Positions 1 through 64,000 of a stretch of DNA of 64,000 nucleotides are shown here, piece after piece; within the stretch, counting starts at the first letter, position 1; every line of letters begins with the position of its first letter. Source of the DNA: Macrostomum lignano (lineage: Eukaryota). The notes beneath the pieces were generated by a model. The model was not told the origin of the DNA. It was given only the letters and a program-made list of their open reading frames with translations, and ran no database searches. The stretch is from assembly GCA_002269645.1 (NCBI GenBank), contig NIVC01001431.1, positions 44,335 to 108,334 on the forward strand, written 5' to 3'. The position numbers and the translations under genes are program-made.

Positions 1-2018
1 TGAGAGATTCAAAGCGAGGGACGGAAGCCATGCATAGGTCGATCATAAGTTTGATTATTGCAAGAGTCTGGGGATGCATTAACGAGAGGCGGCATAGAAA
101 TAAAGCGGGCTAAATATATTAATACACAAAATTACATGTACTAGCTAGTAATTTCAGAATGGTCAGCGACTCCTCCGATTTGTATCCGCGACCGCATGCC
201 CACAAATCCCCCGGCAGACCCTGTCGCAGTTGGTGGTTGTGCACAGAATACAATGTTAATTTTCGAGCTTCTCTGCAAAAAATGCGTGATGCACTCAAGA
301 TGCGTGCTAAAGTCTACTTCTTTGATTGATGGCTGGGTTTTGCCTTTTCGCTTGTGATCATCAAAAGCTTGGGCGTCATTGCTACTGGTGTTTCAGTGTG
401 CGCATTATGTCTGGTCATCATATTATGTGCATGTGCAGTGTCTTTTACCTACATTTTTGTTTGTCTCTGTTTCCTGCATGCTCTTTCGCATTTTTACACC
501 TCGCACATCCTCATTTTTCTCAATTAACAAGTGAAATCTTTTCTTAAAGACTAATTGCTATTTTAGTTAAGCTAGTAGGTTTTTGGTAATTAAATAATTC
601 AATTTTGTCTATTTTCCAAAAAGTTTCAAAAAATGAATTAATTAAAATAAATTTGAATAATTTTAAGTTAATTGGAGTAAAATGTCTAATAAGTAACTAT
701 AATTTTTTATTTTAAGTACATGTAGCTTTGGTATAAGTATTAATGTATTAAGTACTTAAAGTAAAATCAAGCAAGTTATAGTTTTCAGAAATTATGCTGC
801 AAATAATCAAATATATACTAGAATCCGAATTCCTTTATTAAGGAACATGCAGTTGATATTAAATCCACAATGTGCTTTTTGGTGTTCAAGAATAGTTCCC
901 TGACTTTTTCTATTATTAGTTAGATTTTATTATATTTAATGTAAAAATGAACAATTCTATTCACCGTAAAAATGAACATTCTTTATTTGTCGAATCATCT
1001 TGACTTTGAAAAGATACATAGTGAAAACTTGATTTTTAATTTAACCTTTCAAGACTTATTTAGACTTCTTAATTCAGTGATTAGTTAAACTGATCGAAGT
1101 CCTTTCGAGTGCATGCTATAATAATTTCGCACTTTTTCGCACACGATAATTTTAAATGTCTGGGATTTAGAGCAGAGTAGCAAAATGCTGTGCTCAAAAA
1201 CATTTCCTTTGTCAATTTCTTGTTCTTTTATTTTTGCAAAAGAAATTTAACTGCATATTTAAAATAAAAATAGAAGAAAATTTTATTTTCTCTTCAATAT
1301 TTTTGTCGTTTATTTTCCGCAACAAAGAATAACAAATAGCCTTGATTTCTTCTCAATTTCAAGTTTTCTTGTGGTTTTAGTAGCAGCTTCTTACAGAAAT
1401 TGTCGAAATAATTTTTTTTGTACGATTATTGGTCGATGTATAAACTTTTTTTGCAATTACAAAAAGTTGTGACCTAGCTTTGAGAACGACCCTGGGCGCG
1501 AACGCGAATGGAAGAGTAAATCAGTTTGAAATTTAGATTTTAAAACAACACGTTAAAACAAATATAACTCTAATTTTTTGTTGTATGCTCAGGAAAAAAA
1601 TTGTGAATTATCCCATTAAAAGAAACACTTAATCTAATTTAATAAAACACTAATTGCATAAGGCAAATCATTGACCACAATCGTTATTGCTGCCTTTACG
1701 CTTCTGCTCAAAGAGAAGACCTTCGCGAAAGTATATGATGAACCTGTTCAAATATGCAGACAATATTCAAAAATAAAATACTGTGGAGCAAATTTTAGTT
1801 AAAAGTTGTTTGTTATATATATCCATGGAACACGAAAATTATACGTAATACCCACGAACAACATTCACGTAAAATTTACGTTAAAAAAATCTACGTATAT
1901 TTACGTAGATAAACCAAGCTTTCCAATTGGGCACAGGCCGCGGTTCGCTAGGACGAGGGCGTCGTCCCACTCTGTGAGGTTGAGCTGAGTCACCTGCGGA
2001 TCCGGCACCACTACCGGA

Positions 2019-3295
2019 TAGGGGGCGACCCAGTCCCGGGCCCGGGCCCGAAAAAAGTCGGGAAATCGGGACAAGTCTTTTTTCCCTAAAGGCACTAACC
2101 GCGTGCAAATAAGAATAAACTCAAGACTCAAGCACTGCACGACTGCAGTAACAGTAATAGATGATATGATGTGAAGTAGCAATATCATTGATTCGTAGTA
2201 GGCTTCTAGCGTGAGCGTCAGCCACAGCCAGTTTCCACTTTCCAAGAAGATTGGATTTTTTCCAGGAAGATAAGATTTAAACATAGTTTTGCAATACTTT
2301 TTTGCAATTTTGATTCCACTTTACACGCTGCAGCCTAATAGCAAAAATATGATTCTTTATTTAAAAAGTTGATTTGTCATTTTTAAGCTTTTGTAAATAA
2401 AATTTAAATTTCTTATTTAAATTCCAAGAAGTACCTACCAAGGGCCAAGGCTACCATTTTTCCAAGAAGTTTGCTATCTATCAGAGTTTGTAATTGTGTT
2501 CGTATTTGTATTGTAGTCATAGTCGTAAACTCATAGTATCGTATTCGTAATCATATTTATATAGGTAGGTAGGTGAGCAGGTAGGCAGGTATCAGCTAAT
2601 TACTTGTATTTTCATTGTCTGTTTGCCTGTTCTGTTGAGTGTTGTGTTGTGTTGTCACTTCACTTGTGTTCTGTTCTGTTGTCTTGTCTTGTTGTCTTAC
2701 TGAATACAGACTGTGTACATGGCTCTTTACATTGAAGCTATGTAAAGGAACTAAAAATTCAAATAAAAGAATCAATTGATTTGGTTCTTACTTCCTTATT
2801 GCTTCCAATGCCAAGTGCCTTACACTTAATGCTTCAGCTTTTCTTCTTTTTGCTTACTGCCACTGCTAGCCACACTGCCGCAGTGTCTGCTTGCCTACCT
2901 CACTGCCTGTTAGTGTCACTGTCACTGGCACACACAGTACTTGTGCCACAGTGACATTGAATTTGAACTATTGAGTATATTGATATTTGAGTATTAAGTA
3001 TTGTAATGTAAGTCTTATCTATTCCTAAGTCTTAACTAATGTATTAAATAATAATAATATTTAATATATTTATATATTATAATATATTTAATATATTATA
3101 TTATATTTAATATATTTATATATTTATTATATATTTAATAGTAATCTGCATATGCTAAAAGTATTAAGATTTATTATGATGATTTTTTTCCAATTATTGA
3201 GCTGTCTTGAAGATCTTGTCCCAAATTCCCAAGGCCCAACCCGGGCCCGAGTCCTCATTCCCGGGCCCGACTTTGGCCATCCCAGTCGCCCCCTA
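2019..3295. mobile_element. Non-autonomous hAT-type TIR element (1277 bp) inserted in a PHLPP exon
   Basis: Termini TAGGGGGCGAC...GTCGCCCCCTA (11-bp TIR), with shared subterminal CGGGCCCGGG, AAAGTCGGG and GGGACAAG motifs. 8-bp TSD CTACCGGA (2011-2018) / CTACTGGA (3296-3303), one mismatch. Removing it restores the frame LHPVVVPDPQV. TAG-starting TIR plus 8-bp TSD is typical of hAT. No transposase ORF inside. Confidence 0.85.
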
Positions 3296-3408
3296 CTACT
3301 GGATGAAGGGAGGACTAGCCCAGTATCCTGGTGCACCTGTATGAGGAAGTATTGTGTGCATAATGTACATGCATAAATGGTGACTTCACAAACTTCTGTA
3401 ATTTACTC

Positions 3409-3875
3409 GTTGGTGAAACTAATAGTTGGTGAACTCACTAATAGTTGGTGAACTCACTAATAGTTGGTGAACTCACTATATTTGGTGAACTCTGTAGTTG
3501 GTGAACTCACTAATAGTTGGTGAACTCACTATAGTTGGTGAACTCACTATAGCTAGTGAACTCTATATATTTGGTGAACTCTCTGTAGTTGGTGAACTCA
3601 CTAATAGTTGATGAACTCACTATATTTGGTGAACTCTCTATAGTTGGTGAACTCACTAATAGTTGGTGAACTCACTAATAGTTGGTGAACTCACTAATAG
3701 TTGGTGAACTCACTATATTTGGTGAACTCTGTAGTTGGTGAACTCACTAATAGTTGGTGAACTCACTAATAGTTGGTGAACTCACTGTATTTGGTGAACT
3801 CTCTGTAGTTGGTGAACTCACTATAGTTGGTGAACTCACTATAATTGGTGAACTCACTATAGTTGGTGAACTCAC
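3409..3875. repeat. ~19-bp minisatellite (AGTTGGTGAACTCACTAAT)
   Basis: Tandem copies read directly. Intronic and abutting a splice donor. Confidence 0.95.
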
Positions 3876-4065
3876 CTGCACTGGCCATTCACGCGGCCAT
3901 CGTCAGTGACGACACCGCCAGCTTTTGTGACTCTCGTTGCTTCGTCACGGTCTCGCTGGGCCAGGAAGCAGCGGGTGAGCCGGCGCCCAGCTCCATCTTC
4001 AGCTTCCGGAATCCGCGGTCGCTGAACAGCAGGGCTTCAACGTCACCTGCATTGGCGGCTGTCAC
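3876..4065 (-). CDS. PHLPP: PHLPP-like PP2C exon 2 (frameshifted)
   Basis: Acceptor CCTCAG at 4066. VTAANAGDVEALL is in one frame and GRRLTRCF...RDEATRVTKAGGVVTDDGRVNG in another. The exon is 190 nt where 191 is needed. Donor AG|GTGAGT at 3875. Confidence 0.75.
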
Positions 4066-4090
4066 CTGAGGTTTAATGGCAATCGAAGTG

Positions 4091-4703
4091 GGGATTCTTA
4101 TGGGACTTCTATGGGGATTCTTATGGGACTTCTGTAGGGATTTTTATGGGACTTCTGTAGGGATTCTTATGAGACTTCTGTAGGGATTCTTGTGAGGCTT
4201 CTATGGGGATTCTTTTGGGGCTTCTATGAGGATTCTTTTTGGGACTTCTATGGGGATTTTTTTGGGACTTCCATGGGGATTTTTTTGGGACTTCCATGGG
4301 GATTCTGTTAGGACTTCTATGGGGATTCTTATGGGACTTCTGTAGGGTTTTTTATGGAACTTCTGTCGGGATTCTTGGGACTTCTATGGGAATTCTTTTG
4401 GGATTTCTATGGGGATTCTTTTGGGATTTCTATGGGGATTCTTTTGGGATTTCTATGGGGATTCTTTTGGGATTTCTATGGGAATTATTTTGGGACTTCT
4501 GTAGGGATTCTTGTGGGACTTCTGTAGGGATTCTTATAGGACTTCTGTAGGGATTCTTATGAGACTTCTGTAGGGATTCTTATGAGACTTCTGTAGGGAT
4601 TCTTATGGGACTTCTGTAGGGATTCTTATGCGACTTCTGTATTGATTCTTATGGGACTTCTGTAGGGATTCTTATGGGACTTCTGTAGGGATTCTCCTTG
4701 GGA
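4091..4703. repeat. ~23-bp degenerate minisatellite (GGGATTCTTATGGGACTTCTGTA)
   Basis: Tandem copies. ORF 4239-4550 is a by-product. Confidence 0.9.
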
Positions 4704-4794
4704 TTTCCAAACAGAAAAATTAATCTTAGGCAACGGAACGAAAAATATGGAATTTTCTTAGAAAGCAAAAGTTTTTCTTAGAAACGCCACTCGC

Positions 4795-5278
4795 CTGCCA
4801 GTGCCCCGGCCACCGTTTCAAATGCAGGGCAGCGCAGGCGGCTCCTCGCCGTCTTCCCAGATTGCGCAGTCGCCGATGGCAGGTCAGCAGCGCGCGACGC
4901 AGCGCCGCACCTTCTGGCGAGGCGGCTGGCGCGGCGCCGGAACCAGCGACAACGCCTCGCAGTTCGGCTTTGAAGGCGCAGCAAAAGTCCGCCTGCAGTC
5001 GGCGAGCTATCGCGGCGTCGCCGTCGCCGTCGAACATGGCAAACAGGCTGCCGTCGGGCGTCGGGTAGGGCATCCGCTTGGCAACTGAGACGCTGATGAT
5101 GGAGCTCGCCCGGGAGCCGGCGACCTCGGCGAGGCCGAACTGGAACGGTCCAACGCTCCTGACGGAGCCAGTCGAGCCGCGTCGCTGCGCCGTTTGCAAC
5201 GGCGTCGTCGGCGGAGACAGCAGCATCAGGGTCGACTCGGCCGAGGACGCGTCGACGGTGTGGATCGGGCTGCTGCTC
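4795..5278 (-). CDS. PHLPP: PHLPP-like PP2C-domain exon 1
   Basis: Acceptor GACGCAG at 5279. Contains FQFGLAEVAG...SLFAMFDGDGD. Ends at a non-canonical CAG|GCGAGT donor (4794) that puts the next exon in frame. Confidence 0.8.
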
Positions 5279-5420
5279 CTGCGTCGGCGGGGAGGGGTAC
5301 GTGTAGTTCAGACTGCCTTTTTCTACTATTAGTAGACAAGTACAGATTTTTGTAAGTATTGAATAAATTAGGCAAAAACAATCTGCTTCAATTCGGGTGT
5401 ATTTTTAATGATTTTTACAC

Positions 5421-5665
5421 CTAGCAACACCATAGCAACACCATGGCAACACCATAGCAACACTATAGCAACACCATAGCAACACCATGGCAACACCATA
5501 GCAACACCATGGCAACACCATAGCAACACTATAGCAACATCATAGCAACACTATAGCAATACCATAGAAACACTATAGCAACTCTATAGCAACATCATAC
5601 ATGTAGCAACACTATAGCAATACCGTAGCAACACCGTAGCAACACCGTAGCAACACCATAGCAAC
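5421..5665. repeat. 11-bp minisatellite (ATAGCAACACC)
   Basis: Tandem copies read directly. Confidence 0.95.
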
Positions 5666-6413
5666 GGACAGAAGAGCAGCTCAGCCTGGTTCCCTGGTTT
5701 CAAATAATTTGATACTGCAGGCTCAACTGGGCTGTCGTGCAATTCACAGCCATGAGGGCGCCAACCCCCAAGGCACAGAGACTGTACACGCCTGGCGGTT
5801 AGACAGTCAAACGGCCGCCTGTACACCCTGTGTGAGCGTGTGTTTAAGTGCGCGCCTGCGTACAGTATTGGCGCGCTTGCAGGTGCTCAGGAGCCAGCAG
5901 AACGGGCAGAATTGCCGTCAGCCCTGGCTGTGTGCATGGGACGAGTGGAAGTTTAAAGATTTGCCTAGCAACAGAAAATCTCGTTAAGTCTTTGATGCTC
6001 CGACAGCTAATTTTAGCGACTTTGAGTTTCCTGAGTTTGATAATCATTTTTATAGCAATTTCGGCACAAAGGAAATCTGGATCATAATTCACCTAAATAA
6101 GTATTATGCGAATTCGTGAAATGCATGGAGCAAAGCAAGGTAAAAGGAAATGAAAGATATGCTGGATTTATTGAAGGATTCGAATGATTTGAGAGATTTT
6201 CTCTGCTAAATTGAATTTCTTTAAGAGGAACAAGTTCCTATGTCTTGTAAGAATGAAAGATAATCTTGCCCTACCTGTGTGATATGTCGATCGTAGACTT
6301 CTTTCTTTGCTGGAGAACGAAAATAATTGCATTTTTGATAATTCTGACATCTGTTTGATTATTTGCTGTTTCGAGTTATAGGCCTCGGTTTGCTTGACGT
6401 CACGCATATTGGT

Positions 6414-7405
6414 CTGTTAGACAGGGAATCATCGGTTAGACAGGGAATAACCGGTTAGACAGGGAATCACCGGTTAGACAGGGAATCACCGGTTAGACAG
6501 GGAATCACCGGTTTAAAACATGGAATCACCAGTTTTAACAGGGAATCACCGGTTAGATAGGGAATTACCGGTTGGATAGGGAATTACCGGTTAGATAGGG
6601 AATTACCGGTTAGATAGGGAATCACCGGTTAGACAGGGAATCACCGGTTTAAAACATGGAATCACCAGTTTTAACAGGGAATCACCGGTTAGATAGGGAA
6701 TTACCGGTTGGATAGGGAATTACCGGTTAGATAGGGAATTACCGGTTAGATAGGGAATCACCGGTTAGACAGGGAATTACCGGTTAGACAGGGAATCACC
6801 GGTTAGACGGGGAATCACCGGTTTAAAACATGGAATCACCAGTTTTAACAGGGAATCACCGGTTAGATAGGGAATTACCGGTTAGATAGGGAATTACCGG
6901 TTAGATAGGGAATTACCGGTTAGATAGGGAATTACCGGTTCGATAGGGAATTACCGGTTCGATAGGGAATCACCGGTTAGACAGGGAATTACCGGTTAGA
7001 TAGGGAATTACCGGTTAGATAGGGAATTACCGGTTAGATAGGGAATCACCGGTTAGACAGGGAATCACTGGTTAGACAGGGAATCACCGGTTAGACAGGG
7101 AATCACCGGTTAGACAGAGAATCACCGGTTAGACAGAGAATCACCGGTTAGACAGGGAATCACCGGTTAGACAGGGAATCACCGGTTAGACAGAGAATCA
7201 CCGGTTGGACAGGAAATCACCGGTTAGACAGTGAATCACCGGTTTAAAACATGGAATCAGTGGTTAGACAGGGAATCACCGGTTAGACAGGGAATCACCG
7301 GTTAGACAGGGAATCACCGGTTAGACAGGGAATCACCGGTTTCAAACAGGGAATCACCGGTTAGACAGGGAATCACCGGTTTCAAACAGGGAATCACCGG
7401 TTAGA
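6414..7405. repeat. 19-bp minisatellite (CCGGTTAGACAGGGAATCA)
   Basis: About 50 tandem copies with variants. Confidence 0.95.
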
Positions 7406-7430
7406 CACAGGTCCAGCCCCAGGTTCCCAC

Positions 7431-7724
7431 CTCACGGAAGCCAGGTCCTGCATAGACATTCCCATCTGCTGGTTGCAGGAGAGATCCAAGAAGCTGAGCC
7501 TGGATTCCATCAGATTGCGCACAGATCCGCTCAGTGTTGAGTTGCAGCCAACGTCAAGAGTTCGCATTCTGGGCGAGTCGCTGAGGTCCGGTAGTTGCTG
7601 CAGGCAGTTGGAGTGAGCCCTGATCGTAACCAGGCGTTCAAGACGAGACAAAGTCGATGGCAGCGTCTTCAGCTGGTTGCCGGATATGTTCAATTCGCGA
7701 AGCTCGCAAAACTGAAGCATTGTT
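7431..7724 (-). CDS. PHLPP: PHLPP-like LRR exon
   Basis: Acceptor CCAG at 7725-7728, donor AG|GTGGGA at 7430. 294 nt, phase 2 to 2. Contains LNISGNQL, AHSNC, LDVGCN and LDLSCN. Confidence 0.85.
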
Positions 7725-7894
7725 CTGGATGATGGGGTACGTTTGAATGCTTTTATTCTGTGGCAAATACATGCACTGTGAGCGAAGTTAATCAAACATA
7801 CTGGCAAGAACAAAGAACAGAACTTGCTTTGAATGCTTCTTTTTATGAGACATTGCGCGCTCAAAGTTCATCGGGGCAATTCTTTTTAACACCC

Positions 7895-8550
7895 TTCTAA
7901 TTCCCATCAAGTAACATTATAATTTCCCTCAAACATCAGTCTTATTCCCCTCAAATACTATTTTAATTCCACTCAAACTCCATTCTAATTCCTCTCAACA
8001 CCAATTTTAAGTCACCTCACATACAATTCTTATTCTCCTCAAGTACCAGTTTAATTCCCTTCAAATACCATTCCAATTGCCTTCAAATACCATTCTAATT
8101 CCCCTCAAACAACATTCTAATTCCCTTCAAATACCATTCTAATTCCCCTCAAACAACATTCTAATTCCCTTTAAATACCATTCTAATTCCCCTCAAACAA
8201 AAGTCTAATTCCCCTCAAATACCATTCTAATTCCCCTCAAACAAAATTCTAGTTCCCCTCAAATACCATTCTAATTCCCCTCAAACAACATTCTAATTCC
8301 CTTCAAATACCATTCTAATTCCCCTCAAACAACATTCTAATTCCCTTTAAATACCATTCTAATTCCCCTCAAACAAAATTCTAATTCCCCTCAAATACCA
8401 TTCTAATTCCCCTCAAATACCATTATAATTCTCCTCAAACAGCATTCTAATTCCCCTCAAATTACCATTCTAATTGCCCTCAAACACGATTCTCATTCTC
8501 CCTCAAACAGCAATATAATCCCCCTCAAATCCCATTCTAATTCCCCTCAA
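7895..8550. repeat. ~21-22-bp minisatellite (ATTCTAATTCCCCTCAAATACC)
   Basis: Tandem copies with a dimeric higher-order pattern. Confidence 0.9.
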
Positions 8551-8603
8551 ACACAATTCGAATCCCGCGACACACAATGTACTCAAAAGAAGCCCAGACT
8601 CAC

Positions 8604-9180
8604 TCGTCGCTAATCTCCGTGAGCCGGTTAAACGCTAGCAGCAGAGTCCGCAGGCTGCTCCCAAAGTTCTCCGCAAGGAAGCTGACATCTGCATCGCTTA
8701 ATTGGTTGAACGAAGCCGTCAAGACTTGAAGTCGATTGCCGGAATTCCTAAGCGGCAGTTTTGGCAACTCAACGAGCTGGTTGTTGGCTAAATTCAACTC
8801 AACTAGAGCTGGCGTCAGGTGGAAAAGAGCCGCTGGTAGCCTAGTTAACTGGTTGCTATCGAGACAGAGCTCTAGCAGCTCAGTCAGACCGTTGGCAGCC
8901 TCGGCTGGCGCAGCTGGCAGCTCGGCTATCCGGTTTCGCTCCAGACGGAGGCTCTGCAACTTGGCGCAGCGCCAGATGTCGGCTGGCAGTCGGCGAATTT
9001 CATTGCCGCCGGCGTGCAGTCGGAGGAGGCTGGCTCGGCCAGACGGCCACAAACAGCCGGGCAGGCTGTCAAGGCGGTTGTCACTGACGTCGAGGCATTC
9101 GAGACGCTTCGGTGGCGGCGATATTTTTAGGCTTTGCAGCTCTGCGTTGGCGGGGATCGAGACATTGGCTTGGAGAGGTT
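8604..9180 (-). CDS. PHLPP: PHLPP-like LRR exon
   Basis: ORF 8600-9052 has canonical LxxLxLxxNxLxxLP repeats. Donor GA|GTGAGT at 8603. The acceptor near 9181 is approximate (in-frame stop just upstream). Confidence 0.85.
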
Positions 9181-9223
9181 CTTTGGAAATTGTCGATCAG
9201 CTTTGGGCAAATCCAGTTTCTCT

Positions 9224-9660
9224 CTAGTGACCTTGAGGAAAGACAGTCTGTTTAGTGACCTTGAGGTTAGCGAACCCCTTTCCAGTGACCTTAATGAAGG
9301 CAGTATCTCTTTAGTGACTTTGATATGAATAAAAGCCTATTTAAGTCCAGTGACCTTGAGAAAAACGAGTTTCTCCCCAGTTACCTAGAGGTAAGCGAAT
9401 CTCTCTCCAGTGACCTTGAGGAAAGCCAGTTTCTCTCAAGAAACCTTGATGAGGACTTTCTTTCTTTTTGGCTTCAGCCTCATGCTCATGACCAGTCTCA
9501 TGATGAGGACTTTCTTTCTTTTTAGCTTCAGCCTCATGCTCATGACCAGTCTCATGATGAGGACTTTCTTTCTTTCTGGCTTCAGCCTCGTGCTCATGAC
9601 CAGGCTCATGATAAGGACTTTCTTTCTTTCTGGCTTCAGCCTCGTGCTCATGACCAGGCT
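9224..9660. repeat. Degenerate ~35-40-bp repeat (CAGTGACCTTGAG core) followed by a 54-bp tandem repeat (about 4 copies)
   Basis: Read directly. The 54-bp unit translates on the minus strand as HEHEAEARKKESPHHETG. Confidence 0.85.
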
Positions 9661-9748
9661 TAGTTTTCGCTGGAGCTATGCGCTCCTTAATCGATCGAGT
9701 TTTTTTCATAAAATTTTTACTCAAATTCTCACTAACATAGCTCTTCAG

Positions 9749-10396
9749 TCATTGCGTGGCGTGATTGACAATCCTTTTTCTGACAGACGAGCACATTTCT
9801 TCGAATAGCTTGTTGCTTAGTGATTTAATTAAATTTTTAATCAATTTTATTTTTACATGTAATTCGTGTCCAATTCTTACAGGTCTTTCGTTTTCTCCTT
9901 GGTCTTGGTGTGTCTCATGCGTCATACTCTTTTCGTCGCAGATTTTTTGCAGGCGAGCAGCCAATGTTTCGCAGAACTCTGCGGATAGTCTGCTCACGCC
10001 TACTGCGCAAGCCGTTGCGTCAAAAGCTTTCAATAGCCAGTTGAAAGCACTGAAGCCTTTCGCTAATTTCTTTTGTTGTCCAATTCTTTTATTGTCAGAC
10101 AACTGGTGACTGAGCTGCTGAAGAAAGTCGAACCCATGCTTCTCCCACCCAGGTTGGTGTAAAAAATCAGCGACTATACCGCATCCAACTGTCTCCACAC
10201 AGTTTTTGGTTTCTTCAGCTGCTCTAATAGGCTCCAGCTTTTCAGTGTTCTCGTAGTAATCAAGCAACGACATGATCGGACCATTTAGATCTGGCCCACG
10301 GAATTCCCGTGACAACTTCTTCTCAATCTCGGGCTTTGCGGCACTGGCAATTTCGTCCTGAAGTTCATCTAGGATTTTTTCAGATGCCAAGTCCAC
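9749..10396 (-). CDS. Uncharacterised non-repetitive ORF (215 aa), possibly an exon
   Basis: 648-nt open frame with normal amino-acid complexity and a helical-looking composition. No ATG start (GTG in the track), possible TAG acceptor just upstream. No family recognised. Confidence 0.4.
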   Translation of the reverse strand: MDLASEKILDELQDEIASAAKPEIEKKLSREFRGPDLNGPIMSLLDYYENTEKLEPIRAAEETKNCVETVGCGIVADFLHQPGWEKHGFDFLQQLSHQLSDNKRIGQQKKLAKGFSAFNWLLKAFDATACAVGVSRLSAEFCETLAARLQKICDEKSMTHETHQDQGENERPVRIGHELHVKIKLIKNLIKSLSNKLFEEMCSSVRKRIVNHATQ

Positions 10397-10427
10397 CCCA
10401 AAAGCGACTCCTTGAGAAACTATTTCT

Positions 10428-10645
10428 TTTAGACTAACATGTAGAAAATGGTAGACTAACGGGTAGAAAGTGGTAGACTAACATGTAAAAAATGGTAGAT
10501 TAACAGGTAGAAAATGGTAGACTAACATGTAGAAAGGTAGAATTGCATGTAGAAAGTGGTAGAATTACAGGAAAAGGTAGTAGAATTACAGATAGGAGGG
10601 GTAGAACTACAGATAGACAGCTAGAAAGTGGTAGAAGGGATGTAA
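10428..10645. repeat. ~22-bp minisatellite (GTAGAAAATGGTAGACTAACAT)
   Basis: Tandem copies. Confidence 0.85.
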
Positions 10646-10808
10646 TTCCCCTTACAGCACAGCCGCGGACCCCCCCCCTACCTGCGCAGCCGCTCGCCGC
10701 GTTCGCCGCGTCGCAGCTCCGGGCGCGGCCGTCGATCGTCTCGCTCGCCAGCTGGCAGCGGCAGCCGAGGCGGCGGAGGCGATGACCGCGAATCTCGGCA
10801 TCATCGCG

Positions 10809-10950
10809 GCAGCGACCGCGGCGACCGTGACCGCAGCGACCGCGGCGACCGTGACCGCAGCGACCGCGGCGACCGTGACCGCAGCGACCGCGGCGACCGT
10901 GACCGCAGCGACCGCGGCGACCGTGACCGCGGCGACCGAGACCGCGGCAG
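10809..10950. repeat. 24-bp GC-rich tandem repeat inside a GC-rich, possibly exonic block (10683-~11247)
   Basis: GCGACCGCGGCGACCGTGACCGCA, about 5-6 copies. The block has a CAG|GTAGG donor on the minus strand at 10682. The coding frame is ambiguous. Confidence 0.8.
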
Positions 10951-11332
10951 ACGACGTGACGCCACCGACGAGAACGGAGGCGGCGAAGATAATAGGCGTC
11001 GCCGAGCTTCGTCGGGCTCTCCGCCGCCTCAGCATCGCTCGCCATCGCCGATGGCACCGCTGCCGCCAGCTTCAGGCCGCGACAACTACGACGACGAGGA
11101 CAATGATCGCCGTGGCGCCGCCTCGATGTCGCGCTCGCCGTCGCGCTCTCGTTCGCCGTCTCGTTCTCGTTCGCGCTCGCGTTCTCGCTCCGGTTCGCGC
11201 TGAGTGCCTGAATTCTTCGAACTTTTGTCGTTTGGTTTGTAACTGACCTGCGGGGCTTGTGGCTGCTTTTACAGGAATTTAAACTGAATTTTTTAATGTT
11301 TGCTGTTCATTTCTCAAAGTTTTATAGTAGGC

Positions 11333-12436
11333 TGTCAGACTGTCAGAGCGAGATTCCAGACTGTCAGGGTGAGATTCCAGCCTGTCAGAGTGAGATTCCA
11401 GTCTGTTAGAGTGAGATTCCAGACTGTCAGGGTAAGATTCCAAACTGTCATAGTGAGATTCCAGACTGTCAGGCTGAGATTCCAGACTGTCAGGCTGAGA
11501 TTCCAGACTGTCAGGGTGAGATTCCAGACTGTCAGGGTGAGATTCCAGACTGTCAGGGTAAGATTCCAAACTGTCATAGTGAGATTCCAGACTGTCAGGG
11601 TGAGATTCCAGACTGTCAGGGTGAGATTCCAGACTGTCAGGGTGAGATTCCAGACTGTCAGGGTGAGATTCCAGACTGTCAGGGTGAGATTCCAGACTGT
11701 CAGGGTGAGATTCCAGACTGTCAGGGTGAGATTCCAGACTGTCAGGGTGAGATTCCAGACTGTCAGGGTGAGATTCCAGACTGTCAGGGTAAGATTCCAA
11801 ACTGTCATAGTGAGATTCCAGACTGTCAGGCTGAGATTCCAGACTGTCAAGTTGAGATTCCAAACTGTCAGAGGGAGATTCCAGTCTGTTATAGTGAGAT
11901 TCCAGTCTGTCAGAGTGAGATTCCAAACTGTCAGGGGTGAGATTCCAAACTGTCAGGGGTGAGATTCCAAACTGTCAGGGTAAGATTCCAGTCTGTCAGA
12001 GTGAGATTCCAAACTGTCAGGGGTGAGATTCCAAACTGTCAAGGGTGAGATTCCAGACTGTCAGGGTAAGATTCCAAACTGTCTTAGTGAGATTCCAGAC
12101 TGTCAGGCTGAGATTCCAGACTGTCAGGGTGAGATTCCAGACTGTCAGGGTGAGATTCCAGACTGTCAGAGTGAGATTCCAGACTGTCAGGGTGAGATTC
12201 CAGACTGTCAGGGTGAGATTCCAAACTGTCAGAGTGAGATTCCAGTCTGTTAAAGTGAGATTCCAGTCTGTCAGAGTGAGATTCCAAACTGTCAGGGGTG
12301 AGATTCCAAACTGTCAGGGGTGAGATTCCAAACTGTCAGGGATGAGATTCCAAACTGTCAGGGATGAGATTCCAAACTGTCAGGGGTGAGATTCCAAACT
12401 GTCAGGGGTGAGATTCCAAACTGTCAGGGGTGAGAT
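11333..12436. repeat. 21-bp minisatellite (CAGACTGTCAGGGTGAGATTC)
   Basis: About 50 copies. The long ORFs in several frames come from a stop-free unit. Confidence 0.97.
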
Positions 12437-13369
12437 AAATTGTTAGGCAGACTTTTGGAATCATTAAATTAGAAAAAAATTACTTGAAAGTTTCCCTAGT
12501 ACTGATATAATTTAAATATTGCTTTGTTAAGCCAGGCCCTGCCTGAGCAGTGTCTAATATTGACTCATCGACTCATTACCTGCGTACATTCTGCACTAAC
12601 TAATTCAACTAGGGTGGACATTCTTTGTTGTTGTAAAAAATTAATTAAAAGACCGGCGGTTATCGCCTTTATGTACGAGTTTTCTAATTAGGGTAATTAC
12701 TAGTTGTTTCCATAAATAGTAACTATAATATCACCCTCATCTGTTCTGTTTTTTATAACTATTTTTGTAAACAAACATAAATAAAGTATCTCAATATATA
12801 TTTGTCTGTATGTGTGTGTGTGTGTTAATGTTAATGTTTTCAGTTTTACGAGTATTTTGTTGTTGTCTTTGTAACAAAATTAACAGTGAGGTCTTGTGTT
12901 GCACAGTTTCACTGGTTTTTAATCATATAATAATAATATTCGTATAATAGTAATATTATAGCAAGTTCAGTCTAGCAGCTAATCATAATGTATTGCACTT
13001 TTCTTTCTTGCTCTGATAATTCAACTCTACTCTAATAAATAAACCATCTGTTTAAAAGGAGAAACAAAAAATCTGTAACATTTCAAGCACAGTTTAAATA
13101 ATTACCAGTTGGAAATCTGTTTTGTAATGTTTGTTTATTTTTGTTACTTTTTTCTACTTGAGTATGCGTATTGATATAATATATAATTCAATGTAAAGTG
13201 GTTAGGCAGTAATACAATAAAATTAGCGACTTTTACTACTAAGTAGTAATATAACTTAACTTTGTCCCTAATTAAGTGAGTTGATGCTAACTTAAACGAA
13301 CTGATTAATTAACACGTAAGGGGTAAGGGGTGCTATCTTAGAGAGGGCAGAGGGAACGGTGCTAGAGGG

Positions 13370-14655
13370 GAGAAAGGGGACAGGGCTAGAGGGGAGCAGG
13401 GGTGCTAGAGGGAAGCAGGGATGCTAGAGGGAAGCAGGGGTGCTAGAGGGGTACAGAGGGCTAGAGGGGAGCAGGGGTGCTAGAGGGGTACAGAGGGCTA
13501 GAGGGGAGCAGGGGTGCTAGAGGGGGACAGGGCTAGAGGGGAGCAGGGGTGCTAGAGGGGAGCAGGGGTGCTAGAGGGGAGCAGGGGTGCTATCTGGGGA
13601 CAGAGGGCTAGAGGGGAGCAGGGGTGCTATCTGGGGACAGAGGGCTAGAGGGGAGCAGGGGTGCTAGAGGGGGACAGAGGGCTAGAGGGGAGCAGGAGTG
13701 CTATCTGGGGACAGAGGGCTAGAGGGGAGCAGGGGTGCTATCTGGGGACAGAGGGCTAGAGGGGAGCAGGGGTGCTAGAGGGGAGCAGGGGTGCTATCTG
13801 GGGACAGAGGGCTAGAGGGGAGCAGGGGTGCTAGAGGGGAGCAGGGGTGCTATCTGGGGACAGAGGGCTAGAGGGGAGCAGGGGTGCTATCTGGGGACAG
13901 AGGGCTAGAGGGGAGCAGGGGTGCTATCTGGGGACAGAGGGCTAGAGGGGAGCAGGGGTGCTATCTGGGGACAGAGGGCTAGAGGGGAGCAGGGGTGCTA
14001 TCTGGGGACAGAGGGCTAGAGGGGAGCAGGGGTGCTATCTGGGGACAGAGGGCTAGAGGGGAGCAGGGGTGCTATCTGGGGACAGAGGGCTAGAGGGGAG
14101 CAGGGGTGCTAGAGGGGAGCAGGGGTGCTATCTGGGGACAGAGGGCTAGAGGGGAGCAGGGGTGCTAGAGGGGAGCAGGGGTGCTATCTGGGGACAGAGG
14201 GCTAGAGGGGAGCAGGGGTGCTATCTGGGGACAGAGGGCTAGAGGGGAGCAGGGGTGCTATCTGGGGACAGAGGGCTAGAGGGGAGCAGGGGTGCTATCT
14301 GGGGACAGAGGGCTAGAGGGGAGCAGGGGTGCTATCTGGGGACAGAGTGCTAGAGGGGAGCAGGGGTGCTATCTGGGGACAGAGGGCTAGAGGGGAGCAG
14401 GGGTGCTAGAGGGGAGCAGGGGTGCTATCTGGGGACAGAGGGCTAGAGGGGAGCAGGGGTGCTATCTGGGGACAGAGGGCTAGAGGGGAGCAGGGGTGCT
14501 AGAGGGGGACAGAGGGCTAGAGGGGAGCAGGGGTGCTATCTGGGGACAGAGGGCTAGAGGGGAGCAGGGGTGCTATCTGGGGACAGAGGGCTAGAGGGGA
14601 GCAGGGGTGCTAGAGGGGGACAGAGGGCTAGAGGGGAGCAGGGGTGCTAGAGGAG
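13370..14655 (+). repeat. 37-bp G-rich minisatellite (GAGGGCTAGAGGGGAGCAGGGGTGCTATCTGGGGACA)
   Basis: About 35 units, each with four runs of 3 or more G. Confidence 0.95.
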
Positions 14656-16569
14656 GACCTGCTAGAGGGCTCAAGCGTGTTAGATGGGTTGAGACGACAC
14701 ATGGGCTAGGATACTCGTATGATGGAATGTCCTCGTATGGTTTAGACGAGAATGACTGTCTATGGCAGTCACGAGCCAATAGGAAGGAACAGGGGGGAAG
14801 GGGTGCTAAAAGTGAAGATTGAGCGAAGCAAAAATAACTTGCTCAGATTAGCACTCCATTCTATTCTTTCCTCCATGGCCGAGGCCTGGAACAAGTCCGA
14901 AGGTTATGCTTTAGACCATAGACTAATATAAATGAAAATAATTTATTTATACCCCAGTTTTTGCCATGTTAACATAGGAAATTTTAATAATGTCGATTTG
15001 ATGCAGTTCTCGAAAAGACTGGATTGGGTATTTATGATTGAATGAGTGATTGTCTGTAGGTCTACTTGATCTCTTTAATTTTTATCTGCAACATTTTTGA
15101 GTTATTTGCAACACGAGCGACGTATAGTATATAGAAGACAGCATCGGTTTTGAGTCACTAAGTCTTGCTGAAATCGTAGCTGTCTTGAGTGACTTATTAC
15201 CCTTTGGCTCCCCCAACCGACTACAGCGAAGATGAGTAGAGACTCAACGAGATGATTGTGTCTGTTGTGGAATGTGTGTTTGTGGATAGTAGAAATCCTT
15301 TGATCGCAGCTTTTCCAGATAGCTCCAGGATTTCTAGCCTTTTCGCACCGGAGCTAGAAATACAAAAGCTCCGTTCCTGCCGGCATGGTCAGCTGGGCTG
15401 GCCATAGACTATAGCTAGAATCTAATTAATGCGCCACTGTGCAAAGCCTTTCCAGCCGAGAAGGGAACATTTTATACTCGGCTTGGACAAATCTAGTGTC
15501 GAAAAAAGCAGTTTCAAAGTGCATTTCTCCGAATAGATTATTCAGTGTGTACACTCGATATCTGGCTATAGACACTACAGTTCACTTTAAAACAGGCCTT
15601 TGAAGTGAGCACTAGTTTAGTGTTAGGTGCCCCTTTGTCAGCTGTGCCCTGCGCCCTCCTGAGCTGTTGGCTGCCGCTGGCCGCAGCTCTCCCTCCCTCT
15701 CTCCCTCTCCCGCTCTCTCCCTCTCCCGCTCCTCTCTCTCCCTCTCCCTCCCTCGTTGTCCTTTTGTCTGCCTGCGCTCCCTTTTGTCCCCCCTTTTTCC
15801 GGTTCGTTTGCGTTCCCAGCGTCTGAGCTTCTCCGCTCAGCCTGTCCTTGTTTCATTCTTTGTCTGTCTCCATCCCCCCTTTTTGTGTGGCTGCGTTCTC
15901 TTGGCTCGAGTCCAGCCAGTTCTGGCTGTACTCTCTCTGTCTGGCCGTACGGAAGCGGATCACGTGCCCCGGCGCTCTGTCCTTTTCTTGCGCTGCCTTG
16001 TGCAATCTCGGGTGTCAGGCTCTAAATTAGGAATGGCGTCCGTGCCTCTCAAATTGAGGGTTCCGCGCCTGTTTCTAAAAATAGAACTGAATCACGCCAG
16101 ATTGGGGGCAGTGAGAGCGACCTTGCGCACTCTGGCGCAATGGGGTGTTGCACGGTGTGGTGAAATCGATCCGCTACCCTATAAGTACGGGCCTCTCGTG
16201 CCTCTGTTTGCAGTTTATGGCCGCCCGTTAGCGGAGCCCATCCCACGCTAAAAATAGCCCGTTAGCGGGGTCCGCCCCACGGTGGGGTGGGCTCCCTTAG
16301 CGCGGGCCAGCCCACAATTATTAGGATATGCCATTACGGGGCTGTGGAGAAGCAGACTCCAGAACTTGACTCGCATTGGTTGTCAAGATACATGGCACTA
16401 ATTCAAAAAAGAAAAAAAACTCTTTTTTCGGCTCCATTGCGTGAGAACTAAATGCAATGACCTTGCCAGGGCGCTAAAATGGGCGCCGAAAGGCTAAAAT
16501 TGGCGCCGGTAAATTAAAATTGGCGCCCAAAAGTAGCAAGCTGATATATGCTGCCACTTCTACGCCCGT

Positions 16570-19500
16570 TGGCACATTCCAGCGCTGATTAAGGGATCCT
16601 GGCGCCGATTTGGTGATCCTGGCGCCAAATTTGACTTTCGGCGCCAATTTGAGCTTTCCGCGCCAATTTGAGCTTTCCAGCGCCGATTTGAGCTTTCCAG
16701 CGCTGGTCCGGGCTTTTTAGCGCTGTTTTCAGCATTCCGGCGCTGATTTGGCGATACTGGCGCCGATTTGGTGATCCTAGCGCCAAATTTGACTTTCGGC
16801 GCCAATTTGAGCTTTCCGCGCCAATTTGAGCTTTCCAGCGCCGATTTGAGCTTTCCAGCGCTGGTCCGGGCTTTTTAGCGCTGATTTCAGCATTCCAGCG
16901 CTGATTAAGGGATCCTGGCGCCGATTTGGTGATCCTGGCGCCAAATTTGACTTTCGGCGCCAATTTGAGCTTTCCGCGCCAATTTGAGCTTTCCAGCGCC
17001 GATTTGAGCTTTCCAGCGCTGGTCCGGGCTTTTTAGCGCTGTTTTCAGCATTCCGGCGCTGATTTGGCGATACTGGCGCCAAATTTGACTTTCGGCGCCA
17101 ATTTGAGCTTTCCCGCGCCAATTTGAGCTTTCCAGCGCCGATTTGAGCTTTCCAGCGCTGGTCCGGGCTTTTTGGCGCTGTTTTCAGCATTCCGGCGCTG
17201 ATTTGGCGATACTGGCGCCGATTTGGTGATCCTGGCGCCAAATTTGACTTTCGGCGCCAATTTGAGCTTTCCCGCGCCAATTTGAGCTTTCCAGCGCCGA
17301 TTTGAGCTTTCCAGCGCTGGTCCGGGCTTTTTAGCGCTGATTTCAGCATTCCAGCGCTGATTAAGCGATCCTGGCGCCGATTTGGTGATCCTGGCGCCAA
17401 ATTTGACGTTCGCGCCAATTTGAGCTTTCCGCGCCAATTTGAGCTTTCCAGCGCCGATTTGAGCTTTCCAGCGCTGGTCCGGGCTTTTTAGCGCTGTTTT
17501 CAGCATTCCGGCGCTGATTTGGCGATACTGGCGCCAAATTTGGTGATCCTGGCGCCAAATTTGACTTTCGGCGCCAATTTGAGCTTTCCCGCGCCAATTT
17601 GAGCTTTCCAGCGCCGATTTGAGCTTTCCAGCGCTGGTCCGGGCTTTTTAGCGCTGTTTTCAGCATTCCGGCGCTGATTTGGCGATACTGGCGCCGATTT
17701 GGTGATCCTGGCGCCAAATTTGACTTTCGGCGCCAATTTGAGCTTTCCGCGCCAATTTGAGCTTTCCAGCGCCGATTTGAGCTTTCCAGCGCTGGTCCGG
17801 GCTTTTTAGCGCTGATTTCAGCATTCCGGCGCTGATTTGGCGATACTGGCGCCGATTTGGTGATCCTGGCGCCAAATTTGACTTTCGGCGCCAATTTGAG
17901 CTTTCCGCGCCAATTTGAGCTTTCCAGCGCCGATTTGAGCTTTCCAGCGCTGGTCCGGGCTTTTTAGCGCTGATTTCAGCATTCCAGCGCTGATTAAGGG
18001 ATCCTGGCGCCGATTTGGTGATCCTGGCGCCAAATTTGACTTTCGGCGCCAATTTGAGCTTTCCGCGCCAATTTGAGCTTTCCAGCGCCGATTTGAGCTT
18101 TCCAGCGCTGGTCCGGGCTTTTTGGCGCTGTTTTCAGCATTCCGGCGCTGATTTGGTGATCCTGGCGCCAAATTTGACTTTCAGCGCCAATTTGAGCTTT
18201 CCGCGCCAATTTGAGCTTTCCAGCGCCGATTTGAGCTTTCCAGCGCTGGTCCGGGCTTTTTAGCGCTGATTTCAGCATTCCAGCGCTGATTTGGCGATAC
18301 TGGCGCCGATTTGGTGATCCTGGCGCCAAATTTGACTTTTGGCGCCAATTTGAGCTTTCCGCGCCAATTTGAGCTTTCCAGCGCCGATTTGAGCTTTCCA
18401 TCGCTGGTCCGGGCTTTTTAGCGCTGTTTTCAGCATTCCGGCGCTGATTTGGCGATACTGGCGCCGATTTGTGATCCTGGCGCCAAATTTGGCTTTCGGC
18501 GCCAATTTAAGCTTTCCGCGCCAATTTGAGCTTTCCAGCGCTGGTCCGGGCTTTTTAGCGCTGTTTTCAGCATTCCGGCGCTGATTTGGCGATACTGGCG
18601 CCGATTTGGTGATCCTGGCGCCAAATTTGGCTTTTGGCGCCAATTTAAGCTTTCCGCGCCAATTTGAGCTTTCCAGCGCTGGTCCGGGCTTTTTAGCGCT
18701 GTTTTCAGCATTCCGGCGCTGATTTGGCGATACTGGCGCCATTTGGTGATCCTGGCGCCAAATTTGACTTTCGGCGCCAATTTGAGCTTTCCGCGCCAAT
18801 TTGAGCTTTCCAGCGCCGATTGAGCTTTCCAGCGCTGGTCCGGGCTTTTTAGCGCTGATTTCAGCATTCCAGCGCTGATTTGGCGATACTGGCGCCGATT
18901 TGGTGATCCTGGCGCCAAATTTGACTTTCGGCGCCAATTTGAGCTTTCCGCGCCAATTTGAGCTTTCCAGCGCCGATTTGAGCTTTCCAGCGCTGGTCCG
19001 GGCTTTTTAGCGCTGTTTCAGCATTCCGCGCTGATTTGGCGATACTGGCGCCGATTTGGTGATCCTGGCGCCAAATTTGGCTTTCGGCGCCAATTTGAGC
19101 TTTCCGCGCCAATTTGAAGCTTTCCAGCGCTGGTCCGGGCTTTTTAGCGCTGTTTTCAGCATTCCGGCGCTGATTTGGCGATACTGGCGCCGATTTGGTG
19201 ATCCTGGCGCCAAATTTGGCTTTCGGCGCCAATTTAAGCTTTCCGCGCCAATTTAAGCTTTCCAGCGCTGGTCCGGGCTTTTTAGCGCTGTTTTCAGCAT
19301 TCCGGCGCTGATTTGGCGATACTGGCGCCGATTTGGTGATCCTGGCGCCAAATTTGGCTTTCGGCGCCAATTTAAGCTTTCCGCGCCAATTTGAGCTTTC
19401 CAGCGCTGGTCCGGGCTTTTTAGCGCTGTTTTCAGCATTCCGCGCTGATTTGGCGATACTGGCGCCGATTTGGTGATCCTGGCGCCAAATTTGACTTTCG

Positions 19501-21766
19501 GCGCCAATTTGAGCTTTCCGCGCCAATTTGAGCTTTCCAGCGCCGATTTGAGCTTTCCAGCGCTGGTCCGGGCTTTTTAGCGCTGATTTCAGCATTCCGG
19601 CGCTGATTTGGCGATACTGGCGCCGATTTGGTGATCCTGGCGCCAAATTTGACTTTCGGCGCCAATTTGAGCTTTCCGCGCCAATTTGAGCTTTCCAGCG
19701 CCGATTTGAGCTTTCCAGCGCTGGTCCGGGCTTTTTAGCGCTGTTTTCAGCATTCCGGCGCTGATTTGGCGATACTGGCGCCGATTTGGTGATCCTGGCG
19801 CCAAATTTGGCTTTCGGCGCCAATTTAAGCTTTCCGCGCCAATTTGAGCTTTCCAGCGCTGGTCCGGGCTTTTTAGCGCTGTTTTCAGCATTCCGGCGCT
19901 GATTTGGCGATACTGGCGCCGATTTGGTGATCCTGGCGCCAAATTTGGCTTTCGGCGCCAATTTAAGCTTTCCGCGCCAATTTGAGCTTTCCAGCGCTGG
20001 TCCGGGCTTTTTAGCGCTGTTTTCAGCATTCCGGCGCTGATTTGGCGATACTGGCGCCGATTTGGTGATCCTGGCGCCAAATTTGGCTTTCGGCGCCAAT
20101 TTAAGCTTTCCGCGCCAATTTGAGCTTTCCAGCGCTGGTCCGGGCTTTTTAGCGCTGTTTTCAGCATTCCGGCGCTGATTTGGCGATACTGGCGCCGATT
20201 TGGTGATCCTGGCGCCAAATTTGGCTTTCGGCGCCAATTTAAGCTTTCCGCGCCAATTTGAGCTTTCCAGCGCTGGTCCGGGCTTTTTAGCGCTGTTTTC
20301 AGCATTCCGGCGCTGATTTGGCGATACTGGCGCCAAATTTGGTGATCCTGGCGCCAAATTTGACTTTCGGCGCCAATTTGAGCTTTCCCGCGCCAATTTG
20401 AGCTTTCCAGCGCTGGTCCGGGCTTTTTAGCGCTGTTTTCAGCATTCCGGCGCTGATTTGGCGATACTGGCGCCGATTTGGTGATCCTGGCGCCAAATTT
20501 GGCTTTCGGCGCCAATTTAAGCTTTCCGCGCCAATTTGAGCTTTCCAGCGCTGGTCCGGGCTTTTTAGCGCTGTTTTCAGCATTCCAGCGCTGATTTGGC
20601 GATACTGGCGCCGATTTGGTGATCCTGGCGCCAAATTTGACTTTTGGCGCCAATTTGAGCTTTCCGCGCCAATTTGAGCTTTCCAGCGCCGATTTGAGCT
20701 TTCCATCGCTGGTCCGGGCTTTTTAGCGCTGTTTTCAGCATTCCGGCGCTGATTTGGCGATACTGGCGCCGATTTGGTGATCCTGGCGCCAAATTTGACT
20801 TTCAGCGCCAATTTGAGCTTTCCGCGCCAATTTGAGCTTTCCAGCGCCGATTTGAGCTTTCCAGCGCTGGTCCGGGCTTTTTAGCGCTGATTTCAGCATT
20901 CCAGCGCTGATTAAGGGATCCTGGCGCCGATTTGGTGATCCTGGCGCCAAATTTGACTTTCGGCGCCAATTTGAGCTTTCCGCGCCAATTTGAGCTTTCC
21001 AGCGCCGATTTGAGCTTTCCAGCGCTGGTCCGGGCTTTTTAGCGCTGTTTTCAGCATTCCGGCGCTGATTTGGCGATACTGGCGCCGATTTGGTGATCCT
21101 GGCGCCAAATTTGGCTTTCGGCGCCAATTTAAGCTTTCCGCGCCAATTTGAGCTTTCCAGCGCTGGTCCGGGCTTTTTAGCGCTGTTTTCAGCATTCCGG
21201 CGCTGATTTGGCGATACTGGCGCCGATTTGGTGATCCTGGCGCCAAATTTGGCTTTCGGCGCCAATTTAAGCTTTCCGCGCCAATTTGAGCTTTCCAGCG
21301 CTGGTCCGGGCTTTTTAGCGCTGTTTTCAGCATTCCGGCGCTGATTTGGCGATACTGGCGCCAAATTTGGTGATCCTGGCGCCAAATTTGACTTTCGGCG
21401 CCAATTTGAGCTTTCCCGCGCCAATTTGAGCTTTCCAGCGCCGATTTGAGCTTTCCAGCGCTGGTCCGGGCTTTTTAGCGCTGATTTCAGCATTCCAGCG
21501 CTGATTTGGCGATACTGGCGCCGATTTGGTGATCCTGGCGCCAAATTTGACTTTTGGCGCCAATTTGAGCTTTCCGCGCCAATTTGAGCTTTCCAGCGCC
21601 GATTTGAGCTTTCCATCGCTGGTCCGGGCTTTTTAGCGCTGATTTCAGCATTCCGGCGCTGATTTGGCGATACTGGCGCCGATTTGGTGATCCTGGCGCC
21701 AAATTTGACTTTCGGCGCCAATTTGAGCTTTCCGCGCCAATTTGAGCTTTCCAGCGCCGATTTGAG
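16570..21766. repeat. GCGC-rich higher-order satellite, 158-bp unit (8 subunits of 19-20 bp) with 138-bp variants, left arm
   Basis: Unit read directly. Subunits start with (A/G)GCGC. ORFs in the mirror array recur at 158-nt offsets (53148, 53306, 53464). Confidence 0.97.
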
Positions 21767-24447
21767 ATATCTCATAGTATTTTTTTATTCTATTTTGTAT
21801 TTTCATGCACATTAATCATAGTTTTCGTAGCAATGATTTTCATTTTTATCCATTTGGGATTAAAATATCAAAAGTGTCGTTTTTGGACAAATGTTCTAAT
21901 CGTTTATAAAACAAGTCTACTATTAGTATACTCTTGAGCCCCATTCATTGGCAATGGAAATTAATACATCAAAAAGTGACTAAAGTACTTACTACAGCAG
22001 CGATAGCTTTAAAATGATAGTAAGCAACTTCAAATGCTGATTTGGGGATTCTGTCGCGAAATTTGCATGGCTTCCGCGGCGGGTTTATCGTTAAAGATCG
22101 TTTGAAGTTTCGTAGAAAAAAATATTAACACTCTTTCAAATACTATATTATTGCCGAATTAGCCGCTCATATCTAGTTTATCTATTGAATTATTATTAAT
22201 AATAAATACACTGACATATACTGGCCAAACAGGCTTCTTGCCTGAGCCAAGCTTACTTACTTACTATTAGATATACTTGCATACATACAGACACTTCATT
22301 TTTAGTTTCGTGGATAATTATACAGTTACTTGCTTCTGCTTACTTCAATTTTTGGACTCATGTCTGGAAAGCCCTTTTGGAAAATTTAGTATCTAGCCAA
22401 GTTGCAGGTGGGTTTAAATTGTTCGAGCATATATTTATTGCCTTTTTAACTTAAAATATTGAGTTTGCAAATAGTGGATCTTGATCTTTATTTAATCTTC
22501 ATGTTAAAACTTGGCTTATAGTTATAGGGCAAATAAGACACAGCTCTCACAGACATACCTTAAGACCAATTGTGACCAATTATAATAAGGAAATGAGCAT
22601 CATATTATCTATTTAGACATTTTAATAAACTGTGGCCATCTTGGTGTGTGGCCATCTTGGTCATGCACCCCCTGGCCAAGACTTATCACTAATATTAACA
22701 AGATGAATAAGTGGCCCAAAACTATTGCAAGTCAACCAAGGCAATTTTAACTATAAGCTTATGGTTAAAATTGCAAGGCTAAATTGCAATTGCAAGCCTT
22801 GCAAGGCTATACACTATAGTCTATAGGCTATATCTATATTCTTCCATGATATTCATGATTAATTTTTTTCACTTTTTTGTCCTTTTTGAATGCTTTGCCC
22901 TGCAGCCCTTAGAGAACATGCTATACAAAAATAGTATAGGCCTAGTATAGATATTTAGTATATTTGATTCAATAGAATAAGTGGATAAATGCAGGGTGCC
23001 TACACCTTCCTTTATCTCCTTTATCTCCTGGCTTTATTTGGAAGATTTTTGAGACTTTCTCCTTTATTTTAGCCACTTTAGCTCCTAGGATTTTTAGCAC
23101 TTGTATTTAATGTATTGTTAGTGGTAACAGTCCATTTTGGTAACAAGGGAGGAGATATAACAATATGTATCTTAATGTGCTCTAAAAAATAATTTCAAAT
23201 AGTTTTTGAGACAAAAAATAATGTTTTAGGCCTAGACAATGATTTAGCCAACAATGATAAAATTGTTTTAATGTGTTTTGATCAATCTATTTAAATTTCC
23301 AGGTGCGCTTGATACTCAAGATATGTTATGATACAACCTATAAAACTTGTAATTACCAAAGTATTGTGTAATTAGAATTACTTTGAGTTAGAAATGTGAA
23401 ATTTCAGTATTTACTTTAATTTATTTGTCATTAATTACTTTCATTGATCTCTCTAAGTCTCCGCTGTTATATATTCTATCTGTTCAAGTTGAAACAAATT
23501 ACATGTATAATATATCCTAATCAGAAAAAATTGAATGGTAATCAGCAATAAAGTACTAAACAAGTTAATGATTAATTTAATTAATAGTTACTAAAAAATT
23601 AACATAAAGAAAAAGTGCTAAAAGTCATAAATCTGCTTTACCGAAGTGGCTGTTACCAAAGTGGATTGTATTCTTGTTAGTTTAGGGTCCTTTTAAATAA
23701 TCATTCATTTTTAAAAAGACTATTTCATTGACTTGTATTATTTTCTTAGGCAAAGGTTTATATATATGATTAGTTACTAATTAAACAAACTTTAAAGCAT
23801 CAGCCCTAGGTTAGCCACAATATCAGATATGTGGCACTGTGGAGCTAAAAATGTATACATGTAGTTTTTCTCAAGACTGAAAAATTGGCTAGAAAGATGA
23901 TGCAATCAAAGCAGTCAACAAGTAGGCCATAGAATGAAACAACTATGAGAGTACTATGTCCCTTAAGAGCACAACTGGGAGAGTATATGAGAGAGAGCCA
24001 GATAAAGGCTGAGGGGCAGATAAGAGTAGAAAGAAGAATGAATAGGCAATAAGAGAAAGGAAAGGTAAGAGAAAGGATTAAAGAATAGATAAAATATAAA
24101 TATATAAAAATATAATAATTAATACTGAATCTTTTTTCACATACATTGCACTCACACATTTTTATATGCTATAAAGTAGACAAATATATCAGAATAGTAA
24201 TGCATACATAATAAGCTTAAAGTTACTACGTATTGGTTTTGGTAGGTACAAAAGTAATTTATAACAATGATTTACATCAGTGTTTATTCATTATATCATA
24301 CAAATCCAAAGTGTCATTTTTGGACAAATGTGTGTTCAGATATGTATGAATCTGTATGAATAAATACGTCTAATAGTATAATATTGAAGTCATACATACA
24401 TACATACATACTCTTGAATTACAATTTGCATTAAAACATTTCAGGTC

Positions 24448-26959
24448 ATGTCTCGCCGCAGAACATTGTTTTCTAATACAGATTCTGATAGTGATGTCGA
24501 AGCTGTATTGCGGACAAGCCGTCGAGGACGTCCAAGAAAGCTCCAGAAATCTTCTGGTTTTGGTGCCACCCGTCGTCCTAGCTCAAGCTCTGCTTATGGT
24601 TCTCATCAGGATCAGTCGGTAGGGAATTATTTTTTTCCTGAAATGCCTGATAATGCAGCCGAAATGCCGCCTGAAAATTCTACTGAACCTTCAAATCCGC
24701 CTGAAGAAACTGAGTGGGAGGATCATTCCATGTTTTCGGATCTTCACAGCAATGCGTATGAAAATTATTTCAACTTGGGTTCATGCATTCGTTGCAGTGA
24801 TGCGCCTGGAATTTATCGGTGTGTCACTTGTAGGCTGGATTTCTGTGAAGACTGTAAAGAAATCACACATGGTGATTTTGCACCACACAAATTTGAACAG
24901 TGGAATTCTGAGACGCTTATGTTTGCAGATCCAGTGCACGTGCCCATGGTTGCTGCACTTTTCTGTTGTGTGGCAAGCAGAGAGGCTCGCGAATTGTCGG
25001 CTGCATCAACTGTTGAGCTAATCGATTTGTCGGGAATCGTTCAAGCTCAGATGTTTACGTGTAGTTCATGTGACAAAGTGGATGCGCTTCTCTCAATGGG
25101 TTACTTCCCGTCTTATGATGCAACCGCAACCGCCACAGACTGCACAGCCTATTTCGCCATAAGTTTATTAACACTTCTCGACAATTTGACTACTGTAGGT
25201 CGACTACCGGCTCACAGGGCAATCAAAGCCCTGTTTTTAGGTGCTACTGTTGGCCAAGGAATCTGCAGAGATAAATTAGCATCAAGTTTGTATCAACGTC
25301 TGCAACGCCACTGTGTTCTGCTAAAATTTAGACAATTACAGATCCGCTCAGCAAAATGGCCCAAGTCGTGTCTCTTGTGTCCCGATCAGCATAATGATCG
25401 CCAGACTGTTGTTTGTGCTGATGCGCTTTTCGGCTGGCAAAGATTTTCTTCAATGGGATTCAGGCAAGCTCTAACTCCGTCAGATGGTCGTCCGCTTCCT
25501 GTTCCATTAGTGAATGTAGATGTCAAAGCAGACGCGCCAAAAAATCGCTTAGAAGAACAAAACTGTCCAAGTTGGAAAGCTGGGGCGCTCGAGCCACCAT
25601 CCCGAGGTGCTGGTAGACATGATGTGTATGGCTTTTTTGGACTTTTTTGCCGGCACAATCGTCTATTGAATGGTTGTAACATTACTACGACAGGAGAGCG
25701 GTTCTGCTACATAGAACAGTGCCTTGAGCATTTTCTAAGAGACACGTCTGTATCGAAGAAATTGCTTCTTATCTATGACGTTGGTAAGTGCATCTTTTGC
25801 ATACTATGTCCGTATAATTTAGCGGGATCAAAATAAAGTACATACATTTTTCTCACATCTCACTGCAGGCTGCCGCGTTTCAGCTCGCGTACAATCCGCA
25901 GTTACTAAATCTGGTGCTAACGTACAGGCCTCTTCATGTGCCATCAATGCATTCCACGCACTTGGCCACAAACCAAGCTGCCAAAGAAGGTTCTCTGTGC
26001 GTGTCACTCCTGGAGCGGGCTTGTGTGATGGCGAGAACACAGAGAGAGCTTGGGCACAACTTCGCCCATATGGGCATTCACTAAAGTACATGCGACCTGA
26101 TCGTAGGAGCACCTGTATGTCTCAAATTCTGTTTCATTTCAATGCGAATCAATTGTTTAACACACCCCAGTGGTTCCAGCAACGTCTCAGACTTTTGGAC
26201 AGTACGATAAAAAACATGTCTTCGGAAATGAACTCACTTCTTGATGATGCACGAATACAGCAAGCTTCCGGAATTTTAGACGGAAGCTTAGTACTTTCGG
26301 AGGTTCAAATTCGGAATCTCGGCCGTCAGTGGCATCAGAACTCTCTTATAGGCGCAGTAGAAAACTCTGAAAACGACCTTCTATCTAATATTCGTTCGCT
26401 TGCAGTTCTCAGAGAACATTGGCTGCGACAGTCTGGACTAAATATGGGCCAAGGTCATAACAGAGCTTGCTTGCGCCGTGTACAAGGTTTGACTTCAGAA
26501 ATGAAAGCTGATATTAATCGTCTGCCGGAAGAGACCCGGGGTTCTTTTGATCAGTATCGGAAGCCAAATAGTTCAAAGTACGATGGTTTATCTGAATCAG
26601 CTACTTCTGTCCGTTTCCGTCGGCGTGCAATCGATCTCTATCATAAGTACGACAGAGTGAATGAGGAACTGCATATCGTATCTGAGGAATGGTATGACTT
26701 TATTGTAAAAATGGACATGGTTTGCAAGAGTCTAGATAATCAGGCTGGTTTGGCGGCTCAGTTTCGAAAACTATTTCGATCAATTTTAGAAAGAGTTGTA
26801 AATCTTGACGTTCCAGCAAGGGCAGAATATTTTCGACTCATTTTGGGCGGCGCAGAACAAAGCATTGAAAATGTTCCTCCTATTAGCAACGACTCGCCAA
26901 CTGAGTCGGCGACTGAGTCTTCAGCGTCTGAATCGGATGATTCAGAAGATACTTTTTGA
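24448..26959 (+). CDS. KDZ-superfamily (Kyakuja-like) transposase, join(24448..25783,25869..26959), 808 aa
   Basis: An 85-bp GTAAGT...CACTGCAG intron joins the two track ORFs in frame, giving YDV(G|G)C. N-terminal B-box-like finger (CxxC..CxxC..CxxC..H..H) and a CxC3-like cluster (VELID..FTCSSC..LLSMGYFPS). KDZ core motifs VCADALFG, GFFGLFCRH, GERF, IYDVGC, FHALGH..C, GAGLCDGENTERAW. No stops or frameshifts. Confidence 0.92.
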
Positions 26960-27051
26960 GCAAGTTTAAATTTTTTAGTTAGCTGAACACTTCAATTACA
27001 CAGTGATTTATTGTGTCGGCTGTTTCCAAAGCACTTGCAATAAAATTATTC

Positions 27052-27300
27052 AAAAATTGCTGTGCCAATAGATGTCATTTTTAACCTCACTTGCACACAA
27101 TAGCTCAAGTGTGCTGTGAATTCGCTGCTCAGCTGTATCATTCCTGGGTCCATGTGCTCTGCTTACACGTAGCGGACCTGTTAACGTTAATTAATTCAGT
27201 TTAATGCAGTGATGAACTGTCACTCAGTTTATAAACTGGCGCTAAATTGTTTTGATTAACGGAGCCAAAGAGCACTTATTTATTTCGTTACCTTTTATAC
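27052..27300 (+). repeat. ~250-bp intergenic block following each gene of the element (copies at 27052-27300, 28814-29058 and, inverted, 42046-42290, 43804-44052, 45637-45885)
   Basis: Near-identical copies read directly. In the KDZ and SET copies it is preceded by AATAAA. Confidence 0.9.
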
Positions 27301-27852
27301 TACACTTCATTGCATGAAAATTAAACTGCCGTTAAGTTGACATTTTCGCCCGTTATGGTGTTATTAAACGATATGTTGGTTGCTTTTTCTCATTTTTAAG
27401 TCGTCAATATTAGTTAGGACTCAGTTTTCGATCCCGATTGCCATTCTCAAATCCATAGAATCGACACCTTAGAATCGACTTAAGACCCTAGCTGTAGGCC
27501 TAAACTTTGCGCTATCTATAAGAAGTCAGCATCGAATACTTGATCAGTCTTGATGTCATACTTGATACGGACCCCTCAGCCAGGAGTGCTGTTATCTTTT
27601 CTCCAGGCCATTCAGTCATACTAATCTCTTTTTGTATAATGGTACCCTATGGTTATTTAGTTATACTTACTAATATTATACAGTGCAACCCTGTCCCCAT
27701 AATTCAATCAGCTTTAACTAGATGTAACTTTTGCTACTGACTTTCTTCAGTTACTAAAAAAACAATGCTATACTTATTTCAGCTAGCCACTCGACGCATT
27801 GAAATTAAGTCTTCTAAAACACCAATCCAATTATTCAACAACTGTTTTAGCC

Positions 27853-28671
27853 ATGCCTAATAAACACGCAAAAATCTGTTGCTTTTTGTGCTCATGGACT
27901 GGTAGAACGTACCAATTGTGGCGACATCGGGAAAAGTTTCACCCTACCACAACTGATGAGCAGATTCAGGCCATGATTGATCTGTCTAAAGCCAATTCGA
28001 AGGCCAAGTCTGTGGCTCTCTGCCCTCTCTGCCAGGATATGATTTCTTGCCCTAGAATGCACTTTCGAAACAACCATGCTTCCGAATTTCAAACTCCAAG
28101 TCGTAGAAAAGACCTGGCAGGTCGGGCTGCTACTAAGCGAATGAGAAAACAAGCTTCCGTACGTCTGGCAGAGCTTCGCGACTTGGCAGTTGTAAAAGAA
28201 GTGCCCATCCACTATGCTCCATTCGATCAAGTAGTCCTGGACATTCAACATCTGGTTTATAATTACGAAATAAGCGAGACAGACAACGTTGCTCCACTCC
28301 GTGCAGCTTCACAACCTGTTGCAGCCTCAACTTCTACTGCGGCATCTAGTCCTAAGCAATCTGATCGGCATTGCACATTTTCTGGGTGCAACTGTGGTGC
28401 ACCAAGACTGCCTTGTGCTACATCAACAAAAGAAATTGCCAATTGTATTCCTAGATGCTCACTAGGAAATTTAAAAAAATCTCCAGGAAAAAAATTCCCC
28501 GCTGCAATCGGCCCAGTTCCTATTCCTCTCAAGCCTAAAGCAATTGTTCCTCTCACAATAGTTCCACAACCCGTTATTCGCAGACGGAAATCGTCACATG
28601 AAGTTAAAGTAACTAAATTTGATCCAAACCTGGTGTCCTCTTCCCCAAAAAGCAATCGATTTGCTGATTAG
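27853..28671 (+). CDS. Double C2H2-type zinc-finger protein with Cys-rich cluster and basic/Pro-rich tail (272 aa), left copy
   Basis: ATG at 27853 right after TTTTAG. CFLC-x11-HREKFH and CPLC-x8-HFRNNH, then a C-x4-C-x-C-x6-C cluster. The N-terminus aligns with the ZnF-SET protein at 45255. Confidence 0.8.
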   Translation: MPNKHAKICCFLCSWTGRTYQLWRHREKFHPTTTDEQIQAMIDLSKANSKAKSVALCPLCQDMISCPRMHFRNNHASEFQTPSRRKDLAGRAATKRMRKQASVRLAELRDLAVVKEVPIHYAPFDQVVLDIQHLVYNYEISETDNVAPLRAASQPVAASTSTAASSPKQSDRHCTFSGCNCGAPRLPCATSTKEIANCIPRCSLGNLKKSPGKKFPAAIGPVPIPLKPKAIVPLTIVPQPVIRRRKSSHEVKVTKFDPNLVSSSPKSNRFAD

Positions 28672-29422
28672 ACCTTTTAATAGTCCTTGAACCCCGACCC
28701 CTTCTCCTACTCACTGTAATGGCAATCTCTGAGCGAGCAGAAATACAAAATTAATTTAACAGTTTATTCTCAAGCACTTGCAATCATTAAAATTATCGTA
28801 TAAAGTGGTAATTAAAAATTGCTGTGCCAATAGATGTCATTTTTAACCTCACTTGCACACAATAGCTCAAGTGTGCTGTGAATTCGCTGCTCAGCTGTAT
28901 CATTCCTGGGTCCATGTGCTCTGCTTACACGTAGCGGACCTGTTAACGTTAATTAATTCAGTTTAATGCAGTGATGAACTGTCACTCAGTTTATAAACTG
29001 GCGCTAAACTGTTTTGATTAATGGAGCCAAAGAGCACTTATTTCGTTACCTTTTATACTTTTGTTATTGATTATTTTTCAATCAGGTGTACTTCCATTTA
29101 GATCACTGTTTGTTGACAGTTTATCGTTCCATTTTCTACTAAATACACGTTGTTATAATTAAGTTATAGTTTACTTTAACGACTTCATTGTGTATTGCAT
29201 TTGTTTTCTTCTTTTACACACTTATTGCAATGTTAACATTTGACAATGACTTATGATTTTACTTAGATTCGCCCGTCTAGATTTGCTCTTTTACAATTGC
29301 CCATCCAGAATCACCCTTTTTATCACACCCTCCTCCAGGTCATTCAGTCATGCTACTTTCACTGTGTATCTCTATTTTATGTCCTATCTACTCTTCTTTG
29401 TTGTATGACTCAATCATTAGTA

Positions 29423-29590
29423 ATGTCCATCGCCGCGAAGCTGTTCAACCGGCTCCTGCTTACCCCGTTGCAGCCCGTGCTGGATCCCTACCTGCGGACC
29501 GAGCAGAACGGGTTCCGGCCAAGACGCGGCACTGTTACGCAGATCCTGGCCCTTCGGTGAGTCATCGAGCAGGCGCGCACTCGGCGGTAT
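29423..29590 (+). pseudogene. Non-LTR retrotransposon reverse-transcriptase fragment (RTE/L2-like)
   Basis: SIAAKLFNRLL...LDPYLRTEQNGFRPRRGTVTQILALR*VIEQAR matches the RT N-terminal K(L/I)xxR...Q.GFR..R motifs. In-frame TGA. Mirror copy at 41514-41681. Confidence 0.85.
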
Positions 29591-30429
29591 CCGGACTGCC
29601 TGCTGGCCGATGCTGGCGCCCCCGACCAGGCCGGTGGACCGGCCTTTCTCCGCTCCCGTGCTCTGGGGCGCGACCTGTGATGCCCAACCTCGACCCTGGG
29701 GCGTAACTTGTTGTTGTTGTCAGTCATTAGTCGCCAAGATTTCGCGCCATCTTGACATTTAGTGTTTAACAATGCCAATATGACAATGTCGATATGTAAA
29801 CTGTAGCATACTTGATCCCTGATAAACCGTTTTGCATTCAACGCAACACTGATTTTTAGTATCTGTAAAATCGGTTCTTAAACTTCTTCCAATATTTTGT
29901 ATCTGGAAATTTTCTATTTCTCATTCTATTCTATTACGTTCTATTCCATTGTATTCTAAGACATTCTATTTTCTATTTTTGCGGCAGGGGCGGCAGCTGC
30001 AGCACTAAAGTTAGCAGGTTCCATCTGGAAAAGAAATCGGACGTGTGAGTGGAAAAGGACCATTTCTTCGGGCCATCTTTAAAATATAATGATGAATTGC
30101 GACCTTACAACATTATGCTAGTGTATGTCCCTAAACTATAGTGCACATGTTTCGCTCATACTACTTTTAGTATCCTACTAGAGATCCTACTATCTACTAT
30201 CTAACTACTACTAACTACTAACTAACTACTTTCCGGATATACGAGTTGTACAAAAAATGATGAATTAATAAAGATATACTACGCTCTAAAAGCAAAATGT
30301 TATTAGCTGCTAAGGGCCATTCAGTCATTTATAAAAATAGACTATTTTATACCAGTTTTGTTACCATTTTCTTCAGTTTAAATTAAAGCTTGTAAGTGGA
30401 AATTTGTCTATATACAATGAGGCCTGTGG

Positions 30430-30552
30430 CGCAAAAATGAGTGGCTGCGGAGCTAAAAATGAGTGGCTGCGGAGCTAAAAATGAGTACCTGTGGCGCTAA
30501 AATGAGTGCCTGCGGCGCTAAAATGAGTACCTGCGGCGCTGAAATGAGTGCT
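30430..30552. repeat. 21-22-bp short tandem repeat with GCGCTAAAAT motif (mirror 40552-40674, third copy ~36143-36262)
   Basis: About 6 copies read directly. Confidence 0.9.
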
Positions 30553-30814
30553 GACAACACGGATTCTGATAGTAATGTACGTGTAGGAATTTCGTCGTGT
30601 ACATTTACATGTAGTAGAAATCTTGGCTTTGTCACCCACCATAAAATCCATGGCGACGAGCCTGAGTGCATAACTACAACACCGAGTTGCTTTAAATATG
30701 CATTTACGCGGCTATCATGTGCCAGCAGGGGCGCATCCAGAGGCTACAGGATGTTGCATGGGGCTCAGTAAAAATCGAGTTTCTTTTCTTAATTGTTGTA
30801 AAAGCAGAGAGCAG

Positions 30815-33800
30815 AGAAGTAGAAAGATCAAGGGATCTTTGAGTTGTGGGGTAAGTTTTGGAGATATATGGCACATGGCACCTTTTTCGAGATGCAAGAT
30901 AGACTGCATGGTCTGGTCAGCTATCAATTTATAAGGCATGAGAGTGGAACTGATGTGCAGGTATACCCAGCTTTTGCTAATGTTTTGCCAATTTCTTAAT
31001 CTCAAGCTCAAATTCTTATTCCTGATTCCTCACGTTGGGGTAAATATGAGATCAGAGTGCAGGCGAGGGGATAGAAAAGAATACATATAACATATCAGAT
31101 ACATCAAGTACATATTGAAAGATGAGAGAGAGATCGAGAGAAGATGACACGAGAGAAGAGTGCGTGCTATATAGTAAAGGAGAAATGAGAATTGAGAGCA
31201 GAGAAGTAGAAAGATCAAGAGATCTTTGAGTTATGGGGTAAGTTTTGGAGATATGTGGCACATGGCACCTTTTTCGAGATGCAAGATAGACTGCATGGTC
31301 TGGTCAGCTATCAATTTATAAGGCATGAGAGTGGAACTGATGTGCAGGTATACCCAGCTTTTGCTAATGTTTTGCCAATTTCTTAATCTCAAGCTCAAAT
31401 TCTTATTCCTGATTCCTCACGTTGGGGTAAATATGAGATCAGAGTGCAGGCGAGGGGATAGAAAAGAATACATATAACATATCAGATACATCAAGTACAT
31501 ATTGAAAGATGAGAGAGAGATCGAGAGAAGATGACACGAGAGAAGAGTGCGTGCTATATAGTAAAGGAGAAATGAGAATTGAGAGCAGAGAAGTAGAAAG
31601 ATCAAGAGATCTTTGAGTTATGGGGTAAGTTTTGGAGATATATGGCACATGGCACCTTTTTCGAGATGCAAGATAGACTGCATGGTCTGGTCAGCTATCA
31701 ATTTATAAGGCATGAGAGTGGAACTGATGTGCAGGTATACCCAGCTTTTGCTAATGTTTTGCCAATTTCTTAATCTCAAGCTCAAATTCTTATTCCTGAT
31801 TCCTCACGTTGGGGTAAATATGAGATCAGAGTGCAGGCGAGGGGATAGAAAAGAATACATATAACATATCAGATACATCAAGTACATATTGAAAGATGAG
31901 AGAGAGATCGAGAGAAGATGACACGAGAGAAGAGTGCGTGCTATATAGTAAAGGAGAAATGAGAATTGAGAGCAGAGAAGTAGAAAGATCAAGAGATCTT
32001 TGAGTTATGGGGTAAGTTTTGGAGATATGTGGCACATGGCACCTTTTTCGAGATGCAAGATAGACTGCATGGTCTGGTCAGCTATCAATTTATAAGGCAT
32101 GAGAGTGGAACTGATGTGCAGGTATACCCAGCTTTTGCTAATGTTTTGCCAATTTCTTAATCTCAAGCTCAAATTCTTATTCCTGATTCCTCACGTTGGG
32201 GTAAATATGAGATCAGAGTGCAGGCGAGGGGATAGAAAAGAATACATATAACATATCAGATACATCAAGTACATATTGAAAGATGAGAGAGAGATCGAGA
32301 GAAGATGACACGAGAGAAGAGTGCGTGCTATATAGTAAAGGAGAAATGAGAATTGAGAGCAGAGAAGTAGAAAGATCAAGAGATCTTTGAGTTATGGGGT
32401 AAGTTTTGGAGATATATGGCACATGGCACCTTTTTCGAGATGCAAGATAGACTGCATGGTCTGGTCAGCTATCAATTTATAAGGCATGAGAGTGGAACTG
32501 ATGTGCAGGTATACCCAGCTTTTGCTAATGTTTTGCCAATTTCTTAATCTCAAGCTCAAATTCTTATTCCTGATTCCTCACGTTGGGGTAAATATGAGAT
32601 CAGAGTGCAGGCGAGGGGATAGAAAAGAATACATATAACATATCAGATACATCAAGTACATATTGAAAGATGAGAGAGAGATCGAGAGAAGATGACACGA
32701 GAGAAGAGTGCGTGCTATATAGTAAAGGAGAAATGAGAATTGAGAGCAGAGAAGTAGAAAGATCAAGAGATCTTTGAGTTGTGGGGTAAGTTTTGGAGAT
32801 ATATGGCACATGGCACCTTTTTCGAGATGCAAGATAGACTGCATGGTCTGGTCAGCTATCAATTTATAAGGCATGAGAGTGGAACTGATGTGCAGGTATA
32901 CCCAGCTTTTGCTAATGTTTTGCCAATTTCTTAATCTCAAGCTCAAATTCTTATTCCTGATTCCTCACGTTGGGGTAAATATGAGATCAGAGTGCAGGCG
33001 AGGGGATAGAAAAGAATACATATAACATATCAGATACATCAAGTACATATTGAAAGATGAGAGAGAGATCGAGAGAAGATGACACGAGAGAAGAGTGCGT
33101 GCTATATAGTAAAGGAGAAATGAGAATTGAGAGCAGAGAAGTAGAAAGATCAAGAGATCTTTGAGTTATGGGGTAAGTTTTGGAGATATATGGCACATGG
33201 CACCTTTTTCGAGATGCAAGATAGACTGCATGGTCTGGTCAGCTATCAATTTATAAGGCATGAGAGTGGAACTGATGTGCAGGTATACCCAGCTTTTGCT
33301 AATGTTTTGCCAATTTCTTAATCTCAAGCTCAAATTCTTATTCCTGATTCCTCACGTTGGGGTAAATATGAGATCAGAGTGCAGGCGAGGGGATAGAAAA
33401 GAATACATATAACATATCAGATACATCAAGTACATATTGAAAGATGAGAGAGAGATCGAGAGAAGATGACACGAGAGAAGAGTGCGTGCTATATAGTAAA
33501 GGAGAAATGAGAATTGAGAGCAGAGAAGTAGAAAGATCAAGAGATCTTTGAGTTATGGGGTAAGTTTTGGAGATATATGGCACATGGCACCTTTTTCGAG
33601 ATGCAAGATAGACTGCATGGTCTGGTCAGCTATCAATTTATAAGGCATGAGAGTGGAACTGATGTGCAGGTATACCCAGCTTTTGCTAATGTTTTGCCAA
33701 TTTCTTAATCTCAAGCTCAAATTCTTATTCCTGATTCCTCACGTTGGGGTAAATATGAGATCAGAGTGCAGGCGAGGGGATAGAAAAGAATACATATAAC

Positions 33801-34642
33801 ATATCAGATACATCAAGTACATATTGAAAGATGAGAGAGAGATCGAGAGAAGATGACACGAGAGAAGAGTGCGTGCTATATAGTAAAGGAGAAATGAGAA
33901 TTGAGAGCAGAGAAGTAGAAAGATCAAGAGATCTTTGAGTTATGGGGTAAGTTTTGGAGATATATGGCACATGGCACCTTTTTCGAGATGCAAGATAGAC
34001 TGCATGGTCTGGTCAGCTATCAATTTATAAGGCATGAGAGTGGAACTGATGTGCAGGTATACCCAGCTTTTGCTAATGTTTTGCCAATTTCTTAATCTCA
34101 AGCTCAAATTCTTATTCCTGATTCCTCACGTTGGGGTAAATATGAGATCAGAGTGCAGGCGAGGGGATAGAAAAGAATACATATAACATATCAGATACAT
34201 CAAGTACATATTGAAAGATGAGAGAGAGATCGAGAGAAGATGACACGAGAGAAGAGTGCGTGCTATATAGTAAAGGAGAAATGAGAATTGAGAGCAGAGA
34301 AGTAGAAAGATCAAGAGATCTTTGAGTTATGGGGTAAGTTTTGGAGATATATGGCACATGGCACCTTTTTCGAGATGCAAGATAGACTGCATGGTCTGGT
34401 CAGCTATCAATTTATAAGGCATGAGAGTGGAACTGATGTGCAGGTATACCCAGCTTTTGCTAATGTTTTGCCAATTTCTTAATCTCAAGCTCAAATTCTT
34501 ATTCCTGATTCCTCACGTTGGGGTAAATATGAGATCAGAGTGCAGGCGAGGGGATAGAAAAGAATACATATAACATATCAGATACATCAAGTACATATTG
34601 AAAGATGAGAGAGAGATCGAGAGAAGATGACACGAGAGAAGA
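30815..34642 (+). repeat. 387-bp tandem array, about 10 near-identical units, left arm
   Basis: ORFs recur at exact 387-nt offsets (31030, 31417 ... 34513). Purine-rich + strand. Confidence 0.97.
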
Positions 34643-34785
34643 GAGAATGAAATGAAAATGAGAACAGAGAAGTAAAACGAAGAGAAGAAGAACGCAAAAG
34701 GTGCCATGTGCCATATATCCCTAAAACTTGGAGAGGAGAGGAAAGGAGAGCTGCCATTTGCCCTACACTTCTTCGAGTAGCTTTC

Positions 34786-34853
34786 AAGTAGCTGCGTTCT
34801 CATTGGACGCGCAGCTCCGCCAAACTCAAACTCCAATGAGAACGCAGCTACTT
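34786..34853. other. Perfect 22-bp inverted repeat with 24-nt loop at the orientation switch
   Basis: AAGTAGCTGCGTTCTCATTGGA (34786-34807) / TCCAATGAGAACGCAGCTACTT (34832-34853). Confidence 0.9.
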
Positions 34854-34895
34854 ATTCCTGAAATAAGAATTTGAGAATTTAAGAATTTTTTTATT

Positions 34896-36924
34896 CAGGA
34901 ATAAGAATTTGAGCTTGAGATTAAGAAATTGGCAAAACATTAGCAAAAGCTGGGTATACCTGCACATCAGTTCCACTCTCATGCCTTATAAATTGATAGC
35001 TGACCAGACCATGCAGTCTATCTTGCATCTCGAAAAAGGTGCCATGTGCCATATATCTCCAAAACTTACCCCATAACTCAAAGATCTCTTGATCTTTCTA
35101 CTTCTCTGCTCTCAATTCTCATTTCTCCTTTACTATATAGCACGCACTCTTCTCTCGTGTCATCTTCTCTCGATCTCTCTCTCATCTTTCAATATGTACT
35201 TGATGTATCTGATATGTTATATGTATTCTTTTCTATCCCCTCGCCTGCACTCTGATCTCATATTTACCCCAACGTGAGGAATCAGGAATAAGAATTTGAG
35301 CTTGAGATTAAGAAATTGGCAAAACATTAGCAAAAGCTGGGTATACCTGCACATCAGTTCCACTCTCATGCCTTATAAATTGATAGCTGACCAGACCATG
35401 CAGTCTATCTTGCATCTCGAAAAAGGTGCCATGTGCCATATATCTCCAAAACTTACCCCATAACTCAAAGATCTCTTGATCTTTCTACTTCTCTGCTCTC
35501 AATTCTCATTTCTCCTTTACTATATAGCACGCACTCTTCTCTCGTGTCATCTTCTCTCGATCTCTCTCTCATCTTTCAATATGTACTTGATGTATCTGAT
35601 ATGTTATATGTATTCTTTTCTATCCCCTCGCCTGCACTCTGATCTCATATTTACCCCAACGTGAGGAATCAGGAATAAGAATTTGAGCTTGAGATTAAGA
35701 AATTGGCAAAACATTAGCAAAAGCTGGGTATACCTGCACATCAGTTCCACTCTCATGCCTTATAAATTGATAGCTGACCAGACCATGCAGTCTATCTTGC
35801 ATCTCGAAAAAGGTGCCATGTGCCATATATCTCCAAAACTTACCCCATAACTCAAAGATCTCTTGATCTTTCTACTTCTCTGCTCTCTGCTTTTACAACA
35901 ATTAAGAAAAGAAACTCGATTTTTACTGAGCCCCATGCAACATCCTGTAGCCTCTGGATGCGCCCCTGCTGGCACATGATAGCCGCGTAAATGCATATTT
36001 AAAGCAACTCGGTGTTGTAGTTATGCACTCAGGCTCGTCGCCATGGATTTTATGGTGGGTGACAAGCCAAGATTTCTACTACATGTAAATGTACACGACG
36101 AAATTCCTACACGTACATTACTATCAGAATCCGTGTTGTCAGCACTCATTTCAGCGCCGCAGGTACTCATTTTAGCGCCGCAGGCACTCATTTTAGCGCC
36201 ACAGGTACTCATTTTTAGCTCCGCAGCCCTCATTTTTAGCTCCGCAGCCACTCATTTTTTGCGCACAGGCCTCATTGTATATAGACAAATTTCCACTTAC
36301 AAGCTTTAATTTAAACTGAAGAAAATGGTAACAAAAACTGGTATAAAATAGTCTATTTTTATAATGACTGAATGGCCCTTAGCAGCTAATAACATTTTGC
36401 TTTTAGAGCGTAGTATATCTTTATTAATTCATCATTTTTTGTACAACTCGTATATCCGGAAAGTAGTTAGTAGTTAGTAGTAGTTAGATAGTAGATAGTA
36501 GGATCTCTAGTAGGATACTAAAAGTAGTATGAGCGAAACATGTGCACTATAGTTTAGGGACATACACTAGCATAATGTTGTAAGGTCGCAATTCATCATT
36601 ATATTTTAAAGATGGCCCGAAGAAATGGTCCTTTTCCACTCACACGTCCGATTTCTTTTCCAGATGGAAATTGCTTTCCTGCAAGGAGGGCGGCATCCGC
36701 CCCAAAAATAGAAAATAGAATGTCTTAGAATAGAATAGAATGAGAAAAAGAAAATTTCCAGATACAAAATATTGGAAGACGTTTAAGAACCCATTTTACA
36801 GATACTAAAAAACAGTGTTGCGTTGAATGCAAAACGGTTTATCAGGATCAAGTATGCTACAGCTTACATATCGGCATTGTCATATTGGCATTGTTAACCA
36901 AATTCAAGATGGCGCGAAATCTTG
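34896..36924 (-). repeat. Inverted partial copy: about 2.5 units of the 387-bp array plus a diverged or error-rich copy of 29735-30830
   Basis: Reverse-complement match with many small indels. Homology ends after AAATCTTG at about 36924. Confidence 0.85.
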
Positions 36925-36954
36925 TCTGCTGCATGGCCAGCAGCAGATAGATGA

Positions 36955-37250
36955 NNNNNNNNNNNNNNNNNNNNNNNNNNNNNNNNNNNNNNNNNNNNNN
37001 NNNNNNNNNNNNNNNNNNNNNNNNNNNNNNNNNNNNNNNNNNNNNNNNNNNNNNNNNNNNNNNNNNNNNNNNNNNNNNNNNNNNNNNNNNNNNNNNNNNN
37101 NNNNNNNNNNNNNNNNNNNNNNNNNNNNNNNNNNNNNNNNNNNNNNNNNNNNNNNNNNNNNNNNNNNNNNNNNNNNNNNNNNNNNNNNNNNNNNNNNNNN
37201 NNNNNNNNNNNNNNNNNNNNNNNNNNNNNNNNNNNNNNNNNNNNNNNNNN
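36955..37250. other. Assembly gap (296 N)
   Basis: Run of N. Confidence 1.
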
Positions 37251-40200
37251 TGTCATCTTCTCTCGATCTCTCTCTCATCTTTCAATATGTACTTGATGTA
37301 TCTGATATGTTATATGTATTCTTTTCTATCCCCTCGCCTGCACTCTGATTCTCATATTTACCCAACGTGAGGAATCAGGAATAAGAATTTGAGCTTGAGA
37401 TTAAGAAATTGGCAAAACATTAGCAAAAGCTGGGTATACCTGCATCACTCCACTCTCATGCCTTATAAATTGATAGCTGACCAGACCATGCAGTCTATCT
37501 TGCATCTCGAAAAAGGGCATGTGCCATATATCTCCAAAACTTACCCCATAACTCAAAGATCTCTTGATCTTTCTACTTCTCTGCTCTCAATTCTCATTTC
37601 TCCTTTACTATATAGCACGCACTCTTCTCTCGTGTCATCTTCTCTCGATCTCTCTCTCATCTTTCAATATGTACTTGATGTATCTGATATGTTATATGTA
37701 TTCTTTTCTATCCCCTCGCCTGCACTCTGATCTCATATTTACCCCAACGTGAGGAATCAGGAATAAGAATTTGAGCTTGAGATTAAGAAATTGGCAAAAC
37801 ATTAGCAAAAGCTGGGTATACCTGCACATCAGTTCCACTCTCATGCCTTATAAATTGATAGCTGACCAGACCATGCAGTCTATCTTGCATCTCGAAAAAG
37901 GTGCCATGTGCCATATATCTCCAAAACTTACCCCATAACTCAAAGATCTCTTGATCTTTCTACTTCTCTGCTCTCAATTCTCATTTCTCCTTTACTATAT
38001 AGCACGCACTCTTCTCTCGTGTCATCTTCTCTCGATCTCTCTCTCATCTTTCAATATGTACTTGATGTATCTGATATGTTATATGTATTCTTTTCTATCC
38101 CCTCGCCTGCACTCTGATCTCATATTTACCCCAACGTGAGGAATCAGGAATAAGAATTTGAGCTTGAGATTAAGAAATTGGCAAAACATTAGCAAAAGCT
38201 GGGTATACCTGCACATCAGTTCCACTCTCATGCCTTATAAATTGATAGCTGACCAGACCATGCAGTCTATCTTGCATCTCGAAAAAGGTGCCATGTGCCA
38301 TATATCTCCAAAACTTACCCCACAACTCAAAGATCTCTTGATCTTTCTACTTCTCTGCTCTCAATTCTCATTTCTCCTTTACTATATAGCACGCACTCTT
38401 CTCTCGTGTCATCTTCTCTCGATCTCTCTCTCATCTTTCAATATGTACTTGATGTATCTGATATGTTATATGTATTCTTTTCTATCCCCTCGCCTGCACT
38501 CTGATCTCATATTTACCCCAACGTGAGGAATCAGGAATAAGAATTTGAGCTTGAGATTAAGAAATTGGCAAAACATTAGCAAAAGCTGGGTATACCTGCA
38601 CATCAGTTCCACTCTCATGCCTTATAAATTGATAGCTGACCAGACCATGCAGTCTATCTTGCATCTCGAAAAAGGTGCCATGTGCCATATATCTCCAAAA
38701 CTTACCCCATAACTCAAAGATCTCTTGATCTTTCTACTTCTCTGCTCTCAATTCTCATTTCTCCTTTACTATATAGCACGCACTCTTCTCTCGTGTCATC
38801 TTCTCTCGATCTCTCTCTCATCTTTCAATATGTACTTGATGTATCTGATATGTTATATGTATTCTTTTCTATCCCCTCGCCTGCACTCTGATCTCATATT
38901 TACCCCAACGTGAGGAATCAGGAATAAGAATTTGAGCTTGAGATTAAGAAATTGGCAAAACATTAGCAAAAGCTGGGTATACCTGCACATCAGTTCCACT
39001 CTCATGCCTTATAAATTGATAGCTGACCAGACCATGCAGTCTATCTTGCATCTCGAAAAAGGTGCCATGTGCCACATATCTCCAAAACTTACCCCATAAC
39101 TCAAAGATCTCTTGATCTTTCTACTTCTCTGCTCTCAATTCTCATTTCTCCTTTACTATATAGCACGCACTCTTCTCTCGTGTCATCTTCTCTCGATCTC
39201 TCTCTCATCTTTCAATATGTACTTGATGTATCTGATATGTTATATGTATTCTTTTCTATCCCCTCGCCTGCACTCTGATCTCATATTTACCCCAACGTGA
39301 GGAATCAGGAATAAGAATTTGAGCTTGAGATTAAGAAATTGGCAAAACATTAGCAAAAGCTGGGTATACCTGCACATCAGTTCCACTCTCATGCCTTATA
39401 AATTGATAGCTGACCAGACCATGCAGTCTATCTTGCATCTCGAAAAAGGTGCCATGTGCCATATATCTCCAAAACTTACCCCATAACTCAAAGATCTCTT
39501 GATCTTTCTACTTCTCTGCTCTCAATTCTCATTTCTCCTTTACTATATAGCACGCACTCTTCTCTCGTGTCATCTTCTCTCGATCTCTCTCTCATCTTTC
39601 AATATGTACTTGATGTATCTGATATGTTATATGTATTCTTTTCTATCCCCTCGCCTGCACTCTGATCTCATATTTACCCCAACGTGAGGAATCAGGAATA
39701 AGAATTTGAGCTTGAGATTAAGAAATTGGCAAAACATTAGCAAAAGCTGGGTATACCTGCACATCAGTTCCACTCTCATGCCTTATAAATTGATAGCTGA
39801 CCAGACCATGCAGTCTATCTTGCATCTCGAAAAAGGTGCCATGTGCCACATATCTCCAAAACTTACCCCATAACTCAAAGATCTCTTGATCTTTCTACTT
39901 CTCTGCTCTCAATTCTCATTTCTCCTTTACTATATAGCACGCACTCTTCTCTCGTGTCATCTTCTCTCGATCTCTCTCTCATCTTTCAATATGTACTTGA
40001 TGTATCTGATATGTTATATGTATTCTTTTCTATCCCCTCGCCTGCACTCTGATCTCATATTTACCCCAACGTGAGGAATCAGGAATAAGAATTTGAGCTT
40101 GAGATTAAGAAATTGGCAAAACATTAGCAAAAGCTGGGTATACCTGCACATCAGTTCCACTCTCATGCCTTATAAATTGATAGCTGACCAGACCATGCAG

Positions 40201-40290
40201 TCTATCTTGCATCTCGAAAAAGGTGCCATGTGCCATATATCTCCAAAACTTACCCCACAACTCAAAGATCCCTTGATCTTTCTACTTCTC
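37251..40290 (-). repeat. 387-bp tandem array, about 8 units, right arm (inverted)
   Basis: Reverse complement of the left array, including the same unit-specific SNPs. Confidence 0.97.
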
Positions 40291-41513
40291 TGCTCTCTGC
40301 TTTTACAACAATTAAGAAAAGAAACTCGATTTTTACTGAGCCCCATGCAACATCCTGTAGCCTCTGGATGCGCCCCTGCTGGCACATGATAGCCGCGTAA
40401 ATGCATATTTAAAGCAACTCGGTGTTGTAGTTATGCACTCAGGCTCGTCGCCATGGATTTTATGGTGGGTGACAAAGCCAAGATTTCTACTACATGTAAA
40501 TGTACACGACGAAATTCCTACACGTACATTACTATCAGAATCCGTGTTGTCAGCACTCATTTCAGCGCCGCAGGTACTCATTTTAGCGCCGCAGGCACTC
40601 ATTTTAGCGCCACAGGTACTCATTTTTAGCTCCGCAGCCACTCATTTTTAGCTCCGCAGCCACTCATTTTTGCGCCACAGGCCTCATTGTATATAGACAA
40701 ATTTCCACTTACAAGCTTTAATTTAAACTGAAGAAAATGGTAACAAAACTGGTATAAAATAGTCTATTTTTATAAATGACTGAATGGCCCTTAGCAGCTA
40801 ATAACATTTTGCTTTTAGAGCGTAGTATATCTTTATTAATTCATCATTTTTTGTACAACTCGTATATCCGGAAAGTAGTTAGTTAGTAGTTAGTAGTAGT
40901 TAGATAGTAGATAGTAGGATCTCTAGTAGGATACTAAAAGTAGTATGAGCGAAACATGTGCACTATAGTTTAGGGACATACACTAGCATAATGTTGTAAG
41001 GTCGCAATTCATCATTATATTTTAAAGATGGCCCGAAGAAATGGTCCTTTTCCACTCACACGTCCGATTTCTTTTCCAGATGGAACCTGCTAACTTTAGT
41101 GCTGCAGCTGCCGCCCCTGCCGCAAAAATAGAAAATAGAATGTCTTAGAATACAATGGAATAGAACGTAATAGAATAGAATGAGAAATAGAAAATTTCCA
41201 GATACAAAATATTGGAAGAAGTTTAAGAACCGATTTTACAGATACTAAAAATCAGTGTTGCGTTGAATGCAAAACGGTTTATCAGGGATCAAGTATGCTA
41301 CAGTTTACATATCGACATTGTCATATTGGCATTGTTAAACACTAAATGTCAAGATGGCGCGAAATCTTGGCGACTAATGACTGACAACAACAACAAGTTA
41401 CGCCCCAGGGTCGAGGTTGGGCATCACAGGTCGCGCCCCAGAGCACGGGAGCGGAGAAAGGCCGGTCCACCGGCCTGGTCGGGGGCGCCAGCATCGGCCA
41501 GCAGGCAGTCCGG

Positions 41514-41681
41514 ATACCGCCGAGTGCGCGCCTGCTCGATGACTCACCGAAGGGCCAGGATCTGCGTAACAGTGCCGCGTCTTGGCCGGAACCCGTTCTG
41601 CTCGGTCCGCAGGTAGGGATCCAGCACGGGCTGCAACGGGGTAAGCAGGAGCCGGTTGAACAGCTTCGCGGCGATGGACAT
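41514..41681 (-). pseudogene. Non-LTR RT fragment, mirror copy
   Basis: Reverse complement of 29423-29590. Confidence 0.85.
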
Positions 41682-42432
41682 TACTAATGATTGAGTCATA
41701 CAACAAAGAAGAGTAGATAGGACATAAAATAGAGATACACAGTGAAAGTAGCATGACTGAATGACCTGGAGGAGGGTGTGATAAAAAGGGTGATTCTGGA
41801 TGGGCAATTGTAAAAGAGCAAATCTAGACGGGCGAATCTAAGTAAAATCATAAGTCATTGTCAAATGTTAACATTGCAATAAGTGTGTAAAAGAAGAAAA
41901 CAAATGCAATACACAATGAAGTCGTTAAAGTAAACTATAACTTAATTATAACAACGTGTATTTAGTAGAAAATGGAACGATAAACTGTCAACAAACAGTG
42001 ATCTAAATGGAAGTACACCTGATTGAAAAATAATCAATAACAAAAGTATAAAAGGTAACGAAATAAGTGCTCTTTGGCTCCATTAATCAAAACAGTTTAG
42101 CGCCAGTTTATAAACTGAGTGACAGTTCATCACTGCATTAAACTGAATTAATTAACGTTAACAGGTCCGCTACGTGTAAGCAGAGCACATGGACCCAGGA
42201 ATGATACAGCTGAGCAGCGAATTCACAGCACACTTGAGCTATTGTGTGCAAGTGAGGTTAAAAATGACATCTATTGGCACAGCAATTTTTAATTACCACT
42301 TTATACGATAATTTTAATGATTGCAAGTGCTTGAGAATAAACTGTTAAATTAATTTTGTATTTCTGCTCGCTCAGAGATTGCCATTACAGTGAGTAGGAG
42401 AAGGGGTCGGGGTTCAAGGACTATTAAAAGGT

Positions 42433-43251
42433 CTAATCAGCAAATCGATTGCTTTTTGGGGAAGAGGACACCAGGTTTGGATCAAATTTAGTTACTTTAA
42501 CTTCATGTGACGATTTCCGTCTGCGAATAACGGGTTGTGGAACTATTGTGAGAGGAACAATTGCTTTAGGCTTGAGAGGAATAGGAACTGGGCCGATTGC
42601 AGCGGGGAATTTTTTTCCTGGAGATTTTTTTAAATTTCCTAGTGAGCATCTAGGAATACAATTGGCAATTTCTTTTGTTGATGTAGCACAAGGCAGTCTT
42701 GGTGCACCACAGTTGCACCCAGAAAATGTGCAATGCCGATCAGATTGCTTAGGACTAGATGCCGCAGTAGAAGTTGAGGCTGCAACAGGTTGTGAAGCTG
42801 CACGGAGTGGAGCAACGTTGTCTGTCTCGCTTATTTCGTAATTATAAACCAGATGTTGAATGTCCAGGACTACTTGATCGAATGGAGCATAGTGGATGGG
42901 CACTTCTTTTACAACTGCCAAGTCGCGAAGCTCTGCCAGACGTACGGAAGCTTGTTTTCTCATTCGCTTAGTAGCAGCCCGACCTGCCAGGTCTTTTCTA
43001 CGACTTGGAGTTTGAAATTCGGAAGCATGGTTGTTTCGAAAGTGCATTCTAGGGCAAGAAATCATATCCTGGCAGAGAGGGCAGAGAGCCACAGACTTGG
43101 CCTTCGAATTGGCTTTAGACAGATCAATCATGGCCTGAATCTGCTCATCAGTTGTGGTAGGGTGAAACTTTTCCCGATGTCGCCACAATTGGTACGTTCT
43201 ACCAGTCCATGAGCACAAAAAGCAACAGATTTTTGCGTGTTTATTAGGCAT
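42433..43251 (-). CDS. Double C2H2-type zinc-finger protein, right copy
   Basis: Same translation as 27853-28671. Confidence 0.8.
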   Translation of the reverse strand: MPNKHAKICCFLCSWTGRTYQLWRHREKFHPTTTDEQIQAMIDLSKANSKAKSVALCPLCQDMISCPRMHFRNNHASEFQTPSRRKDLAGRAATKRMRKQASVRLAELRDLAVVKEVPIHYAPFDQVVLDIQHLVYNYEISETDNVAPLRAASQPVAASTSTAASSPKQSDRHCTFSGCNCGAPRLPCATSTKEIANCIPRCSLGNLKKSPGKKFPAAIGPVPIPLKPKAIVPLTIVPQPVIRRRKSSHEVKVTKFDPNLVSSSPKSNRFAD

Positions 43252-44256
43252 GGCTAAAACAGTTGTTGAATAATTGGATTGGTGTTTTAGAAGACTTAAT
43301 TTCAATGCGTCGAGTGGCTAGCTGAAATAAGTATAGCATTGTTTTTTTAGTAACTGAAGAAAGTCAGTAGCAAAAGTTACATCTAGTTAAAGCTGATTGA
43401 ATTATGGGGACAGGGTTGCACTGTATAATATTAGTAAGTATAACTAAATAACCATAGGGTACCATTATACAAAAAGAGATTAGTATGACTGAATGGCCTG
43501 GAGAAAAGATAACAGCACTCCTGGCTGAGGGGTCCGTATCAAGTATGACATCAAGACTGATCAAGTATTCGATGCTGACTTCTTATAGATAGCGCAAAGT
43601 TTAGGCCTACAGCTAGGGTCTTAAGTCGATTCTAAGGTGTCGATTCTATGGATTTGAGAATGGCAATCGGGATCGAAAACTGAGTCCTAACTAATATTGA
43701 CGACTTAAAAATGAGAAAAAGCAACCAACATATCGTTTAATAACACCATAACGGGCGAAAATGTCAACTTAACGGCAGTTTAATTTTCATGCAATGAAGT
43801 GTAGTATAAAAGGTAACGAAATAAATAAGTGCTCTTTGGCTCCGTTAATCAAAACAATTTAGCGCCAGTTTATAAACTGAGTGACAGTTCATCACTGCAT
43901 TAAACTGAATTAATTAACGTTAACAGGTCCGCTACGTGTAAGCAGAGCACATGGACCCAGGAATGATACAGCTGAGCAGCGAATTCACAGCACACTTGAG
44001 CTATTGTGTGCAAGTGAGGTTAAAAATGACATCTATTGGCACAGCAATTTTTGAATAATTTTATTGCAAGTGCTTTGGAAACAGCCGACACAATAAATCA
44101 CTGTGTAATTGAAGTGTTCAGCTAACTAAAAAATTTAAACTTGCTCAAAAAGTATCTTCTGAATCATCCGATTCAGACGCTGAAGACTCAGGTAAAGCAG
44201 ATGTGCGAAGGACAGTAACCTAGGAATGTAGACAGTGCGAACGACATGCGAAAAAA

Positions 44257-45255
44257 TTAAGAGTTTAGCCACGGAAACTTTTGCAAACACTCTTCATCTC
44301 GTTCACCATAATCATAAAGCAACTCAATTCCCTTGGGAATATTATGTAATGCAAAAAATCCTATTCGGCTTGTGTGGCGTCCAATGTCTTTGCAAGGTGA
44401 TATGACACTAGGAACCAAGTTTGGGTTCAGTCGACTATGATTAATATAGCGACCTACAGAATCAGTGAGGGTAGCGTCTTCGCATAATGATTTTGAACCA
44501 TAAAAATAGAAAAAGGCGAATGCGGGCGAATCTCCTTCGCGAGATCGCTTTTCTTCCCTAGCCGCCCCTTCTTTTTTGGATAAAACTGCTCCACCATAGA
44601 AACAGACGAATGACTTCGCCTTGATATTCTCATCAGAAAACAGTCCATAACCCTTCTCACCCGCTAACTGAACTGTAACTTTTGCCGGAAGAAGTTTTGA
44701 GGCTTTTGTATAGATTCGGAGACAAGACTGTTTACCAGCCCGCGACTCTTGTTCTCTGTGGGAGGATATACAAAGATATTTTTAGGTTTATACAACCGTT
44801 TACATGTCTGATCAAATCTTGAAAAGCAGGATAGGCAATAACATTACTCACCTCTCGTGCAATCCCTGTTTTTCGTTCTCGTAACTTGAATCCGGATACC
44901 GTGGCAAAGGCTGGTCGGCAATAAAACACCAGTACAGTTCTCCGAATCGCCGCAGAGCACGTTTTCTCGCCAACCTGATAGCTGGTTGTCCAGTTAATAA
45001 GGAGTTAAGACGCCTGTAATCGCCCGCATGACATTTAGCGTAGTGATCTCGCAAATTTACAGCAAACTGATCACATAGCGCGCATAATTTTACATCTGAC
45101 TTTCTGGACCAACGAAGATATTGAATTATGCAACTTGCTCTTTTAGCGTCTAAAGCATGCTTTTTAGTTGCATGCAAAAGAAGTCGATCAGCTCGAGCAC
45201 TATAGGTACTTAAACCAGGAAGACACAGAGGGCACTCGTACTTTTCAGTCGTCAT
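44257..45255 (-). CDS. Zinc-finger + PR-Set7/SETD8(KMT5A)-like SET-domain protein, complement(join(44257..44755,44852..45255)), 300 aa
   Basis: The track ORF (135 aa) ends at donor AG|GTGAGT (44851). A 96-bp intron ends at CCCACAG (44756). Exon 2 reads in frame: ...GEKGYGLFSDENIKAKSFVCFYGGAVL...AFFYFYGSKSLCEDATLTDSVGRYINHSRLNPNL...RIGFFALHNIPKGIELLYDYGERDEECLQKFPWLNS*. This matches the SET8 signatures KGRG, EYHG, CVDAT, GRLINHS and ELLYDYGDR...HPWL. Confidence 0.9.
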
Positions 45256-45977
45256 GGTAGATTTGTGATCGTAGCCAAAGATTGATAGATTATTACCACA
45301 AAAAAGAGTAAATTAATTGATTTTTGCCGACTCGTTTCAGATAACACAATCACTTTCGGATTTCAATAAGAAATCTGTAAAAAGGTGGACACATGTCGAC
45401 ATGAAAGACAGATTGATTGAGTACTAAATCTTTGTGATACTAAAAACTTAGGACTACAGCTAGGGTCTTGAGTCGATTCTATGGATTTGAGAATGGCAAT
45501 CGGGATCGAAAACTGAGTCCTAACTAATATTGACGACTTAAAAATGAGAAAAAGCAACCAACATATCGTTTAATAACACCATAACGGGCGAAAATGTCAA
45601 CTTAACGGCAGTTTAATTTTCATGCAATGAAGTGTAGTATAAAAGGTAACGAAATAAATAAGTGCTCTTTGGCTCCGTTAATCAAAACAATTTAGCGCCA
45701 GTTTATAAACTGAGTGACAGTTCATCACTGCATTAAACTGAATTAATTAACGTTAACAGGTCCGCTACGTGTAAGCAGAGCACATGGACCCAGGAATGAT
45801 ACAGCTGAGCAGCGAATTCACAGCACACTTGAGCTATTGTGTGCAAGTGAGGTTAAAAATGACATCTATTGGCACAGCAATTTTTGAATAATTTTATTGC
45901 AAGTGCTTTGGAAACAGCCGACACAATAAATCACTGTGTAATTGAAGTGTTCAGCTAACTAAAAAATTTAAACTTGC

Positions 45978-48489
45978 TCAAAAAGTATCTTCTGAATCAT
46001 CCGATTCAGACGCTGAAGACTCAGTCGCCGACTCAGTTGGCGAGTCGTTGCTAATAGGAGGAACATTTTCAATGCTTTGTTCTGCGCCGCCCAAAATGAG
46101 TCGAAAATATTCTGCCCTTGCTGGAACGTCAAGATTTACAACTCTTTCTAAAATTGATCGAAATAGTTTTCGAAACTGAGCCGCCAAACCAGCCTGATTA
46201 TCTAGACTCTTGCAAACCATGTCCATTTTTACAATAAAGTCATACCATTCCTCAGATACGATATGCAGTTCCTCATTCACTCTGTCGTACTTATGATAGA
46301 GATCGATTGCACGCCGACGGAAACGGACAGAAGTAGCTGATTCAGATAAACCATCGTACTTTGAACTATTTGGCTTCCGATACTGATCAAAAGAACCCCG
46401 GGTCTCTTCCGGCAGACGATTAATATCAGCTTTCATTTCTGAAGTCAAACCTTGTACACGGCGCAAGCAAGCTCTGTTATGACCTTGGCCCATATTTAGT
46501 CCAGACTGTCGCAGCCAATGTTCTCTGAGAACTGCAAGCGAACGAATATTAGATAGAAGGTCGTTTTCAGAGTTTTCTACTGCGCCTATAAGAGAGTTCT
46601 GATGCCACTGACGGCCGAGATTCCGAATTTGAACCTCCGAAAGTACTAAGCTTCCGTCTAAAATTCCGGAAGCTTGCTGTATTCGTGCATCATCAAGAAG
46701 TGAGTTCATTTCCGAAGACATGTTTTTTATCGTACTGTCCAAAAGTCTGAGACGTTGCTGGAACCACTGGGGTGTGTTAAACAATTGATTCGCATTGAAA
46801 TGAAACAGAATTTGAGACATACAGGTGCTCCTACGATCAGGTCGCATGTACTTTAGTGAATGCCCATATGGGCGAAGTTGTGCCCAAGCTCTCTCTGTGT
46901 TCTCGCCATCACACAAGCCCGCTCCAGGAGTGACACGCACAGAGAACCTTCTTTGGCAGCTTGGTTTGTGGCCAAGTGCGTGGAATGCATTGATGGCACA
47001 TGAAGAGGCCTGTACGTTAGCACCAGATTTAGTAACTGCGGATTGTACGCGAGCTGAAACGCGGCAGCCTGCAGTGAGATGTGAGAAAAATGTATGTACT
47101 TTATTTTGATCCCGCTAAATTATACGGACATAGTATGCAAAAGATGCACTTACCAACGTCATAGATAAGAAGCAATTTCTTCGATACAGACGTGTCTCTT
47201 AGAAAATGCTCAAGGCACTGTTCTATGTAGCAGAACCGCTCTCCTGTCGTAGTAATGTTACAACCATTCAATAGACGATTGTGCCGGCAAAAAAGTCCAA
47301 AAAAGCCATACACATCATGTCTACCAGCACCTCGGGATGGTGGCTCGAGCGCCCCAGCTTTCCAACTTGGACAGTTTTGTTCTTCTAAGCGATTTTTTGG
47401 CGCGTCTGCTTTGACATCTACATTCACTAATGGAACAGGAAGCGGACGACCATCTGACGGAGTTAGAGCTTGCCTGAATCCCATTGAAGAAAATCTTTGC
47501 CAGCCGAAAAGCGCATCAGCACAAACAACAGTCTGGCGATCATTATGCTGATCGGGACACAAGAGACACGACTTGGGCCATTTTGCTGAGCGGATCTGTA
47601 ATTGTCTAAATTTTAGCAGAACACAGTGGCGTTGCAGACGTTGATACAAACTTGATGCTAATTTATCTCTGCAGATTCCTTGGCCAACAGTAGCACCTAA
47701 AAACAGGGCTTTGATTGCCCTGTGAGCCGGTAGTCGACCTACAGTAGTCAAATTGTCGAGAAGTGTTAATAAACTTATGGCGAAATAGGCTGTGCAGTCT
47801 GTGGCGGTTGCGGTTGCATCATAAGACGGGAAGTAACCCATTGAGAGAAGCGCATCCACTTTGTCACATGAACTACACGTAAACATCTGAGCTTGAACGA
47901 TTCCCGACAAATCGATTAGCTCAACAGTTGATGCAGCCGACAATTCGCGAGCCTCTCTGCTTGCCACACAACAGAAAAGTGCAGCAACCATGGGCACGTG
48001 CACTGGATCTGCAAACATAAGCGTCTCAGAATTCCACTGTTCAAATTTGTGTGGTGCAAAATCACCATGTGTGATTTCTTTACAGTCTTCACAGAAATCC
48101 AGCCTACAAGTGACACACCGATAAATTCCAGGCGCATCACTGCAACGAATGCATGAACCCAAGTTGAAATAATTTTCATACGCATTGCTGTGAAGATCCG
48201 AAAACATGGAATGATCCTCCCACTCAGTTTCTTCAGGCGGATTTGAAGGTTCAGTAGAATTTTCAGGCGGCATTTCGGCTGCATTATCAGGCATTTCAGG
48301 AAAAAAATAATTCCCTACCGACTGATCCTGATGAGAACCATAAGCAGAGCTTGAGCTAGGACGACGGGTGGCACCAAAACCAGAAGATTTCTGGAGCTTT
48401 CTTGGACGTCCTCGACGGCTTGTCCGCAATACAGCTTCGACATCACTATCAGAATCTGTATTAGAAAACAATGTTCTGCGGCGAGACAT
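45978..48489 (-). CDS. KDZ transposase, right copy, complement(join(45978..47068,47154..48489))
   Basis: Same translation as the left copy, same intron. Confidence 0.92.
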
Positions 48490-51171
48490 GACCTGAAATG
48501 TTTTAATGCAAATTGTAATTCAAGAGTATGTATGTATGTATGTATGACTTCAATATTATACTATTAGACGTATTTATTCATACAGATTCATACATATCTG
48601 AACACACATTTGTCCAAAAATGACACTTTGGATTTGTATGATATAATGAATAAACACTGATGTAAATCATTGTTATAAATTACTTTTGTACCTACCAAAA
48701 CCAATACGTAGTAACTTTAAGCTTATTATGTATGCATTACTATTCTGATATATTTGTCTACTTTATAGCATATAAAAATGTGTGAGTGCAATGTATGTGA
48801 AAAAAGATTCAGTATTAATTATTATATTTTTATATATTTATATTTTATCTATTCTTTAATCCTTTCTCTTACCTTTCCTTTCTCTTATTGCCTATTCATT
48901 CTTCTTTCTACTCTTATCTGCCCCTCAGCCTTTATCTGGCTCTCTCTCATATACTCTCCCAGTTGTGCTCTTAAGGGACATAGTACTCTCATAGTTGTTT
49001 CATTCTATGGCCTACTTGTTGACTGCTTTGATTGCATCATCTTTCTAGCCAATTTTTCAGTCTTGAGAAAAACTACATGTATACATTTTTAGCTCCACAG
49101 TGCCACATATCTGATATTGTGGCTAACCTAGGGCTGATGCTTTAAAGTTTGTTTAATTAGTAACTAATCATATATATAAACCTTTGCCTAAGAAAATAAT
49201 ACAAGTCAATGAAATAGTCTTTTTAAAAATGAATGATTATTTAAAAGGACCCTAAACTAACAAGAATACAATCCACTTTGGTAACAGCCACTTCGGTAAA
49301 GCAGATTTATGACTTTTAGCACTTTTTCTTTATGTTAATTTTTTAGTAACTATTAATTAAATTAATCATTAACTTGTTTAGTACTTTATTGCTGATTACC
49401 ATTCAATTTTTTCTGATTAGGATATATTATACATGTAATTTGTTTCAACTTGAACAGATAGAATATATAACAGCGGAGACTTAGAGAGATCAATGAAAGT
49501 AATTAATGACAAATAAATTAAAGTAAATACTGAAATTTCACATTTCTAACTCAAAGTAATTCTAATTACACAATACTTTGGTAATTACAAGTTTTATAGG
49601 TTGTATCATAACATATCTTGAGTATCAAGCGCACCTGGAAATTTAAATAGATTGATCAAAACACATTAAAACAATTTTATCATTGTTGGCTAAATCATTG
49701 TCTAGGCCTAAAACATTATTTTTTGTCTCAAAAACTATTTGAAATTATTTTTTAGAGCACATTAAGATACATATTGTTATATCTCCTCCCTTGTTACCAA
49801 AATGGACTGTTACCACTAACAATACATTAAATACAAGTGCTAAAAATCCTAGGAGCTAAAGTGGCTAAAATAAAGGAGAAAGTCTCAAAAATCTTCCAAA
49901 TAAAGCCAGGAGATAAAGGAGATAAAGGAAGGTGTAGGCACCCTGCATTTATCCACTTATTCTATTGAATCAAATATACTAAATATCTATACTAGGCCTA
50001 TACTATTTTTGTATAGCATGTTCTCTAAGGGCTGCAGGGCAAAGCATTCAAAAAGGACAAAAAAGTGAAAAAAATTAATCATGAATATCATGGAAGAATA
50101 TAGATATAGCCTATAGACTATAGTGTATAGCCTTGCAAGGCTTGCAATTGCAATTTAGCCTTGCAATTTTAACCATAAGCTTATAGTTAAAATTGCCTTG
50201 GTTGACTTGCAATAGTTTTGGGCCACTTATTCATCTTGTTAATATTAGTGATAAGTCTTGGCCAGGGGGTGCATGACCAAGATGGCCACACACCAAGATG
50301 GCCACAGTTTATTAAAATGTCTAAATAGATAATATGATGCTCATTTCCTTATTATAATTGGTCACAATTGGTCTTAAGGTATGTCTGTGAGAGCTGTGTC
50401 TTATTTGCCCTATAACTATAAGCCAAGTTTTAACATGAAGATTAAATAAAGATCAAGATCCACTATTTGCAAACTCAATATTTTAAGTTAAAAAGGCAAT
50501 AAATATATGCTCGAACAATTTAAACCCACCTGCAACTTGGCTAGATACTAAATTTTCCAAAAGGGCTTTCCAGACATGAGTCCAAAAATTGAAGTAAGCA
50601 GAAGCAAGTAACTGTATAATTATCCACGAAACTAAAAATGAAGTGTCTGTATGTATGCAAGTATATCTAATAGTAAGTAAGTAAGCTTGGCTCAGGCAAG
50701 AAGCCTGTTTGGCCAGTATATGTCAGTGTATTTATTATTAATAATAATTCAATAGATAAACTAGATATGAGCGGCTAATTCGGCAATAATATAGTATTTG
50801 AAAGAGTGTTAATATTTTTTTCTACGAAACTTCAAACGATCTTTAACGATAAACCCGCCGCGGAAGCCATGCAAATTTCGCGACAGAATCCCCAAATCAG
50901 CATTTGAAGTTGCTTACTATCATTTTAAAGCTATCGCTGCTGTAGTAAGTACTTTAGTCACTTTTTGATGTATTAATTTCCATTGCCAATGAATGGGGCT
51001 CAAGAGTATACTAATAGTAGACTTGTTTTATAAACGATTAGAACATTTGTCCAAAAACGACACTTTTGATATTTTAATCCCAAATGGATAAAAATGAAAA
51101 TCATTGCTACGAAAACTATGATTAATGTGCATGAAAATACAAAATAGAATAAAAAAATACTATGAGATATC

Positions 51172-54100
51172 TCAAATCGGCGCTGGAAAGCTCAAATTGG
51201 CGCGGAAAGCTCAAATTGGCGCCGAAAGTCAAATTTGGCGCCAGGATCACCAAATCGGCGCCAGTATCGCCAAATCAGCGCCGGAATGCTGAAATCAGCG
51301 CTAAAAAGCCCGGACCAGCGATGGAAAGCTCAAATCGGCGCTGGAAAGCTCAAATTGGCGCGGAAAGCTCAAATTGGCGCCAAAAGTCAAATTTGGCGCC
51401 AGGATCACCAAATCGGCGCCAGTATCGCCAAATCAGCGCTGGAATGCTGAAATCAGCGCTAAAAAGCCCGGACCAGCGCTGGAAAGCTCAAATCGGCGCT
51501 GGAAAGCTCAAATTGGCGCGGGAAAGCTCAAATTGGCGCCGAAAGTCAAATTTGGCGCCAGGATCACCAAATTTGGCGCCAGTATCGCCAAATCAGCGCC
51601 GGAATGCTGAAAACAGCGCTAAAAAGCCCGGACCAGCGCTGGAAAGCTCAAATTGGCGCGGAAAGCTTAAATTGGCGCCGAAAGCCAAATTTGGCGCCAG
51701 GATCACCAAATCGGCGCCAGTATCGCCAAATCAGCGCCGGAATGCTGAAAACAGCGCTAAAAAGCCCGGACCAGCGCTGGAAAGCTCAAATTGGCGCGGA
51801 AAGCTTAAATTGGCGCCGAAAGCCAAATTTGGCGCCAGGATCACCAAATCGGCGCCAGTATCGCCAAATCAGCGCCGGAATGCTGAAAACAGCGCTAAAA
51901 AGCCCGGACCAGCGCTGGAAAGCTCAAATCGGCGCTGGAAAGCTCAAATTGGCGCGGAAAGCTCAAATTGGCGCCGAAAGTCAAATTTGGCGCCAGGATC
52001 ACCAAATCGGCGCCAGGATCCCAATCAGCGCTGGAATGCTGAAATCAGCGCTAAAAAGCCCGGACCAGCGCTGGAAAGCTCAAATCGGCGCTGGAAAGCT
52101 CAAATTGGCGCGAAAGCTCAAATTGGCGCTGAAAGTCAAATTTGGCGCCAGGATCACCAAATCGGCGCCAGTATCGCCAAATCAGCGCCGGAATGCTGAA
52201 AACAGCGCTAAAAAGCCCGGACCAGCGCTGGAAAGCTCAAATTGGCGCGGAAAGCTCAAATTGGCGCCGAAAGCCAAATTTGGCGCCAGGATCACCAAAT
52301 CGGCGCCAGTATCGCCAAATCAGCGCCGGAATGCTGAAAACAGCGCTAAAAAGCCCGGACCAGCGCTGGAAAGCTCAAATTGGCGCGGAAAGCTTAAATT
52401 GGCGCCGAAAGCCAAATTTGGCGCCAGGATCACCAAATCGGCGCCAGTATCGCCAAATCAGCGCCGGAATGCTGAAAACAGCGCTAAAAAGCCCGGACCA
52501 GCGCTGGAAAGCTCAAATCGGCGCTGGAAAGCTCAAATTGGCGCGGAAAGCTCAAATTGGCGCCGAAAGTCAAATTTGGCGCCAGGATCACCAAATCGGC
52601 GCCAGTATCGCCAAATCAGCGCCGGAATGCTGAAAACAGCGCTAAAAAGCCCGGACCAGCGCTGGAAAGCTCAAATCGGCGCTGGAAAGCTCAAATTGGC
52701 GCGGAAAGCTCAAATTGGCGCCGAAAGCAAATTTGGCGCCAGGATCACCAAATCGGCGCCAGTATCGCCAAATCAGCGCCGGAATGCTGAAAACAGCGCT
52801 AAAAAGCCCGGACCAGCGCTGGAAAGCTCAAATTGGCGCGGAAAGCTTAAATTGGCGCCGAAAGCCAAATTTGGCGCCAGGATCACCAAATCGGCGCCAG
52901 TATCGCCAAATCAGCGCCGGAATGCTGAAAACAGCGCTAAAAAGCCCGGACCAGCGCTGGAAAGCTCAAATTGGCGCGGAAAGCTTAAATTGGCGCCGAA
53001 AGCCAAATTTGGCGCCAGGATCACCAAATCGGCGCCAGTATCGCCAAATCAGCGCCGGAATGCTGAAAACAGCGCTAAAAAGCCCGGACCAGCGCTGGAA
53101 AGCTCAAATCGGCGCTGGAAAGCTCAAATTGGCGCGGAAAGCTTAAATTGGCGCCGAAAGCCAAATTTGGCGCCAGGATCACCAAATCGGCGCCAGTATC
53201 GCCAAATCAGCGCCGGAATGCTGAAAACAGCGCTAAAAAGCCCGGACCAGCGCTGGAAAGCTCAAATCGGCGCTGGAAAGCTCAAATTGGCGCGGAAAGC
53301 TCAAATTGGCGCCGAAAGTCAAATTTGGCGCCAGGATCACCAAATCGGCGCCAGTATCGCCAAATCAGCGCCGGAATGCTGAAATCAGCGCTAAAAAGCC
53401 CGGACCAGCGCTGGAAAGCTCAAATCGGCGCTGGAAAGCTCAAATTGGCGCGGAAAGCTCAAATTGGCGCCGAAAGTCAAATTTGGCGCCAGGATCACCA
53501 AATCGGCGCCAGTATCGCCAAATCAGCGCCGGAATGCTGAAAACAGCGCTAAAAAGCCCGGACCAGCGCTGGAAAGCTCAAATTGGCGCGGAAAGCTTAA
53601 ATTGGCGCCGAAAGCCAAATTTGGCGCCAGGATCACCAAATCGGCGCCAGTATCGCCAAATCAGCGCCGGAATGCTGAAAACAGCGCTAAAAAGCCCGGA
53701 CCAGCGCTGGAAAGCTCAAATTGGCGCGGAAAGCTTAAATTGGCGCCGAAAGCCAAATTTGGCGCCAGGATCACCAAATCGGCGCCAGTATCGCCAAATC
53801 AGCGCCGGAATGCTGAAAACAGCGCTAAAAAGCCCGGACCAGCGCTGGAAAGCTCAAATCGGCGCTGGAAAGCTCAAATTGGCGCGGAAAGCTCAAATTG
53901 GCGCCGAAAGTCAAATTTGGCGCCAGGATCACCAAATCGGCGCCAGTATCGCCAAATCAGCGCCGGAATGCTGAAAACAGCGCTAAAAAGCCCGGACCAG
54001 CGCTGGAAAGCTCAAATCGGCGCGGAAAGCTCAAATTGGCGCCGAAAGTCAAATTTGGCGCCAGGATCACCAAATCGGCGCCAGTATCGCCAAATCAGCG

Positions 54101-57100
54101 CCGGAATGCTGAAAACAGCGCTAAAAAGCCCGGACCAGCGCTGGAAAGCTCAAATCGGCGCTGGAAAGCTCAAATTGGCGCGGAAAGCTCAAATTGGCGC
54201 CGAAAGTCAAATTTGGCGCCAGGATCACCAAATCGGCGCCAGTATCGCCAAATCAGCGCCGGAATGCTGAAAACAGCGCTAAAAAGCCCGGACCAGCGCT
54301 GGAAAGCTCAAATCGGCGCTGGAAAGCTCAAATTGGCGCGGAAAGCTCAAATTGGCGCCGAAAGTCAAATTTGGCGCCAGGATCACCAAATCGGCGCCAG
54401 TATCGCCAAATCAGCGCCGGAATGCTGAAAACAGCGCTAAAAAGCCCGGACCAGCGCTGGAAAGCTCAAATTGGCGCGGAAAGCTTAAATTGGCGCCGAA
54501 AGCCAAATTTGGCGCCAGGATCACCAAATCGGCGCCAGTATCGCCAAATCAGCGCCGGAATGCTGAAAACAGCGCTAAAAAGCCCGGACCAGCGCTGGAA
54601 AGCTCAAATTGGCGCGGAAAGCTTAAAGCTCAAATTGGCGCCGAAAGCAAATTTGGCGCCAGGATCACCAAATCGGCGCCAGTATCGCCAAATCAGCGCC
54701 GGAATGCTGAAAACAGCGCTAAAAAGCCCGGACCAGCGCTGGAAAGCTCAAATCGGCGCTGGAAAGCTCAAATTGGCGCGGAAAGCTCAAATTGGCGCCA
54801 AAGTCAAATTTGGCGCCAGGATCACCAAATCGGCGCCAGTATCGCCAAATCAGCGCTGGAATGCTGAAATCAGCGCTAAAAAGCCCGGACCAGCGCTGGA
54901 AAGCTCAAATCGGCGCTGGAAAGCTCAAATTGGCGCGGAAAGCTCAAATTGGCGCCGAAAGTCAAATTTGGCGCCAGGATCACCAAATCAGCGCCGGAAT
55001 GCTGAAAACAGCGCTAAAAAGCCCGGACCAGCGCTGGAAAGCTCAAATCGGCGCTGGAAAGCTCAAATTGGCGCGGAAAGCTCAAATTGGCGCCGAAAGT
55101 CAAATTTGGCGCCAGGATCACCAAATCGGCGCCAGGATCCCAATCAGCGCTGGAATGCTGAAATCAGCGCTAAAAAGCCCGGACCAGCGCTGGAAAGCTC
55201 AAATCGGCGCTGGAAAGCTCAAATTGGCGCGGAAAGCTCAAATTGGCGCCGAAAGTCAAATTTGGCGCCAGGATCACCAAATCGGCGCCAGTATCGCCAA
55301 ATCAGCGCCGGAATGCTGAAATCAGCGCTAAAAAGCCCGGACCAGCGCTGGAAAGCTCAAATCGGCGCTGGAAAGCTCAAATTGGCGCGGAAAGCTCAAA
55401 TTGGCGCCGAAAGTCAAATTTGGCGCCAGGATCACCAAATCGGCGCCAGTATCGCCAAATCAGCGCCGGAATGCTGAAAACAGCGCTAAAAAGCCCGGAC
55501 CAGCGCTGGAAAGCTCAAATCGGCGCTGGAAAGCTCAAATTGGCGCGGAAAGCTCAAATTGGCGCCAAAGTCAAATTTGGCGCCAGGATCACCAAATCGG
55601 CGCCAGTATCGCCAAATCAGCGCCGGAATGCTGAAAACAGCGCTAAAAAGCCCGGACCAGCGCTGGAAAGCTCAAATCGGCGCTGGAAAGCTCAAATTGG
55701 CGCGGAAAGCTCAAATTGGCGCCGAAAGCAAATTTGGCGCCAGGATCACCAAATCGGCGCCAGTATCGCCAAATCAGCGCCGGAATGCTGAAAACAGCGC
55801 TAAAAAGCCCGGACCAGCGCTGGAAAGCTCAAATCGGCGCTGGAAAGCTCAAATTGGCGCGGAAAGCTCAAATTGGCGCCGAAAGTCAAATTTGGCGCCA
55901 GGATCACCAAATCGGCGCCAGTATCGCCAAATCAGCGCCGGAATGCTGAAAACAGCGCTAAAAAGCCCGGACCAGCGCTGGAAAGCTCAAATCGGCGCTG
56001 GAAAGCTCAAATTGGCGCGGAAAGCTCAAATTGGCGCCGAAAGTCAAATTTGGCGCCAGGATCACCAAATCAGCGCCGGAATGCTGAAAACAGCGCTAAA
56101 AAGCCCGGACCAGCGCTGGAAAGCTCAAATCGGCGCTGGAAAGCTCAAATTGGCGCGGAAAGCTCAAATTGGCGCCGAAAGTCAAATTTGGCGCCAGGAT
56201 CACCAAATCGGCGCCAGTATCCAATCAGCGCTGGAATGCTGAAATCAGCGCTAAAAAGCCCGGACCAGCGCTGGAAAGCTCAAATCGGCGCTGGAAAGCT
56301 CAAATTGGCGCGGAAAGCTCAAATTGGCGCCGAAAGTCAAATTTGGCGCCAGGATCACCAAATCGGCGCCAGTATCGCCAAATCAGCGCCGGAATGCTGA
56401 AATCAGCGCTAAAAAGCCCGGACCAGCGCTGGAAAGCTCAAATCGGCGCTGGAAAGCTCAAATTGGCGCGGAAAGCTCAAATTGGCGCCGAAAGTCAAAT
56501 TTGGCGCCAGGATCACCAAATCGGCGCCAGTATCGCCAAATCAGCGCCGGAATGCTGAAAACAGCGCTAAAAAGCCCGGACCAGCGCTGGAAAGCTCAAA
56601 TCGGCGCTGGAAAGCTCAAATTGGCGCGGAAAGCTCAAATTGGCGCCGAAAGTCAAATTTGGCGCCAGGATCACCAAATCGCCAGTATCGCCAAATCAGC
56701 GCCGGAATGCTGAAAACAGCGCTAAAAAGCCCGGACCAGCGCTGGAAAGCTCAAATCGGCGCTGGAAAGCTCAAATTGGCGCGGAAAGCTCAAATTGGCG
56801 CGGAAAGTCAAATTTGGCGCCAGGATCACCAAATCGGCGCCAGGATCCCTTAATCAGCGCTGGAATGCTGAAATCAGCGCTAAAAAGCCCGGACCAGCGC
56901 TGGAAAGCTCAAATCGGCGCTGGAAAGCTCAAATTGGCGCGGGAAAGCTCAAATTGGCGCCGAAAGTCAAATTTGGCGCCAGGATCACCAAATCGGCGCC
57001 AGTATCGCCAAATCAGCGCCGGAATGCTGAAAACAGCGCCAAAAAGCCCGGACCAGCGCTGGAAAGCTCAAATCGGCGCTGGAAAGCTCAAATTGGCGCG

Positions 57101-57640
57101 GGAAAGCTCAAATTGGCGCCGAAAGTCAAATTTGGCGCCAGTATCGCCAAATCAGCGCCGGAATGCTGAAAACAGCGCTAAAAAGCCCGGACCAGCGCTG
57201 GAAAGCTCAAATCGGCGCTGGAAAGCTCAAATTGGCGCGGAAAGCTCAAATTGGCGCCGAAAGTCAAATTTGGCGCCAGGATCACCAAATCGGCGCCAGG
57301 ATCCCTTAATCAGCGCTGGAATGCTGAAATCAGCGCTAAAAAGCCCGGACCAGCGCTGGAAAGCTCAAATCGGCGCTGGAAAGCTCAAATTGGCGCGGAA
57401 AGCTCAAATTGGCGCCGAAAGTCAAATTTGGCGCTAGGATCACCAAATCGGCGCCAGTATCGCAAAATCAGCGCCGGAATGCTGAAAACAGCGCTAAAAA
57501 GCCCGGACCAGCGCTGGAAAGCTCAAATCGGCGCTGGAAAGCTCAAATTGGCGCGGAAAGCTCAAATTGGCGCCGAAAGTCAAATTTGGCGCCAGGATCA
57601 CCAAATCGGCGCCAGGATCCCTTAATCAGCGCTGGAATGT
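51172..57640. repeat. GCGC-rich 158/138-bp higher-order satellite, right arm (inverted, about 1.3 kb longer than left)
   Basis: Reverse-complement unit. Array ends mirror the left array, the interior order differs. Confidence 0.97.
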
Positions 57641-58504
57641 GCCAACGGGCGTAGAAGTGGCAGCATATATCAGCTTGCTACTTTTGGGCGCCAATTTTAA
57701 TTTACCGGCGCCAATTTTAGCCTTTCGGCGCCCATTTTAGCGCCCTGGCAAGGTCATTGCATTTAGTTCTCACGCAATGGAGCCGAAAAAAGAGTTTTTT
57801 TTCTTTTTTGAATTAGTGCCATGTATCTTGACAACCAATGCGAGTCAAGTTCTGGCGTCTGCTTCTCCACAGCCCCGTAATGGCATATCCTAATAATTGT
57901 GGGCTGGCCCGCGCTAAGGGAGCCCACCCCACCGTGGGGCGGACCCCGCTAACGGGCTATTTTTAGCGTGGGATGGGCTCCGCTAACGGGCGGCCATAAA
58001 CTGCCCCGGCCCTGACTCTGGGGGCGTGTCTCGAATATCCTGGGCTGGATATTTTACTTTGCACCTACATTATATGCTTAATTTTGCATACATATGTTGT
58101 ATTATACTTAACTTCCAGTGTGTGTATTTTATCCTATGACCGATATATACTTTGTGCCTGCGGGTTAATATGCAAAATGTATCGTTTAAAATGCGCCTAC
58201 ATTATATGCTATGTAATTTTCCTGTATTATACTCAATTTGCACCTACATTGTGTGTATGTATGCACCTGCATTATACTGTGTGTATTTCCACCTATGTAG
58301 CGCCTACAGTACCTGCTTTGTCTATTTCTGCCCATGCACCTACATTGTGTGTTTTTGCTGCTCATATGCTCCAATATGTATTATGCGTCATTATTCACAC
58401 CTACCAATATGTTTTATCTACTTTTTATGTAAATATACGCAATTTCATCTACTATAAGTAGTTTTCACTAGCCTAATATCGCTGACTAGATATCTTACAT
58501 ATCG

Positions 58505-58790
58505 GGAGAGTGGTAGAGTGTACATATCGCGAGAGTGTACACTCGGGGTGCCTGCGGCTCGGTAGAGTGTACACTCGGGGTGCCTGCGGCTCGGTAGAGT
58601 GTACACTCGGGGTGCTTGCGGCATGGGGCGCCTGCAGCATGGGGGCCTGCGACATACATATCGGAAGGGTGCGCATACATATCGGGAGGGTACCCCTGCG
58701 GGATGGGCGCCTGCTGCTCTGAAGGGTCGCCTGCGGCTCGGGAGGGTGCACATATCGGGAGGGTGCGCCTGCGGCGCTTGGCGCCACGCG
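58505..58790. repeat. Degenerate GC-rich minisatellite (GTAGAGTGTACACTCGGGGTGCCTGCGGCTCG and CATATCGGGAGGG variants)
   Basis: Tandem and near-tandem copies. Confidence 0.75.
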
Positions 58791-59564
58791 CCTGCGGCGT
58801 GCGCGCGCCGAGCGCCGATATCGATACGCGTATCGATCACCTAGTGATCGGGGCGCCAGCCAATGAGAGGCGAGGAGGGTTGACACCCACCCGCCTCCAA
58901 AACGCCCGGATAAATGCGTCCTTAGTAGTCCTGTCAAACCTTGTAAGCCTTGACATGTCAGCAATGGCCCCCATAAACCTTGAAATCTAAAAAATCCCCT
59001 GTTAACCTTGAAGCCCGATAAAATATAACCCTCAACCCACACCTGACCTAAACCTTACTTTAACCCAACCTAAAGCCTTGAAATCTCAGCAATTCTTCTC
59101 CCCTAAGCCTTGACATTTTAGTGATTCTTTCTTTAAGATTCACAGCACTATAACGATTTCCACCAAGCTTTGACATCGTAGCAATTCCCAAATGAATCTT
59201 TTAACTTCGACATGACTTTTCTTTTATGTATACATAGTGCTACTTTTATTTTTTACATGACTTTTCTTCTATCAGCGCCCCCCCGTGACGAGCCAACAAA
59301 GAATGCAATAAAAAATGGAGTAAAGTACATGAACTTTGAAGTAGCTTCTGACTTTTGCTTTGACATCTCAGAAACCCCCCCCGTAATCTCAGTTATTCTC
59401 TGAGAGCCTTTACGTCTCAGTTTTTCTCCCCAGCACAGCATTATAGTTGCATTTAATTTTTACATGAACCCTTCATGTCTGACATGACGTTTCTTTTATT
59501 CTACCGTGACGCTTCTTAATTTTTTAAATGACACTTTCATTAGTTTTAAATGAGGCTTCTATGA

Positions 59565-59808
59565 TTTTTTCTTGACGCTTCTATGATTTTTACATGATGC
59601 TTCTATGATTGTTTACATGACGCTTCTATGATTTTTATATGACGCTTCTACGATTTTTTACATGACGCTTCTATGATTGTTTACATGACGCTTCTATGAT
59701 TGTTTACATGACGCTTCTATGATTTTTTAAATGATGCTTCTATGATTTTGTAAATGACGCTTCTATGATTTTTTAAATGATGCTTCTATGATTTTGTAAA
59801 TGACGCTT
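59565..59808. repeat. ~22-23-bp minisatellite (ATGACGCTTCTATGATTTTTTAC)
   Basis: About 11 tandem copies abutting the last Helitron exon. Confidence 0.9.
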
Positions 59809-59810
59809 TA

Positions 59811-62800
59811 CGCTGGGACACAGCACTCCGTCCACAGTGTGCAGCGCCTCGAAGCTGGTTGGCCCTCTAACCTGCAGGAGGAGCATTCGCATATAAAACA
59901 GATCCCCTGCTCTCGGACTCACCGTGTACATTCGGGCAATGTTCGTGTTGTGCACAACACCAGGGTGGCCCTCAACTCTCGAACCCTTCTTGGCGCGGCG
60001 CCACTCCCTCTCGCTGTGGTGCCACACGAAGTAGGACGGCACCTCGGTGTACACCAGGCCTCTAGCGAATTCATCAGTGCGGCACAGCTTGAAGAAAGCC
60101 GTCAGCGTCGAATCTCTGGGCGCCCTGGCCTTTGTGCTCGCATTTTGCTCGTTGAAATACACGAGCTGCTCGTTAGACTTGTGCACGCACAATCGGATCA
60201 CAGCCGGAAATCTGTTGTGCACCTGTTGTGTTTTAGTTTAAAAACCATATCATTATTTTCCCATTCTTTGCTCCTAGCACTGCCTTGCAAACATCTATGA
60301 CTTACTTCAAAGCCCAAGATGGTATTCACGGCTTCCATTGGGCCTATGTAGCGCGCCAGCAGATACTCCTTGATCTCATTTCGCCCCTCCTTCTTGGCTT
60401 GAGTCGGAGCCTTGCTAGCTGAACCTTCCTGTCGTTCGCCATCCGCAGCCTGCTCTCCTGGCCCGCTCGGCTTCTTGTTTGCCTCGAACTTGAACGACGC
60501 CATGTCGCCGCCTTTTAGCAAGTACTTGATCACGTACTTGACCGACTTGACGGTGGCACAAACTTCAAAGTTCATGTGGCATTCGAAAAGGAGCAGCAGG
60601 CCCGGGTTGTATGGTACAACCGACCTGTATTTGTGCCAGGAAAAGAATTGCTAATTAATGATTTATGTATTCTAGCAATGGTAAATTAAACTTACAGTAA
60701 ATAAACAATTTAGCAATATAAATAAACTAAACACAAGGCTAAACTAAGTACTTTGCTTTCGTATTAAAGAATCAACCTTTCAATCAAGTCTGAAAAAACA
60801 CCAACACCTCCTCACTCACCTGTTGTCCATGCGAATGCTGCGGCCTTTGAATAGTTTGTCCACCGTAAATCCGCCCATCTCAGGGGACAGCCTGCGATAC
60901 AATGGGTAGCCAGTATCGCTGGTTAGGGTCGCCTGCTGGAACTCCTTCGGGAAGCCCTTGCTGCACTGGCCGTCCACCATGCACGGGCAGGCTGGATTTA
61001 CCACGCCGCAGGGGCCATGGATCATGTGAGTCTTCACCAGCTCGTGCAGCCTCGGCTGCTGCTGTGGGTCCGGGATCTCAGCGGACACGATTTTGTCGTA
61101 GCGGTCCGGAGTCACTCTCTGTCCACTGACCAGCCAGAGCAGAAAGTGCACATGGGGGAGACCTGTGGAAGACATAAACAAGTGATTCAAAGCGACGTAT
61201 GAGTGATCACAATTTAGTCATGTAAATTAATTAAAATTCTAAACCAGCGTTTGCATCGTAGAGAAAGCGGAGTTTGAATCATGGAGAAACTGGAGTTTGA
61301 ATCATGGCTAAACCAGAGCTTAATTCCGGTTTGCAATGACCCTTGCATAAAAATATGGATTGCTAAACCTGGAATGCAATTACAGAATGAAAATTGAAAG
61401 CGCAATTTGCTAACTTACCGCGCTTCTGATATTCCAGAGAGCAAACATGCGCGGCCTCCTTTCCAAAGCGCTTCCTCAGCTCGGCAAGCAGAGCCTTCTT
61501 CTTCAGCTCGAAAACACGCGTGACAATATCCGGCCGGTCCTCAGGTCGCTGTCCAGGCAGCAGCTGTGCACTGATTTCCGGCCACTTAGGGTTGCACGTC
61601 GCCGTGACAAACAGGTCCGGCTTGCCAAACTTTTGTACATAGGTCATGGCGTCTTGCAGCCTCTCCATCAGGTACCTTGGCCCGCCAACGAAGCTGGAGG
61701 ACAGGAACACGTGCGCAGGCTTGCCAATATCAGTCGGATTTGTGTCGGTCGACCTGCCATCAGCAGCGAATAGAGCGTCTCGCAGACCGCTGTACGTCTC
61801 ACTGCGCAGATCGCTCTGATGGGTCCGCAGAAGAGCAGCCTCTCTGACTCAATCTTGGCGCACATTCCACCAGGTACTGCTGGAACAGCCGCCGTCCGTG
61901 GTGCAGCAGCTGCTATGGCCCGCTCGCACCATGATTTCGCTGGCATAGTACTTCATCGGCGTCAGCTTGCGGCCATTGCTCATGCGCAGCTCCGGGTGCA
62001 GCCGTCCTTCGCCATGGGGGAACAGCAACACGTACTCCAGTGCATCATACGATCGTGCGTTTTGCTAATCCTCTTGTAGCCGCCACCCCGCAGTTGAATG
62101 ACAACATCTCGGCTAGTTGCTGGCTCATCACCGTCTTCAGGCCTCAGTGTCCTCAGTGTCCTTAACAATGAGATGCCGACCTCGTTGCCGTGGGCAAAAT
62201 TGTAGCGCCTGATTTTGAACGGTAGTAACAAATGCTTTTAACAAAACTCTTTACAACGAAATTCCTGTGTACACAGGCACAAAGCTTTAAAAGACAGGTT
62301 TTAAAATGTGTTCGAATCCCTTTTCAGTTATTGTTAGCTCACCGAATGTGTTCCCCAGAAGGTCTTCGTCCGGGTGAATCACGATTCGCGCATCCACAAG
62401 CTCCGATCCTCCATGATCCGCTGTGCTGCAGCCTTCAGGCTCCGAACGTAAAGGTCGCGCATCCACAAGCTCCGGATCCTCCATGATCCGCTGTGCTGCA
62501 GCCTTCAGGCTCGAACGTAAAGGTTGCACTCGTGAAGCAACGTCTGTAGCAGCTCATTAGCTCACCCTATCGCTCAGACTCTGCTGGCTTTCGAGTTCGC
62601 GTCAGTGAAGTACACCTGCCAGCCGCGAGGAACAGCAGACGCTTCAGCAAACAGCGGCATAGCAGTGTGGTGCAGCTGACCGCTGATGATGTAGCTGGAT
62701 TCCAGCCTGGCACCAACCGCGCTGGCAGCGAGGTCAGGTGCAGCACAGAGTTGTAGCTCCGGATGTTGGTCAGGAACTCTGAGCTCATGCCATGCCGGCC

Positions 62801-64000
62801 CATTACAATACAGTCAGCCAGCAGCTGTGCACAGTCCGGGTGGGCAGCTTCACCTTGCCGCCAGCACAGCAGAAATTGCCTGTCTCCATGCGGAACAGCT
62901 TGGCACCAATGGTTGCATGCCCAGTCCATTGCCCGCAGCTGGAGCTTCTGGCCTCGCCATCGTCTCAGCGCCTGATAAAAAAATGGAATGTATCTCTTAG
63001 TAACTGTTAAATGTAAATGTAACTGTTCATTGTGTGTCAGTTTACCTTGCAGTAGCGGGTCCGTCTTCAGCGCGGCCCGCAGTCTCATGTTCCGCCGGCA
63101 TCGCGCTGGGCCCTTGGCCTTTTGGCCCTCTTGGCAGGAGTTCTGCTTGCTGCCAGGCTTGGAACTCAGCATCTGTAAAGGCCTTGCAAAAGCTCTCGAA
63201 GTCTCAGTGACTCGTAATGTTGGCGCAAAAGCACACGCACAATGGCATTAGGAGGGCGCAAATTAGCCCTGAAATATTGCATCACACTACCATTGGCCTG
63301 GTAAATGACCAGATCCACATCAAAGCAGCGGCTCAACAAAGAGGCAACTCATCTGAAACATAAATTCCTGCTTGAAAAGAGGAATTCACGATCTCATCAG
63401 CACTCTCAGGTGCAATGAGGCCATCTGCAATCAGCTGTGGCATGAGTTCTGCAACACGGCAAGACAAGTCCTGCCGCAGGCTGCCAGCGGGAGCTGCGTC
63501 AGTTTCCAGCGGGTTCCACGCAGCTGATCACACACAGCAAATAAAAAAGCAATTGCCATCACAACAATGGGATTACCTGCAACTGCTCAAAGGGTACTAT
63601 AGTTTCTGTACCTTGCTGCTGGTGTCCGAGCACTAAGGGCAATGGTGAACGTAAGCACACAGCAGCCTTAATTGGCTTTTTAAGACAATTCATTCCTCAA
63701 AAATCGTTATCCGCTTAATTTATACAGAATAAAATAGATACTACAAATTATCCCCTTCAAGGCAATTCAGAAAAAAACAAAAATAAAGACTTGTTATAAA
63801 AAGTTACTGATCAACTACACCACAAGAGAAGAAACCACAGCTCCACGGCACCGAATCCGATCGGCTTCCAGTCGGGCAGCCCACTCTGCCCTCAGTCTCA
63901 GCCCTCTGCGCTGAGCGTCCGCTGCCGCTGTTCTTCCAGTCGCGCAGCCCTCACTCTGCCTCAGTCTCAGCATCTCTGCGCTGAGCATTCCGCTGCCGCT
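59811..64000 (-). mobile_element. Helitron RepHel gene, Rep (HUH endonuclease) region with introns. Frameshifted, helicase absent
   Basis: In order on the minus strand: ETE..ARLEEQR repeats (63840-64000), MDWACNH..AKLF..E...CCAGGKVKLP, FLTNIRSYNS, SGQLHH, RRYN..GNEV, LLFPHGE, SSFVGGPRY..QDAMTYVQKFGKPDLFVTATCNPKWPEI, EYQKR|GLPHVHFLLW (HUH, intron 61418-61163), HMIHGPCG, CSKGFPK, GYPLYRR, VVPYNP, YVIKY (catalytic Tyr), RYIGPMEA, RMYTVSP...FYMRMLL. Several frameshifts and a ~70-bp internal duplication near 62370-62515. Confidence 0.92.

What the first reader, a model, noticed from the sequence alone, without database searches (positions are those of the whole stretch)
44257..45255. KDZ transposon carries its own spliced zinc-finger + PR-Set7/SETD8-like histone methyltransferase gene (SET exon missing from the ORF track)
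Seen: the 135-aa track ORF stops at a GTGAGT donor. Splicing a 96-bp GT-AG intron gives a 300-aa protein with two CxxC..HxxxxH fingers fused to a complete SET domain. Established: GRxINHS, ELLYDYG-x-R and a C-terminal PWL are SET8/PR-Set7 hallmarks. The two tyrosines that make SET8 a mono-methyltransferase (human Y245 in EYHG, Y334 in LLYDY) have counterparts here (FYGG, LLYDY). Inference: the element sits one spacer downstream of an intact KDZ transposase and could write H4K20me1 on its own chromatin, guided by the fingers, to evade silencing or time its replication. Fungal KDZ elements are known to associate with TET/JBP DNA modifiers. I do not know of a described animal KDZ element with a ZnF-SET8 cargo, but could not search the literature.
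Basis: partly seen in the sequence, partly recalled or inferred. Interest (0 to 1): 0.92.

Follow-up and report, generated by a model that had tools for sequence, protein, structure and literature searches.

The report
Flatworm KDZ transposon carrying a SET8-like methyltransferase
In the flatworm Macrostomum lignano, two anciently diverged families of a KDZ-type jumping gene each carry, next to their transposase, a gene for a zinc-finger protein fused to a histone-methyltransferase-like enzyme, so the element probably brings its own chromatin-modifying enzyme, which is rare for animal transposons.

Summary
On the minus strand, exon 1 (45255..44852), a 96-bp GT-AG intron and exon 2 (44755..44257) give a 300-aa protein. 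It has two C2H2-like fingers and a complete SET domain (Pfam E=7.6e-16). Solved SET8/KMT5A structures are its best sequence and fold matches, and the catalytic tyrosines and NHS motif are kept.

The same protein is already in GenBank as an RNA-seq-derived hypothetical protein of Macrostomum lignano. It lies about 720 bp downstream of an intact, spliced 808-aa KDZ transposase.

The key new result is a second M. lignano KDZ family whose transposase is only 47% identical. It is multi-copy and carries a ZnF-SET gene downstream of the transposase at all six loci read, with a ZnF-only ORF seen where ORFs were listed. The linkage is therefore old and maintained, not chance.

The SET domain is not the canonical host KMT5A. 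It is 29% identical to human, against 55-59% for flatworm orthologues.

Transposon-borne SET genes are known in HarbingerS, MuDR, Helentron and Plavaka elements. I found no report of a KDZ element, or an animal element, with a SET8-like gene, so this is a new variant of a known kind.

Activity, substrate (H4K20me1?), self-targeting, the 3' ends of the element and target-site duplications remain untested. One copy in the window lacks the SET unit.

The parts
44852..45255 (-). ZnF-SET gene, exon 1: start codon and two C2H2-like fingers (aa 1-135)
   Evidence: The fingers are invariant in three homologues.
44756..44851 (-). 96-bp GT-AG intron (GTGAGT...CCCACAG)
   Evidence: The product is identical to GenBank BOX15_Mlig001681g4.
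44257..44755 (-). ZnF-SET gene, exon 2: N-flank helix, SET domain, C-terminal FPWLNS and stop codon
   Evidence: Pfam SET E=7.6e-16. SETD8 is the best PDB match by sequence and by fold, TM 0.85-0.88.
45978..48489 (-). KDZ transposase gene (exon 48489..47154, 85-bp intron 47153..47069, exon 47068..45978), 808 aa, with a B-box-like finger and a weak CxC1 match
   Evidence: Identical to GenBank BOX15_Mlig001681g7.
45472..46024 (-). Repeat R, copy 1 (553 bp). It starts inside the last 47 bp of the KDZ coding sequence and forms the spacer upstream of the SET gene.
43639..44191 (-). Repeat R, copy 2, 100% identical to copy 1. It starts 66 bp after the SET stop codon and carries a remnant of the KDZ C-terminal codons.
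42433..43305 (-). ZnF-only accessory gene (ORF; ATG at 43251). Its two fingers are arranged like those of ZnF-SET.
   Evidence: It is 36% identical (E=2e-11) to the ZnF-only ORF of family 2 and shows weak similarity to the ZnF-SET N-terminus. It is not in the GenBank annotation.
42061..42295 (-). Repeat R, partial third copy (97-98%), downstream of the ZnF-only gene
57980..58003 (-). Sharp outer (5') end of the copy that holds the SET gene. On the element side it reads CAGTTTATGGCCGCCCGTTAGCGG.
51171..57639 (-). 5' subterminal tandem array (period about 138-158 bp, built from 20-bp GCGCC-containing subrepeats). It is shared at about 80-91% with family 2.
37251..40297 (-). 387-bp tandem array downstream of the genes, on the 3' side. 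The end of the element was not found.
16211..34643 (+). Second, inverted copy of the whole unit: KDZ 24448..26959, R 26913..27465, ZnF-only 27799..28671. It is identical in its core but lacks exactly one R + SET unit (1833 bp).

Best explanation
The ZnF-SET gene is a conserved accessory gene of a Macrostomum lineage of KDZ DNA transposons. It is not the host's KMT5A and not a chance neighbour.

The element encodes three proteins on one strand: a KDZ transposase, a small two-finger protein, and a protein with the same kind of two-finger module fused to a SET8-like catalytic domain. The genes are probably made from one transcription unit. Each is followed by the same repeated spacer (R).

The enzyme most likely is an active S-adenosylmethionine-dependent lysine mono-methyltransferase. 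I infer that its fingers bring it to DNA of the element, with the 20-bp subterminal repeats as candidate sites, or to the transposition complex. There it would methylate a nearby lysine, with H4K20 as the first candidate. The benefit to the element could be either of two things:
- keeping its chromatin in a state that allows expression, or
- steering double-strand-break repair at excision and integration sites. H4K20 methylation recruits 53BP1; this is my own background knowledge, not tested here.

Shown: the gene structure, domain identity, intact catalytic motifs, linkage in two deeply diverged families, multi-copy status and the sharp 5' ends.

Inferred: co-transcription, catalytic activity, substrate, targeting and benefit.

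The confidence of 0.7 applies to the core claim (a conserved, element-linked, probably active SET8-like accessory gene). The specific H4K20me1-on-own-chromatin mechanism is much less certain (about 0.2).
For: Gene and domain:
- The spliced 300-aa product equals an RNA-seq-derived GenBank model.
- SET domain at E=7.6e-16.
- The top PDB sequence hits and the top 17 fold hits are all SET8. The SET part of the model has pLDDT above 90.
- Y188, N240-H241, Y282 and Y284 are conserved.

Linkage:
- In the window and in L002, the KDZ gene is followed about 720 bp later by the SET gene on the same strand.
- Family 2 has a transposase 47% identical. Its ZnF-SET protein is 38% identical overall with invariant finger ligands.
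- Family 2 shows KDZ followed by ZnF-SET at L004, L008, L009/L013, L010, L011 and L012.
- A homologous ZnF-only ORF was read at L004 only.
- UniProt even fuses KDZ and SET into one model, P0006.
- GenBank accession numbers of KDZ and SET proteins are consecutive at 9 or more gene copies.

Transcription:
- KDZ and SET genes share a transcription-unit prefix in both families: Mlig001681, and Mlig004599/Mlig022522.
- By the authors' naming rule this prefix marks one cluster of transcription units.

Mobility:
- Sharp 5' ends beginning CAG, with unrelated flanks, in both arms of the window and in L004 versus L008.
- Copies are almost identical: 6 substitutions in 8.4 kb.

Not the host orthologue:
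- 29% identity to human KMT5A and 35-36% to flatworm KMT5A proteins, which are themselves 55-59% identical to human.
- No PIP-box-like motif.
Against: - No 3' terminus, terminal inverted repeat or target-site duplication was found for either family. Mobility therefore rests on 5' junctions and copy number.
- M. lignano DV1 is partly polyploid and its assembly is redundant.
- The family 1 copies are 100% identical and share a palindromic context. They may be one locus seen several times.
- Because copies are identical, no dN/dS test was possible.
- The SET-domain tree does not recover the ZnF-SET proteins as a clade (2 of 200 bootstraps). Their common origin rests on the shared finger module.
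- One copy in the window lacks the SET unit, so the gene is not needed for a copy to persist.
- The N-terminal fingers fold with low confidence (pLDDT 50-65).
- No enzymatic or chromatin data exist.
Confidence: 0.7

Rival explanations
1. Domesticated cluster. The KDZ-derived gene and its ZnF and ZnF-SET partners are host genes that no longer move. The copies seen are products of polyploidy, segmental duplication and assembly redundancy, and the trio serves a host function.
For: - Family 1 appears as essentially one palindromic locus assembled on four contigs with a 100% identical core.
- The GenBank annotation pipeline dropped transcripts that overlap repeat annotations. These genes survived, so they were not flagged as repeats.
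- No 3' end or target-site duplication was found.
- The assembly has 180-312 Mb of duplicated blocks.
Against: - Family 2 has 9 or more KDZ gene copies on at least 7 contigs.
- It has at least three different upstream contexts and a nucleotide-sharp common 5' end.
- Two families with the same layout and 5' subterminal repeat arrays look like transposon families.
- Near-identity of copies fits recent amplification.
Confidence: 0.15
2. The gene is an element-borne SET8-like enzyme, but its substrate is not histone H4K20. It may methylate a non-histone protein such as the transposase, the ZnF partner or a host repair or replication factor. Alternatively it may be a catalytically weak binding module.
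For: - The SET domain is very diverged from canonical KMT5A, at 29-36% identity.
- The C-flank has FPW instead of HPW.
- Human SET8 has known non-histone substrates such as PCNA and p53. This is my own background knowledge, not tested here.
Against: - The whole SET8 catalytic construct, including the N-flank helix and C-flank, superimposes at TM 0.85-0.88.
- The two tyrosines that hold the lysine amine, the NHS motif and the PWL end are kept in all three ZnF-SET proteins.
Confidence: 0.3
3. Chance or recent gene capture. A host SET8 paralogue was picked up, or simply lies beside a KDZ copy, with no function for the element.
For: - The SET unit is bracketed by two 100% identical 553-bp repeats.
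- It is absent from the other copy in the same window. That is what a recent insertion or duplication could look like.
Against: - A homologous ZnF-SET gene with the same finger module is linked to a KDZ transposase that is only 47% identical. The association therefore predates the split of the families.
- The open frame and catalytic motifs are kept in both.
- The SET-less copy is most simply a deletion by recombination between the two R copies.
Confidence: 0.05

Closest known systems
SET8 / PR-Set7 / KMT5A (H4K20 mono-methyltransferase)
   Same: - Best sequence and fold match.
- A minimal SET domain with an N-flank helix and a short C-flank ending in PWL.
- No cysteine-rich pre-SET or post-SET regions.
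- Y245, Y334, Y336 and N298-H299 equivalents are conserved.
   Different: - Only 29% identical to human KMT5A and 35-36% to flatworm KMT5A in the SET domain. True flatworm orthologues are 55-59% identical to human.
- The N-terminus is two C2H2-like fingers instead of the disordered, PIP-box-bearing regulatory region.
- The gene is linked to a transposase and is multi-copy.
KDZ (Kyakuja-Dileera-Zisupton) DNA transposons, including the fungal ones that carry TET/JBP dioxygenase genes (PMC12730594)
   Same: - Transposase with a full PF18758 domain.
- The element carries a gene for an epigenetic enzyme next to the transposase.
- The 5' end starts with CA, as reported for Kyakuja (PMC12730594).
   Different: - The host is an animal (a flatworm).
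- The cargo is a histone/lysine methyltransferase plus zinc-finger proteins, not a DNA-base dioxygenase.
- The 3' end and target-site duplication are unknown.
- There are large subterminal tandem arrays.
DNA transposons with SET-domain accessory genes: HarbingerS and MuDR of Phytophthora (Kojima & Jurka 2014, cited in PMC12730594), proto-Helentron of Phytophthora (PMC4067079), Plavaka of the red alga Bostrychia (bioRxiv 10.1101/2025.02.11.637652)
   Same: A cut-and-paste or rolling-circle element that carries its own SET methyltransferase gene as an accessory gene.
   Different: - A different transposase superfamily (KDZ).
- A different SET subtype. This one is SET8-like, whereas the Helentron one is Clr4-like (PMC4067079).
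- The zinc-finger fusion and the second ZnF-only gene.
- An animal host.
PRDM proteins and SETMAR
   Same: - PRDM proteins combine a SET-type domain with C2H2 fingers that target it to DNA.
- SETMAR combines SET and a transposase in one locus (PMC2847698).
   Different: - PRDM proteins have an N-terminal PR/SET domain and C-terminal finger arrays, and they are host genes.
- SETMAR is a host SET gene that captured a mariner transposase. That is the opposite direction from this case.

Membership tests
SET-domain lysine methyltransferases (Pfam PF00856) | Full SET domain above the curated threshold | tested here: met
   58.9 bits against a cut-off of 22.4, covering profile positions 1-105 of 105.
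SET-domain lysine methyltransferases (Pfam PF00856) | Cofactor and catalytic motifs (GxG, NHS, ELxYDY tyrosine) | tested here: met
   G170-Y-G172, N240-H241-S242 and E279-L-L-Y282-D-Y284 are present. They are invariant or nearly invariant in 68 relatives.
SET8/PR-Set7/KMT5A | SET8-type fold: N-flank helix, SET domain and short C-flank, with no pre-SET or post-SET zinc clusters | tested here: met
   AlphaFold2 SET part has pLDDT above 90. The top 17 Foldseek PDB hits are all SET8, with target TM 0.85-0.88 and rmsd about 2 Å over 161 columns.
SET8/PR-Set7/KMT5A | Mono-methylase tyrosines (human Y245 and Y334) present | tested here: met
   Y188 and Y282 align with them.
SET8/PR-Set7/KMT5A | Orthology to animal KMT5A (groups with flatworm KMT5A at similar divergence) | tested here: not met
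   29% identity to human and 35-36% to Calicophoron, Hymenolepis and Schistosoma KMT5A. Those proteins are 55-59% identical to human and cluster together. The NJ tree is otherwise unresolved. The M. lignano host orthologue itself could not be retrieved.
SET8/PR-Set7/KMT5A | N-terminal regulatory region with a PCNA-binding PIP degron | tested here: not met
   No PIP-like motif. The N-terminus is two zinc fingers.
SET8/PR-Set7/KMT5A | H4K20 mono-methylation activity | not testable with these tools
   Needs an enzyme assay.
KDZ transposons | KDZ transposase catalytic domain (PF18758) | tested here: met
   E=1.6e-31 over positions 3-216 of 217 for the window protein. E=4e-34 for family 2.
KDZ transposons | Associated CxC cysteine cluster | tested here: inconclusive
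   CxC1 match at E=0.005, 17 bits, below the cut-off of 26.9. A B-box-like finger is also below its cut-off.
KDZ transposons | Defined termini with 7-8 bp target-site duplications | tested here: inconclusive
   Sharp 5' ends starting CAG were found in both families. No 3' end, terminal inverted repeat or duplication was found.
KDZ transposons | Several copies in different genomic contexts | tested here: met
   Family 2 has 9 or more gene copies and three upstream contexts. Family 1 has two arms with unrelated outer flanks. Polyploidy inflates these counts.
Transposons with SET accessory genes | SET gene inside the element and conserved across related families | tested here: met
   Same strand, 0.7-2 kb downstream of the transposase, in two families with 47% identical transposases. 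'Inside the element' is inferred, because the 3' end is unknown.

The most novel reading that the evidence does not exclude
An active animal DNA transposon lineage has kept, since before its two families split, a small operon-like unit of transposase, ZnF protein and ZnF-targeted SET8-like enzyme. The enzyme writes H4K20me1 (or a related mark) on the element's own chromatin or at its break sites. That would make it the first transposon-encoded histone writer shown to act for the element in an animal. A naturally SET-less copy in the same genome would serve as a control.
Probability: 0.2. Interest if true: 0.85.

Novelty: new variant of a known kind. Interest (0 to 1): 0.6.

Why it matters
Accessory genes in eukaryotic DNA transposons are rare. 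The best-understood cases are plant VANDAL anti-silencing factors and fungal TET/JBP genes, which show that elements can manipulate host epigenetic control.

A transposon-borne, finger-targeted SET8-like enzyme in an animal would extend this idea from DNA modification to histone or protein methylation. The host species also has working transgenesis and genomic resources (PMC5730564), so the idea can be tested directly.

It also warns annotators that 'KMT5A-like' genes in invertebrate genomes may be transposon cargo rather than host paralogues.

Tried and rejected
- **Word-index homologue searches.** Searches with the SET protein, the KDZ protein and a three-sequence profile each returned only three proteins. 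They were useful but shallow. The profile search added nothing.
- **Exhaustive HMMER search.** It gave 1906 SET relatives, but only two others with the same finger module: P0008, and P0009 from an unidentified sequencing run on a 1.7-kb contig with no context.
- **NJ tree of 70 SET domains.** It is star-like and gives no support for a ZnF-SET clade. A first attempt timed out.
- **dN/dS.** It was not possible because copies are identical or differ at 6 sites in 8.4 kb.
- **Search for a terminal inverted repeat partner of the 5' end.** None was found in the window or in L004.
- **Search for the 3' end.** Family 1 ends in head-to-head 387-bp arrays with a 251-bp junction and an assembly gap. Family 2 copies stay similar to the end of the fetched DNA.
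- **Other SET8-like proteins fused or linked to transposases.** Seven long representatives have no transposon domain. P0003 lies among housekeeping genes of a compact eukaryote.
- **Literature.** No paper joining KDZ and SET in one element was found. The accession SRR19430222 is not mentioned in the library.
- **Flanking ORFs of the window.** They gave nothing relevant.

Full report
**1. What is in the sequence**

Reading the minus strand of 44100-45400 and the ORF list confirms the 135-aa ORF 45255..44848. It runs into GTGAGT.

Removing 44851..44756 (96 bp, GT...CAG) joins 404 nt to 499 nt. The result is a 903-nt frame encoding 300 aa.

The downstream exon has no ATG, GTG or TTG codon in frame until 44418. 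This explains why it is invisible in an ORF list.

The N-terminal 80 residues hold two fingers: C8-x2-C11-x16-H28-x4-H33 and C58-x2-C61-x9-H71-x3-C75-H76.

**2. Domain identity**

Residues 170-285 match Pfam SET over the complete profile (E=7.6e-16).

Against all solved structures, the twelve best sequence matches are human SET8/SETD8/KMT5A constructs (E about 4e-13 to 1.5e-11). EZH2 follows at about 4e-11. The alignment runs from the N-flank to the last residues, FPWLNS against HPWLKH.

Counting back from the human C-terminus in that alignment gives these equivalences:

| Window protein | Human KMT5A |
|---|---|
| Y188 | Y245 |
| N240-H241 | N298-H299 |
| Y282 | Y334 |
| Y284 | Y336 |

An AlphaFold2 model built on 68 relatives is confident for the SET half (pLDDT above 90). 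It is weak for the fingers (pLDDT 50-65). Its 17 best PDB fold matches are all SET8, with target TM 0.85-0.88.

The observation and the 'SET8-like' reading are therefore correct.

**3. Organism and independent support**

The identical 300-aa protein exists in GenBank as hypothetical protein BOX15_Mlig001681g4 of the flatworm Macrostomum lignano. It is found on four contigs of assembly GCA_002269645.1, one of which is the window.

That annotation was produced from genome-guided RNA-seq transcript assemblies, which were cut into genes using trans-splicing and poly(A) evidence (PMC5730564). The intron therefore has indirect transcript support.

**4. The neighbouring genes**

Upstream on the same strand lies a KDZ transposase gene, 48489..45978. 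It has an 85-bp GTAAGT...CAG intron and encodes 808 aa. The product is identical to BOX15_Mlig001681g7 and has a full PF18758 domain (E=1.6e-31).

Downstream lies a third ORF (43305..42433) whose N-terminus has the same two-finger layout.

Each of the three genes is followed by a copy of a spacer repeat R:
- R1 is at 46024..45472.
- R2 is at 44191..43639 and is 100% identical to R1.
- R3 is a partial third copy at 42295..42061.

R1 begins inside the last 47 bp of the KDZ coding sequence. R2 therefore carries a remnant of those codons just after the SET stop codon.

**5. Is the linkage meaningful?**

This was the decisive question.

A search with the transposase found a second M. lignano KDZ family that is only 47% identical (P0005). 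It also found a UniProt gene model (P0006) that fuses a KDZ domain and a SET domain.

Six loci of this family were read: L004, L008, L009/L013, L010, L011 and L012. At each one the transposase is followed about 2 kb downstream, on the same strand, by a ZnF-SET gene of 409-497 aa. At five of the six a gene for a small (84- or 98-aa) protein follows it.

At L004, where I listed ORFs, a ZnF-only ORF lies between the transposase and the ZnF-SET gene.

Sequence relationships between the two families:
- The ZnF-SET proteins are 38% identical, and every finger ligand and every catalytic motif is invariant.
- The ZnF-only ORFs are 36% identical (E=2e-11).

GenBank lists at least nine KDZ gene copies of family 2. 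Their accession numbers are consecutive with those of their SET neighbours.

The trio of transposase, ZnF protein and ZnF-SET therefore predates the split of the two families and has been kept intact. That is what is expected of genes belonging to the element. Gene order differs: KDZ-SET-ZnF in the window and KDZ-ZnF-SET in family 2.

In both families the KDZ and SET genes carry the same transcription-unit prefix. By the authors' naming rule this marks one cluster of transcription units. I take this as evidence for co-transcription, but it is an inference.

**6. Is it a transposon?**

Partly shown.

The window is a large inverted duplication:
- One arm (minus strand, 58003 down to 37251) holds KDZ-R-SET-R-ZnF.
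- The other arm (plus strand, 16211 to about 34643) has a 100% identical core. It lacks exactly one R + SET unit of 1833 bp.

Both arms end outward at the same nucleotide, reading CAGTTTATGGCC on the element side, with unrelated flanks.

Family 2 likewise has a nucleotide-sharp 5' end, CAGAGCATATTCC, with unrelated flanks in L004 and L008. L012 shows a third upstream context.

Both families have a 5' subterminal tandem array of 20-bp GCGCC-containing subrepeats. It is alignable at 80-91% between families, although the rest of the DNA is not. Both also have a different tandem array on the 3' side.

Family 2 copies differ at only 6 positions in 8.4 kb.

Against this:
- I found no 3' end, no inverted-repeat partner and no target-site duplication.
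- The DV1 genome is partly polyploid and redundantly assembled.
- The four family 1 contigs look like one palindromic locus.

A start with CA and the absence of terminal inverted repeats agree with what is reported for Kyakuja elements (PMC12730594).

**7. Is it the host's KMT5A?**

No, as far as could be tested.

In the SET domain the window protein is 29% identical to human KMT5A. It is 35-36% identical to the KMT5A proteins of Calicophoron, Hymenolepis and Schistosoma. Those proteins are 55-59% identical to human and cluster together.

It also lacks a PIP-like motif.

The neighbour-joining tree is otherwise unresolved and does not unite the ZnF-SET proteins. Their common origin rests on the shared finger module.

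The M. lignano host orthologue itself could not be retrieved.

**8. Mechanism**

Best-supported reading: an element-encoded, catalytically competent SET8-like mono-methyltransferase that is targeted by C2H2-like fingers.

What it methylates and where is not known. H4K20 on nucleosomes of the element or at its break sites is the leading candidate because of the fold and the tyrosine pattern. A non-histone substrate is a serious alternative given the divergence.

The SET-less copy is most simply a deletion by recombination between the identical R copies, or a collapse in assembly. It offers a natural comparison.

**9. What is known**

SET genes carried by DNA transposons are documented in:
- HarbingerS and MuDR of Phytophthora (cited in PMC12730594);
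- a Phytophthora proto-Helentron with a Clr4-like SET (PMC4067079);
- Plavaka elements of a red alga (bioRxiv 10.1101/2025.02.11.637652).

Fungal KDZ elements carry TET/JBP genes (PMC12730594).

Five literature searches found no KDZ element with a SET gene and no animal transposon with a SET8-like gene. The library is incomplete, and Repbase Reports are not in it.

**10. Verdict**

It is speculative about function.

It is a new variant of a known kind. Interest is about 0.6. The finding is not unprecedented in principle, but it is a clean, conserved and experimentally accessible case in an animal.

Noticed in passing
window 16211-34643 (+) versus 58003-37251 (-); N gap at 36955-37250: The window is a roughly 20-kb inverted duplication of the whole KDZ unit. 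The 387-bp tandem arrays meet head to head, and there is a partial third copy (36924..34895) next to an assembly gap. L002 shows the same palindromic junction, so it is either a real structure or a recurrent assembly artefact.
   Followed up: partly
window 26913-27465 (arm A) versus 46024-43639 (arm B): The plus-strand copy lacks exactly one R + ZnF-SET unit (1833 bp) but is otherwise 100% identical over about 9 kb. This looks like recombination between the two identical 553-bp R copies, or an assembly collapse.
   Followed up: partly
window 16575-21766 and 51171-57639; L004 5216-7156: Tandem arrays built from 20-bp units such as TTTCC(A)GCGCCAATTTGAGC lie just inside the 5' end of both KDZ families. 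They are 80-91% alike between families, although the transposases are only 47% identical. They are candidate transposase or zinc-finger binding sites.
   Followed up: partly
window 15601-15864; L004 4736-5036: An unrelated repeat (96.6% identical) lies just outside the 5' end of a family 1 copy and of a family 2 copy, but not outside L008 or arm B. This could reflect a target preference or simply an abundant repeat.
   Followed up: no
window 34644-34894: The 251-bp junction between the two inverted 387-bp arrays contains a perfect 20-bp inverted repeat, GTAGCTGCGTTCTCATTGGA ... TCCAATGAGAACGCAGCTAC.
   Followed up: no
L008 5330-8659: There is a 3.3-kb insertion relative to L004, inside the family 2 element upstream of the KDZ gene, with ACTAGT on both sides. 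It is probably a nested transposon with a target-site duplication.
   Followed up: no
L004 15265-16274; proteins P0008, P0185, P0186: The linker of the family 2 ZnF-SET gene contains a duplicated 77-aa exon-like unit (99% identical copies 403 bp apart). Gene models include it once or twice (409 versus 486/497 aa). This is either alternative splicing or copy variation.
   Followed up: no
L008 18496-19072; L009 10001-10577 (P0184): A 98-aa protein with a very acidic C-terminus is encoded downstream of the SET gene at L008, L009/L013, L010 and L011, and an 84-aa product is called at the same position in L012; the same ORF, with one residue changed, is present but uncalled at L004. It shares the same transcription-unit prefix. 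No counterpart was recognised in the window.
   Followed up: no
window 41263-41851: Overlapping short ORFs on the minus strand include a reverse-transcriptase-like motif (NGFRPRRGTVTQI). This may be a retroelement fragment between the ZnF-only gene and the 387-bp array. Pfam gave no hit.
   Followed up: partly
L006 (Logan SRR19430222, 1683 bp): This locus holds a third ZnF-SET homologue (P0009, 349 aa, uninterrupted ORF) from an unidentified sequencing run. It has the same finger ligands and the same FPWL end. The organism and genomic context are unknown.
   Followed up: partly
window 11279-11962: ORFs on both strands lie in a tandemly repetitive stretch. One translates to a coiled-coil-like repeat with many weak Pfam coiled-coil hits. 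It is probably a repeat artefact.
   Followed up: no
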